Shown: one piece after another, positions 1-37,878 of the stretch
Layout: each line of letters starts with the position of its first letter
How positions within the stretch are numbered: position 1 is the first letter of the stretch
IMG/VR virus record: IMGVR_UViG_2654587996_000002
DNA from: a virus
Lineage: Duplodnaviria > Heunggongvirae > Uroviricota > Caudoviricetes
Length of the DNA: 37,878 nt
Reading direction: 5' to 3' (one strand)
Made by a program: the position numbers and the translations under genes
Notes under the pieces: generated by a model
Databases searched by the model: none
What the model saw: only the letters and a program-made list of their open reading frames with translations
Told to the model about the DNA's origin: nothing

Positions 1-267
1 ATGAGGGTATCCAGACAAGCATCGAATAATTTGTTTGTTCGAGAGGGGTGTGACTGGTCTGCTAAAGCGGTATATGCAGCCCTTGAAAACAAAGGCACAG
101 ACCTCCCTGAACTGGAAAGGGAGTTAGGATTAAAAAGCGGATCAATGCGCAATGTGTTTTACCGCCAGTGCCGTAAATACGAAGCCGCCATCGCCGAAAA
201 AATAGGGGTTGAACCTGCTGTAATCTGGCCCAGCAGATACCAGGTGGACGCCAGAGAAGTGGCTTGA
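1..267 (+). CDS. ner: Ner-like DNA-binding protein (early transcription regulator), possibly 5'-partial at window edge
   Basis: C-terminal EPAVIWPSRYQ matches the Mu Ner / Nlp signature (Mu Ner ends ...KPEVIWPSRYQAGE); lies directly upstream of the transposase. Confidence 0.8.
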   Translation: MRVSRQASNNLFVREGCDWSAKAVYAALENKGTDLPELERELGLKSGSMRNVFYRQCRKYEAAIAEKIGVEPAVIWPSRYQVDAREVA

Positions 268-277
268 TGGGGGATGT

Positions 278-2368
278 ATGTGGGTAACAGCAAAAGAATG
301 TGTTGGTCTTCCTGATTTACCAATGATGGAACATAACATTCGCCATCGACTCACAAAAGCAGCTGCGGGAAATGCAGCCATGTTACGCAAACGTAAGGGG
401 ACAAAAGCAATCGAATTTAATATCGATTGTTTGCCTTCTGGCGCACAACAAGTATTGCGTGAACGTTATGCCCTGCAACTGATGACGCAAAAAGCCGATG
501 AATCACCGGCTCCGGTGGTGACAAAGGCCAGACGCTCACCTGCCGTGGTTGATGCGGTGGAGGCATATCGCGGATCACCCCAACTGATGGTCGAACGCCT
601 CAATGCCCTGACTGAAAACCAACGTAAAGTGGCAGAGGCACGAATAGCGATCGTCAGCGAGGCGCTGAAAATCGCGCAACAACCCGGCTTTAGTTGCGCT
701 AAGGCTATCCGGTTCCTCGTTAACAGCCTGGCACGATCACAACTGGACGAACGCATTGTGGCAATGGTTGAAACGGCGAACGCCAAAAAGGGAAACAGCC
801 GCGTGTTGAGTGAAATAACGCTGAAACGCTGGATTGCGGCCTTTAACAAGGCACAGAACGCCGCTGAACGCCTGCTTTTACTGGCACCGGGTAAACGCCA
901 GGAAATAAAAGCCGAAGATATTAGCTGGTTGCCCGAGTTTCTGGCGCAGTATCGCCAGTCAAACGGCCGACCAATGACCGAGGCTTACGAGGATTTTGTT
1001 GCTGAATGGCAGCACCGGCACGCTGATGAGCCTTATATGCTCGATATCATGCCCTCTTATGACACCATTCGCCGCGCGATGAAGAAACTGCCGGAAGTGG
1101 TGAAACAAAAAGGCCGGGTGACCGGCAGTGAATACCGCCAGCTTGAGGGATTCACGCGCCGCGACTGGTCAAAAATGCCGGTGAATTATGTCTGGATTGG
1201 TGACGGTCACGGCATGAAGCTGAAATGCGCGCACCCGGTTCACGGGCGGCCATTCGCACCGGAAGTGACCTTTGTTATCGATGGTGGCACGCGCTTTGTG
1301 GTGGGCTGGAGCCTTGACCTGGCTGAAAATGTTTTCGCCGTAGCCGGTGCCATACAGCACGGCATTCGCCATCACGGCAAACCGTTTCTGTATTACTCGG
1401 ATAATGGCTCCGGGGAAACCGCCGACATCCTGGATAAGGAGATTGTGGGGATCCTGCCACGACTGGGGATTAATCACCCGACAGGGATTGCCGGTAACCC
1501 GCAGGGACGGGGCATTATCGAACGGCTTAACCGCACATTACCGATGCGCATAGCCCGTAAATACCGCACCTATTTCGGGAAAGGTGCAGATCGCGAGACG
1601 TTACGTAAAACCAACCGCGATTTACGCTCGGCATTCACTGCCCTGCAACAGGGCAAGCGGCTGAACGCCCGGCAGCAGTCAGCGATGCGTGATTTACCGT
1701 CCTGGTCTGAACTGATTGATGCCATTCGTGACGGCGTTGAGTGGTACAACAGCCGGCCGCACGATGAATTACCCATGAAGCCGAACGGCAAACATTACAG
1801 CCCGGCGGAGTTCAGAAAAAAACGCCTGGCGGAAGAGGACACGGAAATTGAATGGCTGTCCGATGTTGAACTGCGGGACATGTTCCGGCCGATGGTGGAA
1901 CGCCCTGTAAGACGCTGTGAAATACGCTGGCTGAATAATATTTACTACGCGCCCGAGCTGCGTGATGAACATGGCCGCAAAGTGCTTATCAGCTATGACA
2001 TTCATGATGCCGAACGAATTACCGTGCGTCGCCCGGATGGCAGCGTGATTTGCGAGGCGGTATGGGACGGCAATAAACGCGAAGCCTTCCCGGTCAGCGC
2101 AGAATACTACAAACAGCAGCAGCGCCTTAAAGGTATGCGTAAACGCGCAGAGGAAAAAATCCGTGATGCCGAGGATGAGGTTGTCAACGTGCTGGAGCAC
2201 AAGCCACAGGAGCCATGGCTGGAAAATATATACCGCCCTGTGGGTAATACAGTGACCGTTCAGCAACCGGTCGCTGAGGATGAACCTGATGAAGAATACG
2301 AGCGTAATTTCCAGCGGGGATTGCAGCTGCTTGAAGCGAAATTAAAAGAAAATGACCCTCTGGCCTGA
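278..2368 (+). CDS. Mu-type DDE transposase A
   Basis: 696 aa; N-terminus MWVTAKECVGLPDLP resembles Mu A (ELWVSPKECANLPGLP); size and position after ner match Mu A. Confidence 0.9.
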   Translation: MWVTAKECVGLPDLPMMEHNIRHRLTKAAAGNAAMLRKRKGTKAIEFNIDCLPSGAQQVLRERYALQLMTQKADESPAPVVTKARRSPAVVDAVEAYRGSPQLMVERLNALTENQRKVAEARIAIVSEALKIAQQPGFSCAKAIRFLVNSLARSQLDERIVAMVETANAKKGNSRVLSEITLKRWIAAFNKAQNAAERLLLLAPGKRQEIKAEDISWLPEFLAQYRQSNGRPMTEAYEDFVAEWQHRHADEPYMLDIMPSYDTIRRAMKKLPEVVKQKGRVTGSEYRQLEGFTRRDWSKMPVNYVWIGDGHGMKLKCAHPVHGRPFAPEVTFVIDGGTRFVVGWSLDLAENVFAVAGAIQHGIRHHGKPFLYYSDNGSGETADILDKEIVGILPRLGINHPTGIAGNPQGRGIIERLNRTLPMRIARKYRTYFGKGADRETLRKTNRDLRSAFTALQQGKRLNARQQSAMRDLPSWSELIDAIRDGVEWYNSRPHDELPMKPNGKHYSPAEFRKKRLAEEDTEIEWLSDVELRDMFRPMVERPVRRCEIRWLNNIYYAPELRDEHGRKVLISYDIHDAERITVRRPDGSVICEAVWDGNKREAFPVSAEYYKQQQRLKGMRKRAEEKIRDAEDEVVNVLEHKPQEPWLENIYRPVGNTVTVQQPVAEDEPDEEYERNFQRGLQLLEAKLKENDPLA

Positions 2369-2443
2369 AATAAAAAAATAACCCGAGCGGCGACTCAGGT
2401 TATTTGATTAAACAAAGGAACTACACAAACGCGAGGTAATAAT

Positions 2444-3376
2444 ATGACCGATATAAACGATGTAATCAAGACCATTGATGAACTTATTGATGGCGGCGTA
2501 CTGACGCAGTATGCCATCGCCAGAGAGGCGGGAATTTCCGACGGCACATTATCGGCTTTCCGTAAGGGAAAATATAAAGGTGATAACGCTGCTGTGGCTG
2601 CTTCCCTGCGTTCCTGGTATGAGAACTGGAATAAACAAAGCGCACTGCCGGAACCGCCGCAGTTTGTGGAAACGCAGACAGTCCAGGAGCTGCGCGCGCT
2701 GTTTCAGGCGGTTCGCCTGATGGGCTGTATTAACGTCATTGTGGGCGTACCGGGTGTGGGTAAAACGGCCACGGCCCGCAATTACTGTCAGGAGCAACCG
2801 AACACCTGGATGATCACCCTGTCGCCCGCGCATTCCAGCGTCACGGAGTGTATGCTGGAGCTGGCAGAGGAACTGGGGATTGATTACACCCGCGCGAACA
2901 AGGGGGCGTTATCCCGCGCCATCCGCCGTCGCCTGATGGGAACGCGTGGACTGGTGATTGTTGATGAGGCGGATCATCTTGGTATTGACGGTCTGGAACA
3001 ACTGCGTGCAATCCAGGACGCCACGGGGATCGGGATGGTGCTTATTGGTAACCCGCGCGGACTGTTTAAGGGTGGACGCCGCACCGTTGATGATTTATCG
3101 CGCCTGTTCAGCCGTCTTGCCCGTACAAAACAACTTCGCAAGGCCAAAAAGGCGGATGTGCTGGCTATTGCCAGGGCATGGGGGATTAGTGGTGAGGCCG
3201 AGCTGGCTGTCATGCAGGCTATCGCTGAAAAGCCGGGAGCCTTACGCGTTCTGACACATACGCTTAACCAGGCGTGGATCACCGCCAGCGGTGAAGGTGC
3301 CGCGCTGACAGAAAAACATATTAATGCGGCCTTTAAAGAGGTTTATACCAACCCTGAATTACTCTCACAGGTGTGA
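2444..3376 (+). CDS. Mu B-like ATP-dependent target DNA activator (AAA+)
   Basis: 310 aa with Walker A GVPGVGKT and Walker B-like LVIVDEAD; N-terminal HTH-like region; immediately downstream of A. Confidence 0.88.
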   Translation: MTDINDVIKTIDELIDGGVLTQYAIAREAGISDGTLSAFRKGKYKGDNAAVAASLRSWYENWNKQSALPEPPQFVETQTVQELRALFQAVRLMGCINVIVGVPGVGKTATARNYCQEQPNTWMITLSPAHSSVTECMLELAEELGIDYTRANKGALSRAIRRRLMGTRGLVIVDEADHLGIDGLEQLRAIQDATGIGMVLIGNPRGLFKGGRRTVDDLSRLFSRLARTKQLRKAKKADVLAIARAWGISGEAELAVMQAIAEKPGALRVLTHTLNQAWITASGEGAALTEKHINAAFKEVYTNPELLSQV

Positions 3377-3378
3377 TT

Positions 3379-3600
3379 ATGGCTGCATTTAATATTCCTG
3401 ATATCTACGGACGCTTTTACCTAGTGAATTTCGATAACGTGAAAGTGATTTCACTGGCCGAAAATAAAGAATGTGGCGATTTACTTTTTGAATTTAATGA
3501 CCGCACGCGAATGGTGATATCTGCCGGACTTGATCGCGAAGGTGCGACAGAGGTTTACAGTGGAATATGCCGTTCTGTTGGTGCAAAACAAGTCAGCTAA
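3379..3600 (+). CDS. hypothetical early protein (73 aa), in the slot occupied by kil in Mu
   Basis: ATG overlaps the B stop (TGATTATG); positional analogy only, no recognisable motif. Confidence 0.45.
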   Translation: MAAFNIPDIYGRFYLVNFDNVKVISLAENKECGDLLFEFNDRTRMVISAGLDREGATEVYSGICRSVGAKQVS

Positions 3601-3612
3601 ATGAGGTGTTAT

Positions 3613-3867
3613 ATGAATATGCAATCCTGCGGTAACAAAATGAATTTATTCGACTCCCTGAACAGCGCACGCCGTCTGACTGAACTTGCCGGTGCAGTGC
3701 TGGAGCGCAGCAAACGCTACCCACAACGTTATGCCCTGAAAACCACGCCGCCGGTAAACGAAGTTAAGGGAACCGGTGAAATTGAAATCACTGTTCAGAC
3801 CAATGGCCTGCGCCGCCGTGTAAAAGCCACCCGCATAAGCGGATGTACGGTCTACTGGGAAGTATGA
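3613..3867 (+). CDS. hypothetical early protein
   Basis: ORF with GAGG 6 nt upstream of ATG 3613; tight packing in early operon. Track start 3601 is an alternative. Confidence 0.4.
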   Translation: MNMQSCGNKMNLFDSLNSARRLTELAGAVLERSKRYPQRYALKTTPPVNEVKGTGEIEITVQTNGLRRRVKATRISGCTVYWEV

Positions 3868-3941
3868 AGTTACTTCATGGTTCGGCTCTGTCATCAGGTC
3901 AGACGCCGGATGAGTTATTAAGACGAAATGAGGACAACAGG

Positions 3942-4235
3942 ATGAGAAAAGTACGCGTTATTTTTGAATTTAACCACGTAATGCATGAAGTAAAGCCAGC
4001 CGGTAATGATAGTCAGGAAATCACGGAGGGGGTTACTGCCACTGTAAAAATCGAACGTGATACGGAGAACAGACCGACAGGACCCTGTGATGTTTATGCT
4101 CAAATTCTTAAATATCACAGCCCCACAATTATTCAGTTTCTGACAGATGAACTTCAGGGTTCCATGCAGGCTCTGGGGGTGAAAAGCAGCATTGAGCGCC
4201 GTTCTTTGCAGAACGCACCAGATACATTGCAATAA
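3942..4235 (+). CDS. hypothetical early protein
   Basis: AGGA 7 nt upstream of internal ATG 3942; track ORF begins 3843, so start uncertain. Confidence 0.4.
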   Translation: MRKVRVIFEFNHVMHEVKPAGNDSQEITEGVTATVKIERDTENRPTGPCDVYAQILKYHSPTIIQFLTDELQGSMQALGVKSSIERRSLQNAPDTLQ

Positions 4236-4246
4236 GGAAAAACAAA

Positions 4247-4777
4247 ATGGCAAAACGCGTTACAAAATTAAAGGCCGCAGCCGAGGCCGCACCGCAGACC
4301 CGCGAAGAAGTCAGCCGTGATATCCGCACCCTGGGCGATATTCAGCGAGAGGCGCTGCGCCTGGAAACGGCAATGAATGACGAGGTGGCTGAAATCACCG
4401 CCCGTTATACGCCGCAGATTGAAAATCTTAAAAAGCAAATCAAAGTGCTTTTTAAAGGGATTCAGGACTGGTGCAAAACCAACCGGGATGAGCTGACGAA
4501 CGGCGGCAAAACCAAAACAGCCAATCTGACCACCGGAACGGTGTCATGGCGGCTGGGAACGCCATCATGTAGCGTCAGCCGTGATGTGGAAGGTGTGATT
4601 GAAATGCTGCGCCGTATGGGGCTTGAGCGATTCATCCGCACGAAAGAGGAAGTGAACAAGGAAGCCGTCCTGGCGGAGCCGGATGCAGTGAAAGGCATTG
4701 CCGGTATTAAGGTGAATAAAGGCGCTGAAAGTTTTTATGTCGAGCCTTTTGAACAGGACGCCGGACTGAATAAATAA
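4247..4777 (+). CDS. gam: Gam host-nuclease inhibitor (Mu Gam / Ku-like DNA-end binding)
   Basis: 176 aa; motifs LETAMNDEVAEIT, WCKTNRDELTNGGKTKTANL and GLERFIRTKEEVNKEA align closely with recalled Mu Gam. Confidence 0.9.
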   Translation: MAKRVTKLKAAAEAAPQTREEVSRDIRTLGDIQREALRLETAMNDEVAEITARYTPQIENLKKQIKVLFKGIQDWCKTNRDELTNGGKTKTANLTTGTVSWRLGTPSCSVSRDVEGVIEMLRRMGLERFIRTKEEVNKEAVLAEPDAVKGIAGIKVNKGAESFYVEPFEQDAGLNK

Positions 4778-4874
4778 CACCGCATTAAATCTTTAAATAT
4801 CACATCGTTTTAAGTATGGCGCTCGCGTCAGGGGACTGCTTGCGCCTGAAAGCTGAAAATAAGGAATCGGAAAT

Positions 4875-5417
4875 ATGGCATATTTTTATTTCAAATTAGA
4901 CCGTGTGCAGACAAATAAATATTTCACCAAATATCAACAGACTGTTTTACCGCTACGCAACAGTATTCTTCGGGCATTACTGAAAAATACAGGCGCTGCC
5001 GGATTGCGCTTAAAGCCGTTCGCCATGGACAGAGTCAGTGAGTTTTATTTTGCCGGTGCTCTGCCTGCGGGCTGGCGTAAGCGCGATGATGTGGCTTTTA
5101 TCGGGGACGGACAGTGCTTTATTGCCAGACCTGATGAGTTATGCCCTGAAGGACCGGCGATTGCCGCAATGGTTGAAGCCGCTGAACGCGATTTAAGAAA
5201 ACATCCTGATTTCCTTGTCTGGCTCTGTGAAAAGCTGGGGGTAATGAGAATCCCCTCCATGTTTAACACGGACTCCTGGTGGACCCCGTCGCTCTCCCGT
5301 GATGCTCTGTGTGTGGTGTTTAAAGTAGGCGCTTATGGCAGGGAAATAAACGGGTGTATTCCTGAAGAATGCCAGGAAATTAAACATTCTGAATATGTGG
5401 CGCTTACGGAGGAATAA
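4875..5417 (+). CDS. hypothetical early protein (180 aa)
   Basis: ORF preceded by 97-nt intergenic gap; AT-rich 5' end; no recognisable domain. Confidence 0.5.
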   Translation: MAYFYFKLDRVQTNKYFTKYQQTVLPLRNSILRALLKNTGAAGLRLKPFAMDRVSEFYFAGALPAGWRKRDDVAFIGDGQCFIARPDELCPEGPAIAAMVEAAERDLRKHPDFLVWLCEKLGVMRIPSMFNTDSWWTPSLSRDALCVVFKVGAYGREINGCIPEECQEIKHSEYVALTEE

Positions 5418-5420
5418 TTC

Positions 5421-5954
5421 ATGATTGATGCAAAAGTGCTTGAAGGGGTTAAAAACTGGCTGAGTATTTACGGACGTCTGACCTGCGGTGTACTGGCTGA
5501 AAAAATGAATATGCCGCCATCCTCCATGGTTTATTTTCTGCGTGATGCGGTTGATGCAGGCGTGCTGACGGAATGTAACGGTTTTTATGATATTCCGCGT
5601 CCCCGCCCGGTGCAGCCGGTTCGTCGCAAATGCAGCCAGGAATGTGCGGCTGATGATGTTCAGTGGTGCAGCTTCAGAAAATCCCTGCCGTGGATTGAGG
5701 GGCATGATATTCCGTCGATGGCGTGGGAATTTGCTCAGGGCGTTCTGACCTGTGAAACCGTTTATGTGGTGGCTGAAGTTGATGAGCAGGCCATGAAAGA
5801 AGGCGTACCCCAGTTTGTGATGGCGTATATCGACATTCGCCTGGGTGTCATTATCTGCGGTTTAAGCGGCTGGAATATCACCGCGCGTGTTCTGCGCTAC
5901 CTGATTGTTGACCGGACAGCAGCGCCTGCCGGGATATCTGCGGAGGTGGCGTAA
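5421..5954 (+). CDS. hypothetical early protein, possible N-terminal winged-helix
   Basis: GGAGG 8 nt upstream of ATG; 4-nt gap from previous gene; Cys-rich middle region. Confidence 0.5.
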   Translation: MIDAKVLEGVKNWLSIYGRLTCGVLAEKMNMPPSSMVYFLRDAVDAGVLTECNGFYDIPRPRPVQPVRRKCSQECAADDVQWCSFRKSLPWIEGHDIPSMAWEFAQGVLTCETVYVVAEVDEQAMKEGVPQFVMAYIDIRLGVIICGLSGWNITARVLRYLIVDRTAAPAGISAEVA

Positions 5955-6469
5955 TGTTCTTTAAAACATCAAACCCTTCCGCGCTGGCTGCGTGGCAAAA
6001 ATACCAGCAGGACTGCCAGAAAGTTAAGGATGAGGCAAAACGCCTTGAGGCCGTGCTGAATGTTGCGTGCCGGTCGGTATTTGTATCCGGTATCAGTGGA
6101 TTTTGTTTTAAGGGGCTGCGCTTTATGGATGACAAATATCCTTTTCATCGCGACTTATGGAGAAAACCGACTGCGTCGAATGGCTGGAGCTGCACGCCGC
6201 GCACATCACGTATCCCTAAAACCCTGCGTGTTGCCTCTGATGAACTGAACATTCTGTGGCGTGAATATTCGCCCGTCACGTATGCCAGAACCGATGCCCT
6301 GTTGTTCTGGCTGGGCATTGACTTCTCAGCAATATTGTATGGTCCCGTGAACTGGTTCTGCGTTGACAATGTGATTTATCTTCAGTGCGAAGATGATTCC
6401 GCAAAACGGAAAATGACCGAAATTCTGTCTGATGAGTTTTATGCTGCTGAAAAGCGAGTCAGGGGGTGA
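5954..6469 (+). CDS. hypothetical early protein (171 aa)
   Basis: Start overlaps previous stop (TAATG); no recognisable domain. Confidence 0.5.
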   Translation: MFFKTSNPSALAAWQKYQQDCQKVKDEAKRLEAVLNVACRSVFVSGISGFCFKGLRFMDDKYPFHRDLWRKPTASNGWSCTPRTSRIPKTLRVASDELNILWREYSPVTYARTDALLFWLGIDFSAILYGPVNWFCVDNVIYLQCEDDSAKRKMTEILSDEFYAAEKRVRG

Positions 6470-6472
6470 TGC

Positions 6473-7024
6473 ATGATGAAATTACAACCCATGGGACGAA
6501 AAGGTCGCGCCCCCGCTCATGTCCGTCCGTGGATACCTGAAGAAGATGCGCTGCTGATTGCGCTTTATTCATCCACCCCGGTTAAGGATATTGCTGCCAG
6601 AATAAAAAGAACTGTCTGGGCTGTATATAACCGGACTGGTGTATTGCGCAGTTCATACCCGGAGTTACTGAAATATAAACACCCCAGATTTACACCTGAT
6701 GAAGATAAGTTTATTCGAAAAAATGCCAGAACAATGACCTGCCAGCAAATGGGAGAATATCTCGGACGTAATAAAGATTCTGTCAGATGTCGGGCAGGAA
6801 TGATTGGTGCCGGATTAACAAAGTGCGGAGAGTTACGCCCCGGCACGCGCATATCTGATGATGATGTCCGTCTCATACGTGCGCTGCGTGATTCCGATTA
6901 CCCACGCCGTCTGTCATTCCGGGAAATTGGCGAAAAGTTTGGAATATCTGAACATTCTGCTCACGCAGTTTATTACCGTCGCCGGACCGCCGAGGACGCT
7001 GTATTACGGGAGTTAACGCCATGA
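6473..7024 (+). CDS. putative DNA-binding protein with tandem Myb/SANT-like or HTH repeats
   Basis: Three repeats of similar pattern: WIPEEDALLIALY...IAARIKRTVWAVYNR, FTPDEDKFIRKNARTMTCQQMGEYLGRNKDSVRCRAG, ISDDDVRLIRALRDS...FREIGEKFGISEHSAHAVYYRRR. Confidence 0.5.
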   Translation: MMKLQPMGRKGRAPAHVRPWIPEEDALLIALYSSTPVKDIAARIKRTVWAVYNRTGVLRSSYPELLKYKHPRFTPDEDKFIRKNARTMTCQQMGEYLGRNKDSVRCRAGMIGAGLTKCGELRPGTRISDDDVRLIRALRDSDYPRRLSFREIGEKFGISEHSAHAVYYRRRTAEDAVLRELTP

Positions 7025-7206
7025 TAAAGCGACTTATACTTTTCGCAATTATCGTTCCAATTGGGGTGGTTGGTTTTATATTTTCGGTTACAGGAAATCT
7101 GTCCATGATGCCAGATATATGGTTCTTTATCAGGATGTCGCTCTTCCTGTTTATTATGAATCTTCTTATCGACATATATATCCGTATTACTGGAAAACAT
7201 AAATGA
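7021..7206 (+). CDS. small membrane protein, two predicted TM helices (61 aa)
   Basis: Hydrophobic stretches LILFAIIVPIGVVGFIFSV and IWFFIRMSLFLFIMNLLIDIYI; ATGA overlap with upstream gene; visibly AT-rich. Confidence 0.5.
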   Translation: MIKRLILFAIIVPIGVVGFIFSVTGNLSMMPDIWFFIRMSLFLFIMNLLIDIYIRITGKHK

Positions 7207-7577
7207 GAAAAATTACGTCCTTGTCAGCGTTACAGGAGATGAATATGAGTATTGAATTAAGATCGTCTTATGGATATAGAAAAATTCTCATCGCCGGAGG
7301 CATGAAACCGGAAGATGTGGAAAAAATCGTTTCTTTTATGGATAAGGAGTATGACAAACTGGATGTGCCAGAAATTATTATGGATGACATGATTCTGGAT
7401 TCAGTCGTGGCGTTAAGTCCGTTATGGATTGTGCATTCTCTTGCGGAAATTGCCAAAGGCACCGATAAACAGGCAGCTGTTGCTGCCCTTCAGACGCTTA
7501 ATGAAATGCGTATATCTCCACGCCCGGCATTAATACAGATGATTCTGTCCAGTATGGAGGATAAAGTAAATGAATAG
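7203..7577 (+). CDS. hypothetical soluble protein (124 aa) in AT-rich cassette
   Basis: Overlaps upstream stop (AAATGA); translationally coupled. Confidence 0.5.
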   Translation: MRKITSLSALQEMNMSIELRSSYGYRKILIAGGMKPEDVEKIVSFMDKEYDKLDVPEIIMDDMILDSVVALSPLWIVHSLAEIAKGTDKQAAVAALQTLNEMRISPRPALIQMILSSMEDKVNE

Positions 7578-7767
7578 TCTATCCGCTGGATGGGCGCGCC
7601 CTCTGATGGCTAAGAAGCATCATTTTTTTAAAACAGGCGATAATATCAGTATATGTAGGCGGTGGTTATATCTGGCTCATAATCGCGAGCCGGATACATT
7701 TGAAAGCCCTGATGACTGTGCCGAATGCCGCAGAAGACTGAATAAGGAGAAAGATAATGGACAGTAG
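7570..7767 (+). CDS. hypothetical small Cys-containing protein, possible zinc ribbon (65 aa)
   Basis: Cys pattern ICRRW ... CAEC; overlaps neighbours on both sides. Confidence 0.4.
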   Translation: MNSLSAGWARPLMAKKHHFFKTGDNISICRRWLYLAHNREPDTFESPDDCAECRRRLNKEKDNGQ

Positions 7768-8053
7768 TTCGCAGTTGTTCTGGTGTTTATATATCACATC
7801 GTTTTTCGGTGCATTCGTCATTACACGATGGCTGTGCCGGAAAGTTATCAGTATTTTTCATAAAAAATACCTGATTGGGCTGGCGACGACTTCTCTGATT
7901 AATGCACTTGCCAGATATCATAAGGGGGAATACTACTCAAGAATAAAAACTGATGATGGTTTTAATATTTTTGTGATTCCTCCGGAGTATCGGGTTCAGC
8001 TCGATCGGGAAAATAATATCTATCATATCAGCAGGAGTGTTGATACAGCATGA
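7757..8053 (+). CDS. hypothetical membrane-anchored protein (98 aa)
   Basis: AGGAG 7 nt upstream of ATG; N-terminal hydrophobic segment LFWCLYITSFFGAFVIT; stop overlaps start of next gene. Confidence 0.5.
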   Translation: MDSSSQLFWCLYITSFFGAFVITRWLCRKVISIFHKKYLIGLATTSLINALARYHKGEYYSRIKTDDGFNIFVIPPEYRVQLDRENNIYHISRSVDTA

Positions 8054-8559
8054 GAGGGAAACTGATATCCGCTATTCATGTGGCAAAGCGCGAGCTTGCC
8101 CTGGATGATGAGATCTACACATCCGTACTACTGGAAGCCACCGGCAAAACCAGTTGCCGGGATATGTCACCGGATGAGTTATCCCGCGTGCTGGATGTTT
8201 TCAAAAAACGCGGTTTTAAAGTGCGTCAGAAACCGGTTAACCGGGCCTTAAAACCGGGTACGGTGACCGCCAAAATTCGCGCCATCTGGAAGGTGATGCA
8301 CCGGCAGGGCTTTATCTCTGATGGCGGGGAAACAGCCCTTAACCACTGGGTGAAATCGCAGACGGCCGCGCAGAACGGCGGCGAAGGTGTGGCTAACTGG
8401 CAGTGGCTGGAACAACAACCCGCACTGGCCTCGGATGTGCTGGAGCGTCTCAAACGCTGGCACCGCCGCAAGATGCTGGATGTGCTGGGGATGTCAGCGC
8501 GTACAGTGATGAGTTATGAGCACGTTTGCAGGCTGTATGAAGAATCCTCCCCCTTTTAA
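8050..8559 (+). CDS. gemA: GemA / Mu gp16-like regulatory protein (DUF1018-like)
   Basis: N-terminal pattern KLISAIHVAKRELALDDEIY...LEATGKTSCRDMSPDELSRVLDVFKKRGF resembles Mu gp16 family; last gene before the early terminator. Confidence 0.65.
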   Translation: MRGKLISAIHVAKRELALDDEIYTSVLLEATGKTSCRDMSPDELSRVLDVFKKRGFKVRQKPVNRALKPGTVTAKIRAIWKVMHRQGFISDGGETALNHWVKSQTAAQNGGEGVANWQWLEQQPALASDVLERLKRWHRRKMLDVLGMSARTVMSYEHVCRLYEESSPF

Positions 8560-8563
8560 CCCC

Positions 8564-8594
8564 AAATCCCGCCACAGCGCGGGATTTTTATTTT
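8564..8594 (+). terminator. Rho-independent terminator at end of early operon
   Basis: Hairpin ATCCCGC-CACAGC-GCGGGAT followed by TTTTATTTT, directly after the GemA-like stop. Confidence 0.75.
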
Positions 8595-8629
8595 AAACTT
8601 GCCCTGTGTAATGATGACCGGAGGCGGGT

Positions 8630-9052
8630 ATGGCTGAAACACAGATGAGCATGTTTGGTGACAGCGAACAGCTGCACGCGCTGATTGACCGTCTGGATGA
8701 TATTCCTGATGATGAGCTGAAAAAGAACTGGCCCGGCACGCTGCGGGACCTGGTTGATGTGATAAGTGCTGAACTGCACCGTCAGGGGATTGAACCTGCT
8801 CAGGCGGGAATGCTTGCCCGTAAAGTTGCGGCCGCACAGGCCGGGTACATGGGCGGGCGTGGTTATTATCTCCCGGTTGGTGAATCCCTTTTCACCGAAC
8901 TGCGCAATAATGAAATTTTTTCCCGCTGGAGCCAGGGCGAAAAAATTGAAACCCTGCGCCGCCACTACCAGATGTCAGAGACGCAGATTTACTCCGTTAT
9001 CCGCAACCAGCGTCGCCTGCATCAGGAGCGCACGCAGCCCCGGCTTTTCTGA
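8630..9052 (+). CDS. Mor/C-family transcriptional activator (middle/late gene activator)
   Basis: 140 aa; GGRGYYLPVG ... IETLRRHYQMSETQIYSVIRNQRR matches Mor/C family pattern (GG..YIP.G ... C-terminal HTH); GGAGG RBS; follows early terminator. Confidence 0.75.
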   Translation: MAETQMSMFGDSEQLHALIDRLDDIPDDELKKNWPGTLRDLVDVISAELHRQGIEPAQAGMLARKVAAAQAGYMGGRGYYLPVGESLFTELRNNEIFSRWSQGEKIETLRRHYQMSETQIYSVIRNQRRLHQERTQPRLF

Positions 9053-9123
9053 TATTCCGCAAATCCTGCCCCCTTTTTCCCACGGTTACGCTGACTCAGA
9101 GAACACCATGAGACAGCGTAACA

Positions 9124-9624
9124 ATGCCAAAACTCCCCGCGCCACTGCGTAAAAAGCTGATTGCCCTTGTTCTGGCCGGAGCCGGAACGTTCACCATTGC
9201 CACGCACTACACCGGCTACTGGGAAGGGAAAGAAAACACCACGTACATTGATCCCACCGGCACCCCCACCATCTGCCACGGTCATACCGGTCCGGATGTG
9301 AAACCGGGGATGACAAAAACCGATGAAGAATGTCTGGAGCTGCTGGAAAAGGACATGAAATGGGCCTTTGCGGCCATTGATCGTTATGTTCAGGTGCCGC
9401 TTACCCGTGGTCAGACGGTGGCGCTGGCCTCCTGGATTTTCTGGGCCGGTGAAACGAACTTTCGCAACTCCACGCTCCTGCGCCTTATCAATGCCGGGCA
9501 GATGCCTGCGTCCTGTAAGCAGTACATCCGCTGGATTTATTCGAAGGGGGTGAAACTCCCCGGTCTTGAGGCCCGCCGTTCGGCGGATGAATGGTTATGT
9601 CGCTACGATTTGCCGAAAGTCTGA
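9124..9624 (+). CDS. phage lysozyme (GH24-like endolysin) with SAR-like N-terminal segment
   Basis: YWEGKENTTYIDPTGTPTICHGHTG lysozyme-like core; N-terminus LIALVLAGAGTFTIATHYTG is weakly hydrophobic and Gly/Ala-rich, as in signal-anchor-release endolysins. Confidence 0.75.
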   Translation: MPKLPAPLRKKLIALVLAGAGTFTIATHYTGYWEGKENTTYIDPTGTPTICHGHTGPDVKPGMTKTDEECLELLEKDMKWAFAAIDRYVQVPLTRGQTVALASWIFWAGETNFRNSTLLRLINAGQMPASCKQYIRWIYSKGVKLPGLEARRSADEWLCRYDLPKV

Positions 9625-9697
9625 ACCGCTTCTGGCGACCGCTCATGATTGCGCTGCTGTGTGCCGTTGTGCTGCTGCGGGGTGTGCTGTGGCTGCG

Positions 9698-10087
9698 GTG
9701 AATAATCCCTTACCGGCCCTGATTGCCGGAGGGTGTATGGCGGCGCTGGGGGTGATGAGCGTGCTGGCTGCCGTGGTATGGGGAATGCACCAGAAGACAC
9801 AGCGCCTCGAAGACAATAACCAGGTGCTTGTGCGTGAACGGGACGAAGCCCGTCTGGTACTGGCAAATCAGCAACGCACCCTGCAACTCATTTCACAAAT
9901 CAGCAAGGCGGCCACGAATGAAAAACAGCAGAACATGCAGCACAGCGAGGAACAGCAGAGCATTGTCCGCCGGTCGCTGGCAACGGTGCCTGCGGCCGCT
10001 GTGCCTGTGCCTGATGATGTGGCTGACCGGGTGCGGCGGGCCGTCTGTGAAATACGTGCCGGTGAAGCCGGTGCCGATCCCCGCTGA
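9698..10087 (+). CDS. i-spanin (Rz-like inner membrane spanin); start uncertain (GTG 9698 or ATG 9737)
   Basis: N-terminal TM (LPALIAGGCMAALGVMSVLAAVVWG) then charged, coiled-coil-like region (QRLEDNNQVLVRERDEARLVLANQQRTLQ); directly after lysozyme. Confidence 0.55.
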   Translation: MNNPLPALIAGGCMAALGVMSVLAAVVWGMHQKTQRLEDNNQVLVRERDEARLVLANQQRTLQLISQISKAATNEKQQNMQHSEEQQSIVRRSLATVPAAAVPVPDDVADRVRRAVCEIRAGEAGADPR

Positions 10088-10289
10088 ATGGCTGGCTGAC
10101 TGCCTGGTCCCTCCTGTGCCGCAGCCATTCACGTTTGGCGCATCGGTCACTTACAACCTGCAACTGCTGGCGGTGATTAAGAACTGCAACGTGGACAAGG
10201 CCAGCATCCGACGTCTGGAGGCACAGCGACAGCATGAATTTACTGATATGGCCGGAACGACTGCTGTTCCGGCAGGAAAGACGAAGTAA
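9918..10289 (+). CDS. o-spanin (Rz1-like outer membrane lipoprotein) overlapping i-spanin in +1 frame
   Basis: Lipobox-like LTGC after hydrophobic CLRPLCLCLMMW; Pro-rich mature region (VKYVPVKPVPIPAEW...VPPVPQP); starts inside and extends past i-spanin. Alternative TTG start at 9963. Confidence 0.55.
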   Translation: MKNSRTCSTARNSRALSAGRWQRCLRPLCLCLMMWLTGCGGPSVKYVPVKPVPIPAEWLADCLVPPVPQPFTFGASVTYNLQLLAVIKNCNVDKASIRRLEAQRQHEFTDMAGTTAVPAGKTK

Positions 10290-10299
10290 GGAAAAAGGT

Positions 10300-10527
10300 A
10301 TGGATGATTCAGATTGTGCTCAGGCAGTCGTGGAGCGGGCAACAGAACGCGCCCTTTGTGACCGGCTGACACGTAAGCGCCGGGTGGTGGAAACACCGGG
10401 CAGGCGTGTATGCGCGGACTGCGGGGGTGACATTCCGGCCGCCCGTCTGGTTGCCGTGCCGGATGCCATCCGTTGTGTGAACTGCCAGAACATCATGGAG
10501 GCCGGTCATGTGGGTCAGCATCGTTAA
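10300..10527 (+). CDS. TraR/DksA-family C4 zinc-finger protein
   Basis: CADCGGDIPAARL...IRCVNCQ four-Cys motif; good RBS (AAAAAGG) before ATG 10300. Confidence 0.65.
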   Translation: MDDSDCAQAVVERATERALCDRLTRKRRVVETPGRRVCADCGGDIPAARLVAVPDAIRCVNCQNIMEAGHVGQHR

Positions 10528-10816
10528 AGATTATGTCGTGCCGATCCTGTCGGCAACGGCCACAGCCGGGGGGATTTTTATGGCGCTGATGCGCAAAACC
10601 TTTGTCCCCCGCGAGGCCTTTGAAAAACTCTCCGACCGGGTTGAGCGGGTGGAGAGCCGGATTTCCGGCCTGCCCACGCAGCAGGAGGTGAACAGACTCA
10701 ATATCGAAATCACCACCCTGCGCGGTGAGCTTAAGGCCACCAATGCCACCCTGAAATCCGTCTCCCACCAGAACGAACTGCTGCTGGAGCAGGCTGTAAG
10801 GAAAAAAACACAATGA
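10508..10816 (+). CDS. single-pass membrane protein in the Mu gp25 slot (possible releasin-like lysis factor)
   Basis: N-terminal TM VVPILSATATAGGIFMALM followed by coiled-coil-like soluble region; function inferred from position only. Confidence 0.45.
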   Translation: MWVSIVKDYVVPILSATATAGGIFMALMRKTFVPREAFEKLSDRVERVESRISGLPTQQEVNRLNIEITTLRGELKATNATLKSVSHQNELLLEQAVRKKTQ

Positions 10817-11103
10817 GTGATTTCATTACTGAAGATCAGCGTCTTGTCATTCTGCGGTCGCTGGCGGATTACAACGGCGAACTGGGCGAATCCGTGCTTC
10901 AGGACTGCCTGGATGATTACGGCCACCGTGTGTCCCGCGACACCGTGCATACCCATATTGCCTGGCTTGCCGAGCAGGGACTGGTGCGTAAGCGCACGCT
11001 TGTTAACGGTTATTTCATCGCTGAACTGACCGGCCGGGGTCAGGATGTGGCGGAAGGCCGCGCCACCGTTCCGGGTGTGAAGAAACCACGCGCAAGGGGG
11101 TAA
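10813..11103 (+). CDS. hypothetical protein (Mu gp26 position)
   Basis: ORF with ATGA overlap to upstream gene; immediately upstream of terminase genes. Confidence 0.5.
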   Translation: MSDFITEDQRLVILRSLADYNGELGESVLQDCLDDYGHRVSRDTVHTHIAWLAEQGLVRKRTLVNGYFIAELTGRGQDVAEGRATVPGVKKPRARG

Positions 11104-11105
11104 CG

Positions 11106-11687
11106 ATGGATAAGCCAACGCGTGGCCGTGTACGCAAGGTGGATTTGCTCCCCGACAGCATCCGTAAGCCGCTGCTGGAAATGCTGCGTGAAAAACGTCT
11201 GACGCAGGTCCAGATCCGCGAGGAAATCAACCGCCTGATCCGTGAGGCGGGTCTGCCGGAAGAACAGCAGCTTTCACCGGCGGCCATCAGCCGGGAAGCC
11301 TCCCGTAATGAGCTGATTGCCCGTAACCTGCGTGATTTACGCGAGCAGACAAAAGCCATGATGGCCGAACTGGGGGACAAGCCGACCGGTGAAACCACGG
11401 CACTGATTCTGGAAATGTCCCGCGCCCTGATGTACCGCCGTCTGCGTGCTGCCACCGAATCCCTGAACAGCGACAGCGATGTGGATATGCGCCTTATTAA
11501 GGACATCCTCCTGTCGGCACAGCGTGCGGAAAGTGCCGCCGAGCGCAGCATTAAGCGTGAAAAAGAAATCCGGGCCGCATTTGCTGAAGAGATGGCGAAC
11601 GCGGTCACCGATGAGCTGCGCGGCGTGGACGGGATGAGTGAACAGCTTGAGTCCCGTATTAAGGGGATTCTGTTGGGTAAAGCCTGA
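11106..11687 (+). CDS. Mu gp27-like protein (putative terminase small subunit)
   Basis: 193 aa, Arg/Glu-rich helical protein directly preceding terminase large subunit; stop overlaps start of next gene. Confidence 0.6.
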   Translation: MDKPTRGRVRKVDLLPDSIRKPLLEMLREKRLTQVQIREEINRLIREAGLPEEQQLSPAAISREASRNELIARNLRDLREQTKAMMAELGDKPTGETTALILEMSRALMYRRLRAATESLNSDSDVDMRLIKDILLSAQRAESAAERSIKREKEIRAAFAEEMANAVTDELRGVDGMSEQLESRIKGILLGKA

Positions 11688-13351
11688 TGAATAACGCCGA
11701 AGAACTCTCCCCCTTACTGACGAATACCGTCTCCACCCGCAAAATTGATCTGGCCGGTGAAAAAGCCCTGCTGGGCGTGGATGTGCCGGACAGCCTTGAT
11801 TTGCCCGGTGATATGCCGGTGTTTCTGGATTATCAGGCCCGCTGGTTTGCGGATGAAAGTCAGGTCTGCATCGCGGAAAAATCCCGCCGCACCGGGCTTA
11901 CCTGGGCGGAAGCCGGGCGTAACGTCATTACCGCTGCAAAACCGAAGCGGCGTGGTGGCCGTAATGTGTTTTATGTGGGGTCAAAGCAGGAGATGGCGCT
12001 GGAATATATTTCTGCCTGCGCGCTGTTCTCCCGTGCCTTTAACCAGCTGGCAGATGCTGATGTGTATGAACAGACCTTCTGGGATCGGGATAAAAAAGAA
12101 GAAATTCTGACCTACATGATCCGCTTTCCGAACAGTGGATTCAAAATTCAGGCACTGTCTTCCCGTCCGTCAAACCTGCGCGGCCTTCAGGGGGATGTGG
12201 TGATTGATGAAGCCGCGTTCCACGAGTCACTGGATGAGCTTCTCAAGGCGGCAATGGCGCTTACCATGTGGGGCGCACGCGTGCGCATTATTTCCACGCA
12301 TAACGGCGTCGATAATCTGTTTAATCAGTACATTCAGGAGGCCCGCGAGGGGCGCAAGGATTACAGCGTCCACCGCATAACCCTGGATGATGCCATTGCG
12401 GACGGATTATACCGTCGTATCTGTTACGTCACCGATCAGGAATGGTCACCGGAAAGTGAGCAGAAATGGCGTGATGATCTCTACAAAAACGCCCCGACCC
12501 GTGAGGATGCCGACGAGGAATACGGCTGTATCCCGAAAAAATCCGGCGGTGCCTATATTCCCCACGCGCTTATTGAAATGGCGATGATCCGTGACATCCC
12601 GATTCTGACGTTTGAAGCCCCGGACGACTTCATCAGCCGTGCCGCATGGCTGCGCGAATCGGAAGTTTTAACCTGGTGTGAAGAACATTTAAAACCGCTT
12701 ACAGAGAAATTAAATCCCCGTTCCCGCTTCAGCTTCGGGGAAGACTTTGCCCGCACCGGTGACCTGTCCTGCTTTGTGCTGCTGGAAATCACCGAATCCC
12801 TGGCAAAGCGCGAGGTGTTTCGCGTGGAGCTGCGCAACCTGCCGTATGCCCAGCAGGAACAGGTGATGATGTACATCCTGACCCGCGTTCCGGCGCTGGT
12901 CGGTGCAGCGTTCGACGCCACCGGTAACGGCGGCTATCTGGCAGAGGCCGCACTGCTGGCCTTTGGCCCGGACATCATCGACTGCGTGATGTTGTCGCCG
13001 AAGTGGTACGGCGAGTGGATGCCAAAACTGAAAGCCGAGTTTGAAGATCAGAATATCCTCGTCGCGCGCCATCAGACCACGCTTGATGATTTGCGCCATG
13101 TGAAGGTGGTGAACGGTATCCCGCAAATCGACAAGGGGCGCACGAAGGACCAGAACGCAACGGCTGCGAACGCCCGCCGCCATGGTGATTTTGCCGTGGC
13201 GCTCTGTATGGCAAACCGGGCGTCATATATGGAGGGCTTCATCCTGGATGAATCAGCCTGTCAGGCGCTGCCGGAGCGGTCGCGGGCAATGGAGGGCGGT
13301 TATCGTGATGACGATGAGGCATATCATGAATTTGATCGGGGGTGCTGGTAG
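11687..13351 (+). CDS. terminase large subunit (Mu gp28-like)
   Basis: 554 aa; position between gp27-like and portal; Walker-B-like VVIDEAAF; size typical of Mu-type TerL. Confidence 0.8.
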   Translation: MNNAEELSPLLTNTVSTRKIDLAGEKALLGVDVPDSLDLPGDMPVFLDYQARWFADESQVCIAEKSRRTGLTWAEAGRNVITAAKPKRRGGRNVFYVGSKQEMALEYISACALFSRAFNQLADADVYEQTFWDRDKKEEILTYMIRFPNSGFKIQALSSRPSNLRGLQGDVVIDEAAFHESLDELLKAAMALTMWGARVRIISTHNGVDNLFNQYIQEAREGRKDYSVHRITLDDAIADGLYRRICYVTDQEWSPESEQKWRDDLYKNAPTREDADEEYGCIPKKSGGAYIPHALIEMAMIRDIPILTFEAPDDFISRAAWLRESEVLTWCEEHLKPLTEKLNPRSRFSFGEDFARTGDLSCFVLLEITESLAKREVFRVELRNLPYAQQEQVMMYILTRVPALVGAAFDATGNGGYLAEAALLAFGPDIIDCVMLSPKWYGEWMPKLKAEFEDQNILVARHQTTLDDLRHVKVVNGIPQIDKGRTKDQNATAANARRHGDFAVALCMANRASYMEGFILDESACQALPERSRAMEGGYRDDDEAYHEFDRGCW

Positions 13352-14940
13352 TGGGACGCATCATTGATACTGACGGAAAACCTTTCTCCTTTGACCCGGA
13401 GATGCAGAGTGCCGCGCTGGATATTCCGCAGATTGCCAGCCGTTATGTTGAACATCCGGCTTCGGGTATCAACCCGAACCGGGCGGCGCAGTGCCTTCGC
13501 GGGGCTGAACGTGGCGATCTGATTGCCCAGTCCGATCTGGCCGCTGATATTGAAGAAAAGGACACCCACCTTTTTGCGGAGCTGGGCAAGCGACGTCTTG
13601 CCATTCAGGGGGTGCCATGGAGTATTGAGCCGCCACCAAACGCCAGCGCGAATGAGAAAAAGGACGCGGAAATGCTCGACGAATACCTGCATTCCGCCGA
13701 CTGGTTTGATGCCATGCTGTTTGACGCCACGGATGCCATCCTGAAGGGCTATTCCTGCATGGAAATTGAGCACGGGATGCTCGGTAAAATGCACATCATC
13801 CGCGCCATCCACTGGCGTGACAGCGGCCATTTCTGCCTTAACCCGGATGATTTGAGCGAGCTGCGACTGCGTGACGGCAGCCATGCCGGGGTGGCGTTTC
13901 AGCCCTTTGGCTGGATAGTGCATCAGTCACGTTCACGCACCGGCTACGGCGGCGCAACGGGGCTTGTCAGAACGCTTATCTGGCCGTTCATCTTCAAAAA
14001 CTATTCCGTGCGTGATCTGGCGGAGTTTCTGGAGGTGTACGGCCTGCCGATGAAGGTCGGGAAATACCCGTCCGGGGCAACACCGGAGCAGAAAAGCGCC
14101 CTGATGCGGGCGGTGATGGATATCGGGCGACGTACAGGCGGGATCATCCCGGCCGGGATGTCGCTGGAGTTTCAGGCGGCAGCGAACGGTCAGGCCGATC
14201 CGTTTGAAACCATGATTTCGTGGGGGGAGCGTTCCATCTCCAAAGCAATACTCGGCGGCACGCTGACCACGGAAGCCGGAGACAAAGGCGCACGCTCGCT
14301 GGGTGAGGTGCATAACGAGGTGCGCCGGGAAATCAGGGATTCTGATTTACGGCAGCTGGCTGCAACCCTGAACCGCGATCTGGTGTATCCGCTGTACGCC
14401 CTGAACACCACGCACACTATTGATATCCGCCGTCTGCCACGTATCTGCTTCCAGACCAAAGAACCAGGTGATATCACCAAAATCACCAGTGCGGTGATGC
14501 AGCTCAGTACGGGGATGGATATTTCTGATCCCTGGATACGGGAGCAGACCGGTATTCCGCAGCCCACGCCCGGTGAAGCCATATTCCGTGTCCGTCAGAG
14601 TGGCAATGAACCGGCTCAGACCGACAGGGAAACACCACCGGAAAAACAGGAAAAGACAGAACAGACGGCGCTTTCAGCCCGACTACCGGAAACGAAAAAC
14701 ACGCAGCGTGATGAACTGGACGACATGGGGGACGCGGTGCCTGCCCGCCGTTTACAGGAGGCCATCGATCCGGTGCTGGAGCCGGTCATTGATGCCATCA
14801 GAACGCGGGGGCTGGCGGATGCGCTGGCAGACCTGCCCGCCCTTTATCGTGAAATGGATGATTCCCGCCTGATGACGCTGCTCAGTGATGCCATGTTTGC
14901 TGCGGAAATGAAGGGGATGCTGGATGGCTCAGGGGATTGA
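13342..14940 (+). CDS. portal protein (Mu gp29-like)
   Basis: 532 aa following TerL with 10-nt overlap; acidic/charged C-terminus; conserved Mu order. Confidence 0.75.
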   Translation: MLVVGRIIDTDGKPFSFDPEMQSAALDIPQIASRYVEHPASGINPNRAAQCLRGAERGDLIAQSDLAADIEEKDTHLFAELGKRRLAIQGVPWSIEPPPNASANEKKDAEMLDEYLHSADWFDAMLFDATDAILKGYSCMEIEHGMLGKMHIIRAIHWRDSGHFCLNPDDLSELRLRDGSHAGVAFQPFGWIVHQSRSRTGYGGATGLVRTLIWPFIFKNYSVRDLAEFLEVYGLPMKVGKYPSGATPEQKSALMRAVMDIGRRTGGIIPAGMSLEFQAAANGQADPFETMISWGERSISKAILGGTLTTEAGDKGARSLGEVHNEVRREIRDSDLRQLAATLNRDLVYPLYALNTTHTIDIRRLPRICFQTKEPGDITKITSAVMQLSTGMDISDPWIREQTGIPQPTPGEAIFRVRQSGNEPAQTDRETPPEKQEKTEQTALSARLPETKNTQRDELDDMGDAVPARRLQEAIDPVLEPVIDAIRTRGLADALADLPALYREMDDSRLMTLLSDAMFAAEMKGMLDGSGD

Positions 14941-16255
14941 TTTAGGTTATGCCGCCACGCTTCCCTCAAAAGAGGCGGTGGCATACTTCCGCGCCAAAGG
15001 GGCACATATCAGCTGGAACTGGTTCGAAACAAACGCAGATGTTCATGCCCGTTCATTCACGGCGGCAAAAGTGGCACGCCTGGACGTACTGACCACACTA
15101 CAGGCGGAAGTGCAGCGTGCTGTTGATGAGGGAATTTCACAGAAAGCATTTATCCGCACGCTGACGCCACGCCTGCAAAAGCTGGGATGGTGGGGAAAGC
15201 AGATTGTGGTGGACAGCGACGGTAACGCGGAAGAAGTGCAACTGGGCAGTCCCCGTCGTCTGGCGCTGATTTACAACGTGAACACCCGTGTGGCTTACAA
15301 TGCCGGGCGTTACACGCAGATGATGAACAACACGGACACGCATCCGTTCTGGCAGTATGTGGCGGTCATGGACAGCCGCACCCGCCCGGCGCATTCCGCC
15401 CTTAACGGGCTGGTATTCCGCTATGATGATCCGTTCTGGAAAACACACTACCCGCCCAATGGCTGGAACTGCCGCTGCCGTGTGCGACCATTGTCTCAGG
15501 CCCGTCTGGATGCAATGGGGTTATCCGTTTCATCCGGTGAGGATCATCTCTCCACCCGCAATGTTGAGGCTGGCGTGGATAAACAGACCGGAGAAGTCAG
15601 AGAAATGCCGGTGACCACATATTCAGATGGCACCAGAACCATGACACCGGATGTGGGCTGGTCATATAACCCCGGCTCGGCAGCGTTCGGCACAGACCAG
15701 GCGCTGATCCGCAAACTGATCGAGGTGAAAAGCCCGGCGTTACGGGAAATGGTGGTTCAGGAGATGAACAACAGCCCGGAGCGGCAGCTGGCGTTCCGCA
15801 TCTGGGCAAAAAACATCATGCAGACCCGGCGAGGTGGTAACGATATCCGCACGCTGGGCTTTATGACTGAAAGCATTGCGCAGGCAGTGGAAAGCCGGAC
15901 GGGAACGCCACCGGCCCGCCTGCTGGCGATGAGCGGTAAAAATGTGCTCCATGCAGACAGTGTGAAACATCAGAATGACGGCATCGCCCTGATGCCAGAG
16001 GACTTCGGGCGCTTACCGGCAATGCTGGCAAAGCCAAAAGCGGTGCTGTGGGACAAACGGCACAACAATCTGATGTATATCGTGGAAAATAAGGATGGCA
16101 GTGTGCAGATTGCCGTTAATGCACCGTACAGTCTGAAACGTCAGCCCGACAAACTGGATGTGATTGTGAATGCTTACCGGGTTATCAATATGGATAAGCT
16201 GAAATCGGATATCCGGGGCGGAATGCTTGAGGTGCTGGAAGGACAAATTGATTAA
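14924..16255 (+). CDS. head morphogenesis protein F (Mu gp30-like)
   Basis: 443 aa after portal; conserved Mu order and size. Confidence 0.7.
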   Translation: MAQGIDLGYAATLPSKEAVAYFRAKGAHISWNWFETNADVHARSFTAAKVARLDVLTTLQAEVQRAVDEGISQKAFIRTLTPRLQKLGWWGKQIVVDSDGNAEEVQLGSPRRLALIYNVNTRVAYNAGRYTQMMNNTDTHPFWQYVAVMDSRTRPAHSALNGLVFRYDDPFWKTHYPPNGWNCRCRVRPLSQARLDAMGLSVSSGEDHLSTRNVEAGVDKQTGEVREMPVTTYSDGTRTMTPDVGWSYNPGSAAFGTDQALIRKLIEVKSPALREMVVQEMNNSPERQLAFRIWAKNIMQTRRGGNDIRTLGFMTESIAQAVESRTGTPPARLLAMSGKNVLHADSVKHQNDGIALMPEDFGRLPAMLAKPKAVLWDKRHNNLMYIVENKDGSVQIAVNAPYSLKRQPDKLDVIVNAYRVINMDKLKSDIRGGMLEVLEGQID

Positions 16256-16256
16256 C

Positions 16257-16337
16257 GGTCAGTGGCGGGGGTCGAACCCGCATACATGATCCACCCGGAG
16301 GCAGGCACCGACTTTACCAGTTAAGCGTACACTGACC
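16257..16337 (-). other. tRNA-like structured element (canonical T-arm plus 8-bp acceptor-like stem), not a confident tRNA
   Basis: On - strand: GGTCAGTG ... GCGGG-TTCGACC-CCCGC-CACTGACC. T-arm-like hairpin sits immediately 5' of the 3' acceptor-like strand; D and anticodon arms do not fold canonically by eye. Confidence 0.3.
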
Positions 16338-16376
16338 GCCTGTTTATTTTATATTCATCCTTTATGCGGAGGCAAT

Positions 16377-16850
16377 ATGTCATCCATTGATGCCGCTGTC
16401 GTTGTTGACGTTACGCGTCTCCAGCGGGTGTTTGCCCGGCTTCAGTTTGTGGGCGGCGGAAAAGACCTGGCCCGCAGTGTGGCGGCGAGTCTGTTGTCAT
16501 CGTCAGAAATGGCGTTTGAACAGGAAAAAGAGCCGGACGGCGAACGCTGGCATGACTGGTCAGATCCTTACCGCAAGTGGCGTACCCGTAAGGGATACAC
16601 GCCCGGCAAAATCCTGACGCTGAACGGCGATCTGGCCCGCCGCCTGACCACGGATTATGGCGATACCTGGGCGCTGATTGGATCAAATGAGCCTTATGCA
16701 GCCATTCATCAGTGGGGTGGCCTGCCCGGTATGCCACCGGGACCAGCAGCCATTGGTGCGCGTCCGTATATGGGCTTTGATCAGGTGGCAGAACAGGAGA
16801 TCATGGACGAAATCAGAAAACGCTTTAAAAAGGCCACAGAAACGCCGTAA
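16377..16850 (+). CDS. virion morphogenesis protein G (Mu gp31-like)
   Basis: 157 aa; GGAGG RBS; conserved position between F and I. Confidence 0.65.
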   Translation: MSSIDAAVVVDVTRLQRVFARLQFVGGGKDLARSVAASLLSSSEMAFEQEKEPDGERWHDWSDPYRKWRTRKGYTPGKILTLNGDLARRLTTDYGDTWALIGSNEPYAAIHQWGGLPGMPPGPAAIGARPYMGFDQVAEQEIMDEIRKRFKKATETP

Positions 16851-17027
16851 TGGTTTAAGGTATACAAACACATTACCTTACCCTCTTCAGGCGCGTGTCG
16901 TGATTTTCTAACCTGTATTTAACGGGCTTTAAAATCTGCGTGAAGCGCCTTTCTCATTTTACCCCTGTCAGCACTTTCTGAAGTCCCGCAAAACCTGCCC
17001 TGAAAAACACCGGCTTATGCTGCCGGA

Positions 17028-18152
17028 ATGAAGACGAAAAACACGCCCAAACTTGCTTATGCCATTCTGAATGCCATCAGCCTGTCCGCAGACGGGGACG
17101 GTGACTGGTGTCAGATCATGCCAGCCGGTCGGGTAAAGGCCCGTGACGGTCGCCCGGAAAAACCGGCTGAAGGCTGGCTGATTAACCGTGCGACCGTTGA
17201 GCGCATGGTATCCCGGGTTGTGGCGCTCAATCAGCCGGTAAAAATTGACTACAACCACCAGAGCCTGATTAAGGGGCATCCGGCACCGGCTGCCGGTTTT
17301 GTCATGGCCTCACCGGAAAACTTCCGCTTCAGTGAAGAGCGGGGTTTTGAAGTGCGTCCGAAGTGGAACCCTCCGGCCATTGAACACCTGCGCAATAACG
17401 AGTTTCCCTGGTTTTCCCCGGTGATTGGTTATGACGAAATCACCGGTGAACCTGTTGAGCTTCGGATGCTGGCTATTACCGGTGACCCCGGTCTGACTGG
17501 CATGAATCCTGTCGCCGCACTGTCGGCGGATGACCTTTATAACGCCTTAAACCCTCCTTTAAAGGACACCTCCATGAATGAGCAATTACGCCAGTTGCTG
17601 ACGGCGCTCGGTCTGACCGTGGCTGACGGTGACGAATTTACGCCGGAACTGGGCACGGCGGCGCTGTCTGCCCTTACCGGGATCAAAACCCGTGCGGATG
17701 CGCACGACACCCTGAAAACGCAGGTTGCCAGCCTGTCAGCAGAGCTGGAAACCGCAAAAGGCACACCAACTGGCGGCACTATTGATCTGACGAAATACGT
17801 GCCCGTTGAGACGTATAACGCCCTGCGTACCGAATATGTCGCGCTGTCGGCACAGCACGGCAGCACCACGCTGGAGCAGTTGCTGGATAAGGCCGAGTCC
17901 GAAGGACGCATTTTCAAAAGCGAACGCGGATACATGGAAGGACTCGGACAACAGATTGGCGTTGCAGCACTTTCTGCACAGCTTGACGCCCGCCAGCCGG
18001 TTGCGGCTCTGACCACTCTTCAGACCGACACCGTGACCGTGCCGGATAAAAAGACCGCCACTGCTGTGCTGTCGGCTGAAGATATCGCCGCCGCCCATCT
18101 GCTGGGTAAAACCGAAGCCGAGTTCCTGAAAATGAAAGAGGAAATGCAATAA
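17028..18152 (+). CDS. Mu I-like head protease / scaffold protein
   Basis: 374 aa; helical Ala/Leu-rich C-terminal half typical of scaffold; stop overlaps start of major head gene; preceded by 177-nt intergenic region. Confidence 0.75.
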   Translation: MKTKNTPKLAYAILNAISLSADGDGDWCQIMPAGRVKARDGRPEKPAEGWLINRATVERMVSRVVALNQPVKIDYNHQSLIKGHPAPAAGFVMASPENFRFSEERGFEVRPKWNPPAIEHLRNNEFPWFSPVIGYDEITGEPVELRMLAITGDPGLTGMNPVAALSADDLYNALNPPLKDTSMNEQLRQLLTALGLTVADGDEFTPELGTAALSALTGIKTRADAHDTLKTQVASLSAELETAKGTPTGGTIDLTKYVPVETYNALRTEYVALSAQHGSTTLEQLLDKAESEGRIFKSERGYMEGLGQQIGVAALSAQLDARQPVAALTTLQTDTVTVPDKKTATAVLSAEDIAAAHLLGKTEAEFLKMKEEMQ

Positions 18153-19099
18153 TGCCTACCCCGATTACACCGGCGATGATCACCGCCCTGATGACGGGCT
18201 ACCGTTCTGATTTTCAGGCCGGGATGTCCATGGCTCCGTCGCAGTACCAGAAAATTGCGATGACCGTACCGTCCACGTCGAAATCCAACACCTACGGCTG
18301 GCTGGGGCAGTTCCCGCAGTTCCGTGAGTGGATTGGCTCCCGCGTCATCGAGAAGATGAAAGCCTATGGCTACGCCATCGTGAACAAAACCTTTGAAGGC
18401 ACCGTTGCCATTAGCCGCGATGACTTTGAAGACGACAATCTTGGCATCTACTCTCCGTTGTTCCAGGAGATGGGGCGCGCTGCGGCGGCACAACCGGATG
18501 AACTGGTCTTTGCTGCACTGCGTGACGGGATCAGTGCGGCCTGCTATGACGGCCAGAACTTCTTTGATACCGAACACCCGGTTTACCCCAAAGTGGATGG
18601 CTCCGGTGATGCGCAGATGGTCAGCAATATGTTTGTGGCAAAAACCGGCTCTGTCGGTGCACAGGCGGATTACAGTGGCCCGGCCTGGTATCTGCTCGAC
18701 TGTTCCCGCGCGGTAAAACCGCTGATTTATCAGGATCGCCGCAAGGCCGAACTGGTTGCCCAGACAAAAGTCGATGAAGGCCGTGCGTTTACTGATAACG
18801 AGTTTGTGTTCGGTGCTTCCGCCCGTCGCAATGTGGGCTACGGCTTCTGGCAGATGGCCTACATGATGCAGTCACCGCTGACGCTGGATGCGCTGTGGCA
18901 CGGCTGGTCAGCCATGCGTGACTTTAAGGCTGACGGTGGCCGCAAACTCGGCATCAAACCCACCCATATTGTTGTCCCCACCTCGCTGGAAAAACAGGCG
19001 GTGCAGCTGCTGGAGCGCGAGCTGTTCGCGGACGGTAACACCACCGTCTCTAACGAGATGAAGGGCAAGCTGGAGCTGGTTGTCGCGGATTATCTGTAA
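18152..19099 (+). CDS. major head subunit T (Mu gp34-like)
   Basis: 315 aa (Mu T about 305 aa); follows protease/scaffold; conserved Mu order. Confidence 0.8.
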   Translation: MPTPITPAMITALMTGYRSDFQAGMSMAPSQYQKIAMTVPSTSKSNTYGWLGQFPQFREWIGSRVIEKMKAYGYAIVNKTFEGTVAISRDDFEDDNLGIYSPLFQEMGRAAAAQPDELVFAALRDGISAACYDGQNFFDTEHPVYPKVDGSGDAQMVSNMFVAKTGSVGAQADYSGPAWYLLDCSRAVKPLIYQDRRKAELVAQTKVDEGRAFTDNEFVFGASARRNVGYGFWQMAYMMQSPLTLDALWHGWSAMRDFKADGGRKLGIKPTHIVVPTSLEKQAVQLLERELFADGNTTVSNEMKGKLELVVADYL

Positions 19100-19104
19100 A
19101 CGGT

Positions 19105-19127
19105 GAGCCGGGCTTACGGCCCGGCTC
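19105..19127 (+). terminator. stable stem-loop after major head gene (no U-tract; possible partial terminator or mRNA stabiliser)
   Basis: GAGCCGGGC-TTACG-GCCCGGCTC perfect 9-bp stem just after the capsid stop. Confidence 0.35.
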
Positions 19128-19142
19128 CTGCGGAGGGCAAAT

Positions 19143-19550
19143 ATGAATGAACATCACACTGTGGCAGCAACAGATGATTCAGGCCTTCAGGTCAGTGGTG
19201 ACAGTCCTGTCACGGTTCTGGCAGAAGTGCGTTGCAGTCGTGCGCAGTTTCGTCGTGCGGGGTTCCTGTTCATGCGGGGACGCCAGCAGGTTGACGTCAC
19301 CCCGGAGCAGCTTGCCCGACTGGAAGCGGAGCCATGCCTCATTGTACGAATACTACAGACGACTGGTGATGATGCGGGAGCCGTGGCGGGTGTGGTTCAT
19401 GCAGCGACCGGTGCAGATTTAGCCGAAGCCGAAGCCGAAGCCGAAGCCGAAGCCGAAGCCGAAGCCGAAGCCGAAGCCGAAGCCGTACAGGATGCGGCCC
19501 GGAAAAAGACCGGCAATAAAGCTAAACAGAAAAAAAAGGCGCGCGCATGA
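19143..19550 (+). CDS. hypothetical head-region protein with (Ala-Glu)10 repeat and Lys-rich C-terminus
   Basis: ORF between T and gp36-like gene; contains the GCCGAA tandem repeat; C-terminal KKTGNKAKQKKKARA; stop overlaps next start. Confidence 0.5.
   Translation: MNEHHTVAATDDSGLQVSGDSPVTVLAEVRCSRAQFRRAGFLFMRGRQQVDVTPEQLARLEAEPCLIVRILQTTGDDAGAVAGVVHAATGADLAEAEAEAEAEAEAEAEAEAEAVQDAARKKTGNKAKQKKKARA
19422..19484 (+). repeat. perfect hexanucleotide tandem repeat (GCCGAA) x10.5 encoding (AE)n
   Basis: Read directly from the sequence; in frame within CDS 19143-19550. Confidence 0.95.
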
Positions 19551-19966
19551 ATTACGCCACCGAAACCGATATGCGGGCACGTTACCGCGAGGATTTGCTC
19601 AGGCCATTACTGGCCGTGCCCCGTTCGGATGAACCGGACACGCGCAAGCTGAACCGGGCACTGACGGACGCGTCTGCCCTTATCGACAGTTACCTGTCTG
19701 CCCGTTACACGCTGCCGCTGGCGGTGGTTCCGGCGGTTCTTGTTCAGCACTGCTGCACGATTGCCTTTTATTACCTGTGCGATCAGCGGGCATCCGATCA
19801 GGCGCGTGACCGTTACCGTGAGGCGCTGGCATGGCTGAAAGACGTCATGAACGGCAATGTGCCGGTCGGCGTGGATACCGACGGTGCGGCCCCTGAATCC
19901 GGGGATTTACCGCAGGTGCAGTCTGATGCGGCGGTGTTCGGGCACAACCAGAAGGGCTTTATATGA
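19547..19966 (+). CDS. Mu gp36-like head-tail connector protein (DUF1320-like)
   Basis: 139 aa; conserved position after capsid; overlapping start/stop with neighbours. Confidence 0.6.
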   Translation: MNYATETDMRARYREDLLRPLLAVPRSDEPDTRKLNRALTDASALIDSYLSARYTLPLAVVPAVLVQHCCTIAFYYLCDQRASDQARDRYREALAWLKDVMNGNVPVGVDTDGAAPESGDLPQVQSDAAVFGHNQKGFI

Positions 19967-20526
19967 TTACGGAAACCGAACAGGCATATATCGCCCGCAT
20001 CCGTGAGTATTTCGGGAATGAACTGGTGTCTGTTGACCCCCATCCCGGCGACTGGAGCGACAGCGTGCTGCGCACCATGCTGATTAACGCCCCGGCTATC
20101 TATGTTGCCTGGCTGGGTGCCGATGAAGGGCGTACCCGTGGGCGTCTGGTCAGTCACTGGGTGTTCTACGTCATCGGCGACATGCTCAATGGCCGTGAGG
20201 TCAGCCGTCCGGGACTTTATCAGATTGTGGCCCGCCTGATTGCCGTACTGAACGGCTTCAGAACCGAAAAAACCTCACCGCTTTACTTTGAAAAGGCGGT
20301 TAACGGTTACACCGAAACGCAGGCAGACAGCGGAGCCGTGATGTACGCCCTTTATTTCTCATGCGAGGAAATGATCGACCCGCTGACGGATATCAGCTCG
20401 CTGGATGATTTCCTGCGCCATTACGAAATCTTTACCGAACCGGAAGGCACGCCGGAATTTAAGGCACACATCCGTCTGCCTGGTGCAACTGCCGCCGGTG
20501 AAAACGCCGGACTGTCAGAGGAATAA
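19963..20526 (+). CDS. Mu gp37-like protein (DUF1834-like)
   Basis: 187 aa; conserved position; ATGA overlap with upstream gene. Confidence 0.6.
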   Translation: MITETEQAYIARIREYFGNELVSVDPHPGDWSDSVLRTMLINAPAIYVAWLGADEGRTRGRLVSHWVFYVIGDMLNGREVSRPGLYQIVARLIAVLNGFRTEKTSPLYFEKAVNGYTETQADSGAVMYALYFSCEEMIDPLTDISSLDDFLRHYEIFTEPEGTPEFKAHIRLPGATAAGENAGLSEE

Positions 20527-20529
20527 CAG

Positions 20530-20808
20530 ATGACAACCATTTTTATTAAACCTGCGCCGGGATGCCTGATTCGCGATCCCGACACGATGACTCCGCTCTC
20601 ACAGGACGGTGAAGAGAAACCCTTCACTCCGTTCTGGTGCCGCCGTCTTAATGATGGCGACGTCATTGTGGTGGATAAAACGGCGGAGCCTGCCCCGGCT
20701 GCCACAACAGGTAATACCGGCGAGGCTGCAAAACCAGCGGGAGCGGCAGCAGAAAAACCTGCGGCGGCGGCTGAAAAACCCGCAGCATCAGATAAGGGGA
20801 CGTCCTGA
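20530..20808 (+). CDS. small protein with Ala/Pro/Lys-rich C-terminal low-complexity tail (Mu gp38 position)
   Basis: 92 aa; C-terminus AAKPAGAAAEKPAAAAEKPAAS; stop overlaps sheath start. Confidence 0.5.
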   Translation: MTTIFIKPAPGCLIRDPDTMTPLSQDGEEKPFTPFWCRRLNDGDVIVVDKTAEPAPAATTGNTGEAAKPAGAAAEKPAAAAEKPAASDKGTS

Positions 20809-22289
20809 TGATTAACTTTGATTTTATCGGCGATAACAATCGCATCCCGCTGGTACAGATTGAAATCAATAACTCAATGGCCGTGACCGGCACGCCGCCA
20901 CAGCGTCAGGCGGTGCTGTTATTTGGTCAGCGAAACCGTAATGCGTTTGGTGTTGTTGATTCTCCTGTCCGTATCACCCGCGCGTCTCAGGCAACAGAAC
21001 TCTGGGGGCGTGGCTCCATGATTGCTCAGATGGTGGCAGCGTTTATTGCCATTAACCCTGATACGGAGCTGTACGGCATTGCACAGGGGGAAGGCACTGG
21101 CACGGCCACATTCGGCACCATCACGCTTTCCGGTACAGCAACGGAAGACAATGTGCTGAATCTCTATGTTGCCGGGCGACCTTACCGTCTGGCCGTCAAC
21201 AAAGGCAAACCGGGTAATCTTCTGGCGGATGCGCTTGCCGCGATGATTAACGCAGACCTGGACTGTCCGGTCAGCGCCACGACCAGCGTCCCCCCGGATA
21301 ATCAGGATCAGACCAAAAAAGTGATCACCCTGACGGCAAAATTTACCGGCGAATGTTCCGTGCATGATATCCGGCTGAATTATTATTCCGGTGAAGTGAC
21401 ACCTGCCGGGCTTGTGGTGTCGGTTGCCGGTGGCACCGCGCCGAAAAACCCGGATATTACCAACAGCATCGCTGCCATGGGGACGCGCCAGTATAACTAT
21501 ATTGTGATGCCCTATAAGGATGCGGCGAATCTCAAAATTCTGGCGGATGAGCTGCTGAAACGCTGGGGACCGGTAAAAATGTCGGACGGTATGGTCTGGA
21601 TGGCGCATACCGGCACCTTCGGTACGGCAACCAGTTTTGGTGAGTCCCGTAATGATTTCCTGTTTACCTGTACCTCCATTCCGAAGGCACCGGAGCCGGA
21701 TTATGTCTGGGCTGCTTCCATTTGTGCAGTCTGTGCGCCGTCACTGTCTGCCGATCCTGCCCGCCCACTCCAGACGCTGGCGTTGCCTGCACGACTGGCA
21801 CCGGCAGAATCAGATCGCCTGACACGGGAAGAGCGGAGCAGCCTGCTTTATACCGGGATGTCCACGGTGACCGTCGCGGCCGCTGATGTGGTGCAGATTG
21901 AACGTCAGGTGACGATGTACCGTCAGAATGCATACGGCGAAAGCGATCCCAGCTATCTGGATGTGGAAACCATCTACACCCTGTCATATCTGCGTTATTC
22001 CCTGCGCACCTTTATCACGCAACGTTTTCCGCGCCATAAACTGGCTGATGACGGGACGCCCGTTCGTGCCGGTCAGAATATCGTGACGCCGGAGATCATG
22101 AAACTTCAGTTAATTTCGCTGGGTGAAGAGTGGGTGGATCTGGGACTGGTCGAAAATCTGGACACCTTTAAAAAGAATCTGCTCGTGGAGCGCAACACAA
22201 AAGACCGTAACCGTCTGGATGTGATGTGTACACCGGATCTGGTTAACCAGTTCCGCTTCATGGCCGCGCAGATCCGTTTCATTTTGTGA
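20808..22289 (+). CDS. contractile tail sheath protein (Mu L-like)
   Basis: 493 aa (Mu L about 495 aa) immediately upstream of tail tube gene. Confidence 0.8.
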   Translation: MINFDFIGDNNRIPLVQIEINNSMAVTGTPPQRQAVLLFGQRNRNAFGVVDSPVRITRASQATELWGRGSMIAQMVAAFIAINPDTELYGIAQGEGTGTATFGTITLSGTATEDNVLNLYVAGRPYRLAVNKGKPGNLLADALAAMINADLDCPVSATTSVPPDNQDQTKKVITLTAKFTGECSVHDIRLNYYSGEVTPAGLVVSVAGGTAPKNPDITNSIAAMGTRQYNYIVMPYKDAANLKILADELLKRWGPVKMSDGMVWMAHTGTFGTATSFGESRNDFLFTCTSIPKAPEPDYVWAASICAVCAPSLSADPARPLQTLALPARLAPAESDRLTREERSSLLYTGMSTVTVAAADVVQIERQVTMYRQNAYGESDPSYLDVETIYTLSYLRYSLRTFITQRFPRHKLADDGTPVRAGQNIVTPEIMKLQLISLGEEWVDLGLVENLDTFKKNLLVERNTKDRNRLDVMCTPDLVNQFRFMAAQIRFIL

Positions 22290-22297
22290 GGTAAGGC

Positions 22298-22663
22298 ATG
22301 AGCGGAAAACAGTATCAGGGCACGGCCACCATCCGTGTGAACGGACAGGAGTACGACACCCTTGAGGGAGCCACGTTCTCCCCGTCCGGCTTTGAGCGTG
22401 AAGTGGTGAAAGGCGCGAAAGTTTACGGCTATCGCGAGAAACCCCGTGAGGCGACGCTGGACTGTAAATTTCCGGCTGGCGGAGAAGGTTCACCGGCTGC
22501 CGATGAAATCAACACCTGGACTGCGGTCACGATTGAGTTTGTGGCCGATACCGGTGAAGTCCACATGATGACGAAGGCCTGGAGCAGTGAACCGGCCTCG
22601 CTTGACGGTGGCGGTGATATCTCCGCGAAGTTCGCCAGCGCCACCAGTACCCGTGTCCAGTAA
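22298..22663 (+). CDS. tail tube protein (Mu M-like)
   Basis: 121 aa directly after sheath; size and position typical. Confidence 0.75.
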   Translation: MSGKQYQGTATIRVNGQEYDTLEGATFSPSGFEREVVKGAKVYGYREKPREATLDCKFPAGGEGSPAADEINTWTAVTIEFVADTGEVHMMTKAWSSEPASLDGGGDISAKFASATSTRVQ

Positions 22664-22677
22664 TCAGGAAAAATGTA

Positions 22678-23157
22678 ATGAGCACACGTAAGAAAAAAAC
22701 GACGGTTTCTGACGAGGCCGTGATGAATGCTATCCGGGATGCACTTGAAGACGGCGATCCCCGCACCGCCGGACTGGCTGAACAGCTGGCGAACGGCTAT
22801 GTGGATCTGCTCGACGGCCTGCCGTTCGGGGAATCCCGTGAATACCGCGTCACCTTCCGCGAACTGACGGCGAAAGACAGCATTGACGCGGAAACCGAGG
22901 CCGAGCGTCTTATGGAAACCCGAAATGGCGGCCCGGTTCTGATAGCCTCACCGGCACTGCGCGGCATTGCACTGCTGCGCCGTCAGATTGCCGCTGTCGG
23001 CCAGATTGAGGGGCCATTGTCTCCGCGTCAGATCGGACAGCTCAGCGAGCGCGATCTCTCCCGTCTGATGGCGGCGGTAAGCCTGCTTGATTCCGCGATG
23101 GCAGGAAAGCTGGTCGCTGAACGGGGGCGACCAGATGCAGTGCCGGGATCAGATTGA
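22678..23157 (+). CDS. tail assembly chaperone (Mu gp41-like)
   Basis: 159 aa acidic protein between tube and tape measure. Confidence 0.6.
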   Translation: MSTRKKKTTVSDEAVMNAIRDALEDGDPRTAGLAEQLANGYVDLLDGLPFGESREYRVTFRELTAKDSIDAETEAERLMETRNGGPVLIASPALRGIALLRRQIAAVGQIEGPLSPRQIGQLSERDLSRLMAAVSLLDSAMAGKLVAERGRPDAVPGSD

Positions 23158-23281
23158 AGAAGCCGCAATTGTGCTGGGGATGGTGACAAAAAGCGGCCCG
23201 GAGTGGGCGCTTAACCTCCCCTTATCACAGCTTTACCGGCACTGCCGACAGACCGAAAAAATTCTCAGAACGAAGCAGTAA
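23087..23281 (+). CDS. overlapping ORF that could be the frameshift extension of the tail chaperone (speculative)
   Basis: 64-codon ORF in another frame overlapping the 3' end of the chaperone and ending 4 nt before tape measure; no classic slippery heptamer seen. Confidence 0.25.
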   Translation: MIPRWQESWSLNGGDQMQCRDQIEEAAIVLGMVTKSGPEWALNLPLSQLYRHCRQTEKILRTKQ

Positions 23282-23284
23282 CCC

Positions 23285-25342
23285 ATGGCAAAAAACCTGA
23301 AAGCCTCCCTGATTGTCGATTTACTCGGCAATATTTCCGCCAAATCCCGCCAGTGGTCACAGGAGCTGGGGGCGTTCTCCCGTTCCGGCAGGACAGGCCT
23401 GGGTGGTCTTGGAAATGCAGCCCGCCGGGCCGGTCAGGAAACGGAACTTGTCGGCTCCCGTATGCAGCGAACGCTTGCCGGTGTTCGTGGCAGCATCCGC
23501 ACGGTAACGTCAGATTTTGACCGCCTGCAGGGCAGCATTACCGGCACCATCGGGCGGATAAGCAACCTTTACGGGATGCTGGCGGGAGGGGCTGCGGTCT
23601 ACGGTTTTAATAAAGCCTTTATCCGCCCGGCCGCAGAGATGGAGAACTATATTCTGCGTCTCAACGCCATTAATCATGGCGATACGGCAAAAACGGAAGC
23701 AGTGAAAGCTTGGGCAGTACAGAACGCCAAAGACACCACCTGGGGGCTGGCGGGGGTTATGCAGGAATACGCCTCCAGTCGCGGGTTTGGCATGAGTGAC
23801 AGGGAAGCCCGTCGCTTTATTACCATGCTTCAGGATCAGGGCGGCTATCACGGCTGGTCACTGTCAGATGCACAGGGTGCGTCCCTGCAACTCAAACAGA
23901 TGTTTGCCCGCCAGAGTATCCAGGCAGCGGACGCCAATATTCTGACCGGATACGGGATTAACGTTTACCAGTTACTGGCCGATAAGCTGGGCGTAAACCA
24001 GAAGATCATCCGTGAGAAAGGCGAAAAAGGAAAACTGGGGCCGGACAGCATTCGCCTGTTATTTCAGGTGATGGCCGAACAGGCAAAAGGTGCCCAGAAA
24101 AACGCCATGAATTCCTGGACGGGAATGACGTCCATGATGGGCGACGTCTGGGATCAGTTTGCCCGTGAAGTGATGGCAAAGGGACCGTTTGACAGCCTGA
24201 AAAAGAGCCTGAAAGGCTTTCTGGATTATGCTGATGCGGCACAGAAAAGCGGCTTACAGGATAAGCTGGCCACACAGACGGCCTCAGCCCTGAATCAGGG
24301 ATTCGAGTATGCCAGAGACGCTGCAACCGGCTTTTACCGGGTCATTCAGAAAGTCAGGGAAACGCTTCAGGCACTGCGCGACGCCGGTTATGGCGATGCA
24401 CTGGATCGTATTGGTCAGGGGGCGCAGACCGCCGCAAAATACCTGATGTATATGTATCTCGCCTCCCGCGCGCTGAAGGTGCTCAGGTTTGCGGGGACGG
24501 GGGCATTACGTCTTGGTGCAACCCCCTTACGCTATGGTATGGCGATGACCTCCGTGCTGACGTCGCCCTTCCGCAAACCGCAGACCACTGTGCCGGGAAC
24601 GCAGCCCGGACGCGCTGGCCGCTTCCTGAATTTCCTTACCGGGGTAAATCCTGCTGCCGTTCAGCCCGTGCTGGTCACCAACTGGCCTGCGGGTGGCATG
24701 GCCTCAGGTGGCGGGGATGTGGTGGTCAGCGGTGACGGCAAAACCGTGCGAGGCCGTAAAAAACGCGGCCCCGGACGCGGGCGGGGTGTCACGACCGTCG
24801 TGACCGCCGGTGAGCAGCTGGCGGAGAGCGCCGGTAAACAGGGCTTCTTCGGCCGTATGATGAGCCGTGCCGGTGGTCTGCTAACGGCGGCCGGAAACCG
24901 CATGGGGCTGGGGCGTTTTGCCGGGCTGTTCCGTGGTGCCGGTCGGCTGGGTGGTGGTGCCCTGTGGGCCGGTGCCATGGCGGCTCCTGTATTGCTGGAC
25001 AGCAGCGCCAGCGCAGCCGATAAAGCCGGTGCCGTGGGTTCCCTTGCCGGAAGTATCGCCGGTGGCGCGCTGGGGGCTGCTGCCGGTCCGGTCGGGGTTG
25101 CCATTGGTTCCACGGTGGGCAGCTATCTCGGTGATTATCTGGGGGGCTGGCTGACGCAGGCCTGGCAGAAACTGCGTGGCAGCAGTGACGAAAACGGCGG
25201 ACAGGCCACCGCGAAAACCGCCGCACGGGTGGAGCTTGTGGCCCCTGAAGGCTGGCGGGCGCGCAGTATTGATGTGGATGATACCGCACAGCATGGCCTG
25301 GATGTGAACGTCTGGAACGGAGGGAACTATGGCCTCTACTGA
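23285..25342 (+). CDS. tail tape measure protein
   Basis: 685 aa, helical N-terminal two-thirds and Gly/Ala-rich C-terminal third; located after chaperone. Confidence 0.8.
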   Translation: MAKNLKASLIVDLLGNISAKSRQWSQELGAFSRSGRTGLGGLGNAARRAGQETELVGSRMQRTLAGVRGSIRTVTSDFDRLQGSITGTIGRISNLYGMLAGGAAVYGFNKAFIRPAAEMENYILRLNAINHGDTAKTEAVKAWAVQNAKDTTWGLAGVMQEYASSRGFGMSDREARRFITMLQDQGGYHGWSLSDAQGASLQLKQMFARQSIQAADANILTGYGINVYQLLADKLGVNQKIIREKGEKGKLGPDSIRLLFQVMAEQAKGAQKNAMNSWTGMTSMMGDVWDQFAREVMAKGPFDSLKKSLKGFLDYADAAQKSGLQDKLATQTASALNQGFEYARDAATGFYRVIQKVRETLQALRDAGYGDALDRIGQGAQTAAKYLMYMYLASRALKVLRFAGTGALRLGATPLRYGMAMTSVLTSPFRKPQTTVPGTQPGRAGRFLNFLTGVNPAAVQPVLVTNWPAGGMASGGGDVVVSGDGKTVRGRKKRGPGRGRGVTTVVTAGEQLAESAGKQGFFGRMMSRAGGLLTAAGNRMGLGRFAGLFRGAGRLGGGALWAGAMAAPVLLDSSASAADKAGAVGSLAGSIAGGALGAAAGPVGVAIGSTVGSYLGDYLGGWLTQAWQKLRGSSDENGGQATAKTAARVELVAPEGWRARSIDVDDTAQHGLDVNVWNGGNYGLY

Positions 25343-26687
25343 CACGCCGGGGCGTGGCTCCTTTCGTGGCGTACCGTTCCTGGTTTATCAGGAGCAGCGG
25401 GAACGGGGCGGACGTAACATTGTGCGCCGTGAATACCCACTGCGTGAAAGCGGCGGTGCGGATGATCTGGGGCCAAAACTCCCGGAGTTCACATTCACGG
25501 TTCTGGTGACCGGAGACGATCTTCAGACACAGCGAAGCCGCCTGCGTGATGCGCTGCGTGCACCCGGTGCCGGTGAACTGATGCACCCGGATTACGGCAC
25601 GTTAAACGTGCTGATAAACAGCTTTGAAAGCCGTTATAACGCCAGCGAGCAGGGAACGGTTGAGTTCACGATCAACGTGATCCCCGCCAGTGACGATACC
25701 GCCCCTTCGGTGGCAGAAGATACGGCAGCTGCGCTGGAGCAGAAAAGCGGCTCAGCAATGAATCAGCTGTTTAACACGCTTTCAGACGGCTGGACGGTGA
25801 TTTCAGACGGTCTGCATGATGTACAGGCCATGACCGACACCATCAGCGATAAGATTGATGCACTGGAGAATGCCGTTTCGGGGATGGGGATTGTGCAGGA
25901 TATCAGTGCCTTTACGGCCAGTTTTACTGCCCTGAAAGGCAATGCCGCCGCCCTGATTAATGCGCCCCGTCGCATGGCTGAATCGCTGGCCGGAATGTTT
26001 GCCGTGCTGACCGGGCTGCCCGGCGATCCTTCCCTGTCTCTGACCGGAAAAGCCGGAACGCCGTCCGGCAGCCTGACCACAAACCGTGACAGCATGGCAG
26101 AGCAGGCCATGCCGCAGCTGTACCGCACACTTTCCTCCCTGCGTTACACCCTCAGCGAACAGGATGATCCACAGCGCCTGATTGGCCTGACGCCTGCGGC
26201 ACAGAAAAATATCCGTCTGCTGCGGAGCGTGATGCAGAGTGCAACCCTGGTGTCGCAGGCACAGACGGTCGGAAAACTGCTGGATCAGGTCATCCGGCAG
26301 AATACGACGCACGTTCAGGATACTGACCGTTCGGGCGGACTGGCATGGCTGGAAAGTTCTGCTGATGTGCAGCGTATCAACCGGGATTTGAGCGATGCCA
26401 TGGAACAACAGGTGCTGGATCTGTCCGCACAGGGCTATACCGGGACTGCCCTTGCATTACGTGATGCAGGGCTTGCGCTGACAGAAGATTTAACCACACG
26501 GAGCGTGCATCTTCCCGGTGCTTTTCAGGTCATGGTTCGCACCACCGAACCGGCACTGGTCACGCTGTACCGTGCCACCGGCAACAGCAGTCGCTGGCAG
26601 TATTTTGTCCGCAGAAACAATATCTCCGATCCGGTTTTTGTTCCGGGTGGCCGCAGCGTGGAGGTGATCAGTGAGCAGCAGGATTGA
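25329..26687 (+). CDS. Mu P-like protein (DNA circularisation protein family)
   Basis: 452 aa following tape measure with overlapping start; conserved Mu order. Confidence 0.7.
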   Translation: MASTDTPGRGSFRGVPFLVYQEQRERGGRNIVRREYPLRESGGADDLGPKLPEFTFTVLVTGDDLQTQRSRLRDALRAPGAGELMHPDYGTLNVLINSFESRYNASEQGTVEFTINVIPASDDTAPSVAEDTAAALEQKSGSAMNQLFNTLSDGWTVISDGLHDVQAMTDTISDKIDALENAVSGMGIVQDISAFTASFTALKGNAAALINAPRRMAESLAGMFAVLTGLPGDPSLSLTGKAGTPSGSLTTNRDSMAEQAMPQLYRTLSSLRYTLSEQDDPQRLIGLTPAAQKNIRLLRSVMQSATLVSQAQTVGKLLDQVIRQNTTHVQDTDRSGGLAWLESSADVQRINRDLSDAMEQQVLDLSAQGYTGTALALRDAGLALTEDLTTRSVHLPGAFQVMVRTTEPALVTLYRATGNSSRWQYFVRRNNISDPVFVPGGRSVEVISEQQD

Positions 26688-27798
26688 ACTGTATATCGGC
26701 GGCAGTATTTTTTCCGGCTGGCTGACGGTCAGCGTCCGTCGCTCGCTGGAGCATCTGGCCGGGTCGTTTGAACTGGGGCTGATGCTGCCCGGTGAGCGCA
26801 TCCCCTCAGCCCTGCGGACCGGTCAGTCCCTGACGCTCAGAATTAACGGACAGACGGTCATCAGTGGCTGGCTGGATCAGGTCAGTCAGCGGATCAGTGC
26901 AACCCGTCATCAGATCAGCATCAGCGGTCGGGATAAAACCGGCGACCTGGTGGACTGTGCCGCCATCCATCCCGGCAGCCAGTGGCGCAACCGGACGCTG
27001 GCACAGATTGCCGCAGATTTATGTGCGCCCTTCGGGATAGCTGTGCGCTGGCAGGTTAACGACGACACGGCTGCACGCCCTTTCAGCTCTTTTACGCTGG
27101 AAAACTCAGAAACCGTGGCGGATGCGCTGACCCGTGCTGCCCGGCATCGCGGGGTGCTGGTGACCAGTAATGCTGACGGCGATCTGGTGTTCACCCAGGC
27201 AGGAAGCCAGCAGACGGACAGACTGGTGCTGGGAGATAACCTGCTTGATGCCGATTACAACACGGACTGGCGCGGACGATACAGCGAATACCGTGTCCGG
27301 GGACACGGGCGCGGTGGTGGCAAACGGGGAGACAGCGAATCCGCCGCCCGGCTGGCAGCACCTGTGGGCGTCATCAGTGATGAGCAGATCGGCCGCTACC
27401 GGCCGAAAATCATCCTCGCCGATCAACAGACAGACGCCACCGGTGCACGGCAGCGTGCCCTGCGTGAAATGCGCCGTGCGATTGCCCGTTCAGAACGGTT
27501 TTCTGCCACCGTGCGTGGCTGGTTCCGGGATGATGGCCGGTTATGGGATGTCAATCTGCTGACCGGTGTTTCAGCCCTGCGTTTCGGTATCGAACAGACT
27601 GAACTGCTGGTCTGTCAGGTGGAGTTTTTACTGGATGAACAGAACGGGGATGTCACCCGGCTGGTTCTGGCACCGCGTGACGGCTTTATCGTTCCGGCAG
27701 AGCCGGACAGCAAAGGCCGTGGCGGTGGTTCCGGTGATGATGTTGATGCCTTTATTCGCCAGCAGATGAAAAAACAGGGGATCAGCTTTGATGAATGA
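26671..27798 (+). CDS. Mu Q-like tail/baseplate protein
   Basis: 375 aa; GTG start overlapping P; conserved position. Confidence 0.65.
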   Translation: MSSRIELYIGGSIFSGWLTVSVRRSLEHLAGSFELGLMLPGERIPSALRTGQSLTLRINGQTVISGWLDQVSQRISATRHQISISGRDKTGDLVDCAAIHPGSQWRNRTLAQIAADLCAPFGIAVRWQVNDDTAARPFSSFTLENSETVADALTRAARHRGVLVTSNADGDLVFTQAGSQQTDRLVLGDNLLDADYNTDWRGRYSEYRVRGHGRGGGKRGDSESAARLAAPVGVISDEQIGRYRPKIILADQQTDATGARQRALREMRRAIARSERFSATVRGWFRDDGRLWDVNLLTGVSALRFGIEQTELLVCQVEFLLDEQNGDVTRLVLAPRDGFIVPAEPDSKGRGGGSGDDVDAFIRQQMKKQGISFDE

Positions 27799-28402
27799 TG
27801 AAGTGTTCAGCCGCCTGATTGCCCCGGTAACGCGCGGCATTCGCCTGCTGTTTGGCCGGGGCGTTCTGACCGGCACACATGACGAACTGAAAATGCAGAA
27901 TGTGCAGCTCACCGGCATGGACGGCGAAACCTTTGATGATGTGGAGCGCCCCCAGCAGTACGGGCAGATCAGCGTTCCCCTGCCGGGCGCAGAAACCTTT
28001 TTTGCCTGTCTGGGCGGACAGCGGGATCAGACTGTGGTGCTTGTGGTGGAAGACCGGCGCAGCCGTCCGACCGGACTCACTGCCGGAGATACGGGGGTGT
28101 ATCACCATGAGGGGCACCGGATACGGTTAACAAAGGATGGTCGCATTATTGTGACATGCAAAATGCTGGAGATTTACGCCGACGATGGGATGCGGGTGGA
28201 TACGCCGGAAGCCACCTTTACGGGCAATGTGACGGTGGATAAAAACCTGCATGTTAAGGGGAATTTCGCGCTTGATGGTACGGGGAAATCTCAGGGACTG
28301 TTCACGATGTCTGATGCCGTTATTGCCGGGATACGGTATTCCGGCCATGTGCATCATGATAACGGCGAAGGCAGTAAGACAGGAGCGCCGGAGAATGGCT
28401 GA
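27791..28402 (+). CDS. baseplate assembly protein V-like (spike)
   Basis: About 203 aa, conserved position; ATG 27791 overlaps Q stop. Confidence 0.65.
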   Translation: MNDEVFSRLIAPVTRGIRLLFGRGVLTGTHDELKMQNVQLTGMDGETFDDVERPQQYGQISVPLPGAETFFACLGGQRDQTVVLVVEDRRSRPTGLTAGDTGVYHHEGHRIRLTKDGRIIVTCKMLEIYADDGMRVDTPEATFTGNVTVDKNLHVKGNFALDGTGKSQGLFTMSDAVIAGIRYSGHVHHDNGEGSKTGAPENG

Positions 28403-28832
28403 TATTGCAATTGTATGGGATCAGGGATGCGGTTCGCTGCAACTGAACGGTGCCGACCTGCTGACGGATGACAGTCTGCTGACGGCCGTTCTGATTTCGC
28501 TGTTTACTGACCGCCGGGCGCTGGCATCGGATGAAATCCCTGACGGTACGCGTGACCGCCGGGGATGGTGGGGAGACAGTTTTCGCCCGCGTCCCATTGG
28601 CTCCCGTCTGTGGCTTCTCAGCCGGGAAAAAACGCTGGCCTCCGTGATAAGCCGTGCCCGTGTTTACGCGGATGAGGCGCTGGGCTGGCTCAGTCAGGAT
28701 GGCGTGGCGTCATCCGTGGTCTGTCATGCAGAACGTGTGGGACACGCGCGGCTGGCGCTTTCGGTGCGCATAACCCTGCCTGATGGTTCAGTGAGACCCA
28801 TGATTTTTTATGCTGATTTTAAGGGGGAGTAA
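28395..28832 (+). CDS. baseplate protein W-like (gp46 family)
   Basis: 145 aa from ATG 28395 with GGAG RBS; track ORF 28251 start is probably an upstream extension. Confidence 0.6.
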   Translation: MADIAIVWDQGCGSLQLNGADLLTDDSLLTAVLISLFTDRRALASDEIPDGTRDRRGWWGDSFRPRPIGSRLWLLSREKTLASVISRARVYADEALGWLSQDGVASSVVCHAERVGHARLALSVRITLPDGSVRPMIFYADFKGE

Positions 28833-29914
28833 TGCCTTATCAGCCTTTACCGCTGGCACAGTTAATCACGCAGACACAGCAGGATATCAGCCAGCGCCTG
28901 CCCGGCTCGCAGCCGGGTGTGAATGAAACCACCCTGAATGCCATTGCTTACGCTCAGGCAGGGTTATCTGCTCAGGAGCATGAGCATCTGGCCTGGATTG
29001 CGCGTCAGATCATCCCGACCGAAGCCGATGAAGCCGAGTTACTGAAGCACTGTGCATTCTGGGGCGTTATGCGTAAACCCGCCTCACGGGGTGACGGGCC
29101 GGTTCAGCTGATGCTGACCACGGATGCGGGGATCACAGAAGGTGTGCTTCTCCAGCGCAGTGATGGCGTGGTTTACCGTATCACCACCTCACTGACCGGT
29201 AAGGCCGGTACGCTGAATGTCAGTGTGGAAGCTGAAAGTGCCGGTCGTGCGGGAAATGCCCCGGCAGGGACAAAACTGACATTTATCACACCGCAGGCGG
29301 GGATCAACCAGACGGCCACGGTGACCGGAACGGGGATCACCGGTGGTGCGGATGTGGAAACCGTGCCGGAGCTGCTTTCCCGTCTGGTTTTCCGGGTGCA
29401 GAATCCGCCGTCCGGCGGCACGCAGTATGATTTTGAACGCTGGGCGCGTGAAGTGCCGGGCGTGACGCGGGCATGGTGCCGCCCGGAGTGGCCGCAGGCG
29501 GGCAGCGTGGGGGTAACGTTCGTTCAGGATAATAACCCGGATATTTTCCCCGGTGACGGTGATGTTCAGCGGGTGGCGGATTATATCCGCAGTCATGATG
29601 ATCCGGCGACCGGCCAGCCTGTCGGACAGCCTCTGGGGCCGACGGTGACCGTGTTTAAGCTGACCAATAAGCCGGTGCCCTTCAGCATCAGGATCATCCC
29701 GAAAACACCGGAGAATCAGGCGGCCGTAAAACAGGCGCTGACCGACCTGTTATACAACGAATCCCGGCCCGGCGGTCTGGTTCTGCCGTCGTCTTTCTGG
29801 CGTGCCGTGGCGGGGGTGAAAAATCTGGAGGATTTTGAAGTGCGCAGTCCGCTGACGTCAGTTCAGGCGGGAGACAGTGAGCTGCTGACGGTAGGAGAAA
29901 TCACATGGCTGTAA
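28832..29914 (+). CDS. baseplate J-like protein (Mu gp47-like)
   Basis: 360 aa; start overlaps W stop; conserved position before tail fibre. Confidence 0.7.
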   Translation: MPYQPLPLAQLITQTQQDISQRLPGSQPGVNETTLNAIAYAQAGLSAQEHEHLAWIARQIIPTEADEAELLKHCAFWGVMRKPASRGDGPVQLMLTTDAGITEGVLLQRSDGVVYRITTSLTGKAGTLNVSVEAESAGRAGNAPAGTKLTFITPQAGINQTATVTGTGITGGADVETVPELLSRLVFRVQNPPSGGTQYDFERWAREVPGVTRAWCRPEWPQAGSVGVTFVQDNNPDIFPGDGDVQRVADYIRSHDDPATGQPVGQPLGPTVTVFKLTNKPVPFSIRIIPKTPENQAAVKQALTDLLYNESRPGGLVLPSSFWRAVAGVKNLEDFEVRSPLTSVQAGDSELLTVGEITWL

Positions 29915-30465
29915 CCCTGACCCCGCATCAGCGCGCCCTGTTGCAGTTACTGCCTGACGGGCTGGCATGGGACAAGCGTCCGTCATCCGTACTGGCATCG
30001 TTATGCCTGGGCCTCAGCCATTCTACAGCGCGTGTATCCTGGACGGGTAAACAGCTGCTTGCCGAGCGTTTCCCTGACACGTCGCGCCTGCTGCTGGAAG
30101 ACTGGGAGCGTTATCTCGGCCTTCCTGAATGTGATATGGCCGGAGCCACCATCACGGAGCGACAGCGTTATGCCGGAAATAAATACCGGATGAAGCCCTC
30201 GCTGAACCGTGAATTTTATATCCGGTTTGCGGCGGAGTTTGGTTATCAGATTGACATTCAGCCTTCACCGGATTCGCAGTGGGTCAGTATTGTCACGATT
30301 AACAGTGAAACCGGCTACCGGAATATGAATGTGCTGGATGATATTCTCACGCCGCTGCGTATTTATGAAGGCGGTGCGCTGGAATGTATTCTGAATCGTT
30401 ATAAGCCTGCATGGCAGACGTTTATTTACGTGTATGCAAACAGCCACGAAGAGGAGAATATTTAA
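29905..30465 (+). CDS. tail protein (Mu gp48-like)
   Basis: 186 aa between baseplate J-like and tail fibre. Confidence 0.6.
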
Positions 30466-31355
30466 TGTTTCATGTTGATAATAATTCCGGCGTGGCGAAT
30501 ATGCCTGCGCTGGCACCGGCGCAGAGTAATACCACCACCTGGTTTACCGAAGGTGACGGACAAAAAGGTATCAGCTGGATTGGTCAGGACTGGCTGAATA
30601 TTCTCCAGGCCGAACTGCTGAATATTCTGGCTGAAGCCAGTATTCAGCCGGATAAGGCGCAGTTAAACCAGCTTACGCTGTCCATTAAAGCCATTATCGC
30701 TGCGAATGCTTTTTCCCGGAAAAATAACCTGAAAGAAATTGCTGATGCCGGTGCGGAGGCTCAGCGTCTGGCCCGTGGTTATCTTGGTCTGGGGACGCTT
30801 GCCACAAAAAACAGTCTTGGTCCCGGTGACGTTAATGCCCTGGCGAAGGATCAGAATCTGGCCGACCTGGAGAATACGGGAACCGCCCGTAATAATCTGG
30901 ATGTTTACAGCAAAAGCGAGGGTGATAACCGTTACCTGCGCAGGGAGCAGAACGGCGCAGACATTCCGGATAAAGGGGCTTTTATCGATAACGTCGGTTT
31001 ACGGGAAACGGTAAACAGAGCCGCGAACGCACTGCCATCGAACGGAACGGCCGTTGCCGCGAACAGGCTGGCAAATGCCCACACAATTAATGGGGTTCCT
31101 TTTGACGGAACGCAGGATATAAACATCACTTCTGGTATGACTCTGCTGGATGGTGATGCCCGTTATGTGCAGAATGTGAGACTGGGTTCAGAAATGTCTG
31201 TATTAATGCCATTCGGGGGAAAAGTCGGTATAGGAGGATGTGTAATAACGGCGTTATCTATAGCGGGTGAAGTGGATAACAGTGGCGATTTTGCTTATTT
31301 TCGCCCACTACAGATATACATAAATGGCTCATGGATTACGGTATCTCAGTTATAA
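30465..31355 (+). CDS. tail fibre protein S (constant part plus currently expressed variable part Sv)
   Basis: GAGGAG RBS before ATG 30465; C-terminal ~115 codons lie inside the invertible segment and are paralogous to the oppositely oriented 31963-32328 ORF. Confidence 0.75.
30982..31007 (+). promoter_or_regulatory. gix-like recombination site (left boundary of invertible segment)
   Basis: TTATCGATAACG-TC-GGTTTACGGGAA; inner half-site identical to that of the right site in inverted orientation; resembles Mu gix / Salmonella hix sites. Confidence 0.7.
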
Positions 31356-31406
31356 ATAGGCGGTAAATAATATATTTTAAAACAGATTTATTTCCAGGAG
31401 GATTTT

Positions 31407-31928
31407 ATGGAACTAAAAAATATAACCCGTTATTATCCTGAAAATATGCCATATGGTAATAATGTTCAGTATTTTCAGAGTGAAGATGGTAAGGATTTCT
31501 ACGAGTCCCTGCCATTATTCACCAAAAAATATAAACTTTGCATAACACCTGACAGCGGCGTTATCTGCTCAATATCACAGGACGCCTCGGCGCTGTATCC
31601 TGTGGGTTTTTCCGTGGTTGAGAGCGACGAACTCCCTGAAGGCACTGATATTTCAGGTAACTGGAAGTTTGATGATGGTGTCATCTCACCGCTTCCGGTT
31701 GACTACGACAAAAAAGCGAAAACAATGCATCAGTCATATCTTAATCAGGCATATGAAAAGATTAATGACTGGAGAACTGAGTTACAGCTGGGCACGATTA
31801 GTGATGAAAACAGAGCTGCGCTTACACGATGGATGGAATACATCAGTCAGGTGAAAAAAATGGAACTACCTGCGATTAAAAACAAAGCTGAATTTGACGA
31901 CATTAAATGGCCGGAAAAGCCTGAATAA
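31407..31928 (+). CDS. tail fibre assembly protein U
   Basis: 173 aa; AGGAGG RBS; directly downstream of tail fibre gene. Confidence 0.7.
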   Translation: MELKNITRYYPENMPYGNNVQYFQSEDGKDFYESLPLFTKKYKLCITPDSGVICSISQDASALYPVGFSVVESDELPEGTDISGNWKFDDGVISPLPVDYDKKAKTMHQSYLNQAYEKINDWRTELQLGTISDENRAALTRWMEYISQVKKMELPAIKNKAEFDDIKWPEKPE

Positions 31929-31932
31929 CGTA

Positions 31933-31953
31933 AAGGGTGCTTATCGCACCCTT
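31933..31953. terminator. bidirectional hairpin between convergent U and S'v
   Basis: AAGGGTGC-TTATC-GCACCCTT perfect 8-bp stem followed by TTTTCCTTT; sits between U stop (31928) and S'v stop (31963). Confidence 0.6.
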
Positions 31954-31962
31954 TTCCTTTAA

Positions 31963-32328
31963 TCAGACGGATGAAACTGTGCGCCAGCCATTACCGATAT
32001 ATATCTGCACCGGACGGTAATAAACGCCTCCGATATTATCGGCTGAACTTTTCCCGGTATCCTGCACGTTAATACCTGAAAGCATACAACCGGAAGGTGC
32101 GCCATAACTCCAGGACATTTCATTACCTCCGGGTGAATGGTAACTCTGGGCACCAAGCTGAACGTTGCTAACGTATTTGTTATCAGCAGTAGCTTCGGTC
32201 ATACCGGAGTTAATGTATATATCCTGCGTCCCGTCAAAGGGAACCCCATTAATATTTCTTGGGGTGGCGAGTTTATTCGAGGCAACGGCGGTGCCGTCCA
32301 ATGGCAGAGCATTCGCCGCCTTATTCAC
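31963..32328 (-). CDS. alternative tail fibre C-terminal segment S'v (silent in this orientation)
   Basis: Minus-strand ORF with no ATG of its own; frame continues through the right gix site. Protein is paralogous to Sv (AANALP..GTAVA.N.LA....[13 protein letters not shown]-terminal RP.QIYI..W.TVS). Confidence 0.7.
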   Translation of the reverse strand: MNKAANALPLDGTAVASNKLATPRNINGVPFDGTQDIYINSGMTEATADNKYVSNVQLGAQSYHSPGGNEMSWSYGAPSGCMLSGINVQDTGKSSADNIGGVYYRPVQIYIGNGWRTVSSV

Positions 32329-32331
32329 CGT

Positions 32332-32357
32332 TTCCCGTAAACCGAGGTTTTCAGGAA
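32332..32357 (-). promoter_or_regulatory. gix-like recombination site (right boundary of invertible segment)
   Basis: TTCCCGTAAACC-GA-GGTTTTCAGGAA, a near-palindromic 26-bp site close to the Mu gix / hix pattern. Confidence 0.75.
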
Positions 32358-32422
32358 AGCCCCTGTTCTCCCCGTTTTATTCATCATGCGACAATTCCGG
32401 CTTTTTATAATAAGGAGATCGT

Positions 32423-32995
32423 ATGCTGATTGGGTATATCAGGGTGTCAACAAATGACCAGAATACGGCGCTACAGAGAAATGCGCTGGAATGTGCAGGA
32501 TGTGAGCTGTTTTTCGAAGACAGAATAAGCGGTAAGACAAGGGAACGTCCCGGCCTTAAACGCGCATTAAAGCGACTCCGGCCAGGGGATACCCTGCTGG
32601 TCTGGAAACTGGATCGTCTTGGACGTAGTATGCAGCACCTTGTCCTTTTAACAGAAGAACTCCGGCAGCGCGGCGTTAACTTCCGCAGCATTACGGACAA
32701 TATTGATACATCCACTCCCATGGGACGTTTCTTTTTCCATATAATGGGCGCACTGGCGGAAATGGAGCGGGAACTCATTATTGAACGTACACGCGCGGGT
32801 CTTGCTGCTGCCCGTGCTCAGGGGCGTCATGGCGGCAGACCTCAGAAACTGACAGGGAAAGAGCGGGAGCAAATCGCCCGTTTGCTGGCTAATGGCGAGT
32901 CCCGTAAACAAATCGCACTGATATTTGATATTGGCCTGTCCACCCTTTATCGTTATTTTCCTGCCTCACCGGCTCCGTCACCAAAAGTACCGTGA
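32423..32995 (+). CDS. gin: Gin-family serine DNA invertase
   Basis: MLIGYIRVSTNDQNTALQRNAL...GDTLLVWKLDRLGRSM...MGRFFFHIMGALAEMERELIIERT closely matches recalled Mu Gin / Hin; AGGAG RBS. Confidence 0.92.
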   Translation: MLIGYIRVSTNDQNTALQRNALECAGCELFFEDRISGKTRERPGLKRALKRLRPGDTLLVWKLDRLGRSMQHLVLLTEELRQRGVNFRSITDNIDTSTPMGRFFFHIMGALAEMERELIIERTRAGLAAARAQGRHGGRPQKLTGKEREQIARLLANGESRKQIALIFDIGLSTLYRYFPASPAPSPKVP

Positions 32996-33080
32996 CGCTT
33001 TTTTGAATTTCCGCAAAACACATATTTTTCAGCGGTCGCTATTCTGACTCTGTTTAATTCAGAAACAGGCAGAAAAGACG

Positions 33081-35129
33081 ATGTCAGACTCCCAGTGGAA
33101 AATGCTCTCCGCCATGCCCGGAGAGTTTTCAGTCAAGGTTGCCGGTGGCACGGTGGCATTTATTGAAAGTCCTTTCAGGCCTTCGGGTAATAAAGGGGGG
33201 ATCACCTTCGCAGACTGCGTGATCCGCTTCAGCACGAAAGAGCCATTATGGGTAATGCCGGTATCCGGCAATCCCAGCGCAGAAATCACCAGTTCAGGTG
33301 TGACCGGCATTATTCCGATCACATCTGACGTGGCCGGAACACTCACGCCTTCTGACTGGAATGCACCGGATAACGCCGGACCGTCTGGCGGTACAAATGG
33401 CAGCAGTACAGAGCCGGAGTATTACTATGTGCTTCCACTGGCCGGGCAGTCCAACGGGATGGCCTACGGTGAAGGGCTTCCGCTACCGGCTTCATTCGAC
33501 CGCCCTGAACCGCGCATTAAGCAACTGGCACGTCGCAGCACGGTAACGCCCGATGGTACGTCGTGCACATATAACGATATCATTCCCGCAGACCACTGCC
33601 TGCATGATGTGCAGGACATGAGCGGGATAAACCACCCGAAAGCTGACCTGAGTAAAGGGCAGTATGGTTGTGTCGGCCAGGGGCTGCATATTGCCAAAAA
33701 ACTGCTGCCTTATATTCCGCAGAATGCCGGGATACTTCTGGTTCCCTGCTGTCGTGGTGCTTCGGCATTCACCACCGGTGATGACGGCTCATTCAGTGAG
33801 GCCAGCGGTGCTTCCGCTGATTCTTCACGCTGGGGAGCCGGTAAACCCCTGTATCATGACCTGGTAAGCCGTACCAGAGCGGCGCTGGCGAAGAACCCGA
33901 AAAACAAACTTCTGGCAGTGGTCTGGATGCAGGGAGAAGCAGACCTTGCATCGGGAAGTCAGCAGCATAATGGTTTATTCACAGCCATGGTTCAGCAGTT
34001 CAGAACCGACCTGTCTCCACTTGCAGCGCAGTGCGTGAGTGGAAATGCTGCCACGGTGCCGTGGATTTGTGGTGACACCACGTATTACTGGAAAAACACG
34101 TATGCCACGCAGTATGAAACAGTCTATGGAGCATATAAAAATCTGACCGCACAGAATATTTTCTTTGTGCCGTTCCTGACGGATGAGAATGGACAGAACA
34201 CGCCAACGAATGCTCCGGTGGAAGACCCGGATATTGTGGCTGTCGGGTATTACGGTGCGGCATCCCGTACCCAGGGCAGTTTTGTCTCCACACAGCGTGA
34301 CAGCCATTTCAGCTCATGGGCACGCAGGGGCATCATTTCTGACCGTCTGGCCTCAGCCATTCTGCTCCATGCGGGACGCACGGCTGAAGTTATGGGCGGA
34401 CAGGCCGTGCCGCCGGATGAAAAACCATCCCCTGACACGCCATCAACGCCGTCAACGGACGGGAAATCAATGACGACGCTGTTTTCTTACCGCGCATCGG
34501 AGTCAGGCGGAGCACTGACGCCACAGGGCTGGGGGGCGGAAGGCGGTAGTGCTGCTGTTGTGGATGATGTCGGTGCCAGCGGGGGCAAGGCGCTGAAGCT
34601 GACAAAACAGACCGGAAAGTCATGGTTTATGCAGCATGATGCCGGTAATGGTGCCGACCTGCTGGAAAAAGGTGGCCTTGTCAGCTGTCGTTTTAAACTT
34701 GATGGCGCGCTTACGGCTAATCAGTACGCACTGGCGCTGTACTGGCCGGTTTCTTCGCTTCCTCAGGGCGTCACACTGGAAGGTAATGCCGGTCATAACC
34801 TGCTGGCATCGTTTTACGTTCAGAGCGATGCCACAGACCTTATCGTGATGTACCACAAGGGTAATCCAGACCAGAACACGAAGCTGGGTTCATTCGGTGC
34901 ATTTAATAACGAGTGGCATACGCTGGCATTCCGTTTTGCCGGTAATAACAGCATTCAGGTGACGCCGGTGATTGATGGTAAGAACGGGGAACCGTTCATG
35001 CTGTCTCAGTCACCTGTCGGTTCTTTTGCGGCAGACAAGTTACGCCTGACCGATATCACCAGTAATGCAACGTATCCGGTACTGATTGACAGCATTTTGG
35101 TGGAAGTGAATAACCCGTCAGCAGGATAA
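33081..35129 (+). CDS. large accessory protein: SASA-like carbohydrate O-acetylesterase core plus C-terminal lectin/LamG-like domain
   Basis: 682 aa; LPLAGQSNGMAYGEG (GQSN motif) and VVWMQGEADLASG (QGE motif) as in sialate O-acetylesterase-like esterases; Gly/Ser/Thr/Pro linkers; C-terminal ~200 aa resembles concanavalin/LamG-type carbohydrate-binding folds. Confidence 0.6.
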   Translation: MSDSQWKMLSAMPGEFSVKVAGGTVAFIESPFRPSGNKGGITFADCVIRFSTKEPLWVMPVSGNPSAEITSSGVTGIIPITSDVAGTLTPSDWNAPDNAGPSGGTNGSSTEPEYYYVLPLAGQSNGMAYGEGLPLPASFDRPEPRIKQLARRSTVTPDGTSCTYNDIIPADHCLHDVQDMSGINHPKADLSKGQYGCVGQGLHIAKKLLPYIPQNAGILLVPCCRGASAFTTGDDGSFSEASGASADSSRWGAGKPLYHDLVSRTRAALAKNPKNKLLAVVWMQGEADLASGSQQHNGLFTAMVQQFRTDLSPLAAQCVSGNAATVPWICGDTTYYWKNTYATQYETVYGAYKNLTAQNIFFVPFLTDENGQNTPTNAPVEDPDIVAVGYYGAASRTQGSFVSTQRDSHFSSWARRGIISDRLASAILLHAGRTAEVMGGQAVPPDEKPSPDTPSTPSTDGKSMTTLFSYRASESGGALTPQGWGAEGGSAAVVDDVGASGGKALKLTKQTGKSWFMQHDAGNGADLLEKGGLVSCRFKLDGALTANQYALALYWPVSSLPQGVTLEGNAGHNLLASFYVQSDATDLIVMYHKGNPDQNTKLGSFGAFNNEWHTLAFRFAGNNSIQVTPVIDGKNGEPFMLSQSPVGSFAADKLRLTDITSNATYPVLIDSILVEVNNPSAG

Positions 35130-35263
35130 AAAAATGCCGCCGGGAAAGGGAAAACAAGGAAACCGGCGGCAAAGGTCGATACATCCAAAGCAAAAATGCA
35201 GGACGCCTTTTTAACCAACAGGTATTAACTATGTCAACACCATGCCAATAATGGAGATGAATA

Positions 35264-35446
35264 ATGACATTTTTACAGCTGATATTACTGTATTTCTGCA
35301 CGGCGGTATGTGTCTTATACCTGGTGAGTGGTGGCTATAAGGCCATCAGAAATTATGTTCGCCGCAAAATTGATGACGCAGCAGCCGAAAAGCTCAGTAA
35401 AACAGCGCAGGCAACTCCGCTCCCAAAAGACCCGACCCAGCCCTGA
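35264..35446 (+). CDS. small membrane protein (60 aa, one TM)
   Basis: N-terminal hydrophobic LILLYFCTAVCVLYLVSGG then charged tail; AT-rich accessory region. Confidence 0.4.
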   Translation: MTFLQLILLYFCTAVCVLYLVSGGYKAIRNYVRRKIDDAAAEKLSKTAQATPLPKDPTQP

Positions 35447-35481
35447 TTGCAGGGCTTTATTCCCGCATGAGGAGGATATAC

Positions 35482-35736
35482 ATGCCAGAAATTAAAGGCA
35501 CCGTCACTGAAGACCTGGTAAAACAGGCACTGTATTCCGGTGAAGTAAATAAGTTGCTGAAAGCGCAAGTCCGCAAGGATTTTGAGGCACAAATCGACAC
35601 TTACGTTGATGAGGTGCTGGCAAAACTTATTGGACCAGCTGCTGCGGCCAGTGATGCTGATAATGAGCCGAAAACCGAAGCACAGCCAGAACAACCAGAC
35701 CCGGCTCAGCCCGGAACTGACAGCACCATGATGTAA
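35482..35736 (+). CDS. hypothetical small acidic protein
   Basis: GGAGG 6 nt upstream of ATG 35482; followed by terminator-like hairpin. Confidence 0.45.
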   Translation: MPEIKGTVTEDLVKQALYSGEVNKLLKAQVRKDFEAQIDTYVDEVLAKLIGPAAAASDADNEPKTEAQPEQPDPAQPGTDSTMM

Positions 35737-35742
35737 CAATAC

Positions 35743-35775
35743 AAACCGGCAGTTTCTCCTGTCGGTTTTATTTTC
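35743..35775 (+). terminator. Rho-independent terminator
   Basis: AAACCGGCAG-TTTCTC-CTGTCGGTTT hairpin followed by TATTTTC. Confidence 0.65.
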
Positions 35776-35811
35776 ATGGGCGCTTTATATACCAATCAGA
35801 GGACGATAATC

Positions 35812-36012
35812 ATGGACAAGAATACAAAGCAACCTGATACCAAAGGCCTGGAAATATTAAGCACAGAAATTATCAATGCGCTACGTTCAGGACTTGATGA
35901 AGATACATTACAGGATCGAAACTTCACCACCGCAATGTGGATAGCTATGCAGATCCTGTGTACCCCAAGATGCGCTATTTTTGCGGTTCGTGAAGGTCAA
36001 CTGACTCGCTGA
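35812..36012 (+). CDS. hypothetical small protein (66 aa)
   Basis: AGAGGA about 9 nt upstream of ATG 35812; track ORF begins at 35776. Confidence 0.4.
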   Translation: MDKNTKQPDTKGLEILSTEIINALRSGLDEDTLQDRNFTTAMWIAMQILCTPRCAIFAVREGQLTR

Positions 36013-36120
36013 TTGCACGAATTACATCAGAAAATCAGGCGTTCCATAACTTCATAGCTGATGAATCACCTCCCTGAATCATTGTTGATGACTTTTCAAT
36101 CTATTTGTTGTATCAATTAA

Positions 36121-36152
36121 ACAAATCGAATCGATCGTTTTTGTCGATCGAT
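36121..36152. promoter_or_regulatory. GATC-containing palindrome upstream of com-like gene (candidate Dam-sensitive operator, by analogy to Mu mom control region)
   Basis: AATCGATCG-TTTTTGT-CGATCGATT: perfect 9-bp inverted repeat carrying two GATC sites, about 45-75 bp upstream of the com-like start. Confidence 0.4.
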
Positions 36153-36196
36153 TAGGCGAGAAAGATATCATCAACAAAGCAGGAGGTTATGCGGCC

Positions 36197-36382
36197 ATGT
36201 ATCGAAACATACGGTGCCGACACTGCAATAAGCTACTGGCACGGGCCAGTTTCAGCTATCTGGAAGTAAAATGTCCGCGCTGCAAAACCCTCAATCAAAT
36301 CACATCTCAGAGCGCCACAGAGCACCCCACATACACAAGGAAATCCTGCCGTGGGGAACAAGAAACATTACTTTCAGTCTGA
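36197..36382 (+). CDS. com: Com-like zinc-finger translational activator
   Basis: MYRNIRCRHCNKLLARASFSYLEVKCPRCKTLNQ has the CxxC...CxxC arrangement and N-terminal similarity to Mu Com (recalled MKSIRCKNCNKLL...RCPRCK); AGGAGG RBS; 3' end overlaps start of the downstream modification gene as com does with mom. Confidence 0.8.
   Translation: MYRNIRCRHCNKLLARASFSYLEVKCPRCKTLNQITSQSATEHPTYTRKSCRGEQETLLSV

Positions 36383-37878: not shown

What the first reader, a model, noticed from the sequence alone, without database searches (positions are those of the whole stretch)
2369..2443. Imperfect hairpin in the A-B intergenic region
AACCCGAG-CGGCGA-CTCAGGTT (one mismatch) directly after the transposase stop and before the B start could modulate relative A:B expression, but it lacks a U-tract.
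Basis: seen in the sequence. Interest (0 to 1): 0.2.

Follow-up and report, generated by a model that had tools for sequence, protein, structure and literature searches.

The report
Backward-facing terminator between transposition genes
The hairpin between the transposase (A) and B genes of this Mu-like prophage is real and conserved, but it reads as a classic transcription stop signal on the opposite strand, so it most likely ends a short antisense RNA rather than tuning the A:B messenger directly.

Summary
It has 12-bp arms (2376-2387 and 2394-2405) and a 6-nt loop, and starts 7 nt after the A stop codon.

There the stem is followed by UUUUAUUU, which makes a textbook intrinsic terminator pointing leftward, against the A-B operon.

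Relatives carry five unrelated stem sequences at the same spot. Each is directly preceded on the + strand by a run of 5-8 A, which is a U-tract on the minus strand. Only two of the five have even a weak + strand T-tail.

Across the eight distinct type-1 sequences (the window's own hairpin family), every variable stem pair keeps pairing on the minus strand (96/96 cells) and breaks it on the plus strand (88.5%).

A σ70-like promoter on the minus strand overlaps the B start codon. It sits in the same register in three hairpin types and would give a ~63-nt antisense RNA, but coding constraints confound this evidence. Two published O157 Sakai RNA datasets report no RNA there.

Mu itself lacks the hairpin.

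Verdict: a selected, antisense-oriented terminator. A P22 sar-like antisense RNA is likely but unproven. This is a new member of a known kind, of modest interest.

The parts
278..2368 (+). Gene A (Mu-type transposase, 696 aa); stop codon TGA at 2366-2368
   Evidence: ORF list. Pfam Mu-transpos_C 2.4e-17 and HTH_Tnp_Mu_1.
2366..2375 (-). U-rich tail of the minus-strand terminator. It reads TTTTATTTCA on the minus strand and TGAAATAAAA on the + strand, so it overlaps the A stop codon.
   Evidence: An A-run of 5-8 nt abuts the stem in all five hairpin types.
2376..2387 (.). Left arm of the hairpin: AAATAACCCGAG on the + strand. It is the 3' arm on the minus strand. C2384 is the mismatched base on the + strand.
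   Evidence: Every locus retrieved by B homology at >=94% identity has identical arms. The per-segment variability count pre-selected loci on the inner 8 bp of each arm, so only the outer 4 bp were free to vary there.
2388..2393 (.). Loop, CGGCGA on the + strand. It varies freely among relatives (GGGTGA, GGGTAA, GGGCGA, CGGACA, CAGCCA).
2394..2405 (.). Right arm of the hairpin: CTCAGGTTATTT on the + strand. It is the 5' arm on the minus strand. A2397 faces C2384 (C·A on the + strand, U·G on the - strand).
2406..2432 (.). Hypervariable spacer between the hairpin and the B ribosome-binding site. It would form the body of the predicted antisense RNA.
   Evidence: At least 4 haplotypes with indels among phages whose B is >=97% identical. 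94% of alignment columns are variable.
2433..2436 (+). Shine-Dalgarno GAGG of B
   Evidence: Read from the sequence; 7 nt upstream of the ATG at 2444.
2441..2469 (-). Candidate sigma-70 promoter on the minus strand: -35 TTGATT (2469..2464), 17-nt spacer, -10 CATATT (2446..2441, over the B start codon). An overlapping alternative is ATTACA (2466..2461)-16-TATTAT (2444..2439). This part is inferred, not shown.
   Evidence: It scores at the 98th percentile of best-in-130-nt background. The same register recurs in hairpin types 1-3. It is confounded by coding and RBS constraints.
2368..2432 (-). Predicted ~63-nt cis-antisense RNA, starting near G2432 and ending in the U-tract at about 2368-2372. 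This part is inferred.
   Evidence: Promoter plus terminator geometry. The fold has an unstructured 5' half and a terminator hairpin: -16.9 kcal/mol, z -3.8. No transcript evidence was found.
2444..3376 (+). Gene B (MuB-type AAA+ transposition ATPase, 310 aa)
   Evidence: ORF list. Pfam Phage-MuB_C 4.7e-25 and AAA_22.

Best explanation
The hairpin is the stem of a Rho-independent terminator that works on the minus strand, that is, on RNA made leftward, antisense to the A-B early operon.

An RNA polymerase moving leftward out of the start of B transcribes AAAUAACCUGAG-UCGCCG-CUCGGGUUAUUU followed by UUUUAUUU. It releases at about 2366-2372, exactly at the stop codon of A, so antisense transcription never enters the transposase gene.

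The most likely source of that transcription is a weak sigma-70 promoter on the minus strand that overlaps the B start codon (TTGATT-17-CATATT, 2469..2441). Promoter and terminator together would make a ~63-nt cis-antisense RNA. It would be complementary to the A-B spacer up to the edge of the B Shine-Dalgarno sequence, and so lie inside the ribosome footprint.

By analogy with P22 sar and lambda OOP, pairing with leaky early mRNA would block B initiation and/or trigger duplex cleavage. That would act as a post-transcriptional brake on B and on downstream early genes.

What is shown:
- The structure exists.
- It recurs at the same position with unrelated sequences.
- Its strand polarity is minus.

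What is inferred:
- That it terminates in vivo.
- The promoter.
- The existence of the RNA and its effect on B.

My probabilities: minus-strand terminator about 0.7; dedicated short antisense RNA from the B-start promoter about 0.35-0.4.
For: 1. Terminator scans flag it on the minus strand only.

2. The minus-strand hairpin is more stable: -15.7 vs -10.9 kcal/mol, z -5.2 vs -3.4. Of 15 hairpin variants folded on both strands, 12 are more stable on the minus strand, 2 are equal and 1 is more stable on the plus strand.

3. Five sequence-unrelated hairpins sit immediately after the A stop in related prophages:
- type 1: E. coli, Citrobacter, Edwardsiella
- type 2: Sodalis, Symbiopectobacterium
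- type 3: L060-63 and L088
- type 4: L101/L102
- type 5: L117/L167
Each has an A5-8 run abutting the 5' side on the + strand.

4. In the type-1 family, 96/96 stem cells pair on the minus strand. All 5 variable pairs change on one side only, to G·U or U-A. On the plus strand the same 5 pairs are broken (88.5% paired). Type 4 shows the same asymmetry: A·C on +, G·U on -.

5. All loci retrieved by B homology at >=94% identity have identical arms, while the loop and neighbouring sequence vary. In one search, 67% of loop columns, 94% of spacer columns and 73% of the last 60 nt of A vary. That count pre-selected loci on the inner 8 bp of each arm.

6. The minus-strand promoter-like site at the B start is about the 14th best of 113,538 minus-strand positions. 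It is the top hit, in the same register, in types 1-3. Terminator-bearing lineages score a mean of 8.9 against 5.8 for terminator-less ones.

7. The same method pairs the second-best minus-strand promoter (35237..35208) with the only other clean intergenic minus-strand terminator (35171..35135). That unit maps to EcOnc37, an Hfq-bound RNA detected in the Sakai Sp18 prophage (PMC4104026 Table S2). So this phage family does make leftward terminator-ended small RNAs.

8. Where the phage needs a sense-strand terminator, it has a canonical one with a + strand U-tract (8564-8587).
Against: - No transcript is documented. The Hfq-CRAC orphan-peak table for Sakai lists only EcOnc37 in Sp18. The RNase E CLASH tables have nothing at the junction; they hold only one single-read antisense hybrid inside B.
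- The promoter is only an 8-9/12 consensus match. Its -10 is built from the start codon plus the AT-rich RBS spacer, and its -35 from conserved codons 8-9, so its conservation may be a by-product of coding. Low synonymous diversity at codons 2-10 (0.29 vs 0.46) is also expected for any 5' coding end.
- The -10 is broken in L066. No equivalent promoter is seen in types 4 and 5.
- The predicted start lies at the edge of the SD, not over it.
- Types 1-3 belong to one B-protein clade, so they are not fully independent.
- High-GC relatives have junction hairpins without T-runs on either strand, which could point to a sense-strand role.
- Sense-strand leaders are A-rich anyway, which inflates the chance of an A-run 5' of the stem.
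Confidence: 0.45

Rival explanations
1. It is a minus-strand terminator, but only an insulator. It stops diffuse or spurious antisense transcription arising anywhere in B or further right in AT-rich phage DNA. This keeps such transcription out of the transposase gene, ner and the operator/repressor region. There is no dedicated small RNA and no regulatory pairing with the B ribosome-binding site.
For: - All the strand-polarity evidence applies equally.
- Types 4 and 5 have the terminator but no recognisable promoter near the B start.
- No discrete RNA is reported at the junction.
- One antisense read inside B exists in the CLASH data.
Against: - Only this junction and one other carry clean minus-strand terminators in 38 kb. 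A general insulation strategy would predict more.
- A promoter-like site in the top ~0.01% of minus-strand positions lies 36 nt upstream of the terminator, in a conserved register.
Confidence: 0.25
2. It is a sense-strand mRNA element. The + strand hairpin would act either as a 3'-exonuclease barrier that stabilises the A segment, or as a 5' protective hairpin for a processed B mRNA after cleavage in the A-run. Either way it would set the A:B ratio.
For: - The + strand hairpin is stable and non-random (-10.9 kcal/mol, z -3.4).
- Hairpins at this junction also occur in high-GC relatives without T-runs.
- Intercistronic stabiliser hairpins are an established mechanism (mal, pap and puf operons; my own knowledge).
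Against: - All 5 variable stem pairs in the type-1 family, and the type-4 imperfection, break + strand pairing while keeping - strand pairing.
- A stabiliser does not need an A-run that abuts the stem.
- Pure A-runs lack the uridines of the RNase E consensus (my own knowledge).
- A ribosome terminating 4-7 nt upstream would melt the 5' arm.
Confidence: 0.15
3. It is a bidirectional or leaky sense terminator. In this hairpin type the + strand tail UUAUUUGAUU lets a fraction of early transcripts stop after A, giving more A than B message.
For: - The + tail has 7 U in 10 nt.
- Type 4 also has TTTGAATT.
- The A-tract / U-tract symmetry is typical of bidirectional terminators.
Against: - Types 2, 3 and 5 have no + strand T-tail (TTATCGG, TTAAACG, CTGAAAG), so this is not the conserved function.
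- The + stem core has only 5 G/C-containing pairs around a C·A mismatch.
- Neither scan calls it on the + strand.
- B and about 15 downstream early genes depend on read-through.
Confidence: 0.1
4. It is a neutral palindrome or a relic, for example the leftover terminator of a lost leftward gene, with no present function.
For: There is no direct functional data.
Against: - Stems of five unrelated sequences sit at the same position.
- The arms are invariant next to a hypervariable spacer.
- Substitutions are one-directional and preserve pairing.
- The 51 nt around the hairpin is >=99% identical in 151 of 233 E. coli records. The surrounding 801 nt is >=99% identical in only 2.
Confidence: 0.05

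Closest known systems
P22 sar RNA (immI region, arc-ant)
   Same: A short antisense RNA encoded in an intercistronic gap between two co-directional phage genes. It is transcribed against the operon, ends at an intrinsic terminator, and is complementary to the region around the downstream gene's ribosome-binding site. Sources: PMC2629481 and PMC5415839, which cite Liao et al. 1987 and Wu et al. 1987; the details of the geometry come from my own knowledge.
   Different: sar is experimentally mapped (68-69 nt) and covers the ant RBS. Here no RNA has been detected, and the predicted start only abuts the SD. The promoter is weak and unproven. The target is a transposition ATPase, not an antirepressor. 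There is no sequence similarity, and no Rfam family matches.
Lambda OOP RNA
   Same: A 77-nt leftward RNA with its own promoter and terminator, lying between two rightward genes (cII and O). It is antisense to the end of the upstream gene and triggers duplex cleavage (PMC5415839).
   Different: OOP overlaps the 3' coding end of cII. Here the terminator stops exactly at the A stop codon, so the RNA would not overlap A at all.
EcOnc37 of prophage Sp18 (same phage family, different locus)
   Same: A leftward small RNA unit with a sigma-70 promoter and an intrinsic terminator that abuts the stop codon of a rightward gene. It was detected by Hfq crosslinking in O157 Sakai (PMC4104026 Table S2). Its counterpart in the window is 35237..35127.
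   Different: It lies at the far right of the prophage, has a much better promoter (TTGACA), and has experimental support. The A-B element has none.
IS10 RNA-OUT / transposon antisense control
   Same: A mobile element restraining its own transposition machinery with a cis-antisense RNA at a translation-initiation region (my own knowledge).
   Different: RNA-OUT targets the transposase itself and is a stable stem-loop RNA without this terminator architecture. Here the partner ATPase B, not the transposase A, would be targeted.
Canonical and bidirectional intrinsic terminators
   Same: A G/C-containing stem, a 4-6-nt loop, a U-tract directly 3' of the stem and an A-tract 5' of it, which extends the stem.
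   Different: Such terminators usually lie at operon ends or between convergent genes. This one sits inside a co-directional operon and faces against it.
A-B junction of phage Mu
   Same: The same gene order (ner-A-B) and a short non-coding gap before the B ribosome-binding site.
   Different: Mu has a 38-nt gap with no stable hairpin (-6.6 and -5.3 kcal/mol, z -1.4 and -0.5). Instead it carries TTTAAAC/TTTAATT repeats.

Membership tests
Rho-independent (intrinsic) terminator, minus-strand orientation | Stable G/C-containing stem of 5-14 bp with a 3-8-nt loop | tested here: met
   13 pairs with a 4-nt loop in the MFE fold (12 + 6 as drawn), -15.7 kcal/mol, z -5.2. Flagged.
Rho-independent (intrinsic) terminator, minus-strand orientation | U-rich tract immediately 3' of the stem | tested here: met
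   UUUUAUUU follows the extended stem, and 13 of 15 nt are U after the GC core. The same holds in all five hairpin types.
Rho-independent (intrinsic) terminator, minus-strand orientation | Evolution preserves pairing on the transcribed strand | tested here: met
   96/96 cells are paired on the minus strand against 88.5% on the plus strand. All 5 variable pairs are G·U-type on the minus strand and mismatches on the plus strand.
Rho-independent (intrinsic) terminator, minus-strand orientation | RNA 3' ends or termination demonstrated in vivo or in vitro | not testable with these tools
   No Term-seq or RNA-seq access. The published tables searched contain nothing at this site.
Rho-independent terminator, plus-strand (sense) orientation | U-rich tract immediately 3' of the stem on the + strand | tested here: not met
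   Neither scan calls it on the + strand. The tail after the full stem is GATTAAAC. Types 2, 3 and 5 have no T-tail at all.
Phage cis-antisense small RNA (P22 sar / lambda OOP type) | Own promoter on the strand opposite the operon, at small-RNA distance from the terminator | tested here: inconclusive
   TTGATT-17-CATATT sits 36 nt upstream of the terminator. It scores at the 98th percentile, and the same register recurs in types 1-3. It is confounded by coding, broken in L066, and absent in types 4 and 5.
Phage cis-antisense small RNA (P22 sar / lambda OOP type) | A discrete small transcript is detected | tested here: not met
   It is not listed among Hfq-CRAC orphan peaks or RNase E CLASH hybrids of O157 Sakai. 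These are limited datasets from repressed lysogens, so this is weak negative evidence.
Phage cis-antisense small RNA (P22 sar / lambda OOP type) | Complementarity to the translation-initiation region or 3' end of a target gene | tested here: inconclusive
   Complementarity is automatic for a cis-antisense RNA. The predicted 5' end (about 2432) abuts the SD at 2433-2436 but does not cover it.
Sense-strand intercistronic stabiliser or processing hairpin | Pairing conserved on the sense (mRNA) strand | tested here: not met
   All five variable pairs are disrupted on the + strand. L054 has two + strand mismatches and folds at only -6.4 kcal/mol.
Any curated Rfam family | A covariance-model match | tested here: not met
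   cmscan of 1-6000 on both strands at E<=10 gave only two chance snoRNA hits, both elsewhere.
Dispersed palindromic repeat (REP/BIME-like mobile element) | Multiple copies in unrelated genomic contexts | tested here: not met
   It is a single copy in the window. In 5,426 E. coli genomes it is found only at the A-B junction of this prophage.

The most novel reading that the evidence does not exclude
Sp18-type transposable prophages, found in about 4% of complete E. coli genomes and also in Citrobacter, Edwardsiella and Sodalis-group bacteria, encode a previously unnoticed sar-like cis-antisense RNA. It would be made from a promoter overlapping the B start codon and terminate at the A stop codon.

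This RNA would gate synthesis of the MuB target-capture ATPase and the early genes downstream. That would be an RNA-level safety lock on replicative transposition, one that classical Mu lacks.

The hypervariable spacer would give each lineage a private antisense specificity, comparable to plasmid incompatibility RNAs. This would matter in strains carrying up to four copies of the prophage.
Probability: 0.3. Interest if true: 0.55.

Novelty: new member of a known kind. Interest (0 to 1): 0.35.

Why it matters
Regulation of Mu-type transposable phages is described entirely in terms of proteins (repressor, Ner, Mor, C, Com). The searches made here found no description of an RNA-level or antisense element in their early operon.

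A conserved terminator that faces against the operon at the A-B junction implies leftward transcription in the early region of a widespread prophage family, including Sp18 of E. coli O157:H7 Sakai. If it ends a regulatory antisense RNA, it would add a post-transcriptional brake on the transposition ATPase. It would also give a simple handle, a 30-nt stem, for testing how these prophages keep transposition silent.

There is also a methodological point. A hairpin "without a U-tract" should be read on both strands, and G·U versus A·C asymmetry can assign the functional strand from sequence alone.

If instead it is only an insulator, it is an ordinary terminator in an unusual place, and of minor interest.

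Tried and rejected
1. Rfam search of 1-6000 on both strands: no relevant family.

2. A small leftward protein gene ending in the hairpin (minus-strand ORF 2547..2395, 50 aa): the frame is interrupted or runs through the hairpin in relatives, so it is not conserved.

3. A dispersed REP-like repeat: single copy, confined to this prophage.

4. Long-range + strand pairing between the end of A (CCCTC) and the B SD: the 141-nt fold is not better than shuffles (z -0.36), and the CCCTC is not conserved in Sakai.

5. Published RNA evidence:
- Tree 2014 Hfq-CRAC table: only EcOnc37 in Sp18.
- Waters 2017 RNase E CLASH: nothing at the junction.
- Sy 2020 and the 2026 HnrS paper: no supplementary text is held.
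- Full-text searches for ECs4945/ECs4946, Mu antisense RNA and Mu-like antisense transcripts: nothing relevant.

7. Isolated phages: none in the phage collection has a B protein more than 50% identical, apart from copies of this prophage inserted in Stx phages.

8. Synonymous-site constraint at B codons 2-10: low (13th lowest of 312 windows), but uninformative because 5' coding ends are constrained anyway.

9. The per-segment variability count selected loci by the inner 8 bp of each arm, so arm invariance there is partly by construction. The unbiased statement is that every locus retrieved by B homology at >=94% identity has identical arms.

Full report
CONTEXT. The window is a Mu-like transposable prophage.
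- ORF 278..2368 (696 aa) carries the Pfam Mu transposase C-terminal and Mu DNA-binding domains.
- ORF 2444..3376 (310 aa) carries Phage-MuB_C and AAA domains.
- A Ner-like HTH_35 protein lies at 1..267.
- Essentially all long ORFs are on the + strand.
- The A-B junction is at least 90% identical in 232 of 5,426 complete E. coli genomes, with up to 4 copies per genome. These include prophage Sp18 of O157:H7 Sakai, where A = ECs_4945 and B = ECs_4946.
- No isolated phage in the phage collection has a B protein more than 50% identical. Mu, D108, SfMu and the Yersinia Mu-like phages are all about 49%.

THE OBSERVATION. The arms are AAATAACCcGAG (2376-2387) and CTCaGGTTATTT (2394-2405), and the loop is CGGCGA. 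The hairpin starts 7 nt after the A stop codon and ends 27 nt before the B Shine-Dalgarno sequence (GAGG, 2433-2436).

The 34-nt hairpin folds at -10.9 kcal/mol on the + strand (z -3.4). On the minus strand it folds at -15.7 kcal/mol (z -5.2; 0 of 200 shuffles as good). The difference exists because the single + strand mismatch, C2384·A2397, is a U·G wobble on the minus strand.

The statement that it "lacks a U-tract" is true only for the + strand, and only partly so, since that tail is TTATTTGATT. On the minus strand the stem is followed by TTTTATTTCA. The consensus scan and my own census call it a terminator on the minus strand only. The element is single-copy in the window and is found in E. 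coli only in this prophage.

COMPARATIVE ANATOMY. I collected about 150 A-B junctions through B-protein homology from genomes, viral contigs and metagenomes (read). Five hairpins with unrelated stem sequences occupy the same position, directly after the A stop:
- Type 1: AATAACCCGAG/CTCAGGTTATT (E. coli, Citrobacter, Edwardsiella, L065). The loop varies freely.
- Type 2: GCCATTCGG/CCGAATGGC (Sodalis, Symbiopectobacterium, L066, L070, L162).
- Type 3: AACAGTCCG/CGGACTGTT (L060-63, L088).
- Type 4: GCGACG/CGCCGC (L101, L102).
- Type 5: GCGGCC/GGCCGC (L117, L167).

In all five, a run of 5-8 A abuts the 5' side of the stem on the + strand, often including the stop codon itself. On the minus strand this is a U-tract directly 3' of the stem. 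The + strand 3' flank is T-rich only in types 1 and 4, and weakly so. In types 2, 3 and 5 it reads TTATCGG, TTAAACG and CTGAAAG. Folded as minus-strand RNA, each type is a clean hairpin followed by U6-8.

Mu, D108-like, SfMu-like, Shewanella, Vibrio, Rheinheimera and Brenneria relatives have no hairpin. High-GC relatives (Chromohalobacter YPCBV-1, L114, L116) have strong junction hairpins without T-runs.

WHICH STRAND IS SELECTED. In an alignment of the eight distinct type-1 sequences, the 12-pair stem is 100% paired on the minus strand (96/96 cells). Five pairs vary, each on one side only, and each change gives G·U or turns U·G into U-A. On the plus strand the same alignment is 88.5% paired, and all five variable pairs are simply broken. 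Type 4 shows the same asymmetry: A·C on +, G·U on -.

So every informative substitution favours the minus strand: the ancestral wobble, five further changes in type 1, and one in type 4. None favours the plus strand. Two variants (L066, L070) are neutral. If either direction were equally likely, seven out of seven has a probability of about 0.01. The events are not all strictly independent, so this is an approximation.

All loci retrieved by B homology at >=94% identity have identical arms, while the loop, the A-run length and above all the spacer 2406-2432 vary. In one search, 94% of spacer columns and 73% of columns in the last 60 nt of A are variable. That count pre-selected loci on the inner 8 bp of each arm, so it is partly circular for the arms.

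I conclude that an RNA hairpin on the minus strand, followed by a U-tract, is the selected object. That is a leftward Rho-independent terminator.

WHAT IS BEING TERMINATED. Because all genes here run rightward, the terminated transcript must be antisense.

A position-weight scan found a promoter-like site on the minus strand: TTGATT-17-CATATT (2469..2441), with an overlapping alternative ATTACA-16-TATTAT that one search also reported. Its -10 lies over the B start codon, 36 nt upstream of the terminator. It scores at the 98th percentile of the best hit in random 130-nt stretches, and is about the 14th best of 113,538 minus-strand positions in the window. The same register is the top hit in hairpin types 1, 2 and 3: TTGAxx-17-CATAxT, and TTGCTA-17-CATAAT in Edwardsiella. 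Terminator-bearing lineages score a mean of 8.9, against 5.8 for terminator-less ones. The product would be a ~63-nt RNA (about 2432 to about 2368) with an open 5' half and a terminator hairpin.

As a positive control, the second-best minus-strand promoter in the window (TTGACA-18-TAAAAA, 35237..35208) lies just upstream of the only other clean intergenic minus-strand terminator (35171..35135). After correcting a +127-nt coordinate shift between Sakai genome versions, this unit coincides with EcOnc37. EcOnc37 is an Hfq-crosslinked RNA flagged with a Rho-independent terminator in Sp18 (PMC4104026 Table S2).

CAVEATS ON THE PROMOTER.
- The -10 is made of the ATG plus the AT-rich RBS spacer. The -35 is made of conserved codons 8-9.
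- Types 1-3 are one B-protein clade, so they are not fully independent.
- The -10 is broken in L066.
- Types 4 and 5 show no comparable promoter.
- Reduced synonymous diversity at codons 2-10 (0.29 vs 0.46) is expected at any 5' coding end.
- No RNA at this junction appears in the Sakai Hfq-CRAC orphan-peak list or in the RNase E CLASH tables. The only trace is a single-read antisense hybrid inside B.

The dedicated antisense RNA is therefore an inference, at about 0.35-0.4. The leftward terminator itself is much better supported, at about 0.7.

MECHANISM PROPOSED. Leftward RNA polymerase leaving the 5' end of B forms the hairpin and releases in the U-tract that overlaps the A stop codon, so antisense transcription never enters A.

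If the B-start promoter is real, the resulting cis-antisense RNA pairs with early mRNA from the A stop to the edge of the B SD, inside the ribosome footprint. It would then hinder B initiation and/or create a duplex substrate for RNase III. This parallels P22 sar at arc-ant and lambda OOP at cII-O (PMC2629481, PMC5415839; further details from my own knowledge).

RIVALS.
- A pure insulator against diffuse antisense transcription (0.25).
The strand asymmetry, the abutting A-run and the proximity of the terminating ribosome all count against it.
- A leaky bidirectional attenuator (0.1). It is not supported in types 2, 3 and 5.
- A neutral relic (0.05).

COMPARISON WITH KNOWN SYSTEMS, AND NOVELTY. 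It meets the sequence-level definition of an intrinsic terminator on the minus strand and fails it on the plus strand. It matches no Rfam family.

It resembles the sar/OOP class in geometry, but two defining features of that class, a proven promoter and a detected transcript, are respectively inconclusive and not met. I therefore file it as "works like", not "is". I found no report of an antisense terminator or RNA in the early operon of Mu-type phages.

It is best called a new member of a known kind. Interest is modest (0.35). It would rise to about 0.55 if the antisense RNA and its control of B were shown.

Noticed in passing
window 35127-35237 (minus strand); L084 42467-42537: A complete leftward small-RNA unit: promoter TTGACA-18-TAAAAA (35237..35208) plus terminator 35171..35135 with T7, directly after the stop of the 682-aa ORF 33081..35129. 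After a +127-nt shift between Sakai genome versions, the homologous spot in Sakai Sp18 is EcOnc37, an Hfq-bound RNA (Tree 2014). The window and Sakai sequences differ here, with different hairpins.
   Followed up: partly
L001 3319-3358 (Mu); L104, L105, L108, L090, L123, L124, L140-L148, L165 A-B junctions: Mu-like lineages that lack the hairpin instead carry 2-5 copies of TTTAAAC / TTTAAxx between the A stop and the B start. L104 has five copies in 59 nt. The A stop itself usually lies within ATTTAA. The function is unknown; it could be a protein-binding or RNA motif.
   Followed up: no
window 8564-8595 (+): A canonical + strand terminator, AAATCCCGCC-ACAGCG-CGGGATTT followed by TTATTTTA. It lies between the last early ORF (8050..8559) and the Mor-like ORF (8630..9052), so it is probably the counterpart of the Mu early-operon terminator.
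   Followed up: no
window 2406-2432: The spacer between the hairpin and the B SD is hypervariable. At least 4 haplotypes with indels occur among phages whose B proteins are >=97% identical, next to invariant hairpin arms. This suggests recombination or diversifying change in what would be the body of the antisense RNA.
   Followed up: partly
L004-L006, L066, L162 versus L001 3305-3325: The start of the type-2 element (GTAAAAAAGCCATT...) is identical over 14 nt to the last codons of the Mu A gene (CGT AAA AAA GCC ATT TAA), but in a different frame. This hints that the 5' arm and A-run of that terminator derive from Mu-like C-terminal coding sequence.
   Followed up: no
L004 3001-3926: The B gene of the Sodalis MAG copy is a pseudogene (11 stops in the expected frame), yet the junction hairpin is intact.
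   Followed up: no
L127 370-450; L114 1380-1498; L116 1300-1390: High-GC Mu-like phages (Chromohalobacter YPCBV-1 and two metagenomic contigs) have one or two very strong GC hairpins at the A-B junction without T-runs on either strand. The YPCBV-1 gap folds at about -38 kcal/mol.
   Followed up: no
window 2000-2800 versus E. coli genomes: This prophage family occurs in 232 of 5,426 complete E. coli genomes, with up to 4 copies per genome and once on a 167-kb plasmid record (NZ_CP074995.1). It is also found inserted inside Stx1a- and Stx2c-converting phages (LC727895, LC727881).
   Followed up: no
PMC5286369 supplementary file 4; Sakai old coordinates 5044636-5044664 (minus strand): The RNase E CLASH data contain one single-read hybrid labelled asECs4946 (antisense inside B) joined to rRNA. 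It is at noise level, but it is the only published trace of leftward RNA in B.
   Followed up: partly

Follow-up and report, generated by a model that had tools for sequence, protein, structure and literature searches.

Introduction

Bacteriophage Mu is the founding model for transposition. To our knowledge, about 10 open reading frames (ORFs) of its semi-essential early region have no assigned function, the genetically defined Mu functions arm and cim have no assigned ORF, and the Mu proteins gp9, gp11 and gp12 are themselves uncharacterised. Older Mu literature places arm between gam and gem. In Mu, gp13-15 share the gam-gem interval with gp11-gp12.

A second group of described proteins is relevant for its architecture. 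In Cbp2, which is related to Pax and Myb, a basic linker joins two helix-turn-helix (HTH) repeats (PMC3597662), Cbp1 has three repeats (PMC10883916), and both proteins bind repeated DNA in a sequence-specific manner (PMC3597662, PMC10883916).

Here we compare these systems with a block of four genes, W1 to W4, in a 37,878-nucleotide stretch of DNA (the window). W1-W4 are early genes of a Mu-like prophage of E. coli that had been catalogued before and are still uncharacterised.

Results

Table 1. Positions of the four genes and of neighbouring features in the window.
Feature	Position	Strand	Length	Description
W1	4875..5417	+	180 aa	putative divergent DUF5420-superfamily protein, PHROG 2260; variable slot between gam and gp11
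W2	5421..5954	+	177 aa	Mu gp11 orthologue (Mup11, formerly E10-E12); possible N-terminal winged-helix domain plus Gp11_C
W3	5954..6469	+	171 aa	Mu gp12 orthologue (Mup12, formerly E13); compact alpha/beta protein
W4	6473..7024	+	183 aa	basic; three tandem Myb/homeodomain-like HTH units plus C-terminal helix; remote Mu gp9/E8 homologue by profile comparison
gam	4247..4777	+		Pfam Phage_Mu_Gam 5.5e-42; 57% identity to Mu Gam; upstream neighbour, synteny anchor
gemA	8050..8559	+		Pfam GemA 6.5e-30; 46% identity to Mu GemA; downstream anchor
Terminator-like hairpin	8564-8587			early operon apparently ends here
Variable AT-rich cassette	7021-8053			directly downstream of W4

W1-W4 are genuine genes of one early operon

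The original prediction described four tightly packed genes of the lengths given in Table 1, lying between gam and an AT-rich cassette, and the ORFs are exactly as described. W1 and W2 are separated by 3 nt, W2 and W3 overlap by 1 nt, W3 and W4 are again separated by 3 nt, and the W4 stop shares 4 nt with the ATG of the first cassette gene. The GC content of 0.39-0.42 at positions 7001-8000 marks a low-GC stretch 3' of the block. Each of W1, W2, W3 and W4 is preceded by a Shine-Dalgarno sequence, and inside the block no promoter- or terminator-like sites were found beyond shuffle expectation. Given the Shine-Dalgarno sites, the gaps of 3 nt or less and the lack of an internal promoter or terminator above chance, W1-W4 are co-transcribed and form part of a long early operon.

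The four ORFs are genuine genes. In pairwise comparisons with homologous loci, dN/dS is 0.27-0.41 for W1, 0.02-0.24 for W2, 0.10-0.32 for W3 and 0.14-0.28 for W4, which places all four within about 0.02-0.5 with W1 the highest. They match PHROGs 2260 (W1, 3.6e-72), 1949 (W2, 6.4e-105), 2314 (W3, 2.7e-81) and 323 (W4, 1.2e-51), a range of 1e-51 to 1e-105. Of 5426 complete E. coli genomes, 231 (~4%), O157:H7 strains included, contain the block at an identity of at least 90%, and full-length conservation of its proteins spans E. coli, Salmonella and Mu. That these are early-operon genes of unknown function, as first proposed, was borne out: they are annotated 'hypothetical', and their Mu counterparts are uncharacterised.

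W2 and W3 are the Mu gp11-gp12 pair

The original prediction saw no Mu counterpart recognisable by eye for any of the four genes, and this part of it has to be abandoned. W2 is 67.8% identical to Mu gp11 over 177/177 residues (BLASTP, E 7e-80), and W3 is 52% identical to Mu gp12 over 169 aa (BLASTP, E 1e-62); for the other two genes, W1 has a homologue in SfMu and W4 is a remote homologue of gp9. These relationships do not amount to homology with Mu proteins of known function, because gp9, gp11 and gp12 are uncharacterised. W2 and W3 are full-length orthologues of their Mu counterparts, lie in the same order downstream of gam and retain the same 1-nt overlap. A difference from Mu is the additional DUF5420-type gene, W1, which in the window separates gam from gp11; SfMu has such a gene there too.

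The gp11 and gp12 genes form an invariant, translationally coupled pair. They are adjacent in every locus compared, and the 1-nt overlap of the gp11 stop with the gp12 ATG is kept in 52 of 53 distinct sequences. This strict conservation and translational coupling point to a core role in the lytic cycle rather than to an arms-race gene. The gp12 homologue of SfMu is frameshifted.

Within W2, residues 90-167 match the Pfam family Gp11_C (PF25754) along its entire profile (1-78 of 78) with 136.3 bits (E 4.5e-40; cutoff 27). Co-located sub-threshold HTH matches, to HTH_20 at residues 18-49 of W2 (E 0.16) and to HTH_24 at residues 13-49 of an orthologue (E 0.08), make an N-terminal winged helix possible. 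Sequence and profile searches of the PDB found no relative of W2 and returned nothing meaningful for W1 or W3. The AF2 model of W3 shows a confident, compact alpha/beta fold, and PF26885 is carried by all W3 relatives according to precomputed annotation. No solved structural relative and no cellular relative of the W3/gp12 fold was found, and the fold is phage-restricted.

W1 occupies a variable slot beside gam

SfMu gp11, which carries the PGAP name 'DUF5420 family protein', is a full-length homologue of W1 (40.6% identity across 180 aa) with the same position after gam. W1 itself obtains 13.4 bits (E 0.07) from Pfam DUF5420 (PF17457), missing the cutoff of 26, and SfMu gp11 gave no match to this Pfam family. 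The slot variants in four other loci (L023, L044, L104 and L105) score 38-53 bits on DUF5420, above the cutoff, and an HMM of the W1 family matches these same proteins at 1e-70 to 1e-83. By such transitive homology, W1 is best described as a putative divergent branch of the DUF5420 superfamily.

Mu has nothing in the W1 slot; in other loci the slot is filled by types of 176-211 aa, and L104 contains two copies. Among close relatives, the slot proteins are present, absent, duplicated or diverged to 25-40% identity. The slot adjoining gam is the only part of the block that behaves like an accessory or arms-race locus. The pI of W1 is 6.7.

W4 is a tandem Myb/SANT-like HTH protein

The original prediction read the last gene as encoding a protein with tandem Myb/SANT-like HTH repeats, and W4 is such a protein. 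Its AF2 model contains three equivalent three-helix bundles (helices 22-31/37-43/48-58, 75-84/90-97/101-110 and 129-140/149-156/160-169), which correspond to HTH units at about residues 18-58, 71-110 and 125-169. The pLDDT is 77.9 overall and 80-94 within the bundles, and the linkers are of low confidence. The Myb/SANT architecture of tandem three-helix bundles, in which helices 2 and 3 form the HTH, is thus present in the model. In NCBI annotation the protein appears either as 'SANT/Myb-like DNA-binding domain-containing protein' or as 'AsnC family protein'. W4 has a pI of 10.0 and a net charge of +14.

Three repeats of a W/F-x-P-[ED]-[ED]-D motif had been proposed, and two of them are literal: W-I-P-E-E-D at residues 20-25 and F-T-P-D-E-D at 73-78, in repeats that are homologous to each other (hhalign E 6e-7, 40 columns). 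The third unit has merely I-S-D-D-D at 127-131, and its repeat aligns in register with the others weakly (hhalign E 0.01-0.07). The Pfam Myb families (PF00249/PF13921) give W4 14.0 bits (E 0.057), short of the cutoff of 24.4. Some orthologues lie at the cutoff (P0024, with 24.4 bits), long multi-repeat relatives such as P0020 (140 bits) are well above it, and multi-repeat W4 homologues pass Pfam Myb_DNA-binding (2e-41).

Of the structure predictions and fold searches suggested for each protein, those with W3 yielded no solved relative, and those with W4 yielded three HTH bundles with Cbp2 as the nearest match. Cbp2 (2lvs) was the best match of W4 both in Foldseek against the PDB (probability 0.97, E 0.1) and in a profile search of the PDB, where its E value of 0.014 is marginal. 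The Foldseek matches also included c-Myb R2R3, Tv Myb3 and the Cdc5 Myb domain (probability 0.63-0.84, E >0.1), and none of these matches is significant. The best solved relatives of W4, namely Cbp2, c-Myb R2R3, Tv Myb3 and Tc3, are tandem-HTH DNA binders. Searched as a whole model against the PDB, W4 gave nothing below E 0.1, because its three domains are flexibly linked (pTM 0.42).

W4 shares with the Myb/SANT repeats of c-Myb R2R3 (PDB 1h88/1h89) the three-helix bundle, the W/F-x-P-E/D-E-D motif that starts the first helix and the tandem arrangement. In contrast to them, W4 lacks the evenly spaced Trp triad, having only 2 Trp, and comes from a bacterial virus, whereas Myb repeats are eukaryotic. 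With Cbp1 and Cbp2 it shares tandem imperfect homeodomain/Myb-like units, basic linkers and the existence of two- and three-unit versions, as in gp9 and W4. The Cbp proteins differ in having archaeal hosts, and there is no CRISPR context at W4. The NCBIfam model HTH_Cbp1 (NF040595, cutoff 140 bits) matches Mu gp9 below its cutoff (17.6 bits, E 0.0027) and does not match W4. Cbp1 and Cbp2 may thus be regarded as architectural analogues of W4, a likeness that falls short of demonstrated family membership. From the fold, the charge and the allele pattern described below, W4 most likely binds double-stranded DNA.

W4 and Mu gp9 appear to be alternative forms of one module

Like W4, Mu gp9 (Mup09, formerly E8) matches PHROG 323, 'transcriptional regulator, D5-like' (5.2e-29). 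BLASTP of W4 against gp9 did not detect the relationship, and hhalign aligned the two with a probability of 96% (E 4.6e-9) over 93 columns, covering W4 residues 65-168 and spanning both gp9 HTH units. On this profile evidence we take W4 to be a remote homologue of Mu gp9/E8. Both proteins are basic and encoded in the early operon. They differ in that gp9 has two units in 99 aa and lies upstream of gam, whereas W4 has three units and a C-terminal helix in 183 aa and lies downstream of gp12. The suggestion that such a protein is unusual for a phage early gene was overstated, as PHROG 323 also occurs in the early operons of P2-like phages and the NCBI names already say SANT/Myb-like.

Exactly one Myb-type protein is present in 64/64 loci that hold gam and gemA, with the gp9 type (upstream of gam, 15/64) and the W4 type (after gp12, 49/64) mutually exclusive; the loci were gathered via homologues of W3 or W4, and these counts therefore describe a biased sample. 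In 7 Salmonella-type Mu-like loci with gp11-gp12, no Myb-type protein was found (hmmsearch --max, E <10), which indicates that W4/gp9 is dispensable in some lineages.

The predicted recognition helices differ between W4 alleles

Two alleles of W4 occur in E. coli; the window has allele A, and P0004 is an example of allele B. Helix 3 of each repeat, taken together, is identical at 13-14/31 positions, and helices 1 and 2 are identical at 49-51/55; the difference between the alleles is thus concentrated in the predicted recognition helices (Fisher p 2e-6 to 7e-6). The divergent DNA patch extends over positions 6600-7000 only, inside the ORF and with no intergenic DNA. Its dS is 0.6-0.7 as against ~0.1 in the flanks, and its dN/dS is ~0.25. 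The W4 alleles showed no linkage to the cassette that follows them, nor to the alleles of mor and gemA: in one locus (L037) allele B accompanies the cassette found in the window, and in another (L002) allele A accompanies a different one. A search of the phage for a multi-copy DNA motif as a W4 target returned only chance-level families of two or three copies and one hexamer repeat in coding sequence. The sequence comparisons suggest one tandem-HTH DNA-binding module, with diversifying recognition helices, of which gp9 and W4 would be exchangeable forms.

Discussion

Building on the reality of the genes, their orthology, the folds of W3 and W4, the synteny rules and the allele pattern, we propose, with a probability of roughly 0.6, that the block makes up the middle of the 'semi-essential early' region in a Mu-like prophage of E. 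coli, with the following roles. The gp11 (W2) and gp12 (W3) proteins would most likely act together, as a complex, in the lytic cycle of replicative transposition. By their position, W2 and W3 would be candidates for arm (amplified replication of Mu), an orphan function, as would the other ORFs that lie between gam and gemA; any role of W1-W4 in replication is one that we infer. W1 would be a divergent DUF5420 protein, accessory-like, in a swappable slot beside gam. W4, strongly basic and carrying three Myb/homeodomain-like HTH units on flexible basic linkers, would correspond to Mu gp9, which has two such units. By analogy with Myb R2R3 and Cbp1/Cbp2, each of its units may place its third helix in the major groove, so that a composite site is read. 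Against the proposal as a whole stands the fact that none of W1-W4 has a characterised homologue.

It is unlikely, in our estimation, that the block is instead an anti-defence or host-takeover module in which at least one of the four proteins binds and neutralises a host protein of defence, repair or replication, in the way that Gam acts on RecBCD. Such a module would fit the position of the block in the early operon straight after gam, the phage-restricted fold of W3 with no cellular relative, and the W1 slot, whose presence and absence, divergence, duplication and highest dN/dS are typical of accessory or counter-defence genes. An interaction with host defence is known for early genes of Mu-like Pseudomonas phages, whose Gam and GemA license Gabija (PMC12407980). 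However, PADLOC, which consists of defence rather than anti-defence models, gave no match at E <=1 for W1-W4 or the four cassette ORFs, NCBIfam gave no match for W1-W4, and the PDB searches linked none of the four to such a function. Literature searches on Mu gp11, gp12 and gp9, DUF5420, phage Myb-like proteins and Mu anti-defence genes found nothing specific, and no anti-defence role was found for Mu gp9, gp11 or gp12. Furthermore, the gp11-gp12 pair does not vary among the lineages of Mu, SfMu, E. coli and Salmonella and is subject to strong purifying selection, unlike arms-race genes; W1-W3 are not strongly acidic like DNA mimics (pI 5.1-8.9); and W4 resembles a DNA binder rather than a protein inhibitor.

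Aca regulators control anti-CRISPR operons, and W4 might in a similar way be a dedicated transcriptional regulator of the AT-rich cassette, with W1-W3 as unrelated cargo. The HTH units of W4, the overlap of its stop with the first cassette gene, a promoter-like site at 7013-7040, the PHROG label 'transcriptional regulator' and the variation of the recognition helices between alleles are all consistent with this. We nevertheless consider it very unlikely, as the promoter-like site is a 9/12 match of a kind found 4 times in the region against 6.9 expected from shuffling, no covariation of W4 allele and cassette is seen, the swapped patch lies within the ORF and carries no intergenic DNA, and the homologue gp9 of Mu-type phages lies upstream of gam, far from the cassette. 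That the ORFs are annotation noise, or functionless, decaying remnants of a defective prophage, might be argued from the 'hypothetical' annotation of all four and the frameshift in the SfMu gp12 homologue. This reading is effectively refuted by dN/dS of 0.02-0.5 in all four genes, their Shine-Dalgarno sites, the full-length conservation from E. coli to Salmonella and Mu, the conserved stop/start overlap and the confident AF2 folds.

Returning to the semi-essential early region, a bolder form of our proposal can be formulated, although we regard it as decidedly unlikely. The gp11-gp12 pair and gp9/W4 would then form accessory nucleoprotein machinery of a kind not yet described in transposable phages and would be the molecular basis of the 40-year-old orphan function arm; W4/gp9 would be a Cbp1-like multi-HTH factor whose allele-specific helices read a composite site on the phage or host chromosome, and W1 would be an exchangeable counter-defence partner of Gam. 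On the narrower ground, the analysis reduces the number of candidates for the orphan Mu functions, and a search for a core accessory function should begin with gp11-gp12, which is invariant and translationally coupled. Nothing here will surprise a phage specialist, and the gain lies in better annotation.

One further comparison concerns W1 and W3, which were considered as distant paralogues. With hhalign the pair gave E 0.5, and enriched alignments gave a collinear match at E 0.02 with a probability of 1-2%, values that do not demonstrate the relationship. By eye, the two proteins share an N-terminal F-K...KYQQ, a central WL..LG and a C-terminal I-x-x-S/D-E-F/Y-x-A.

Organization of the early genes

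The window has the content of a Mu-like prophage (Ner-like protein, transposase A, B, a Kil-like protein, Gam, GemA, Mor and lysozyme), and the four early ORFs under study, W1 to W4, lie between gam and gemA. The original prediction of four tightly packed ORFs after gam was confirmed exactly, lengths included, by the ORF coordinates.

Coordinates of W1 to W4 and neighboring early features
Feature	Position	Strand	Description
gam	4247-4777		upstream neighbor of W1
W1	4875-5417	+	ORF, 180 aa
W2	5421-5954	+	ORF, 177 aa
W3	5954-6469	+	ORF, 171 aa
W4	6473-7024	+	ORF, 183 aa
Cassette ORF	within 7021-8053		61-aa hydrophobic peptide
Cassette ORF	within 7021-8053		124 aa, PHROG 1988, 37% identical to SfMu gp14
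Cassette ORF	within 7021-8053		65 aa, Cys-rich, PHROG 2358
Cassette ORF	within 7021-8053		98 aa, PHROG 17269
gemA	8050-8559		downstream of the cassette

W1 follows gam after 97 nt, 3 nt separate W1 from W2 and W3 from W4, W2 and W3 overlap by 1 nt, and W4 overlaps the next ORF by 4 nt; a Shine-Dalgarno sequence lies upstream of each of the four. No promoter-like or terminator-like sites beyond the shuffle expectation were observed within the block, and the first convincing terminator-like hairpin, a strong one of intrinsic type with a 9-bp stem and a T-run, is found at 8564-8587, after gemA and before mor, where it probably ends the early transcript. The tight junctions, the lack of excess internal sites and a terminator only past gemA indicate that W1 to W4 are part of a long early transcript. 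Upstream, an 88-aa ORF (3601-3867) is a homolog of the Kil-type septation inhibitor (PHROG 2679, 6e-44) with 36% identity to Mu Kil across the C-terminal half, and is preceded by a 75-aa ORF (3373-3600) of an uncharacterised family, PHROG 3375.

W1 to W4 are genuine genes: in pairwise comparisons with homologous loci, W1 has a dN/dS of 0.27-0.41, W2 of 0.02-0.24, W3 of 0.10-0.32 and W4 of 0.14-0.28, values in line with the 0.05-0.23 of gam. A total of 231 of 5426 complete E. coli genomes contain the block at an identity of at least 90%, and Mu-like phages integrated into Stx phages carry it too. The families are catalogued but uncharacterised, and the genes already carry annotations in hundreds of genomes.

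Relatives in Mu and SfMu

The original prediction also held that the block has no recognisable Mu counterpart, which proved to be wrong. W2 is Mu gp11 (67.8% identity over the whole length, E 7e-80) and passes the Pfam model for the phage Mu Gp11 C-terminal domain (136 bits; cutoff 27). Likewise, W3 is Mu gp12 (52% identity, E 1e-62). In the SfMu record (L003, NC_027382), an unannotated 515-bp gap following the gp11 homolog (7442-7946) encodes the gp12 homolog as two tblastn pieces, 7442-7492 and 7500-7946; this frameshift reflects either a pseudogene or a sequencing error.

W1 has no counterpart in Mu and is 40.6% identical over its full length to SfMu gp11, which PGAP names a DUF5420 family protein. 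While W1 scores under the Pfam DUF5420 threshold (13.4 bits versus 26), same-slot proteins of other Mu-like phages score above it (38-53 bits), and an HMM of the W1 family matches those proteins at 1e-70 or better. By these sequence comparisons, W1 is a divergent branch of the DUF5420 superfamily. W4 gave no BLASTP match in Mu or SfMu and was related to Mu gp9/E8 by profile. PHROG 323 is common to both (1.2e-51 for W4, 5.2e-29 for gp9/E8), and hhalign of the W4-orthologue profile with gp9 gave a probability of 96% (E 4.6e-9, 93 columns), the aligned region corresponding to repeats 2 and 3 of W4. All four proteins therefore have relatives in the Mu group, but these relatives are themselves uncharacterised.

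Synteny across related loci

For a wider comparison, 107 loci encoding W4 or W3 relatives were taken from the viral collection and annotated by HMMs and phmmer. We observed gp11 and gp12 as neighbors in every locus examined, and in 52 of 53 distinct sequences the stop codon of gp11 and the ATG of gp12 share 1 base (TAATG or TGATG). Such an overlap indicates that the two genes are translationally coupled and suggests that their products form a stoichiometric complex. Between gam and gp11 lies a variable slot, occupied by the 180-aa W1 type, by a type of 196 aa (only 25% identical), by types of 201-211 aa or by two copies (locus L104), and empty in Mu.

Exactly one Myb-type protein is encoded in each of the 64 loci having gam and gemA, either a gp9 type of 99 aa, upstream of gam (15 loci), or a W4 type of 183 aa, after gp12 (49 loci). 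Neither is present in seven Salmonella-type loci, so the gp9/W4 module is dispensable in some lineages. Salmonella-type loci L044, L045, L085 and L102-L108 have B, the DUF5420 slot, gp11, gp12, gemA and mor; phmmer (E of 1e-5 or below) found no Gam in them, the seven loci with neither gp9 nor W4 type are among them, and other ORFs occupy the Gam and gp9/W4 places.

In P2-like phages, remoter W4 homologs (35-42% identity) are encoded in the early operon, between a DNA methyltransferase and a gpA-type replication nickase, which places the module beyond the Mu group. One such locus (L049, 7004-7558; also L046-L056) encodes a 184-aa three-repeat homolog with 36% identity, whose neighbors are the methyltransferase, a deoxyribosyltransferase-like ORF, another regulator and the nickase. 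The W4-type module moves among temperate phages of unrelated types.

Predicted fold and alleles of W4

Close members of the W4 family are limited to E. coli and Salmonella, and their source names conflict ('AsnC family protein', 'SANT/Myb domain-containing protein', 'winged helix-turn-helix'); for those of E. coli, PGAP already uses 'SANT/Myb-like DNA-binding domain-containing protein'. The AF2 model, made from an alignment of 14 orthologues (mean pLDDT 77.9), has three separate three-helix bundles (22-58, 75-110 and 129-169; pLDDT 80-94), low-confidence linkers and a helix at the C-terminus. Repeats 1 and 2 are homologous (E 6e-7, 40 columns), and repeat 3 matches them weakly yet in register (E 0.01-0.07). 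The Myb-like reading of the original prediction was correct; of its three W/F-x-P-[ED]-[ED]-D motifs, those in units 1 and 2 stand, while that in unit 3 is degenerate (I-S-D-D-D). The protein is basic (pI 10.0, net charge +14), every unit and linker being positive.

Foldseek gave no significant match to the whole model, as expected for flexibly linked domains. The top-probability matches are all tandem three-helix DNA binders: Cbp2 (2lvs, probability 0.97), c-Myb R2R3, Trichomonas Myb3, Tc3 transposase and SNAPc. 2lvs also came first when the PDB was searched with a sequence profile (E 0.014, covering units 1 and 2). Cbp2 has two HTH repeats and its relative Cbp1 three (PMC3597662; PMC10883916), and this two- and three-unit pairing is mirrored by Mu gp9 (two units) and W4 (three units). 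W4 scores too low for the Cbp family proper, as it does for Pfam Myb_DNA-binding. An exhaustive profile search returned 4393 relatives with an E-value no higher than 1e-3, including orthologues of about 180 aa and many proteins of 300-880 aa in which the unit occurs 3 to 9 times; several of these long proteins exceed Pfam Myb thresholds. These long multi-copy HTH proteins number in the hundreds (e.g., P0020, P0026 and P0030); in P0020, six copies are fused to an N-terminal ResIII/Helicase_C helicase. Taken together, we regard W4 with fair confidence as a tandem Myb/homeodomain-like DNA-binding protein.

Two alleles of W4, about 72% identical, occur in E. coli prophages within surroundings of 90-100% identity, the divergent patch (~6600 to 7000) being wholly intragenic, a mosaic. 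Its dS of 0.6-0.7, versus ~0.1 in W1 to W3, together with a dN/dS of ~0.25, indicates an old allele that recombination has moved, not fast adaptive change. The amino-acid differences cluster in helix 3 of each unit, with 13-14 of 31 positions identical there and 49-51 of 55 in the first two helices (Fisher p 2e-6 to 7e-6). A change in binding specificity would be expected to look like this. No co-variation of the alleles with the downstream cassette, mor or gemA was seen, and a search of the phage DNA for a repeated candidate target motif found none.

Possible functions

The literature searched gave no function for Mu gp9, gp11 or gp12. The orphan genetic function arm (amplified replication of Mu) presumably maps, as on older Mu maps, between gam and gem; gp11 to gp15 would then be positional candidates for it, with gp11-gp12 the best of these on account of their invariance and coupling. 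We propose that gp11-gp12 (W2-W3) may work as a pair during the lytic cycle of replication-transposition, that W4 may be a sequence-reading multi-HTH DNA-binding factor swappable with gp9, and that W1 may be an exchangeable accessory protein. The original prediction regarded the four as candidates for anti-defence or host-takeover functions. None of W1 to W4 matched or could be linked to a known defence or anti-defence family. Overall, an anti-defence role, which would concern mainly W1, seems unlikely to us. The useful yield lies in the gp9/W4 relationship, the recognition-helix allele pattern and the conserved gp11-gp12 coupling.

The AT-rich cassette and other compositional features

The cassette of four small ORFs between W4 and gemA (7021-8053) has a GC content of 0.39-0.42, versus 0.49-0.57 around it. 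Its slot holds wholly different genes in relatives: Mu has gp13-15, E. coli JKHS016 a DUF2513 gene on the minus strand, and Salmonella prophages ~2 kb of other ORFs. The cassette is the real accessory hotspot of the early region. GC is also low (0.42-0.46) at 31001-32000 and 35001-37500, in the late or right-end region. Within a late-region ORF, a perfect tandem hexamer (AGCCGA, 10.8 copies) at 19421-19485 would be translated into a dipeptide repeat, and its length could differ from strain to strain.

Follow-up and report, generated by a model that had tools for sequence, protein, structure and literature searches.

The transcription cascade of phage Mu, with its three phases, is a textbook case. 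In the Mu genome record, the end of the early region is followed by mor, which overlaps the end of gemA, by a terminator coinciding with the middle promoter Pm, by gp18-gp20, by C and by the lysozyme promoter Plys, so that C is the fourth gene of the Mor-dependent middle operon. Mor and C belong to one family of small proteins (~100-150 aa), acidic in the N-terminal half and basic in the C-terminal half (PMC2582627). Late transcription of Mu requires two clamp-binding motifs of C, namely Qx[D/E][L/M]F near the N-terminus and QPDLF near the C-terminus (PMC12867686). Another Mu-like element, the prophage Sp18 of Escherichia coli O157:H7 Sakai, is predicted to be intact, and its DNA is efficiently packaged into particles (PMC2669165).

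An Sp18-type prophage with a single Mor/C-family gene

The window, i.e. the whole 37.9-kb stretch of DNA analyzed here, consists of a nearly whole Sp18-type Mu-like prophage, as established by Pfam scans (Table 1). The left edge of the window lies inside or at the Ner gene, so that the repressor end (~1.4 kb) is outside. The last open reading frame (37450-37878) is a piece of a host usher gene, which places the right end of the prophage near 37404-37449. Rfam and tRNA scans of the window were both empty. The module at 7700-9700, which encompasses gemA, the activator gene and the lysozyme gene, is 97.7% identical to a prophage of E. coli AST198 and 87-90% identical to Sp18, and is present in 230 of the 5,426 complete E. 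coli genomes (~4%). Sp18 shows the same gene order (ECs_4960, ECs_4961, ECs_4962) and encodes an activator 84% identical to that of the window; past com, Sp18 carries Mom whereas the window carries a C5 cytosine methylase.

A preliminary description of this DNA had stated that the early operon ends at a terminator past a GemA-like gene and that a single 140-aa Mor/C-family gene precedes the lysozyme gene, in contrast to the two-step layout of Mu, and the present analysis bears out all of these points. The terminator hairpin (AAATCCCGC-CACAGC-GCGGGATTT, 8564-8587, followed by TTATTTT) ranks first among the plus-strand terminators in the terminator scan and has a predicted RNA folding energy of -13.5 kcal/mol (z = -3.7 against shuffles). 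Its arms are almost invariant across 29 relatives from IMG/VR and Sp18, with variable loop and flanks; the exceptions among the relatives are one T-to-C change in the left arm and one left arm lost by recombination (L009). Only 70 nt, without any open reading frame, separate the gemA stop from the start of the activator gene. The position of Mor, overlapping the end of gemA, which is occupied in Mu, is empty in the window, and a Mu-type middle operon (gp18-gp20 and C) is absent between the early terminator and the lys promoter. The gene orders of the Mu record and of the window thus differ as claimed: unlike Mu C, the activator gene of the window stands alone behind the early terminator with a promoter-like element.

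Table 1. Genes and candidate regulatory elements of the window, and corresponding cassettes of related lineages
Feature	Coordinates	Strand	Sequence or evidence
Ner-type winged helix	1-267		Pfam
Transposase A	278-2368		Pfam
Transposition protein B	2444-3376		Pfam
Gam	4247-4777		Pfam
gp11-like	5421-5954		Pfam
183-aa protein	6473-7024		PHROG 323, annotated transcriptional regulator
GemA-like gene, last of early operon	8050-8559	+	Pfam GemA, E = 6.5e-30
Operator-like box, candidate activator site	8560-8573	+	CCCCAAATCCCGCC; overlaps terminator left arm
Intrinsic terminator	8564-8597	+	9-bp stem AAATCCCGC/GCGGGATTT, 6-nt loop, T-rich tail
Candidate -10 of activator gene	8594-8599	+	TAAACT; predicted start near 8606; no -35
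Single Mor/C-family activator, 140 aa	8630-9052	+	Pfam Mor PF08765, E = 6.7e-31
Candidate late operator of lys	9047-9072	+	TTCTGATATTCCGCAAATCCTGCCCC; 21/26 identical to I operator
Candidate -10 of lys	9087-9092	+	TACGCT; 26 nt from AAATCC
Lysozyme, first gene of lysis/late operon	9124-9624	+	Pfam Phage_lysozyme, E = 1.1e-35
Mu-type packaging, head and tail genes	from 11106		Pfam
Candidate late promoter of gene I	16976-17021	+	operator TTCTGAAGTCCCGCAAAACCTGCCCT, 16976-17001; -10 TATGCT, 17016-17021
Gin-type invertase	32423-32995		Pfam
Candidate third late promoter	33001-33045	+	TTTTGAATTTCCGCAAAAC, 25 nt, TATTCT; upstream of 682-aa ORF
682-aa ORF	33081-35129		
Com	36197-36382		Pfam
Kluyvera cassette			AATCCCGC-caacgt-GCGGGATT-ttttg-TATACT
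Erwinia cassette			TCCCGC-cactgt-GCGGGA-tttttg-TATACT
Edwardsiella cassette			AAAATCCCGC-taatcg-GCGGGATTTT-tta-TATAAT
Enterobacteriaceae MAG cassette			ATTCCCGC-ctgaat-GCGGGAAT-tttg-TATACT

The activator is a probable counterpart of Mu C

[quoted passage not shown] Residues 1-70 carry a net charge of -6 and residues 71-140 one of +4, in agreement with the division of the family proteins into an acidic and a basic half. Within the family, the protein is 40% identical to Mu C (gp21; PDB 9L0X, 9VW8) over 136 residues and only 28% identical to Mu Mor (gp17; PDB 1RR7). Searches of PDB chains gave C (9l0x/9vw8) at 2e-28 (102 bits) and Mor (1rr7) at 2.5e-11 (46.7 bits), and in an identity matrix the protein groups with C-like proteins, whereas the protein of one related locus (L035) groups with Mor.

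The two proteins of 140 aa, that of the window and Mu C, align through the glycine linker and the C-terminal DNA-binding region. An alignment that includes Mu C, Mu Mor and the activators of Sp18 and Pmp9 shows invariant G75, G76, Y80, P82, G84, Y121, I124 and R128; G75-G76 is the glycine pair of the β-strand linker, and the C-terminal helix-turn-helix region lies downstream of it. Both terminal clamp-type motifs of Mu C have putative counterparts at the aligned positions, QMSMF (residues 5-9) and QPRLF (residues 136-140), each one residue off the consensus. As in Mu, the gene lies directly upstream of the lysozyme promoter. By its greater similarity to C than to Mor, and by candidate promoters of the Mu late type before lys and I (box at about -40, weak -10 and no -35; see below), the protein is assigned to the C-type (late) rather than the Mor-type (middle) subgroup.

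One activator is the common state outside the genus Muvirus

The preliminary description had left two alternatives, one activator performing both steps or a second activator located elsewhere. A profile HMM of Mu Mor, Mu C and the window protein was searched against 877 stop-to-stop open reading frames of at least 25 aa from all six frames of the window; the sole match was the activator itself (8618-9049, E = 2.9e-68), with the runner-up at E = 0.86, and Pfam scans of all plausible small genes of the window detected no further Mor match. No second activator was thus found inside the window.

Given that ~1.4 kb of the repressor-side left end is outside the window, one could still suppose that a second Mor/C gene is located there, or that the element is a regulatory cripple that lost mor. 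Complete Sp18, however, contains one Mor/C open reading frame overall: its repressor end, like the rest of the prophage, has no second copy, and the only regulator at that end is the repressor. Furthermore, the same layout is found in the 230 E. coli genomes mentioned above and across genera, and, with respect to the cripple version, Sp18 DNA is packaged (PMC2669165), which argues that a single activator suffices. We consider both forms of this explanation extremely improbable.

To place the locus among Mu-like phages, the activator was used as the query in a tblastn search of 50,697 phage records, 48 of which were matched. Records with two matches were confined to the Mu genus (Mu, D108, SfMu, PhiR68_1, Mu_3F6 and the Yersinia Mu-likes), whereas single matches were obtained for Mu-likes with an inserted Stx phage, Pasteurella phage Pmp9, the Pseudoalteromonas HS6 and Shewanella MuM16 phages, Vibrio phages, BcepMu, phiE255, and Ralstonia and Klebsiella phages. 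The sensitivity of the search was adequate because Mor, with 28% identity, was detected by this query. A separate protein-based scan with one genome per species, using a query alignment without Mor, yielded 15 loci, distributed over Kluyvera, Erwinia, Edwardsiella, an Enterobacteriaceae MAG, eight Pasteurellaceae and a Lysobacteraceae MAG. When Sp18, Pmp9 and Kp4866-3 are added, exactly one Mor/C open reading frame is detected by HMM search within ±10 kb in 18 of 18 loci, and a GemA homolog is encoded upstream of the activator in 17 of them (the exception is L048). Even the activators that are 63-75% identical to Mu C (L041, L037 and L036) are present in a single copy, and in these three loci small unrelated genes, not mor, are located between gemA and the activator gene.

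With no paralog in the window, in Sp18 or within ±10 kb in the 17 other loci, the first alternative of the preliminary description is the one upheld: very probably, there is one activator and no Mor step. The layout, which could have been taken for a peculiarity of this element, is ordinary among Mu-likes outside the genus Muvirus. A single activator thus appears to be the common state of these phages, and the distribution of matches indicates that a Mor step exists only in the genus of Mu itself. One activator would be enough for most relatives of Mu, among them a prophage family carried by ~4% of complete E. coli genomes and by O157 strains. Existing knowledge of the Mor/C protein family itself is unchanged.

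Control might still be two-tier if a non-homologous early protein, either the product of 6473-7024 or GemA, acted in place of Mor. The former matches PHROG 323 (E = 1.2e-51), gives weak helix-turn-helix matches at residues 130-164 and has no counterpart in Mu gp12. Nevertheless, the regulator name of PHROG 323 is an annotation label only; homologs of the protein were found only in Sp18, apart from a weak match in one locus that lacks the hairpin-promoter cassette described below, and none is encoded in the cassette-bearing loci of Kluyvera, Erwinia and Edwardsiella. As for GemA, we know of no promoter binding by this protein. A role of either protein as a substitute for Mor seems quite unlikely.

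Candidate late promoters of the lysozyme gene and gene I

The upstream regions of the lysozyme gene, of gene I and of the com-like gene had been listed in the preliminary description as candidate activator-dependent promoters. In pairwise best-match tests of the three regions, a motif shared by lys and I was recovered, and the com region (36013-36196) lacked it. The best 14-mer shared by lys and I is identical at 13 of 14 positions, a value reached by none of 300 shuffles (p < 0.003), whereas the best matches of the com region with lys and I have p > 0.7; regular-expression and position weight matrix (PWM) searches of the com region were empty as well.

At both lys and I the distance to the -10 element is 26 nt, and neither promoter has a -35 element. 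Scored with a PWM of the lys and I operators, the I promoter reaches 37.2 against a null maximum of 19; the I start codon (17028) begins at the seventh nucleotide past its -10. Both operators and the I promoter as a whole are retained in Sp18, in which the lys box reads AAAGCC instead of the AAATCC of the window. Among the 29 IMG/VR relatives, the lys operator and -10 are constant and the stretch between them is variable. The sequence CTGCCCCCTTTTTCCCACGG, singled out in the preliminary description near ~9060-9080, is indeed present, at 9066-9085, but within the lys intergenic region it is the part that varies most among close relatives, the spacer between the operator and the -10 element. The core AAATCCYGCC cannot be considered promoter-specific in itself since three more exact copies are found, all within coding regions.

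The lys promoter is visibly related to that of Mu. In the alignment, CAAATCCTGCC...TTACGCTGACTCAGAGAA of lys corresponds to ATAATCCCGCAC (the C box)...TTAGACTGCCATCAGAGAA of the annotated Mu Plys feature, and both promoters lack a -35 and have a weak -10 at 26-27 nt from a box. CATAAyCCC, 27 nt from the -10, is common to the four Mu late promoters. The boxes themselves differ: the window operator is of the form TGAw-N6-CAAA followed by yCCyGCC, and that of Mu is TTAT-N5-6-ATAA followed by CCCC. An operator of the same overall form, TGAAACnTCACAAACTCAC, is located before both lys and I in Pasteurellaceae. Taken together, these comparisons make the lys promoter an apparent homolog of Mu Plys, and there is a high likelihood that lys and I share an operator for the activator, which would bind it across the -35 region and activate σ70 RNA polymerase there.

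The terminator resembles the operator of the activator

The region upstream of the activator gene contains a feature that adds to the preliminary description: the terminator looks like an operator and is trailed by a promoter-like -10. The box CCCCAAATCCCGCC is identical to the lys box CCGCAAATCCTGCC at 12 of 14 positions (p = 0.003, shuffled regions), and the predicted start near 8606 would give a 24-nt leader carrying GGAGG. In Sp18, the hairpin together with TAAACTT differs from that of the window at one loop position; from the hairpin through TTTTTATTTTAAACTT this is the only difference between the window-type and Sp18-type alleles, and from the next base onward the leaders, up to the start codon, are unrelated. 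The retention of the segment from the hairpin to TTTTTATTTTAAACTT next to an unrelated leader points to TAAACT as a functional -10.

Comparable cassettes were found, by protein homology alone, in four lineages whose activators are 44-49% identical to that of the window (Kluyvera, Erwinia, Edwardsiella and the Enterobacteriaceae MAG; Table 1). In these lineages the arm sequence is kept although the loops differ and the upstream gene is not the same; the (A)ATCCCGC arm recurs in Kluyvera and Edwardsiella and is shortened to TCCCGC in Erwinia. Each has a near-consensus -10 located 27-28 nt from the box, without a -35, and their own lys promoters have a distance of 27 nt. Four further lineages, in which TATAAT or TATACT lies at 28-29 nt, came from scanning viral contigs for the pattern, and one of the four encodes a Mor-like protein; these inform only on the spacing and the -10 because the scan selected for the arms. 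The hairpin pattern alone is not diagnostic either, given that the loci recovered with it are mostly unrelated terminators and 64 of the 80 have no Mor/C gene. Covariation of the own box with the late boxes across lineages is uninformative as the core AATCCC is conserved everywhere. Pasteurellaceae relatives have neither the hairpin nor a shared box before their single activator gene.

A related design can be recognized in Mu, where a predicted terminator (9179-9200) lies inside the annotated Mor-dependent Pm (9163-9233), so that the fusion of a terminator with an activator-dependent promoter appears to be shared. The details differ: the hairpin arms of the window, of the AATCCCGC type, resemble the C box of Mu Plys and not the AAAGCCGG of Pm, and the distance from the hairpin to the -10 is shorter in the window than in Pm. 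A Pm-like geometry was initially favored for the window, with a start at 8619, the center of the hairpin dyad 43.5 bp before it and TGTAAT (8607-8612) as the -10; in addition, CCTGTGTAATGATGACCG resembles CCTGTGATGAATAACCG of Mu. This candidate was rejected: TGTAAT and the whole CCTGTGTAATGATGACCG stretch are absent from the Sp18-type allele, the leader would be 11 nt, and the published Pm positions give TATCCT as the Mu -10, which aligns here with TGCCCT, not a promoter element.

The simplest alternative to a promoter in the terminator is that the hairpin is only a leaky terminator or attenuator, that TAAACT is not part of a promoter, that the activator is made only from early transcripts escaping termination, and that termination efficiency sets the timing of its synthesis without autoregulation. 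In accord with this explanation, a strong terminator lies directly past gemA, and the need for termination could by itself explain the conserved GC-rich stem. The putative own promoter is also imperfect: TAAACT is a weak -10, only the proximal half of the operator is present, the distal half (TTCTGAwrT) being absent, and the box lies 30 nt from the -10, compared with 26 nt at lys and I and 27-29 nt in the relatives. With four extra base pairs, an activator that has to touch RNA polymerase would normally be out of phase with it. Synthesis by read-through also has parallels. In KS10 (gp27), BcepMu and Kp4866-3, as in the window, one Mor/C protein is encoded past gemA and ahead of the late genes, but its gene overlaps or abuts gemA without a terminator, in place of the terminator and promoter-like cassette that intervene in the window; with no terminator to separate it from gemA, the activator gene of these phages is simply an early gene, located inside the early operon in KS10 (PMC2628397) and in the Klebsiella phage Kp4866-3. 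Read-through alone, however, does not readily account for the at least 8 lineages with diverged leaders in which a -10-like hexamer (TATAAT, TATACT or TAAACT) keeps its distance from the hairpin, nor for the conservation of the arm sequence, beyond pairing, across lineages with activators 44-49% identical to that of the window. We therefore regard this explanation as rather unlikely. That the activator gene is autoregulated from a promoter embedded in the terminator is a closer call, which we would put at slightly short of even.

A tentative model of the regulatory circuit

Because the left arm of the hairpin holds CAAATCCCGCC and is followed by the -10-like TAAACT, we propose the following scheme. 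The activator would bind a bipartite operator of ~26 bp, with the consensus TTCTGAwrTyCCGCAAAwCCyGCC, whose promoter-proximal half lies 26 nt upstream of the weak -10 of promoters that have no -35. Early transcription from Pe would mostly stop at the hairpin past gemA, and rare read-through of the terminator would supply the first activator molecules without a Mor step. These molecules would then bind the proximal operator half (CAAATCCCGCC) in the left arm of the hairpin and direct RNA polymerase to the activator's own -35-less promoter, establishing a positive feedback, and the rising level of activator would turn on lys (lysis and packaging), I (head) and possibly the operon from 33081 in parallel. 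It seems reasonably probable that a sole Mor/C activator, a counterpart of Mu C, acting on the lys/I operator and on its own terminator-embedded promoter, is the joint explanation of the locus.

A further extension of this model is more speculative and, in our view, has perhaps one chance in three: the hairpin would end the early operon as RNA and, as DNA, offer its left arm as the operator of the activator, so that a little read-through would trip a self-amplifying latch in place of Mor; the cassette, which many enterobacterial Mu-likes have, would be ancestral, and the Mor-to-C cascade of Mu would have arisen from it by duplication of the activator gene and retuning of the hairpin. If the terminator-embedded promoter is indeed autoregulated, the same 24 bp would combine a terminator and a positive-feedback operator in a compact timing device, and a concrete route from a one-step to a two-step cascade would become apparent. 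What seems modestly new here is a defined late operator, together with a terminator resembling the operator of the activator itself, i.e. a variant wiring of a known system.

Other promoter candidates

The operator and -10 positions given in Table 1 allow annotation of the late promoters of Sp18-type prophages. Beyond lys and I, the one further intergenic candidate obtained with the PWM, at 33001-33045, has a score of 15.2, which taken alone is within the null range; the equivalent site of Sp18 (CTGAATTAACGCAAAAT, 25 nt, TATGAT) has an unrelated spacer. Weak to moderate confidence can be assigned to a late promoter at this position.

The region upstream of com is nearly identical in Sp18, is rich in GATC and contains no operator-like box, unlike the Mu cascade, in which the com/mom promoter is C-dependent. 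Within com, AAATCCTGCC at 36341 was considered as a promoter and discarded, being located just before the methylase start codon and absent from Sp18. A P-gene promoter like PP of Mu was likewise rejected, with zero PWM matches within the N-like gene. In the tape-measure gene, the segment 23331-23351 resembles a full operator without a -10, and its distal half is altered in Sp18.

Predicted late promoters and operator-like sequences

In the window, the ATG of the protease/scaffold gene I begins at the seventh nucleotide past the predicted -10 element (TATGCT-gccgga-ATG, 17016-17030), and the same 6-nt gap separates the two elements in Sp18, the related prophage of E. coli O157:H7 Sakai (L033, 18898-18912), and in three Pasteurellaceae relatives (upstream of gene I in L046, L047 and L049). 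Given this spacing, the head operon mRNA is predicted to be leaderless, in contrast to Mu and the Kluyvera-type relatives, in which the leader is approximately 26 nt long.

The core of the late operator, AAATCCYGCC, occurs five times in the window, compared to 0.17 occurrences expected from shuffles; three of these five exact copies are located within coding regions, all on the plus strand (11879-11888, 23342-23351 and 36341-36350). The second of the three is part of a nearly full late-operator sequence early in the tape-measure gene (ATATTTCCGCCAAATCCCGCC, 23331-23351), and no -10 element was found downstream of it. A possible third activator-dependent promoter lies at 33001-33045, after the invertase gene and ahead of a 682-aa ORF; both the box and the -10 element recur in Sp18 at the same spacing, despite the different spacer sequence.

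Features of the window outside the activator gene
Feature	Coordinates	Assignment and context
Early-region protein, 183 aa	6473-7024	PHROG 323 ('transcriptional regulator'); weak helix-turn-helix matches near the C-terminus
TraR/DksA-type C4 zinc-finger gene	10234-10527	TIGR02419, E = 5e-19; within the lysis and late operon
682-aa ORF	downstream of 33001-33045	SASA esterase + DUF6645
Com-like zinc-ribbon gene	36197-36382	upstream member of a pair spanning 36197-37403
C5 cytosine DNA methylase, 350 aa	within 36197-37403	Pfam DNA_methylase, E = 1.2e-42
Outer-membrane usher gene fragment	37450-37878	Pfam Usher, E = 1e-14; right end

Known and putative regulatory proteins

In the single Mor/C-family activator, QMSMF (residues 5-9, 8642-8656) and QPRLF (residues 136-140, 9035-9049) lie where Mu C carries its two beta-clamp-binding motifs, which suggests that this single-activator phage may still couple late transcription to replication.

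Homologs of the TraR/DksA-type protein were detected in 12 of the 18 examined relatives that have a single activator, and no such gene was seen among the annotated genes of Mu. Since TraR/DksA-type proteins bind at the secondary channel of RNA polymerase, this protein could contribute to the late reprogramming of transcription. Mu gp12 offers no counterpart to the 183-aa early-region protein, which, among the loci examined, is limited to the Sp18 group.

The end of the Com-like gene overlaps the start of the methylase gene by 32 nt. In Mu and Sp18, the position behind com is occupied by Mom; thus, a Com-type translational activator may here control a different DNA-modification enzyme.

Module boundary and window ends

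In three IMG/VR relatives (L009, L013 and L019), mosaic junctions either coincide exactly with the 5' edge of the terminator hairpin that precedes the activator gene (approximately 8560-8575 in the window) or fall within that edge. In two of these, AAATCCCGCC is joined directly to unrelated upstream genes, and in one, the left arm of the hairpin is wholly lost. These junctions indicate that the hairpin marks a module boundary.

Because the left end of the window (position 1) is truncated at the Ner gene, the window contains neither the repressor nor the left attachment end. The usher fragment at the right end is part of a host gene that the inserted prophage has interrupted.

What the first reader, a model, noticed from the sequence alone, without database searches (positions are those of the whole stretch)
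9124..10816. Lysis cassette without an obvious holin: SAR-like lysozyme, overlapping spanins, TraR-like zinc finger and a gp25-position membrane protein
No classical holin ORF is evident next to the lysozyme. The lysozyme N-terminus is a weakly hydrophobic Gly/Ala-rich segment typical of SAR endolysins, and a single-pass membrane protein follows the spanins in the slot of Mu gp25 (reported as a releasin, from memory). The o-spanin starts inside the i-spanin but extends about 200 nt beyond it and has an unusually long, Pro-rich mature region. A small hydrophobic mini-ORF (9646-9702) overlaps this region in another frame.
Basis: partly seen in the sequence, partly recalled or inferred. Interest (0 to 1): 0.45.

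Follow-up and report, generated by a model that had tools for sequence, protein, structure and literature searches.

The report
Mu-type holin-less phage lysis cassette
This is the host-lysis gene cluster of a Mu-like prophage of E. coli, built like the holin-less cluster already described for phage Mu, and its only new feature is a conserved, never-annotated 36-codon membrane-peptide gene between the lysozyme and spanin genes.

Summary
However, the system has been known since 2022 (Chamblee et al., mBio, PMC9239132).

The window is a Mu-like prophage. Positions 9124-10816 match phage Mu genes 22-23-23.1-24-25 one for one:
- a GH24 lysozyme with a signal-anchor-release (SAR) type N-terminus;
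- an overlapped i-/o-spanin pair;
- a TraR-type zinc finger;
- a DUF2730 protein homologous to the Mu gp25 "releasin".

No membrane-protein ORF in the window matches any holin family.

- The o-spanin is not unusual. It has the same 85-residue mature length, the same 10 prolines and the same 202-nt overhang as Mu gp23.1.
- The i-spanin most likely starts at GTG 9689.
- The "mini-ORF" is 9591-9701 (36 codons), not 9646-9702.

The mini-ORF is the only new element. It is absent from Mu but kept intact, at 36-37 codons and hydrophobic, in six diverged enterobacterial Mu-like lineages. It is constrained about as strongly as the neighbouring i-spanin. It has no family and is almost never annotated. 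Its function is unknown; a role in lysis is only a hypothesis.

Verdict: a new member of a known kind, of low-to-moderate interest.

The parts
8630..9052 (+). Mor/C-family transcription activator directly upstream of the lysis operon
   Evidence: PF08765 Mor E=7e-31 and phrog_532 'late transcriptional activator'. It sits where Mu C (gene 21) sits, just before lys. A terminator-like hairpin lies upstream at 8564-8587.
9053..9123 (+). Putative activator-dependent late promoter region (inferred)
   Evidence: The block 'AATCC' - about 23 nt - 'TAnnCT' is shared with the Mu C-lys intergenic region and with four other lineages. No sigma-70 consensus promoter is found here. This is an inference, not a demonstration.
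9124..9624 (+). SAR-type GH24 endolysin (Mu gp22 homologue)
   Evidence: - PF00959 E=1e-35 and phrog_7.
- 39% identity to Mu gp22 from residue 1.
- Best solved relative is 3HDE, E=8e-27, aligned over residues 5-161.
- Catalytic motif E34-x8-D43-x5-T49 is present.
- The n-region MPKLPAPLRKK carries 4 basic residues.
- The uncharged segment 12-29 contains 9 of 18 Gly/Ala/Ser/Thr.
9591..9701 (+). Unannotated 36-codon ORF for a small hydrophobic peptide (MVMSLRFAESLNRFWRPLMIALLCAVVLLRGVLWLR)
   Evidence: - It overlaps the lys 3' end by 34 nt and the i-spanin start by 13 nt.
- It is intact and 36-37 codons long in six lineages whose Lys is 55-100% identical to the window's.
- Pooled pN/pS of its core is 0.59, against 0.54 for the i-spanin and 0.35 for lys. 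In the closest pair the value is 0.08.
- It stays hydrophobic more than random mutation allows (p about 0.01-0.08 per lineage across the two measures).
- It has no Pfam, PHROG or NCBIfam family.
- It has one 34-aa cluster among 1.84 billion representative proteins.
9689..10087 (+). i-spanin (Mu gp23 homologue)
   Evidence: - phrog_214 'Rz-like spanin' E=4e-30.
- 25% identity to Mu gp23.
- N-terminal TMD with KD 2.22.
- The start is placed at GTG 9689 because the same codon is ATG in Citrobacter (L003) and L127, and is the start chosen by the gene caller in L155-157 and L164.
- In L127 the i-spanin frame has a stop upstream, which rules out the longer PGAP-style start.
- GTG 9698 remains possible.
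9918..10289 (+). o-spanin lipoprotein (Mu gp23.1 homologue), overlapped architecture
   Evidence: - PF23793 LysC E=8e-17 and phrog_3001 E=1e-40.
- 44% identity to Mu gp23.1.
- Lipobox LTGC with the Cys at 10032-10034.
- Mature part 85 aa with 10 Pro, as in Mu.
- ATG 9918 is conserved in the other lineages. TTG 9963 is an alternative start that exists only in the E. coli type.
- PGAP calls of this gene start after the Cys and are truncated.
10300..10527 (+). TraR/DksA-type C4 zinc-finger protein in the Mu gene-24 slot
   Evidence: PF01258 E=1e-11, TIGR02419 69.6 bits (cut-off 59.7) and phrog_54. The motif C38-x2-C41-x17-C59-x2-C62 can be read directly from the sequence. Similarity to Mu gp24 is weak and confined to the Cys pairs.
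10508..10816 (+). DUF2730 membrane-tethered protein, homologue of the Mu gp25 releasin
   Evidence: - PF10805 E=1e-22 over residues 6-97, and phrog_736.
- 34% identity to Mu gp25.
- N-terminal TMD at residues 10-28, followed by an R29-K30 junction motif.
- It is followed by gp26- and gp27-like genes, as in Mu.

Best explanation
Positions 9124-10816 are the lysis operon of a Mu-like transposable prophage. It most likely works as shown for phage Mu.

Proposed sequence of events:
1. The Mor/C-family activator (8630-9052) turns on a late promoter just upstream of lys (inferred).
2. The lysozyme is exported by Sec but stays tethered to the inner membrane, inactive, by its weakly hydrophobic N-terminal signal-anchor-release domain. 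The basic cluster R9-K10-K11 on the cytoplasmic side locks it there.
3. The DUF2730 protein (N-out/C-in, single TMD) acts as a releasin that lets the anchor leave the bilayer. The enzyme then refolds and degrades the cell wall.
4. The i-spanin/o-spanin complex disrupts the outer membrane.
5. No holin takes part.

The TraR-like zinc-finger protein is probably an RNA-polymerase secondary-channel regulator carried in the operon and not a lysis protein. This rests on what is known of the TraR family.

The conserved 36-codon ORF between lys and the i-spanin gene probably encodes a real single-TMD peptide. Its translation is chained to lys upstream and to the i-spanin downstream. Whether it modulates lysis is not known.

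What is shown here: gene identities, synteny, the sequence features of each part, and conservation. What is inferred from the Mu experiments: membrane tethering, dependence on the releasin, absence of holin function, and timing.
For: - The cassette matches Mu genes 22-26 gene for gene in order and by homology.
- The Lys N-terminus has the SAR composition and an adjacent basic cluster corresponding to Mu gp22 K6/K7. Those residues confer releasin dependence in Mu.
- The closest solved structure is the phage 21 SAR endolysin 3HDE, aligned through the N-terminal segment.
- DUF2730 matches over its full length and has the junction R-K motif described for the family.
- The spanin pair has a TMD, a lipobox and the same overlapped geometry as Mu.
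- A census of membrane-protein ORFs over the whole window found no holin-family hit.
- The Mu mechanism itself is experimental (PMC9239132).
- The cassette is intact and widespread: 230 E. coli genomes, plus Citrobacter, Salmonella and metagenomes.
Against: - Nothing was tested functionally for this prophage.
- The Lys N-terminus contains small residues at possible signal-peptidase positions (T24-I25-A26). No signal-peptide predictor was available, so cleavage cannot be excluded from sequence. The proven SAR domains of R21 and Mu gp22 contain such motifs too.
- The DUF2730 cytoplasmic domain here is net basic (10 acidic, 14 basic), whereas that of Mu gp25 is slightly acidic.
- Three other small TMD ORFs of unknown function exist in the prophage: 7021-7206, 7757-8053 and 35264-35446. 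The mini-ORF could itself be a membrane-active lysis factor.
- Chamblee et al. note that DUF2730 proteins also accompany non-SAR endolysins, so the family's role may be broader.
Confidence: 0.8

Rival explanations
1. The 36-codon ORF is a fourth lysis component. It would be a minimal membrane peptide that controls when the SAR endolysin is released. It could do this by depolarising the membrane like a one-TMD pinholin or a type I toxin peptide, or by antagonising or assisting the releasin. In that case this lineage is not strictly holin-less.
For: - It sits inside the lysis operon and is translationally chained to lys and to the i-spanin.
- It is conserved and stays hydrophobic in six lineages.
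- It is absent from Mu and from lineage L158. L158 has only one basic residue at the Lys n-region/TMD junction, LRGS instead of LRKK.
- SAR endolysins, including Mu gp22, can be released by a pinholin.
Against: - It matches no holin or toxin family.
- It has no hydrophilic C-terminal domain.
- It has only a weak Shine-Dalgarno sequence, and its start codons are by-products of the conserved Lys residues E-W-L-C.
- Its C-terminal motif RGxLWL coincides with the Shine-Dalgarno sequence and start codon of the i-spanin, so part of its conservation is at the nucleotide level.
- In Mu, depolarisation by DNP delays lysis rather than triggering it.
- The link with the Lys charge cluster rests on a single lineage.
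Confidence: 0.15
2. The mini-ORF is not a gene. On this view 9625-9688 is only the 5' leader and ribosome-binding region of the i-spanin, or an N-terminal extension of it, and the open hydrophobic frame is a by-product.
For: - pN/pS among distant pairs is 0.5-1.2, and the region is short.
- The i-spanin frame is also open upstream in the E. coli and Citrobacter types, and PGAP annotates it that way.
- The most conserved bases cover the i-spanin Shine-Dalgarno sequence and start codon (alignment).
Against: - In L127 the i-spanin frame carries a stop upstream, so the extension cannot be general.
- Frame-specific pN/pS favours the mini frame: 0.41 against 1.0 and 2.1 for the other two frames.
- Its constraint equals that of the genuine i-spanin gene.
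- Every replacement in residues 18-29 across the six lineages is hydrophobic or small.
- No convincing conserved RNA structure was found: -6.3 kcal/mol, with a covariation term of only -0.78.
- Length and stop position are fixed in about 90 copies, with a single homopolymer indel as the only disruption.
Confidence: 0.3
3. The lysozyme N-terminus is an ordinary cleavable Sec signal peptide. The enzyme would then be secreted in soluble form, and the DUF2730 protein would have a role unrelated to endolysin release.
For: - Possible signal-peptidase motifs (small residues at -3 and -1) follow the hydrophobic segment in all lineages (read from the sequence).
- DUF2730 also occurs alongside endolysins that have no SAR domain.
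Against: - The same kind of motif is present in the proven SAR domains of R21 and Mu gp22.
- The catalytic Glu34 lies only 5 residues after the segment.
- In R21 the released SAR helix becomes part of the active enzyme (from my own knowledge of Sun et al. 2009; 3HDE aligns from residue 5). Cleavage would therefore remove a structural element.
- The N-terminal homology with Mu gp22 extends to residue 1.
Confidence: 0.08
4. A conventional holin is encoded elsewhere in the prophage. The candidates are the two-TMD 61-aa ORF at 7021-7206 and the DUF1378 protein at 35264-35446.
For: Both are small membrane proteins with basic or charged termini, a holin-like layout.
Against: - Neither matches a holin family.
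- 7021-7206 lies in the early region and is present in only 124 E. coli genomes, against 230 that carry the lysis cassette.
- DUF1378 is part of a cargo block between gin and com.
- Confirmed holins are late genes, and the analogous Mu candidates gp19 and gp20 were shown not to be holins.
Confidence: 0.05

Closest known systems
Phage Mu lysis cassette: gp22 SAR endolysin, gp23/gp23.1 spanins, gp24, gp25 releasin (Chamblee et al. 2022, PMC9239132)
   Same: - Same gene order, downstream of a Mor/C-family activator and upstream of gp26/gp27/terminase genes.
- Every protein is homologous: Lys 39%, i-spanin 25%, o-spanin 44%, DUF2730 34%, gp26 63% identity.
- The Lys has a SAR-type N-terminus with adjacent basic residues.
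- The spanin pair is overlapped, with an identical 202-nt overhang and an 85-aa mature o-spanin.
- No holin-family gene is present.
   Different: - There is an extra conserved 36-codon membrane-peptide ORF between lys and the i-spanin. In Mu, gene 23 starts inside the end of gene 22.
- The gene-24 slot holds a clear TraR-family zinc finger, whereas Mu gp24 shares only the Cys pairs.
- The DUF2730 cytoplasmic domain is net basic here.
- There are four rather than three basic residues before the SAR segment.
- There is only one Mor/C-type activator and no gp18-20 block.
- This lineage is known only as prophages and was not among the 34 phages analysed in that paper.
Phage 21 R21 SAR endolysin with pinholin S21 68 (PDB 3HDE/3HDF)
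   Same: Closest solved structure, E=8e-27, aligned from residue 5. Same E-x8-D-x5-T triad at nearly the same positions and the same Gly/Ala-rich N-terminal anchor.
   Different: Phage 21 controls release with a two-TMD pinholin gene upstream of R. No such gene is present here. A DUF2730 gene is present instead.
P2 LysB/LysC, the exemplar of overlapped two-component spanins (Kongari et al. 2018, PMC6139136)
   Same: The o-spanin matches Pfam LysC (PF23793). Its gene starts in the +1 frame inside the i-spanin gene and extends beyond it. This is one of the three recognised spanin architectures.
   Different: P2 has a holin (Y) and LysA and lacks DUF2730 (from my own knowledge). The i-spanin here matches phrog_214 rather than a named Pfam family.
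Small membrane peptides that depolarise the inner membrane (type I toxins such as TisB and Hok; pinholin TMD2). This is a functional analogy for the mini-ORF only.
   Same: Size (about 30-50 aa), a single hydrophobic helix, and basic residues at the ends.
   Different: No sequence similarity to any family was found. The analogy comes from memory and is untested.

Membership tests
SAR (signal-anchor-release) endolysin, GH24 / R21 / Mu gp22 type | Muralytic GH24 domain with the catalytic E-x8-D-x5-T motif | tested here: met
   PF00959 at 123 bits. E34-x8-D43-x5-T49 is present.
SAR (signal-anchor-release) endolysin, GH24 / R21 / Mu gp22 type | N-terminal uncharged, weakly hydrophobic segment rich in Gly/Ala/Ser/Thr, preceded by basic residues | tested here: met
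   Residues 12-29 are LIALVLAGAGTFTIATHY, with 9 of 18 G/A/S/T and no charge. KD(19) is 1.39, against 2.2 for the i-spanin TMD. The n-region carries 4 basic residues. The feature is conserved in seven lineages.
SAR (signal-anchor-release) endolysin, GH24 / R21 / Mu gp22 type | The anchor is not cleaved. The protein is membrane-tethered and inactive, then released (by pinholin, depolarisation or releasin). | not testable with these tools
   This needs fractionation and Western blots, or pinholin co-expression. No signal-peptide predictor was available.
DUF2730 releasin (Mu gp25, type I) | Full-length match to PF10805, including the N-terminal TMD | tested here: met
   80.4 bits against a cut-off of 24.9, residues 6-97 on profile positions 3-101 of 102. 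34% identity to gp25.
DUF2730 releasin (Mu gp25, type I) | Predicted N-out/C-in single TMD with an RR/RK motif at the membrane-cytoplasm junction | tested here: met
   The TMD is at residues 10-28 and is followed by R29-K30. M-R-[KR] is invariant in the alignment with Mu and Citrobacter. The topology is inferred from the positive-inside rule only.
DUF2730 releasin (Mu gp25, type I) | The gene lies within five genes downstream of the endolysin in a transposable phage, paired with a SAR endolysin | tested here: met
   It is the fifth gene after lys, counting the mini-ORF. The window also has a transposase-sized ORF, Gam, GemA, Mor and gp27.
DUF2730 releasin (Mu gp25, type I) | Required for release and activation of the cognate SAR endolysin | not testable with these tools
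   This needs the co-expression and deletion experiments of Chamblee et al..
Two-component spanin, overlapped architecture | [quoted passage not shown] | tested here: met
   phrog_214 E=4e-30, TMD KD 2.22, homology to Mu gp23.
Two-component spanin, overlapped architecture | o-spanin lipoprotein with a lipobox Cys, encoded in another frame, starting inside the i-spanin gene and ending beyond it | tested here: met
   Lipobox L-T-G-C with the Cys at 10032-10034. PF23793. The gene spans 9918-10289 against an i-spanin end at 10087.
Two-component spanin, overlapped architecture | Needed for outer-membrane disruption (spherical-cell phenotype when absent) | not testable with these tools
   This needs an experiment.
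Holin (classes I-III, pinholin), considered for the mini-ORF and the other small TMD ORFs | Similarity to any described holin family | tested here: not met
   There are no holin hits in Pfam, PHROGs or NCBIfam for 9591-9701, 7021-7206, 7757-8053, 35264-35446 or 10508-10816.
Holin (classes I-III, pinholin), considered for the mini-ORF and the other small TMD ORFs | At least one TMD plus a charged hydrophilic C-terminal domain (mini-ORF) | tested here: not met
   The mini-ORF ends one residue after its hydrophobic stretch (...LRGVLWLR*). It has a TMD but no C-terminal domain.
Holin (classes I-III, pinholin), considered for the mini-ORF and the other small TMD ORFs | Lethal hole formation that can be triggered by membrane depolarisation | not testable with these tools
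   This needs the DNP-triggering assay.
TraR/DksA C4 zinc-finger family | CxxC-x17-CxxC zinc finger with a family HMM match above the cut-off | tested here: met
   PF01258 at 44.9 bits (cut-off 24.9) and TIGR02419 at 69.6 bits (cut-off 59.7). Cys38, Cys41, Cys59 and Cys62 are read directly from the sequence.
TraR/DksA C4 zinc-finger family | Binds the RNA polymerase secondary channel | not testable with these tools
   This is a biochemical property.

The most novel reading that the evidence does not exclude
The conserved 36-codon ORF (9591-9701) encodes a membrane peptide that is a previously unrecognised lysis component of a subset of Mu-like phages. It would be a timing device for SAR-endolysin release, acting either as a minimal pinholin-like depolarising peptide or as a partner or antagonist of the DUF2730 releasin. 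"Holin-less" Mu-type lysis would then have a lineage-specific membrane trigger.
Probability: 0.15. Interest if true: 0.6.

Novelty: new member of a known kind. Interest (0 to 1): 0.3.

Why it matters
The releasin mechanism is still unexplained. Chamblee et al. propose three models, and only Mu itself has been tested.

This prophage lineage is common in E. coli, including O157:H7 genomes, and it offers a natural variant that could help separate the models:
- a stronger basic lock on the SAR anchor (R-K-K);
- a DUF2730 cytoplasmic domain that is net basic rather than acidic, which argues against the "acidic micro-environment" model if the protein still works as a releasin;
- an extra small membrane peptide inside the operon.

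There is also a practical point. Standard annotation misses or truncates three of the six genes here: the mini-ORF, the o-spanin signal peptide and the i-spanin start. Otherwise the cassette is an ordinary member of a described system.

Tried and rejected
- **Extended i-spanin** (ATG 9587, or the PGAP start at GTG 9659) covering the mini-ORF region. Rejected: L127 has a stop in that frame, the frame is poorly conserved (pN/pS 1.2-2.2), and the start codon equivalent to 9689 is ATG in two lineages.
- **Programmed frameshift joining Lys to the mini-ORF TMD.** One contig (L032) has such a fusion, but through an extra A in a homopolymer. There is no conserved slippery site, and the Citrobacter type has no A-run.
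- **Conserved RNA structure instead of a peptide.** RNAalifold gives -6.3 kcal/mol with almost no covariation.
- **Homology of the mini-ORF to Mu gp19 or gp20.** There is none.
- **Family searches with the mini-ORF.**
  - No Pfam, PHROGs or NCBIfam hit.
  - tblastn against phages finds only the same Mu-like insert.
  - phmmer against 1.84 billion representatives finds one 34-aa cluster, which is the Citrobacter-type copy, and one spurious repeat protein.
- **Pattern scans for more distant mini-ORFs.** The viral and metagenome collections returned only the known lineages.
- **The genome-contig scan with Lys** returned a single locus, in Citrobacter braakii.
- **Lys homologues at 41-49% identity** sit in non-Mu phages and were uninformative.
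- **The idea that the right flank is a lambdoid prophage supplying a holin.** The NanS-p/DUF1378/DUF826 block is cargo inside the Mu-like element and contains no holin.
- **dN/dS analysis.** It is only moderately informative because synonymous sites are near saturation between lineages.
Full report
**1. Observation**

They are genes, not chance ORFs.
- 9124-9624 is a Phage_lysozyme/GH24 protein (PF00959, E=1e-35; phrog_7).
- The ORF ending at 10087 is an Rz-like i-spanin (phrog_214, E=4e-30).
- 9918-10289 is an Rz1/LysC-type o-spanin (PF23793, E=8e-17).
- 10300-10527 is a TraR/DksA C4 zinc finger (PF01258; TIGR02419, 69.6 bits against a cut-off of 59.7).
- 10508-10816 is a full-length DUF2730 protein (PF10805, 80 bits against a cut-off of 24.9).
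- The small hydrophobic ORF exists but is longer than stated. It runs 9591-9701, 36 codons.

**2. Context**

The window is a Mu-like transposable prophage. Pfam or PHROGs identified Kil, Gam, a gp11-like protein, GemA, a Mor/C-family activator (8630-9052), gp26- and gp27-like proteins and the Gin invertase. The neighbouring long ORFs fall where Mu has its transposase, terminase, and head and tail genes.

The 9100-10850 block occurs at 80% identity or more in 230 of 5426 complete E. coli genomes. It is also found in two Stx-phage records annotated as carrying "an inserted Mu-like phage", in Citrobacter braakii, and in Salmonella, Shigella and gut metagenomes.

**3. Comparison with phage Mu**

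The order lys, i-spanin, o-spanin, small Cys-rich protein, DUF2730, gp26, gp27 is that of Mu genes 22-23-23.1-24-25-26-27. Each protein is homologous to its Mu counterpart:

| Protein | Identity to Mu counterpart |
|---|---|
| Lys | 39%, aligned from residue 1 |
| i-spanin | 25% |
| o-spanin | 44% |
| DUF2730 | 34% |
| gp26 | 63% |

Chamblee et al. 2022 (PMC9239132) showed experimentally four things about Mu:
- gp22 is a SAR endolysin.
- gp23/gp23.1 are spanins.
- Mu has no holin.
- The membrane-tethered gp25 (DUF2730) is a "releasin". It is needed because the basic residues K6 and K7 lock the SAR anchor in the membrane.

**4. The parts in detail**

*Endolysin.* The n-region MPKLPAPLRKK carries four basic residues, with R9-K10-K11 next to the membrane segment. 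It is followed by the uncharged stretch LIALVLAGAGTFTIATHY, in which 9 of 18 residues are Gly/Ala/Ser/Thr. Its KD is 1.39, against 2.2 for a true TMD nearby. The catalytic motif E34-x8-D43-x5-T49 follows. The best solved relative is the phage 21 SAR endolysin 3HDE (E=8e-27), aligned from residue 5. This N-terminus is conserved in seven lineages.

*Releasin homologue.* The DUF2730 protein has an N-terminal TMD (residues 10-28) and the junction R-K motif noted for the family. Unlike Mu gp25, its cytoplasmic domain is net basic: 10 acidic and 14 basic residues.

*o-spanin.* It has the lipobox LTGC, with the Cys at 10032-10034. Its mature length (85 aa), proline count (10) and overhang past the i-spanin (202 nt) are all identical to those of Mu gp23.1. 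It is therefore typical of its family and not unusual. "Overlapped" is one of the three recognised spanin architectures (PMC6139136).

*Annotation errors.* PGAP's lysC calls in related genomes start after the lipobox Cys and are truncated. That is the annotation problem described in the same paper.

**5. Holin census**

I scanned all ORFs for hydrophobic segments. Apart from the cassette proteins, the only small membrane-protein ORFs are these:
- 7021-7206: 61 aa, two TMDs, in the early region.
- 7757-8053: 98 aa, phrog_17269.
- 35264-35446: DUF1378.

None hits a holin family in Pfam, PHROGs or NCBIfam. The 7021 ORF is present in only 124 E. coli genomes, against 230 with the cassette. DUF1378 belongs to a cargo block (NanS-p-like esterase, DUF1378, DUF826) between gin and a Com-like gene. 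This block lies inside the Mu-like element.

**6. The mini-ORF**

In Mu, gene 23 starts inside the end of gene 22. In the window there is a 64-nt gap between the lys stop and the i-spanin start, filled by a 36-codon ORF: MVMSLRFAESLNRFWRPLMIALLCAVVLLRGVLWLR.

*Distribution.* The same ORF, 36-37 codons long, is present in six lineages whose Lys is 55-100% identical to the window's. These are the E. coli type, the Citrobacter/Salmonella type, L127, L155/156, L157 and L159. It is absent from lineage L158 (Lys 64% identical), where the i-spanin ATG overlaps the lys stop as in Mu, and from all Mu-type loci.

*i-spanin start.* The comparison fixes the i-spanin start at the codon equivalent to window 9689. 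That codon is GTG here, ATG in Citrobacter and L127, and the start chosen by gene callers in L155-157 and L164. In L127 the i-spanin frame is closed upstream, which excludes the longer PGAP-style i-spanin.

*Evidence that the peptide is selected.*
- Frame-specific pN/pS is 0.41 in the mini frame, against 1.0 and 2.1 in the other two frames.
- Its 16-codon core has a pooled pN/pS of 0.59. The values for the other genes are 0.54 for the i-spanin, 0.35 for lys, 0.35 for the o-spanin and 0.28 for DUF2730. In the closest pair the mini-ORF value is 0.08.
- All replacements in residues 18-29 are hydrophobic or small. Random mutation rarely preserves this (p about 0.01-0.08 per lineage across the two measures).
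- About 90 copies were inspected, and only one has a disruption, a homopolymer indel.

*Caveats.*
- Synonymous sites are near saturation between lineages.
- The start codons arise from the conserved Lys residues E-W-L-C.
- The Shine-Dalgarno sequence is weak.
- The invariant C-terminal R-G-x-L-W codons coincide with the i-spanin Shine-Dalgarno sequence (CGGGGT or CGAGGT) and start codon.

*Family status.* The peptide has no family in any library. It has no relative in sequenced phages outside this insert. It has a single 34-aa cluster among 1.84 billion representative proteins. I put the probability that it is a real translated gene at about 0.6-0.7. Its function is unknown.

**7. Mechanism**

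The best-supported model is the Mu mechanism. It runs as follows: late transcription from an activator-dependent promoter upstream of lys; Sec-dependent export of a membrane-tethered, inactive endolysin; release helped by DUF2730; and spanin-mediated outer-membrane disruption, with no holin.

- The promoter is inferred. A conserved AATCC...TAnnCT block is shared with Mu, and no sigma-70 consensus is found there.
- Gene identities, motifs, synteny and conservation are shown here.
- The membrane behaviour and the dependencies are inferred from the Mu experiments.
- The zinc-finger protein is most likely a TraR-like RNA-polymerase regulator and not a lysis factor. This is inferred from what is known of the family.

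**8. Verdict**

The finding is real and correctly interpreted, but it describes a new member of a system published in 2022.

The only element not previously described is the conserved mini-ORF. It could be an extra lysis regulator (probability about 0.15) or simply a small membrane peptide or coupling ORF of no consequence for lysis. Interest is 0.3.

Noticed in passing
window 7021-7206 (+): A 61-aa ORF with two strong TMDs and basic termini, which is a class II holin-like layout. It lies in the early region between an HTH regulator and the gemA block. It matches only phrog_19804 (unknown function). It is found in 124 of 5426 E. coli genomes, about half the number that carry the lysis cassette.
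   Followed up: partly
window 33081-35736 (+): A NanS-p-like sialate O-acetylesterase (SASA + DUF6645), DUF1378 (a 60-aa single-TMD protein) and DUF826. From memory, these genes are typical of the late region of lambdoid/Stx prophages. Here they sit as cargo between the Gin invertase (32423-32995) and a Com-like zinc ribbon. Window 36064-36350 still matches the "inserted Mu-like phage" of LC727881, so the block lies inside the Mu-like element.
   Followed up: partly
window 36197-37403 (+) and 37450-37878: A Com-like zinc-ribbon ORF (36197-36382) overlaps the start of a C5 cytosine DNA methylase (36351-37403), in the place where Mu has com and mom. The window then ends in a fragment of a fimbrial usher gene. 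That fragment is probably the host gene into which the prophage inserted.
   Followed up: no
L002 (E. coli M18) 2620-3190; L004-L008 860-1490: RefSeq/PGAP annotation of this cassette is systematically off. The lysC (o-spanin) CDS begins after the lipobox Cys, so the signal peptide is missing. The i-spanin CDS is extended upstream over the mini-ORF and is sometimes named "endopeptidase". The mini-ORF is never called.
   Followed up: yes
P0005 (196 aa) and L032/L064 (IMGVR_UViG_2526164665_000023): These are degenerate or variant copies. P0005 is an in-frame deletion that fuses the Lys N-terminal 125 residues to the o-spanin C-terminus. L032 has one extra A in CCGAAAG, which fuses Lys to the mini-ORF TMD. 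That could be a sequencing error or a real frameshift.
   Followed up: partly
window 8564-8587 and 8630-9123: Only one Mor/C-family activator lies between gemA and lys. It is preceded by a strong terminator-like hairpin. Mu has Mor, genes 18-20 and C in this position. This suggests a shorter regulatory cascade than in Mu.
   Followed up: no
L158 2501-3390 (Logan SRR10583078): This sister lineage lacks the mini-ORF. Its Lys has only one basic residue at the anchor junction (LRGS instead of LRKK/LRKR/LRKI), and its i-spanin N-terminus begins MSWLRG.... This may be a co-variation between the mini-ORF and the charge lock, but it rests on a single lineage.
   Followed up: no

What the first reader, a model, noticed from the sequence alone, without database searches (positions are those of the whole stretch)
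16257..16337. tRNA-like structure between head genes F and G
On the minus strand an 8-bp perfect stem (GGTCAGTG / CACTGACC) encloses a textbook T-arm (GCGGG-TTCGACC-CCCGC) placed exactly where a tRNA T-arm abuts the 3' acceptor strand. The paired extra 5' G resembles the tRNA-His G-1:C73 feature. Total length is about 80 nt and a D-loop-like AACTGGTAA is present, but I could not fold canonical D or anticodon stems. It may be a degenerate tRNA, a tRNA-derived regulatory RNA, or a structured processing site in the late transcript.
Basis: seen in the sequence. Interest (0 to 1): 0.45.

Follow-up and report, generated by a model that had tools for sequence, protein, structure and literature searches.

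The report
Anticodon-less tRNA mimic beside phage RNase
Between two head genes of a Mu-like prophage sits a real, separately transcribed gene for a tRNA-shaped RNA that has no anticodon, and it occurs only in phages whose neighbouring head protein F keeps the conserved histidine motif of a predicted RNase domain, so it may be an RNA antidote to that enzyme.

Summary
Window 16257-16337 (minus strand) folds as a tRNA-like cloverleaf. It has an 8-bp acceptor stem, a D arm (5 bp with one bulge), a T arm, and the nucleotides that make tRNA tertiary contacts. In place of the anticodon arm there is a hairpin with a UCCG tetraloop.

It is a conserved gene, not a decayed tRNA. Across 57 distinct relatives, 98% of pair cells are paired and 15 of 18 pairs show compensatory changes. 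There are 60 G·U pairs against 3 A·C, which places the RNA on the minus strand. None has a 7-nt anticodon loop. A sigma-70-like promoter ends 5-13 nt upstream. RefSeq already labels the site "tRNA-OTHER"; I found no paper describing it.

The element is a ~120-nt cassette that phage Mu itself lacks. It co-occurs perfectly with an H-x-D/N-S-x-x-H motif in the C-terminal MuF-C domain of F, a predicted BECR-fold RNase. All 32 distinct F sequences with the RNA have the motif and all 13 without it lack the motif, across at least six independent switches. Sampling from the F domain gave the same result.

Arrays of three copies also sit in a satellite-like island. My best hypothesis, which is inferred and not demonstrated, is a non-cleavable tRNA mimic acting as RNA immunity to the virion-borne RNase.

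The parts
16257..16337 (-). tRNA-like RNA gene (81 nt), from the 5' end of the 8-bp acceptor stem to its 3' end
   Evidence: Rfam RF00005 scores 31.0 bits. My own covariance model R1 scores 90.2 bits and this is its only hit in the window. PGAP labels the identical E. coli locus tRNA-OTHER.
16330..16337 (-). Acceptor stem, 5' strand GGUCAGUG (positions -1 to 7)
   Evidence: It pairs with 16257-16264. Seven of the 8 pairs change on both sides across the family, including the extra -1:73 pair.
16257..16264 (-). Acceptor stem, 3' strand CACUGACC. No CCA is encoded. One base separates it from the F stop codon (16253-16255).
16309..16327 (-). D arm: stem CGCUU/AAG(U)CG (5 bp, one bulged U) and loop AACUGGUA carrying A14, A15, G18, G19 and A21
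   Evidence: All 5 pairs covary, for example G:C changing to U.G or U:A, and C:G to A:U. The D loop is almost unchanged across the family: invariant in the first four lineages, with occasional substitutions or a 1-nt deletion elsewhere.
16287..16307 (-). Central hairpin that replaces the anticodon arm (UG-C-CUGCC-UCCG-GGUGG-AU-CA), closed by a tetraloop, not a 7-nt loop
   Evidence: None of 56 relatives has a 7-nt loop and 38 have 4-nt loops (UUCG, UCCG, GCAA and others). The length of the region varies from 19 to 38 nt.
16282..16286 (-). Variable loop UGUAU. U48 could form the Levitt pair with A15.
   Evidence: Conserved as U[GU]UAU in most members. The tertiary-pair assignment is an inference from tRNA structure.
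16265..16281 (-). T arm GCGGG-UUCGACC-CCCGC
   Evidence: Three of the 5 pairs covary. GGUUCRA is nearly invariant.
16346..16375 (-). Sigma-70-like promoter TTGCCT-18-TAAAAT. The -10 hexamer ends 8 nt before the RNA 5' end. The -35 hexamer overlaps the reverse complement of G's Shine-Dalgarno sequence (GGAGG, 16368-16372).
   Evidence: It is the only promoter-like site in 16000-16600. A promoter at the same position is conserved across lineages: 45 of 54 distinct flanks score at least 8 of 12, with a mean of 8.35 against 3.85 in shuffles.
15938..15970 (+). F residues 339-349, KNVLHADSVKH: the Lys/His motif in the predicted pre-alpha helices of the MuF-C (PBECR) domain
   Evidence: It is present in all 32 distinct RNA-positive F proteins and absent or deleted in all 13 RNA-negative ones, including Mu. 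The same holds in the sample drawn from the F C-terminal domain.
15833..16252 (+). F C-terminal domain (last 140 aa). Pfam MuF_C (PF18819) matches residues 347-429. It is a predicted BECR-fold RNase domain.

Best explanation
SHOWN. The element is an independent gene on the minus strand, antisense to the late operon. It encodes an ~81-nt RNA with a tRNA L-shape: an 8-bp acceptor stem, D arm, T arm and the conserved tertiary nucleotides. The anticodon arm is replaced by a hairpin of variable length, usually capped by a tetraloop, so the RNA cannot decode. A sigma-70-type promoter places the transcription start at or a few nucleotides before the acceptor stem. The gene belongs to a family found in Mu-like prophages of Enterobacterales. 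There it forms a ~120-nt cassette between F and G that phage Mu lacks. The family also occurs as arrays of 2-3 copies in a satellite-like island.

INFERRED. The RNA is the partner of the C-terminal MuF-C/PBECR domain of the adjacent head protein F. That domain is a colicin-D-like BECR-fold RNase, and F is thought to travel in the virion and enter the cell with the DNA. The most likely role is RNA 'immunity'. The mimic keeps the tRNA body that a tRNA-directed RNase would dock on. It lacks a 7-nt anticodon loop, and its discriminator base is paired, so it would bind the nuclease without being cut and would neutralise it.

Because the gene is read by host RNA polymerase from a constitutive promoter, the RNA can be made in lysogens and straight after DNA entry. 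It needs no translation, which a tRNase would block. Orphan copies and the three-type array in the satellite island would then give cross-protection against F proteins of different phage lineages.
For: RNA gene:
- Rfam tRNA model 31.0 bits against a gathering score of 29, and PGAP tRNA-OTHER at the same site.
- 98.1% of pair cells paired, 15 of 18 pairs compensatory, 0 of 500 shuffles reach the observed values.
- 60 G.U against 3 A.C pairs, which fixes the strand.
- No 7-nt loop in 56 relatives.
- A conserved promoter in 45 of 54 distinct flanks. It is missing only before internal copies of arrays and in one other lineage.
- One lineage has a canonical intrinsic terminator 3 nt after the RNA.
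- The F-G gap is 111-173 nt when the element is present. When it is absent, F and G overlap or lie 41 nt or less apart. F and G overlap in Mu.

Link to F:
- All 32 distinct RNA-positive F C-termini carry K-x3-H-x-D-S-x-[KR]-H and I/V-N-x-Y-R/K. All 13 RNA-negative ones have that helix deleted or degenerate.
- Positive and negative phages interleave on a tree built from the F N-terminal part, giving at least 6 independent switches.
- Sampling from the F domain instead of from G or the RNA found the RNA on the opposite strand, 0-90 nt after the F stop, in 27 of 30 loci. This includes F domains only 33-40% identical. The three misses were a truncated domain, a motif-negative domain, and a contig end.
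- MuF-C is classed as a PBECR RNase domain. Mu's copy is called inactive and its orthologues are predicted to be active (PMC5512222).
- MuF-fused BECR toxins elsewhere have a protein immunity gene in exactly this downstream slot (bioRxiv 10.64898/2026.08.28.747851).

Orphan and array architecture:
- An F-domain fragment plus a second RNA lies downstream of the main module in L146 and L140.
- A three-copy array, with one copy of each of three RNA types, sits in an island that has no F gene.
- RNA type tracks the last ~25 residues of F.
Against: - No expression, binding or activity data exist. RNase activity of this F domain is predicted, not shown.
- The motif lies only ~300 nt from the RNA gene. 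Co-inheritance as one recombination block could produce much of the correlation and the co-variation of RNA type with the F tail.
- The known BECR tRNases I recall recognise mainly the anticodon loop. A mimic without that loop might not bind them.
- The 3' end is undefined in most lineages: there is no terminator and no encoded CCA.
- F is made late, in a cell that is about to lyse, so the need for immunity in the producing cell is unclear.
Confidence: 0.5

Rival explanations
1. The RNA is a cofactor, substrate or cargo of the F C-terminal domain, not its inhibitor. For example, F could bind it and package it, or F could process it, and the RNA could be delivered or used during infection.
For: The same strict co-occurrence with motif-positive F domains and the adjacency fit this reading too. 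Iyer et al. suggest an RNA-binding role for MuF-C.
Against: The gene is antisense to the late operon and has a constitutive-type promoter. It is therefore not co-expressed with F by design. Arrays occur in an island with no F gene. Orphan copies look like orphan immunity genes.
Confidence: 0.17
2. The RNA is an independent accessory ('moron') tRNA mimic with a target unrelated to F. It could be a decoy for a host or rival tRNA-directed defence or toxin, or a handle for tRNA-processing enzymes. On this view its association with the F C-terminal type reflects linkage only.
For: The family also occurs away from F: in the satellite-like island, and directly upstream of a DUF2971/PDC-S31 candidate defence gene. 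The conserved features are generic tRNA-body features.
Against: No recombinant haplotype (motif without RNA, or RNA without motif) was found among about 65 distinct F loci spanning 33-100% identity and at least 6 switches.
Confidence: 0.15
3. The RNA is a cis-antisense or transcription-interference regulator. Transcription from the minus-strand promoter would oppose late-operon transcription. It could also yield RNA complementary to the F-G junction or the F 3' end, tuning F or G expression in the manner of a type I antitoxin.
For: The gene is antisense to the structural genes in all the Mu-like contexts. The -35 hexamer overlaps G's ribosome-binding region. Most lineages have no terminator before the F coding sequence.
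Against: This does not explain the conserved tRNA tertiary nucleotides or the compensatory changes in all three helices. One lineage terminates transcription 3 nt after the RNA, before F. The arrays in the island have no antisense partner.
Confidence: 0.08
4. It is a genuine decoding tRNA with an unusual anticodon arm, or a decaying tRNA pseudogene.
For: It passes the Rfam tRNA gathering score in a focused scan. PGAP labels one array copy tRNA-Tyr.
Against: None of 56 relatives has a 7-nt loop. Arm length varies from 19 to 38 nt, with tetraloops. ARAGORN finds nothing. Only 4 of 20 loci pass Rfam in default mode. A pseudogene would not keep 98% pairing with 15 covarying pairs and a conserved promoter. 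The 'Tyr' copy has a palindromic arm that can only form even-sized loops.
Confidence: 0.03
5. It is a plus-strand element of the late mRNA (a terminator, attenuator or processing site), or a DNA-level site (integration or recombination target).
For: It lies inside the late operon. tRNA genes are common integration targets.
Against: 60 G.U pairs against 3 A.C show selection on the minus-strand RNA. There is no T-run after any plus-strand hairpin. Compensatory changes in the D stem are not expected for a DNA site.
Confidence: 0.04

Closest known systems
Canonical tRNA (Rfam RF00005), including phage-encoded tRNAs
   Same: Acceptor stem, D arm, T arm, a 5-nt variable loop, and the tertiary-contact nucleotides U8, A14, A15/U48, G18G19, A21, T54-A58 and C56. 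It scores just above the Rfam gathering threshold.
   Different: It has no 7-nt anticodon loop and no fixed arm length. The acceptor helix has 8 bp with the discriminator base paired. The D stem has 5 bp. No CCA is encoded. The gene is antisense to its operon. It cannot decode.
tRNA-His (G-1:C73)
   Same: An extra base pair at the end of the acceptor stem gives 8 bp. In the window copy the pair is G:C and the first three 5' nucleotides are GGU.
   Different: Across the family the pair is G:C, A:U, U:A or G.U, so the identity element of HisRS is not conserved. There is no His anticodon.
Toxin-immunity modules of polymorphic toxins, in particular MuF-fused BECR RNases with a downstream immunity gene (Jamet 2017; Iyer 2017; BECR-Tox3/DUF4926)
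   Same: A variable C-terminal RNase-type domain sits on a MuF head protein. A tightly linked partner gene lies immediately downstream. The partner type tracks the toxin C-terminal type. Displaced orphan modules and orphan partner arrays occur elsewhere.
   Different: The partner here is an RNA, not a protein. It is encoded on the opposite strand with its own promoter. Neither toxicity nor protection has been shown.
Colicin D and its immunity protein ImmD (the paper title 'tRNA-mimicking immunity protein' appears in reference lists)
   Same: A BECR-fold tRNase is neutralised by something that imitates its tRNA substrate.
   Different: ImmD is a protein that mimics tRNA. Here the proposed inhibitor is an RNA with a tRNA fold.
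Type III toxin-antitoxin systems (ToxIN-like; from my own knowledge)
   Same: A structured RNA would directly neutralise a protein endoribonuclease. Tandem RNA units occur.
   Different: ToxI consists of pseudoknot repeats cut out by the toxin itself and lies upstream on the same strand. Here the RNA has a tRNA fold, is usually a single unit, lies downstream on the opposite strand, and the nuclease domain is part of a virion protein.
Non-decoding tRNA-like RNAs: the tmRNA tRNA-like domain, bacterial Y RNA YrlA (bioRxiv 10.1101/312249, listed), and mascRNA or plant mitochondrial t-elements (from my own knowledge)
   Same: They mimic the tRNA top half and elbow without a functional anticodon, and are probably handled by tRNA-processing enzymes.
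   Different: There is no G3:U70 and no mRNA module, unlike tmRNA. The ends lie at the acceptor stem, unlike YrlA. It has its own promoter and is not cut out of a longer RNA, unlike mascRNA.
P1/P7 C4 and P4 CI immunity RNAs (RNase P substrates; listed among RNase P substrates in PMC5499578)
   Same: They are small phage or satellite RNAs with tRNA-like processing and act in immunity.
   Different: Those RNAs act by antisense pairing through their loops. There was no Rfam match to C4. Here the loops are not conserved and are tetraloops.

Membership tests
tRNA (Rfam RF00005) | Covariance-model score at or above the gathering threshold (29 bits) | tested here: met
   31.0 bits, E = 5.9e-5, in the focused scan. 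The margin is small. It was missed in the whole-window scans, and only 4 of 20 related loci pass in default mode.
tRNA (Rfam RF00005) | Anticodon arm: 5-bp stem with a 7-nt loop carrying U33 and a purine at 37 | tested here: not met
   The Rfam alignment skips this arm as a local gap. The hairpin has a UCCG tetraloop. None of 56 relatives has a 7-nt loop.
tRNA (Rfam RF00005) | 7-bp acceptor stem with an unpaired discriminator, plus CCA that is encoded or added | tested here: not met
   The stem has 8 bp because -1:73 is paired, and that pair covaries. No CCA is encoded. Post-transcriptional addition cannot be tested here.
tRNA (Rfam RF00005) | Detection by dedicated tRNA finders, with an isotype | tested here: inconclusive
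   ARAGORN finds none. PGAP gives tRNA-OTHER, meaning no isotype, and gives 'tRNA-Tyr' to one array copy whose arm is a palindrome.
tRNA (Rfam RF00005) | Aminoacylation and use in translation | not testable with these tools
   This needs acid-gel northern blots or charging assays.
tRNA-His-like | G-1:C73 conserved as the identity element | tested here: not met
   Pair types at -1:73 are GC 21, AU 15, UA 9, GU 3, UG 1 and other 7.
tmRNA tRNA-like domain | G3:U70 alanine identity pair and a linked mRNA-like module | tested here: not met
   Position 3:70 is mostly C:G or U:A, and no G.U occurs there. ARAGORN finds no tmRNA.
Polymorphic-toxin / immunity module (MuF-borne BECR RNase plus immunity) | Toxin domain of a known nuclease fold at the C-terminus of the carrier protein | tested here: inconclusive
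Polymorphic-toxin / immunity module (MuF-borne BECR RNase plus immunity) | Candidate catalytic residues present (His in the pre-alpha/alpha helices, preceded by Lys) | tested here: met
   KNVLHADSVKH is conserved in every RNA-positive F protein. It is deleted in Mu and in all RNA-negative F proteins.
Polymorphic-toxin / immunity module (MuF-borne BECR RNase plus immunity) | Partner gene immediately downstream, strictly co-occurring, with orphan copies elsewhere | tested here: met
   32 of 32 against 0 of 13. 27 of 30 loci in the sample drawn from the F domain. Orphan modules and arrays. The partner is an RNA, which is not part of the family as it is described.
Polymorphic-toxin / immunity module (MuF-borne BECR RNase plus immunity) | Toxicity of the domain and specific neutralisation by the partner | not testable with these tools
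   This needs expression, rescue and binding experiments.
Type III toxin-antitoxin | RNA antitoxin repeats upstream of the toxin gene on the same strand, processed by the toxin | tested here: not met
   A single unit lies downstream on the opposite strand with its own promoter. Processing by F cannot be tested here.

The most novel reading that the evidence does not exclude
A family of anticodon-less tRNA mimics acts as RNA immunity factors for a virion-delivered, colicin-D-like tRNase domain on the MuF head protein of Mu-like phages. The family has several paralogous types that track the F C-terminal type. The RNA is transcribed by host polymerase without any need for translation. It would protect lysogens and newly infected cells from the injected nuclease. 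Satellite-like islands would carry arrays of all three types to survive delivery by, or attack from, different helper lineages. This would be an RNA-based immunity partner in a polymorphic-toxin system, and a new use of the tRNA fold.
Probability: 0.4. Interest if true: 0.85.

Novelty: new variant of a known kind. Interest (0 to 1): 0.72.

Why it matters
The element turns an unexplained "tRNA-OTHER" annotation, present in about 4% of complete E. coli genomes (230 of 5426), into a defined RNA family with a testable partner.

If the proposed link holds, three things follow:
- It would give the first handle on what the MuF-C/PBECR domain of Mu-type head proteins does. The literature still treats that function as a prediction.
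- It would show that a nuclease effector carried in a virion can be countered by a substrate-mimicking RNA instead of a protein.
- It would explain why satellites and prophages collect such RNAs.

Even without the link, this is a robustly covarying, promoter-equipped, non-decoding tRNA-shaped RNA. It is antisense inside a phage late operon, and I found no description of it. It also shows that default tRNA and Rfam pipelines miss or mislabel this class.

Tried and rejected
- ARAGORN on the window and on four related loci found nothing.
- Whole-window Rfam scans at the gathering and E-value thresholds missed the element. Only the focused scan found it.
- The minimum-free-energy z-scores of the single sequence are unimpressive (-1.8 on the minus strand, -1.1 on the plus strand). 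Single-sequence folding was not decisive; comparative data were.
- Seven literature searches on the RNA or its kind found no description of it. The terms covered Mu-like tRNA-like RNAs, Sp18 small RNAs, anticodon-less phage tRNA mimics, tRNA-OTHER, satellite tRNA-like decoys, and P4 CI / C4.
- A search of isolated phage genomes with the element matched only two Stx-phage records that carry an inserted Mu-like phage.
- I rejected a tRNA-His identity, a tmRNA-like identity (no G3:U70), and a tRNA-Sec-like 8/5 geometry as a meaningful identity.
- I rejected anti-Shine-Dalgarno pairing by the CCUCC in the window's hairpin, because it is not conserved (for example CCUUC in L049).
- I rejected a K-turn in the central arm, because the tandem A.G pairs are in the wrong order.
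- I tested whether presence or absence of Pfam MuF_C alone predicts the RNA. It does not: Mu and other negative phages still score weakly. The discriminating feature is the His motif.
- Foldseek against the PDB gave no significant match, and a sequence search of the PDB gave none.

Full report
**Setting.** The window is a complete Mu-like prophage. It is identical over the region of interest to a prophage in E. coli FORC_069, where it is inserted in a fimbrial usher gene. Late genes run on the plus strand:
- portal: 13342-14940
- F (MuF, gp30-like): 14924-16255
- G: 16377-16850
- protease I: 17028-18152
- major head protein T: 18152-19099

The finding lies in the 121-nt gap between F and G.

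**Observation.**
- The 8-bp stem GGTCAGTG/CACTGACC lies at 16337-16330 and 16264-16257.
- The T arm GCGGG-TTCGACC-CCCGC lies at 16281-16265.
- The D loop is AACTGGTA.

ARAGORN finds no tRNA, and whole-window Rfam scans find nothing. A scan restricted to 16200-16420 matches the Rfam tRNA model end to end at 31.0 bits, against a gathering score of 29, with E = 5.9e-5. In that alignment the anticodon arm is skipped as a local gap. The whole-window misses are therefore a filter effect. RefSeq/PGAP annotates "tRNA-OTHER" at exactly this place, on this strand, in most of the 230 complete E. coli genomes (of 5426) that carry the junction.

**It is a selected RNA structure on the minus strand.**
- Four E. 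coli lineages that are 77-100% identical already show compensatory changes in the acceptor and T stems, together with a hypervariable central segment.
- I built a covariance model from ten variants and searched loci fetched in three ways: through the G protein, through DNA patterns, and later through the F C-terminal domain.
- On 57 distinct sequences, 98.1% of pair cells form standard pairs and 15 of 18 pairs change on both sides. The covariation score is 0.56 against 0.19 in shuffles, and 0 of 500 shuffles reach it. Structures with slid partners reach at most 59% pairing.
- The alignment is fitted to the model, which inflates these figures somewhat. The unfitted MAFFT alignments show the same changes.
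- G.U pairs outnumber A.C pairs 60 to 3. The selected molecule is therefore the minus-strand RNA, not the late mRNA and not DNA.
- The extra -1:73 pair covaries (G:C 21, A:U 15, U:A 9, G.U 3). The 8-bp acceptor helix is real, but the tRNA-His identity pair is not conserved.
All five pairs covary.
- U8, A14, A15 with U48, G18G19, A21, T54-A58 and C56 are retained. An L-shape is therefore expected; that is an inference from tRNA structure.

**It does not decode.** I folded the segment between the D and T arms in 56 distinct relatives. None has a 7-nt loop. Thirty-eight have 4-nt loops (UUCG, UCCG, GCAA, GUAA and others) and nine have 3-nt loops. The segment varies from 19 to 38 nt. Only 4 of 20 related loci pass the Rfam tRNA threshold in default mode.

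**It is a transcription unit.**
- The only sigma-70-like site in 16000-16600 is TTGCCT-18-TAAAAT on the minus strand. It ends 8 nt before the RNA. Its -35 hexamer overlaps the complement of G's Shine-Dalgarno sequence.
- A promoter in the same place recurs in every lineage but one, with different sequences: TTGAAC-17-TATACT or TATAAT, and extended -10 forms.
- Of 54 distinct upstream flanks, 45 score at least 8 of 12. The mean is 8.35 against 3.85 for shuffles, and the -10 hexamer ends 5-13 nt upstream.
- The exceptions are the internal copies of arrays and the Edwardsiella lineage.
- One lineage has a canonical intrinsic terminator 3 nt after the RNA, before the F stop codon.
- Most lineages have no terminator and none encodes CCA. 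How the 3' end forms is unknown.

**It is a cassette.**
- In phage Mu, F and G overlap and there is no element.
- Among 80 G-anchored viral loci, every locus with the RNA has an F-G gap of 111-173 nt.
- Loci without it have overlapping genes or a gap of 41 nt or less.
- Named hosts are E. coli, Salmonella, Klebsiella oxytoca, Arsenophonus and Edwardsiella. A Serratia relative lacks the element.

**The link to F.** The C-terminus of F matches Pfam MuF_C. Iyer et al. [quoted passage not shown] They state that Mu's own copy is inactive while orthologues are predicted to be active RNases. They also argue that MuF-fused domains are effectors likely to be delivered into the host cell (PMC5512222).

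I aligned the last 135 residues of F from 45 distinct loci.
- All 32 RNA-positive proteins carry K-x-x-x-H-x-D-S-x-[KR]-H (window residues 339-349, KNVLHADSVKH) and [IV]-N-x-Y-[RK].
- All 13 RNA-negative proteins, Mu included, have that helix deleted or degenerate and lack the second motif.
- On a neighbour-joining tree of the F N-terminal 270 residues, with the C-terminal domain excluded, positives and negatives interleave. This requires at least six independent switches, and the RNA and the motif always switch together.

As a third, independent sample I fetched loci through the F C-terminal domain.
- Of 30 newly searched loci, 27 have the RNA on the opposite strand, 0-90 nt after the F stop.
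- These include domains only 33-40% identical to the window's (motif HANSxKH), whose RNAs are correspondingly divergent 8-bp-acceptor cloverleaves.
- The three loci without the RNA are a truncated domain, a motif-negative domain with G abutting it, and a contig end.

An AlphaFold2 model of the last 140 residues is confident (pLDDT 87.7, pTM 0.84). Two short helices carry K36/H40 and K45/H46. A longer helix, four strands, a helix and a final strand follow. A 2026 preprint describes this order, pre-alpha, alpha, then beta1-4, for colicin-like BECR RNases, with the active-site His in the pre-alpha helix preceded by a Lys.

Foldseek and a PDB sequence search find nothing significant. The fold assignment therefore rests mainly on the literature and the motif, with weak structural support.

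**Architecture that resembles toxin-immunity systems.**
- The same preprint reports that MuF-fused BECR-Tox3 domains have a conserved downstream protein, which it reads as an immunity gene. Here that slot holds the RNA.
- RNA "types" track the last ~25 residues of F across different F backbones:
  - Type A resembles the window copy.
  - Type B resembles the copy in Sp18, the Mu-like prophage of O157 Sakai.
  - Type C makes up the remaining lineages.
- In metagenomic contigs L146 and L140, a second RNA copy follows a degenerate F C-terminal fragment downstream of the main module. This resembles displaced orphan toxin-immunity cassettes.
- In E. coli JNEC-KY203, an ~11-kb island between yicC and dinD ends with three tandem copies, one of each type. 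The island encodes an integrase, AntA/AntB, Icd-like proteins, a toprim/DUF927 primase, PerC and a Mor-family activator.
  - The three copies share one acceptor-stem sequence, have ~22-nt spacers and are followed by a terminator.
  - There is no F gene nearby.
- Another lineage places the RNA directly upstream of a DUF2971/PDC-S31 candidate defence gene.

**Interpretation.** What is shown:
- a conserved, promoter-equipped gene for a non-decoding tRNA-shaped RNA;
- its strict co-occurrence with a motif-bearing MuF-C domain.

What is inferred: the RNA neutralises that domain as a substrate mimic that cannot be cut. Four points favour inhibition over a cofactor role:
- the antisense orientation;
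- the constitutive-type promoter;
- orphan copies in an island without F;
- the precedent of colicin D, whose immunity protein is described as tRNA-mimicking (title cited).

There is also a functional rationale. An RNA antidote can be made even when a tRNase has stopped translation.

The main weaknesses:
- The motif and the RNA gene are only ~300 nt apart, so linkage contributes to the correlation.
- RNase activity is not demonstrated.
- The structural match is weak.
- The known BECR tRNases I recall read mainly the anticodon loop, which the mimic lacks.

I put 0.5 on the immunity model. The rest is spread over a cofactor or cargo role, an unrelated accessory mimic, cis-antisense regulation, and minor alternatives.

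**Novelty.** The site is already annotated automatically as tRNA-OTHER, so the bare existence of a tRNA-like call is not new. Seven searches of the held literature on the RNA or its kind found no description of the family, of its anticodon-less architecture, or of its association with MuF-C. That library is incomplete, so prior description cannot be excluded.

Noticed in passing
L164 14132-14434 (E. coli JNEC-KY203, NZ_AP045179.1); also L157 1131-1433, L148, L151, L155: Three tandem tRNA-mimic genes, one of each type, lie at the dinD-proximal end of an ~11-kb integrase-bearing island. The island also encodes AntA/AntB, Icd-like proteins, a toprim/DUF927 primase, PerC and a Mor-family activator. 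It looks like a phage satellite, and the Mor activator suggests a Mu-like helper. PGAP annotates only two of the three copies and labels one of them 'tRNA-Tyr', although its arm is a 16-nt palindrome.
   Followed up: partly
L132 2290-3765 (the same sequence as L116); L163 321-1444: A family member lies directly upstream of, and in the same orientation as, a variable cargo gene. In L132 the cargo is a DUF2971 protein that matches the PADLOC candidate defence family PDC-S31. In L163 it is an unrelated 287-aa membrane-like protein. The L132 element also carries Mor, a gpT-like head gene and an AAA_13 ATPase. The site looks like a cargo or defence hotspot.
   Followed up: partly
L146 1028-1635; L140 122-831: Two RNA copies flank a degenerate or frameshifted fragment of the F C-terminal domain, just upstream of G. 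This resembles the displaced orphan toxin-immunity cassettes of polymorphic toxin loci. Both contigs are short and of low coverage.
   Followed up: partly
window 16851-17027 (G-I intergenic region, 177 nt): In the phage Mu record, the strong gyrase cut site is annotated in the corresponding G-I spacer. I did not check whether this window has an equivalent site.
   Followed up: no
window 33081-35129 (+), and 36351-37878: A 682-aa ORF lies after the invertase and invertible tail-fibre segment. In the identical E. coli prophage it is annotated as DUF6645. Com and Mom-like genes follow it at the right end. It may be accessory cargo.
   Followed up: no
window 16013-16246 (-): A 77-codon ORF with a TTG start lies downstream of the RNA on the minus strand, antisense inside F. 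It is probably spurious. I did not check its conservation.
   Followed up: no
L134 4560-4631 and 6358-6429: An environmental contig carries a family member 1.8 kb from what looks like a genuine tRNA-Gly(CCC), with no F or G homologue detected. The family may extend beyond the Mu-like F-G context and beyond Enterobacterales.
   Followed up: no
window 16200-16420, compared with whole-window scans: The Rfam tRNA hit at 31 bits appears only when a short stretch is scanned. Whole-window scans in both gathering and E-value modes miss it. Borderline structured RNAs can be lost to the speed filters.
   Followed up: yes

Follow-up and report, generated by a model that had tools for sequence, protein, structure and literature searches.

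The closest described relatives of the gene studied here are gp35 of phage Mu and HI1506 of the Haemophilus influenzae prophage FluMu, and YqbF of Bacillus subtilis, a skin/PBSX-type prophage protein (PDB 2HJQ), is also among the closest known systems. An NMR study of HI1506 (Sari et al., Protein Sci 2007) reportedly found that an unstructured linker, some 30 residues long, connects two domains, and is reported to have proposed nucleic-acid binding from positively charged patches. A common layout runs through Mu gp35, the protein of the Yersinia phage Tongde, two Edwardsiella-type relatives and distant members of the family: an N-terminal tail, the FluMu_N domain, a linker and a C-terminal domain. 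The N-terminal tail is variable; the linker is of low complexity and very variable in length, distant members differing greatly in both its length and its composition; and the C-terminal domain, of about 45 residues, is conserved around the motif …RIRxAVAxLxxxNPxHFTxxGxPKVxAV…LG…QIxAAL.

Tandem repeats with 6-bp units are well known from Escherichia coli O157:H7, where several of the hexanucleotide loci used in PulseNet-type MLVA (O157-3, -9, -17, -19, -25 and -37) lie within ORFs. Loops as large as 6 nt escape mismatch repair in E. coli, and 6-bp VNTRs are therefore the most variable loci in O157 typing. A third point of reference is the set of small proteins encoded next to major capsid genes. 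Cryo-EM of the Mu virion showed no cement or decoration proteins and did not resolve gp35, which was considered possibly 'an additional connector-related protein' (PMC11915804), and no gp35 homologue appears in the list from SuMu virion proteomics. The Mu-like siphophage JBD30 encodes a decoration protein after its capsid gene, with a beta-tadpole fold unrelated to gp35 (PMC11445458).

The locus described here lies in a stretch of 37,878 nucleotides from a Caudoviricetes virus (IMG/VR record IMGVR_UViG_2654587996_000002), referred to below as the window. It is nearly an entire Mu-like prophage, running from transposase A (278-2368) through terminase, portal, protease I, the major head protein gpT, sheath, tape measure and baseplate genes to a Gin-like invertase. 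Of 5426 complete E. coli genomes, 227 contain a region that matches the DNA around gp35 at 90-98% identity; most of these are genomes of Shiga-toxin-producing strains, and O157:H7 Sakai with its prophage Sp18 is one of them. Some E. coli genomes carry two to four copies of the prophage region (for example, records NZ_AP022815.1 and NZ_CP062782.1), and the 228 matching records hold it at 265 places. A plasmid carries it at one place, and Stx-converting phages (LC727895 and LC727881) at two. Protease I, gpT, the gp36 adaptor, gp37, a DUF2635 protein and the sheath are encoded in the same order as in Mu, and the features around gp35 are as follows.

18152..19099, plus strand: gene for the Mu-like major head subunit gpT, the upstream neighbour (Pfam Mu-like_gpT, E=3.3e-119).
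19101..19130, plus strand: GC-rich hairpin directly 3' of the gpT stop, with a core stem of 10 bp (19105-19114 / 19118-19127) and no T-run.
19132..19137, plus strand: Shine-Dalgarno-like GGAGGG, 5 nt 5' of the ATG, read directly from the sequence.
19143..19550, plus strand: gp35/HI1506-related gene of 135 aa (ORF list, Pfam, PHROG, PDB, RefSeq annotation).
19203..19358, plus strand: folded N-terminal FluMu_N domain, aa 21-72 (AF2, Foldseek).
19359..19421, plus strand: non-repetitive part of the linker, aa 73-93, TTGDDAGAVAGVVHAATGADL (AF2; homologous to the linker of the Edwardsiella relatives).
19422..19481, plus strand: the (GCCGAA)10 microsatellite encoding (Ala-Glu)10, the variable element (sequence, TRF, shuffles, relatives).
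19482..19487, plus strand: degenerate terminal unit GCCGTA (Ala-Val); most relatives have GCCGGA (Ala-Gly).
19488..19547, plus strand: basic tail QDAARKKTGNKAKQKKKARA, net charge +8, in A-rich DNA that also holds the gp36 translation-initiation region.
19547..19550, plus strand: ATGA, the overlap of the gp35 stop and the gp36 start, read from the sequence.
19547..19966, plus strand: gene for the gp36 head-tail adaptor, the downstream neighbour (Pfam Phage_Mu_Gp36, E=5.8e-36; PHROG 195, head-tail adaptor).
Peptides of the window gp35: AGFLFMR, QQVDVTPEQLAR and LEAEPCLIVR.

TRF reported a single strong tandem repeat in the window, at 19421-19485, with a period of 6, 10.8 copies, 100% matches and a score of 130. 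In codon register it consists of ten GCCGAA units (19422-19481) followed by one unit with a single mismatch, GCCGTA (19482-19487). The 18-mer (GCCGAA)3 occurs nine times in the window and not once in 100 dinucleotide-preserving shuffles. An earlier note on this DNA had described a perfect repeat of 63 bp in a small ORF between the major head and connector genes; the length is accurate, corresponding to ten units plus GCC, and the flanking genes are indeed gpT (18152-19099) and gp36 (19547-19966). The reading of the repeat as poly(Ala-Glu) followed by a Lys-rich tail also holds, given that ORF 19143..19550 carries the array in frame and its product continues from (AE)10 through AV into the tail, with nine K/R in 20 residues. 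RNA or DNA structure was ruled out as the cause of the repeat, since the repeat region folds worse than shuffled sequences (z=+1.2).

By homology, ORF 19143..19550 is a real gene, the homologue of Mu gp35 and Haemophilus HI1506 (Pfam FluMu_N, PF17891). Residues 36-72 match FluMu_N with 34.4 bits against a cut-off of 25.8 bits (E=1.7e-8), and the ORF also matches PHROG 3622, a family with no assigned function (E=6.6e-70), and PDB 2OUT, the NMR structure of HI1506 (E=6.3e-5). AF2 models residues 21-72 with a pLDDT of about 88-91 as four strands, a helix (54-61) and a further strand, and a Foldseek search with this model returned 2OUT as the top hit (prob 1.00). The gene is annotated in E. coli RefSeq genomes as "HI1506-related protein" (ECs_4975 in prophage Sp18 of Sakai), and its counterpart at the same position in Mu, Mup35, is noted as an 'HI1506 homolog'. 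That the ORF is real in the frame first proposed is borne out by the fact that only frame 0 matches FluMu_N, PHROG 3622 and 2OUT and yields a confident fold over aa 21-72. No family support was found for a (Gly-Phe)n ORF on the minus strand (19419-19580) or for a 91-aa ORF in the +2 frame (19147-19422). Polymorphism by codon position within E. coli did not discriminate between reading frames, and frame 0 is settled by the family-level evidence of Pfam, PHROG, PDB and fold.

Wider searches returned little. No relative was found in GTDB representative genomes, in which one scan was swamped by the low-complexity AEAEAEAE pattern, and tblastn against a phage collection, too insensitive to reach Mu gp35, recovered only two Stx-phage records with an inserted Mu-like element. 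The exact window protein was absent from a collection of 15 billion sequences, and the terms 'HI1506' and 'ECs4975' had no match in the literature search.

The window protein shares with the FluMu_N family an N-domain above the gathering score, the position between gpT and gp36 and an unstructured linker after the N-domain, but it lacks the small helical C-terminal domain, making it a truncated variant rather than a canonical two-domain member. Proteins of the Sp18 type and the Edwardsiella relatives stay collinear up to and including the linker (…GDDxGxVAGVVH…D-L), after which, in the former, the MAFFT alignment shows (AE)n and QDAxRKKTGNKAKQAKKARA instead of the C-domain. In the alignment, the C-domain of Mu, Tongde and five further homologues (P0083, P0086, P0090, P0097 and P0098) has no counterpart in the window protein. 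Judged by these alignments, the Sp18-type lineage has lost the C-terminal helical domain of the family. The N-domain is retained: E. coli and Edwardsiella proteins, at 42–46% overall identity, share an invariant core comprising C31, R33, F36-R38, G40, the VTPEQLARL motif and PCL. Residues 76-135 are predicted to be disordered and AF2 gives a pLDDT below 50 for residues 76-119, so that the repeat is predicted to sit in an intrinsically disordered linker. This arrangement (a folded part at aa 21-72, a low-pLDDT linker and a basic C-terminus) agrees with the view, also put forward from the sequence, that the repeat links an N-terminal domain to a basic tail. The linker of Mu gp35 contains 'LAEAG', identical to the one-copy E. 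coli allele.

The tail itself varies among relatives, with endings such as KQAKKARA, EQARA and KPARKASA. MAFFT places GCCGAAGCCGG over the ancestral GCCGTTGCCGG, which makes an origin of the tail from the C-domain suggestive but unproven. Local alignments of the tail DNA with the C-domain DNA of Edwardsiella, the relative L031 and Mu were no better than shuffles (p about 0.3–0.4), so that a frameshifted or read-through ancestral C-domain is not supported as the source of the Lys-rich tail.

For copy number, alleles from 19 complete E. coli genomes were read at the DNA level, together with that of the window. The GCCGAA units numbered 1, 2, 5, 6, 6, 8, 9, 10, 10, 10, 11, 12, 12, 13, 13, 14, 16, 17 and 20, with gene lengths among the alleles read of 354 to 459 bp. 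Arrays were pure in all alleles read but one, which has two GTCGAA units. Gene lengths in 60 of the 228 matching E. coli records, sampled at even spacing, implied 1–20 units in a broad distribution with no dominant class, and IMG/VR contigs added 1-, 2-, 3- and 7-copy alleles. Among alleles whose flanks show no substitution over about 1 kb, unit counts of 8, 10, 13, 14 and 20 occur. Two cattle isolates, strains 140 and 119, share the chromosomal site of the prophage, and in 41.1 kb of sequence, which takes in the entire prophage and its two host junctions, their only difference is a single GCCGAA unit (13 versus 14). A difference of this kind is expected from replication slippage in situ within a lysogen lineage, as are the duplicated mutant units (VEVE, SESE, AGAGAG and TETV) seen among protein variants in a large database. 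The locus thus shows the marks of a VNTR, with perfect head-to-tail copies far beyond chance and whole-unit differences between otherwise identical sequences.

The earlier note had predicted slippage in 6-bp steps that preserve the frame and had suggested comparing copy number across related prophages, in which the repeat proves to be anything but invariant, at 1 to 20 copies; the 13 and 14 copies within identical 41-kb regions show the predicted step size. Preservation of the frame is likewise upheld, no out-of-frame allele having been found among the 60 sampled lengths and the 25 alleles read.

The array also leaves its mark on databases. Draft assemblies often stop exactly at the repeat, and a 92-residue product ending in '…AGTD' (P0126) occurs on 156 contigs. 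Partial proteins of 92–103 aa lie on hundreds of contigs from assemblies that end at or inside the repeat (one IMG/VR contig, L025, ends inside the array, with its partial gene at 3001-3279), and clustering of proteins at 90% identity merges different repeat lengths. Public protein sets are consequently biased towards short alleles and under-represent long ones.

We consider it probable that the feature is a near-neutral, hypermutable coding VNTR, changed by slipped-strand mispairing, in the disordered, length-tolerant linker of a gp35/HI1506 homologue without its C-domain; slippage as the mechanism, the near-neutrality of length and translational coupling to gp36 are what we infer from the data. 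Whole GCCGAA units would be gained or lost by mispairing when the lysogen chromosome, and presumably the phage, is replicated. The unit being two codons, every such event would leave intact both the frame and the ATGA-coupled start of gp36, an essential adaptor gene, and whole-unit changes would not be purged for that reason. The escape of 6-nt loops from mismatch repair fits both the purity and the instability of the array. What would remain after loss of the C-domain is a folded N-domain of 50 residues, a floppy linker and a short basic tail, and in such a protein linker length may be largely tolerated and drift between 1 and 20 copies. The locus cannot be an on/off phase-variation switch, because the length of its unit is a multiple of three.

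Selection was compared on the same prophage set for 94 non-repetitive codons of gp35 (19143-19424), the last 99 codons of gpT (18800-19096) and gp36 (19547-19963). pN/pS was 0.75 for gp35 versus 0.08 for gpT and 0.06 for gp36, placing gp35 at about ten times the values of the flanking genes and indicating, on these sequences, that this one small gene is under relaxed or diversifying selection. The weaker constraint on gp35 than on its neighbours favours tolerated over functional length variation. The ORF is intact in every allele read, a sign that it is kept by some selection, which could stem from the coupling to gp36 alone. The ATGA overlap between the gp35 stop and the gp36 start is also found in Mu and Edwardsiella and suggests translational coupling of the two genes. 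Under such coupling a frame-breaking change would probably also lower synthesis of the adaptor, which 6-bp slippage never does. In the relative L031, gp35 has a separate stop and a 3-nt gap precedes gp36, so coupling is not obligatory.

Length variation might instead be adaptive, with (Ala-Glu)n serving as a selected, fast-evolving spacer or polyanion that sets the reach, or neutralises the charge, of the Lys-rich tail. The tail would then belong to a virion-associated or DNA-binding protein, and a lysogen population would yield phage with heritable, quickly changing properties, the repeat acting as a contingency locus by length, not on/off. We regard this reading as unlikely, although several observations speak for it. 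Copy number is extremely polymorphic, and the net charge of the protein moves from +3 (pI 9.1) at one copy to -16 (pI 4.6) at 20, that of the C-terminal region ranging from +7 to -12 across copy numbers; should the basic tail work electrostatically, so large a swing could hardly be without effect. The raised pN/pS relative to the neighbouring genes and the several tail variants could equally be the product of diversifying selection. A distant family member, P0099, has an analogous build of N-domain, helical spacer and K/G-rich tail, and the basic patches of HI1506 are said to have led to the nucleic-acid-binding proposal. However, copy numbers spread widely and evenly without favouring any one length, and a single haplotype carries 8 to 20 copies. 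The domain that follows the linker in the rest of the family is missing, which looks more like decay than refinement, and the Mu virion maps show neither gp35 density nor a decoration protein (PMC11915804).

A rather improbable alternative is that the gp35 ORF persists solely as a leader for the translation of gp36, its product being a functionless, decaying remnant. Ribosomes on gp35 would reach the overlapped gp36 start, the amino-acid sequence, repeat included, would be irrelevant, and the Lys-rich tail would be a by-product of the A-rich initiation region of gp36. The conservation of the ATGA overlap in Mu, Edwardsiella and the window, the loss of the C-domain and a pN/pS of 0.75 are compatible with this, as is the A-rich tail-coding stretch, which ends in AAGG 7 nt before the gp36 ATG. 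A pN/pS below 1, an N-domain that AF2 still folds with a pLDDT of about 90 and the invariance of its core residues between E. coli and Edwardsiella at 42–46% overall identity argue against it, as do the separate stop and 3-nt gap of L031, which show that coupling is not obligatory.

A bolder proposal, which we hold to be very unlikely, treats (Ala-Glu)n as a heritable, fast-switching rheostat of charge and length, that is, a contingency locus acting through graded protein charge, not frameshift. A head or portal component would hold the protein by its N-domain and the Lys-rich tail would bind DNA, while the adjacent polyanion, with a charge of -1 to -20, would progressively auto-inhibit or extend the tail. 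If this were true, lysogen lineages would keep generating phage variants that differ in DNA retention, packaging or stability. That the repeat is an assembly error, or that the true gene lies in another frame or strand, is refuted for practical purposes: short-read assemblies do often break exactly at the repeat (as in P0126 and L025), and polymorphism within E. coli alone does not separate the frames, but more than 200 complete genomes, most of them from long reads, contain the array at differing lengths, only frame 0 has Pfam, PHROG and PDB families and a confident fold, and RNA of the repeat forms less structure than shuffled versions do (z=+1.2).

As to what the protein does, fold searches with gp35 matched no decoration protein, so that neither fold nor sequence places it among capsid decoration proteins. 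The roles offered by the earlier note, a head decoration or internal protein with a possibly DNA-binding tail, gained no support from the analysis. Lambda gpD, T4 Soc/Hoc and JBD30 gp39, all decoration or minor capsid proteins, resemble it in being encoded by a small gene next to the major capsid gene, and JBD30 has its decoration protein at the same position of a Mu-related head module (PMC11445458). Our speculative guess is that gp35 is a flexible, low-occupancy or non-essential nucleic-acid-binding accessory of head assembly or completion, rather than a lattice decoration.

Other parts of the window deserve mention. RNA folding gives the hairpin at 19101-19130 a stability of -23.9 kcal/mol (z = -2.8), reached by 0 of 200 shuffles; it was not called as an intrinsic terminator and may stabilise the mRNA or act as an attenuator, and so set the ratio of capsid to downstream expression. 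The DUF2635 (Mu gp38-like) protein encoded at 20530-20808 has a conserved N-terminal part of about 50 residues and a low-complexity tail rich in A, E, K and P (…AAEKPAAAAEKPAASDKGTS) that differs in length and sequence from its relatives, the whole protein having 81 aa in O157, 67 aa in Mu and 85 aa in Edwardsiella; judging by these comparisons, it would be a second variable disordered tail in the head-tail junction module. A stretch at about 31140-32200, covering the C-terminal part of the tail fibre and the fibre-assembly genes, has no blastn match to the prophage of O157 strain 140, while its flanks match at 94% and 74%; it adjoins the Gin-like recombinase gene (32423-32995) and looks like a swapped host-range cassette in an invertible region. 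Between the invertase and com/mom lies an ORF of 682 aa (33081-35129), a putative cargo gene whose O157 counterpart is annotated only as 'DUF6645 domain-containing protein'.

The practical interest of the locus is that it is a highly discriminating in-frame VNTR on Sp18-like, Mu-like prophages, which about 4% of complete E. coli genomes carry, chiefly those of STEC. It separates isolates that are otherwise identical over 41 kb, which makes it useful for typing. The regular breakage of short-read assemblies at the repeat matters for assembly, for annotation quality and for the clustering of alleles in protein databases. For the gp35/HI1506 family, the locus indicates that the linker tolerates a change of 40 residues and 19 charges and that a lineage can do without the C-terminal domain, and both observations constrain hypotheses on the role of gp35.

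Set against known systems, the locus joins two that have already been described, the annotated gp35/HI1506 family and coding hexanucleotide VNTRs, and involves no new mechanism or kind of system. With phase-variable contingency loci, as in Neisseria, Haemophilus, Campylobacter and some phage genes, it shares local hypermutation of a simple sequence repeat inside a gene. However, their units of 1, 2, 4, 5 or 7 nt shift the frame or the promoter spacing; the 6-nt unit of the window, with no out-of-frame allele, shifts neither and alters length and charge, not an on/off state. The hexanucleotide VNTRs of O157:H7 likewise have perfect 6-bp units that are in frame when coding and that change stepwise by slipped-strand mispairing, with copy numbers that differ among very close isolates. 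No use of the ECs_4975 locus as a VNTR or MLVA marker was found in the searchable full text, which covers few of the key MLVA papers. The difference from the O157:H7 loci is that the locus rides on a transposable prophage found in only about 4% of complete E. coli genomes. With Mu gp35 and HI1506 it shares the position between gpT and gp36, a homologous N-domain, a disordered linker and a stop that overlaps the gp36 start, and it differs from them in that the C-terminal helical domain, a three-helix domain in HI1506, is replaced in the window by (AE)n and a Lys-rich tail of 20 residues.

Follow-up and report, generated by a model that had tools for sequence, protein, structure and literature searches.

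Organization of the invertible segment

The window, by which we mean the whole 37.9-kb stretch of DNA that was analysed, is an Sp18-like Mu-family prophage of E. coli. Beside its invertase gene, gin, lies a segment bounded by two gix crossover sites, which holds the variable 3′ end of the tail-fibre gene S, the chaperone gene U and a second, inverted fibre end, S′v. The features that bear on this segment are as follows:

26608-26660, + strand: late-promoter-like box, GTCCGCAGAAAC..., at the position of Mu's PP and outside the segment
30465-31355, + strand: S, tail-fibre gene, made up of the constant part Sc and the Sv cassette
30465-30981, + strand: Sc, constant part of S, outside the invertible segment; residues 1-198 of S align with Mu S 1-191
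30968-31141: left arm of the inverted repeat, encoding the adaptor common to both variable ends (AANALPS.GTAVA..L.....)
30982-31007, − strand: gixL, left crossover site; core TC/GA at 30994-30995; reverse complement TTCCCGTAAACCGACGTTATCGATAA
30995-31355, + strand: Sv cassette, tip type A, beside U and currently fused to Sc; tip aligns with Mu S 435-502
31407-31928, + strand: U, tail-fibre assembly chaperone (Tfa) of 173 aa, with an AGGAGG ribosome-binding site and a Caudo_TAP domain
31921-31966: hairpin between the convergent stops of U and S′v, with a 9-bp G+C-rich stem; likely two-way terminator
31963-~32344, − strand: S′v cassette, tip type X, convergent with U; promoterless, joins Sc upon inversion
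32198-32371: right arm of the inverted repeat, pairing with the left arm
32332-32357, + strand: gixR, right crossover site; core GA at 32344-32345; TTCCCGTAAACCGAGGTTTTCAGGAA
32423-32995, + strand: gin, serine DNA invertase with Resolvase and HTH_7 domains

A sequence-only reading of this DNA had placed gix sites around a ~1.35-kb segment beside gin, and both sites are present at these coordinates. Specifically, a 16-nt gix core pattern, with up to three mismatches allowed, matched gixL and gixR and no other position in the window, against a chance expectation of 0.22. The two sites lie in inverted orientation, have the same central dinucleotide, which reads GA on one strand and TC on the other, and match the gix sites of Mu (taken from NC_000929); the 26-mer of gixL is also identical in four related loci (L001-L004). 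The inverted repeats reach ~160 bp inward of each gix site, I1 and I2 being 75% and 88% complementary, respectively.

With respect to the invertase, Gin combines an N-terminal catalytic Resolvase domain (E=2e-51) with a C-terminal helix-turn-helix domain (HTH_7, E=6e-14) and shares 74% identity with Mu Gin across 184 aa. In Mu, a Fis-dependent recombinational enhancer lies inside the 5′ part of gin, a location reportedly given by Kahmann et al. in 1985. The stretch from gixR to the 5′ part of gin aligns with Mu at a mean column identity of 83% and spans the region in which the Mu enhancer lies.

The two fibre ends

The constant part of S is recognizably that of Mu S (PDB 5YVQ_A; domain E ~5e-45), and most related E. 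coli loci match it at 95-99% identity. Each variable cassette of ~115 aa consists of a shared adaptor of ~45 aa and a tip domain of ~70 aa homologous to the tips of Mu S and S′, and the two tips of the window are 41% identical to each other. The S′v tip is homologous both to the Mu S tip and to the tip of the phiTE short tail fibre (9CUY_c, E=3e-14); in the phiTE paper behind 9CUY, this fibre tip is without a model. Within the S′v cassette, no credible start codon of its own was found. The proposal that the segment contains Sv, U and an inverted, promoterless S′v that fuses to Sc is borne out by inversion of 30994-32345 in silico, which yields an uninterrupted S(−) of 303 aa that diverges from S(+), of 296 aa, at residue 185; the frame is thus preserved in both orientations.

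Both variable ends were also reported to share a C-terminal motif. The motif is indeed present, but it reads RP.QIYI...W.TVS, the gap in front of the Trp being three residues and not two. Its suggested value as a hint of a shared chaperone did not survive comparison with Mu: because Mu S and Mu S′ both carry the motif although each has its own chaperone, it is generic to Mu-type fibre tips and is not by itself evidence of chaperone sharing.

A single chaperone gene

U lies directly downstream of the fibre gene, matches the Pfam family Caudo_TAP (PF02413, E=7e-19; 68.7 bits against a cut-off of 22.1) and is related to Mu U (5YVQ_B, E=3e-15). No other Tfa gene was found when the window was searched by tblastn with about ten diverse Tfa proteins, Mu U and U′ among them, at E<=10. 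Likewise, the longest minus-strand open reading frame across 31356-31962, the stretch in which a hidden chaperone might have lain, encodes 61 aa and has no Pfam match. These two results rule out a cryptic second chaperone and uphold the earlier view that a U′ gene is missing. The stop codons of U and S′v are separated by only 34 nt, which are taken up by the hairpin. Whereas the Mu G and P1 C segments are characterized by two chaperone genes (U and U′), one per fibre end, the window has one.

Mean identity among 18 U alleles is 83% in the N-terminal half versus 69% in the C-terminal half, even though the tips that accompany these alleles are of four types in one position and of two in the other; in Mu Tfa, the N-terminal half is the fibre-binding domain (PMC9608196). 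We also looked for covariation of U alleles with tip types and found mosaic combinations with no clean pairing.

Inversion and orientation in related loci

A related locus is present in 236 (~4%) of the 5426 complete E. coli genomes, O157 included. Wherever a related locus carries a full-length U (31 loci), that U is its sole tfa gene, and both orientations are represented; the one-tfa layout is therefore the norm for the Sp18-like prophage family rather than a peculiarity of the window.

Inversion itself, the absence of which had been named as an argument against a working switch, is evident in these relatives. Two near-clonal E. coli genomes, whose loci L001 (strain FORC_069) and L002 (strain NCCP 13983) have the gix sites and architecture of the window and a segment almost identical to its own, differ by exactly this event: a computed flip of L001 between its gix cores reproduces L002 with 100% identity over 5618 bp. 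Twenty-two related loci have gin as well as both cassettes; U points the same way as S in 9 of them and the opposite way in the other 13. About 12 IMG/VR contigs have an end that falls on or near a gix site or an inverted-repeat arm.

A further regularity concerns the tips. Across the 31 loci, tip types A-D occur only beside U and in its orientation, types X and Y occur only convergent with U, and the two sets never trade places, so that the A-D and X/Y classes could differ in their need for U. Some relatives are decaying: L003 has a frameshifted gin and truncated cassettes, and L014 and L055 have one truncated cassette each.

Transcription of U in the two orientations

The hairpin between the two convergent stops is predicted to be stable on either strand (−18.9 kcal/mol, z −3.8 on the + strand; −24.7 kcal/mol, z −6.1 on the − strand). 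On the + strand it is followed by UUUUCCUUU, and the equivalent hairpin in flipped loci was flagged as terminator-like. It likely terminates transcription from both sides. This modifies the earlier expectation that inversion would leave U antisense to late transcription. U does lie opposite S in flipped loci, but since a stable hairpin separates the convergent stops of S′v and U, it is probably not read in the antisense direction.

The late-promoter box (TCCGCAAA...) was derived from the sequences preceding lys, I, P and Est. Its copy at 26608-26660 is presumed to be the source of the S-U late transcript, and the same motif stands upstream of lys, I and Est (9056, 16985 and 33010). No match to the box was found on either strand of 30982-32357, and a late promoter within the segment that would drive U was accordingly rejected.

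In terms of host-type promoters, a consensus scan found no sigma-70 site upstream of U. Scanning with a weight matrix gave marginal candidates, namely TGGATA-17-TATTTT at 31273 (p ~0.12) and, leftward, TTGACA-16-CAGCAT at 32450, the sequence of which is dictated by conserved gin codons. Matches were marginal in each cassette type (p ~0.04-0.13 each), and we discount them as evidence for a U promoter, as they are probably inflated by the A+T-rich cassettes. The spacer between gixR and gin contains no conserved leftward promoter.

Selection on the flipped state

Among relatives, S′v-type tips show dN/dS of 0.04-0.15 at dS of ~0.8-1.8. Purifying selection of this strength implies that the tips must be used by infectious phage. 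A further view of the flipped state comes from seven gin-less loci that are locked in it and have one deletion junction in common. This lineage has lost the Sv-type cassette, but its U, of 173 aa and encoded on the other strand from S, is still intact. Between the loci, U shows dN/dS of 0.13-0.14, a signal that could partly reflect recombination with invertible relatives. At the deletion junction, 123 nt upstream of U, there is a perfect TATAAT hexamer. The lineage persists in full-length prophage contigs, and gin-less loci of the locked type also occur in complete E. coli genomes. The selection on S′v-type tips and the intact U of the locked lineage speak against the earlier suggestion that one orientation yields defective fibres.

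Models for the single chaperone

Taken together, these observations lead us to favour, as the more probable account, a functional, minimised Mu G segment in which the single U serves both homologous Mu-type tips. Gin would recombine the gix pair and flip the 1.35 kb, joining Sc, transcribed from the late promoter outside, to either of two C-terminal cassettes. U would sit between the convergent cassettes, followed by a hairpin able to stop transcription from either side, and one U would fold both tips because both belong to the same Mu-type tip family. In the orientation of the window, U would be co-transcribed with S; in the flipped orientation, it would come from a separate transcript that, we infer, starts on U's own side. 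Next to the sites, frames, natural inversion, single tfa gene and selection on tips and U that were observed directly, the action of U on both tips is likewise something we infer. Of the options raised in the sequence-only reading, one chaperone for both ends is the most likely in view of the single tfa gene and the selection on tips and U. The better conservation of the N-terminal half of U and the similar N-domains of the two Mu chaperones point the same way.

The possibility that U serves only the adjacent Sv-type tip, with the S′v-type tips (X and Y) folding without a dedicated chaperone and the flipped phase needing no U, deserves consideration in light of the strict asymmetry of the loci, in which A-D invariably precede U and point the same way, and X and Y invariably converge on it, and of the failure to find a credible U promoter for the flipped state in the sublineage of the window. 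Nonetheless, we regard this as unlikely. The locked-flipped lineage, although devoid of an Sv-type cassette, keeps an intact U under purifying selection with a promoter-like TATAAT element upstream, and in the Citrobacter braakii ATCC 51113 prophage an X-like tip lies directly 5′ of tfa, which argues that tip type X is normally chaperoned. Moreover, tips of types X and Y share homology with that of Mu S, and the Mu S tip needs Tfa (PMC9608196).

The uncoupling of flipped U from the late operon, together with the lack of a promoter for it in our scans, would also fit a flipped phase that makes no U and is either fibre-defective, an effective OFF state, or dependent on Tfa from other resident prophages; several tfa genes are common in E. 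coli genomes, and some matched genomes have up to 6-8 related places. We consider this slightly less probable again, as the low dN/dS of the S′v-type tips (0.04-0.15) requires functional tips, flipped loci are no rarer than unflipped ones among sequenced genomes (13 versus 9), and the locked-flipped lineage persists in full-length prophage contigs with intact U. Furthermore, the fibre-binding domain of Tfa is family-specific (PMC9608196), so that help from lambdoid Tfa proteins is not expected. It is highly improbable, finally, that the segment is a decayed four-gene G segment that has lost U′ and whose switch is dead. Some relatives are plainly decaying (L003, L014 and L055), but the window has intact copies of gin and U, of the two gix sites and of the two cassettes, the same architecture is conserved in many genomes and has demonstrably inverted, and the 34 nt between the U and S′v stops leave no U′ remnant.

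Building from the favoured account of one U for both tips, we can envisage, as a possibility that we hold rather doubtful, that U is both a generalist for the Mu-type tip family and its own convergent transcription unit in either orientation. The flipped-phase promoter of U would then be separate from the late operon; it might lie within the inverted Sv cassette, for instance, or read leftward from the start of gin. Under this proposal, the two phases would differ in how much chaperone is supplied and, as a result, in their yield of functional fibres, and the number of chaperone genes would track tip families rather than tips, as is also suggested by analogy with the C. braakii locus, with its three tips and one tfa.

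Implications

Invertible tail-fibre segments are a textbook case of programmed host-range switching, in which each fibre end is paired with its own chaperone. The present family shows a natural and widespread layout with two diverged tips (41% identical) and one chaperone gene, which in one phase ends up uncoupled from the late operon. If one Tfa folds several tips, engineering of receptor-binding tips in phages and tailocins would be simpler, because tips could be swapped without swapping chaperones, and the segment would offer a compact system in which to map Tfa recognition. The gain is incremental, in that the switch mechanism is classical.

Comparison with known systems

The closest classical system is the Mu G segment, with which the window shares a Mu-type backbone (ner, A, B, ... 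baseplate genes, S, U, gin), near-identical gix sites with a GA core, homologous Gin (at the 74% identity given above), Sc, tips and U, and the same logic of promoter and constant part outside and variable 3′ ends inside. The segment is shorter, however, at 1.35 kb versus 3 kb in Mu, and so is the fibre (about 296-303 aa versus 504 aa), which lacks the ~240 central residues of Mu S. Mu has U and U′, whereas here there is one chaperone gene and the hairpin occupies the position of U′; 3′ of gin there is an esterase/DUF6645 gene in place of com/mom. The two Mu chaperones, U and U′, share 72% identity in their N-domains, and the two Mu tips share 48%, a value similar to the 41% between the tips of the window.

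Sp18, the Mu-like prophage of E. coli O157:H7 Sakai, and its relatives belong to the same family as the window. The O157 loci are ~82% identical to it and have the same gene order, with a YmfQ-family gene, S, tfa, an inverted tail-protein fragment, the recombinase and the DUF6645 gene. The cassette alleles differ: the window has tip type A beside U and an X-type tip that is 82% identical to its O157 counterpart, while identity between the U proteins of the window and O157 is only 60%. We found no comment on the single chaperone of the Sp18-like family in the literature searched, and this layout has seemingly never been discussed before.

Swapping of fibre ends by inversion extends to carotovoricin Er, for which Nguyen et al. 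reportedly described Ein-driven tail-fibre inversion in 2001. As cited in PMC13195805, a small invertible segment of carotovoricin Er swaps fibre C-termini and changes the killing range; unlike the window, carotovoricin Er is a tailocin and not a phage. Exchange of the tail-fibre 3′ end by a serine invertase is also shared by the P1 C (Cin) and e14 P (Pin) segments and the Mu-like prophage of EPEC E2348/69, and inversion in culture has been demonstrated for the e14 and EPEC elements (PMC4272514). These segments differ from that of the window in having pin-type crossover sites and two convergent tfa genes, one per fibre end, as documented for e14 (PMC12529663) and as we confirmed in the EPEC sequence. 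For this reason the inverting EPEC 'Mu prophage' (PMC4272514), whose four-gene, pin-type segment is a different one, was set aside as experimental support.

Closer in layout are the C. braakii prophage (L006), with three gix-like sites, three Mu-type tips and one tfa, and Erwinia phage ENT90, with several tip cassettes, one tfa and an invertase. Both differ from the window in their cassettes and Tfa subtype (Caudo_TAP plus DUF4376 in L006), and ENT90 is P2-like with tips unrelated to those of the window. What they have in common with it is that alternative fibre ends outnumber chaperone genes.

Organization of the invertible fibre locus

The window holds most of one Mu-type prophage, arranged as ner, A and B, then head and tail genes, then baseplate genes, with the invertible fibre locus closing the tail operon. 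Its right-hand flank is at least 95% identical to thousands of E. coli chromosomes, which identifies E. coli as the host.

Features of the prophage and its fibre locus
1-267, ner
278-2368, A
2444-3376, B
30465-31355, S, tail-fibre gene (start set by homology to Mu S, which begins MFYIDN)
30982-31007, minus strand, gixL, Gin crossover site, TTCCCGTAAACCGACGTTATCGATAA
31407-31928, U, tail-fibre assembly chaperone (Tfa)
31963 to ~32344, S'v, inverted fibre 3' end
32332-32357, plus strand, gixR, Gin crossover site, TTCCCGTAAACCGAGGTTTTCAGGAA
32423-32995, gin
33081-35129, plus strand, 682-aa protein with a SASA (sialate O-acetylesterase) domain and DUF6645
36351-37403, plus strand, C-5 cytosine DNA methyltransferase (Pfam DNA_methylase)

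The gix-like sites that the sequence-only reading placed around a segment beside gin proved to be two real sites in inverted relative orientation with the same central GA. They closely resemble the Mu gix sites (read from NC_000929) and are the sole matches to the 16-nt core at up to three mismatches in 37.9 kb, where 0.22 are expected by chance. An inverted repeat extends ~160 bp inward into the segment, with 75-88% complementarity. Gin carries Resolvase and HTH_7 domains and shares 74% identity with Mu Gin, and the stretch from gixR to the 5' end of gin aligns with Mu at a mean column identity of 83%; Kahmann reportedly placed the Mu enhancer in this stretch in 1985. In-silico inversion of 30994-32345 yields an open S(-) of 303 aa, the same as S(+) through residue 184, so that the predicted in-frame fusion of S'v to the constant part of S (Sc) holds.

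The SASA/DUF6645 gene lies immediately 3' of gin, where Mu instead has com/mom. A late-promoter-like box precedes it, and its conservation across the family despite great variability (50-97% identity) suggests that the product may act late as another protein for host interaction or receptor modification. The cytosine methyltransferase, close to the prophage's right end (~37568), has a neighbour annotated as a Com-family regulator in a near-identical E. coli record, and appears to replace the Mom modification module of Mu.

Natural inversion among relatives

Of 5426 complete E. coli genomes, 236 carry related loci. The matches include O157:H7 strains at ~82% identity, which assigns the window to the family of Sp18, the Mu-like prophage of strain Sakai. 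Two E. coli strains, FORC_069 and NCCP 13983, have genomes of near-identical size and gix sites identical to those of the window, and differ over 5618 bp around the locus only between these sites; inverting one of them in silico at the gix cores renders the two 100% identical over the 5618 bp. In a pooled sample of 53 IMG/VR loci and five annotated E. coli loci, 22 have gin and both cassettes, with U co-oriented with S in nine and opposed in 13. Moreover, about a dozen contigs stop at or near a gix site or inverted-repeat arm, which fits assembly breaks from mixed-orientation populations.

Such ends near gixL, gixR or the adjoining arms are seen in L016, L025, L027, L031, L032, L035, L037, L039, L040, L044 and L015, from metagenome or isolate sources. 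Some family members are losing the switch, as judged from decaying copies in E. coli AST46 (L003; gin frameshifted, cassettes truncated) and in L014 and L055 (one truncated cassette apiece).

One chaperone and two tips

U is a Caudo_TAP protein homologous to Mu U of the 5YVQ fibre–chaperone complex (E=3e-15). The claim that no second chaperone (U') follows S'v was upheld: only 34 nt separate the stops of U and S'v, and ten diverse Tfa queries run against the whole window match U alone. Nor does the opposite strand hide a cryptic chaperone, the longest antisense ORF being 61 aa with no Pfam match. Exactly one tfa is present in all 31 pooled loci with a full-length U, and none of ~70 annotated rows of related loci lists two tail-fibre assembly proteins.

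With respect to the fibre itself, S is essentially Mu S minus its middle: its first 198 residues match Mu S 1-191, and its residues 229-294 match the Mu S tip (435-502). The S'v tip can likewise be aligned with this part of Mu S, and better still with the phiTE short tail fibre tip 9CUY_c (E=3e-14). The C-terminal motif noted earlier as common to both variable ends is indeed present, as RP.QIYI...W.TVS with three residues rather than two before the W, but it is not special to this pair: Mu S and Mu S' both carry it, each with its own chaperone, which makes it a general hallmark of the tip fold. The two tips of the window are 41% identical, those of Mu S and S' 48%; Mu U and U' share 72% identity in their N-terminal halves and 40% in their C-terminal halves. 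The cassette that precedes U in the same orientation has a tip of one of four types (A-D), type A being that of the window and type D resembling the Mu S tip, and two types (X, 119 aa, that of the window, and Y, 109 aa) occupy the convergent position. No swap of position between A-D and X/Y was found in the pooled sample. A single fold underlies all of these tip variants.

U alleles and tip types occur in mosaic combinations. The N-terminal half of U is conserved more than the C-terminal half (mean pairwise identity 83% versus 69%; invariant positions 56/95 versus 24/78). In the summary of North et al. 2019 contained in PMC9608196, Mu Tfa attaches to the distal part of the fibre through its N-terminal domain, which remains on the virion, and trimerisation is driven by the conserved C-terminal domain.

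Function of the flipped phase

A silent or useless convergent cassette is ruled out by the strong purifying selection that codon comparisons indicate for the X/Y tips (dN/dS 0.04-0.15 at dS ~0.8-1.8). The case for U acting on such tips is strongest in seven IMG/VR loci from which gin, gixR and the U-proximal cassette are missing (L010, L011, L012, L019, L028, L033 and L038), with others of this kind in several complete E. coli genomes (S1-CAM-01-A, JE86-ST02, JE86-ST05). All share one deletion, which starts at the U-proximal cassette's 3' end and reaches into that of gin, and thus represent one lineage frozen in the flipped state. Its members join Sc to an X or Y tip and carry an intact 173-aa U on the strand opposite S, with dN/dS of 0.13-0.14 for U between them; a lineage left with only a convergent-type fibre end still keeps its U. 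Part of this U diversity could have been imported by recombination with invertible relatives. In the Citrobacter braakii prophage, tfa lies directly 3' of an X-like tip. The E. coli matches M1, M3 and M18 are partial and likewise lack an annotated recombinase.

The sequence-only reading had also placed U antisense to late transcription after inversion. Late-promoter-like boxes, T(T/C)CCGCA(A/G)A followed after ~20 nt by a -10-like TTAxGCT or TATTCT, are presumably the target of the phage's C-type late activator.

Late-promoter-like boxes, each upstream of the gene named
9056, plus strand, lys
16985, plus strand, I
26608, plus strand, P
33010, plus strand, gene after gin

The invertible segment has none on either strand. 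Between the convergent stops of U and S'v lies a hairpin with a 9-bp G+C-rich stem (-18.9 and -24.7 kcal/mol on the two strands; z-scores -3.8 and -6.1) that looks like a terminator from both sides. After inversion the late transcript should therefore end at this hairpin before reading U in antisense.

As for expression of U itself, the 51-nt Sv–U spacer has a strong AGGAGG ribosome-binding site and no sigma-70 match. A weight-matrix scan gave two marginal candidates, TGGATA-17-TATTTT at 31273 within Sv and a leftward TTGACA-16-CAGCAT at 32450 (32425-32455, minus strand) pointing into the segment. The latter is the opposite strand of the conserved gin start codons (M-L-I-G-Y-I-R-V-S-T), and could transcribe Sv–U after inversion or be a by-product of gin coding constraint. 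Other cassette types have one marginal candidate each, 105-215 nt upstream of U (p ~0.04-0.13); as A+T-rich cassettes bias the test, these marginal candidates count as a hint only. At the junction of the frozen lineage, A(C/T)GATA-17-TATAAT lies 123 nt upstream of U and, for two members, scores among the highest 0.2% of the null.

Taken together, the invertible tail-fibre switch is confirmed as an observation and its structural interpretation supported. Service of both homologous tips by the single shared U is the best-supported mechanism, and one we consider somewhat probable.

Comparison with known systems

Our literature search found no discussion of an invertible segment with a single chaperone. 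The inverting EPEC 'Mu prophage' locus, whose inversion was demonstrated experimentally (PMC4272514), was rejected as the same system, having a four-gene, pin-type segment.

Other systems vary in their number of chaperones. The classic S-U-U'-S'v layout is found in L041 and L042, remoter relatives that have this same Sc; their two ends come from unrelated tip families, with one Tfa per end. C. braakii ATCC 51113 (L006 4812-7300) has three gix-like sites (~4812, 6846, 7212), three alternative Mu-type tips and one tfa (229 aa, Caudo_TAP and DUF4376), a small multi-inversion system in which tips outnumber chaperones. The P2-like Erwinia phage ENT90 (L065 1-2600) combines several tip cassettes with one tfa and a DNA invertase; its fibre-end cassettes share a (V/L)GLGEAAK junction, and one of them, which is inverted, carries the annotation 'virion structural protein'. 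These counts suggest a rule of one chaperone per tip family rather than per tip, from which Mu itself would depart.

With its three-gene layout, this locus of the Sp18-like family is a functional Gin/gix switch of host range. It is a variant of a known switch type, moderately interesting, and the locus is common in E. coli. Among the features that define Mu G and P1 C are paired chaperones; the locus described here works in the same way without that feature.
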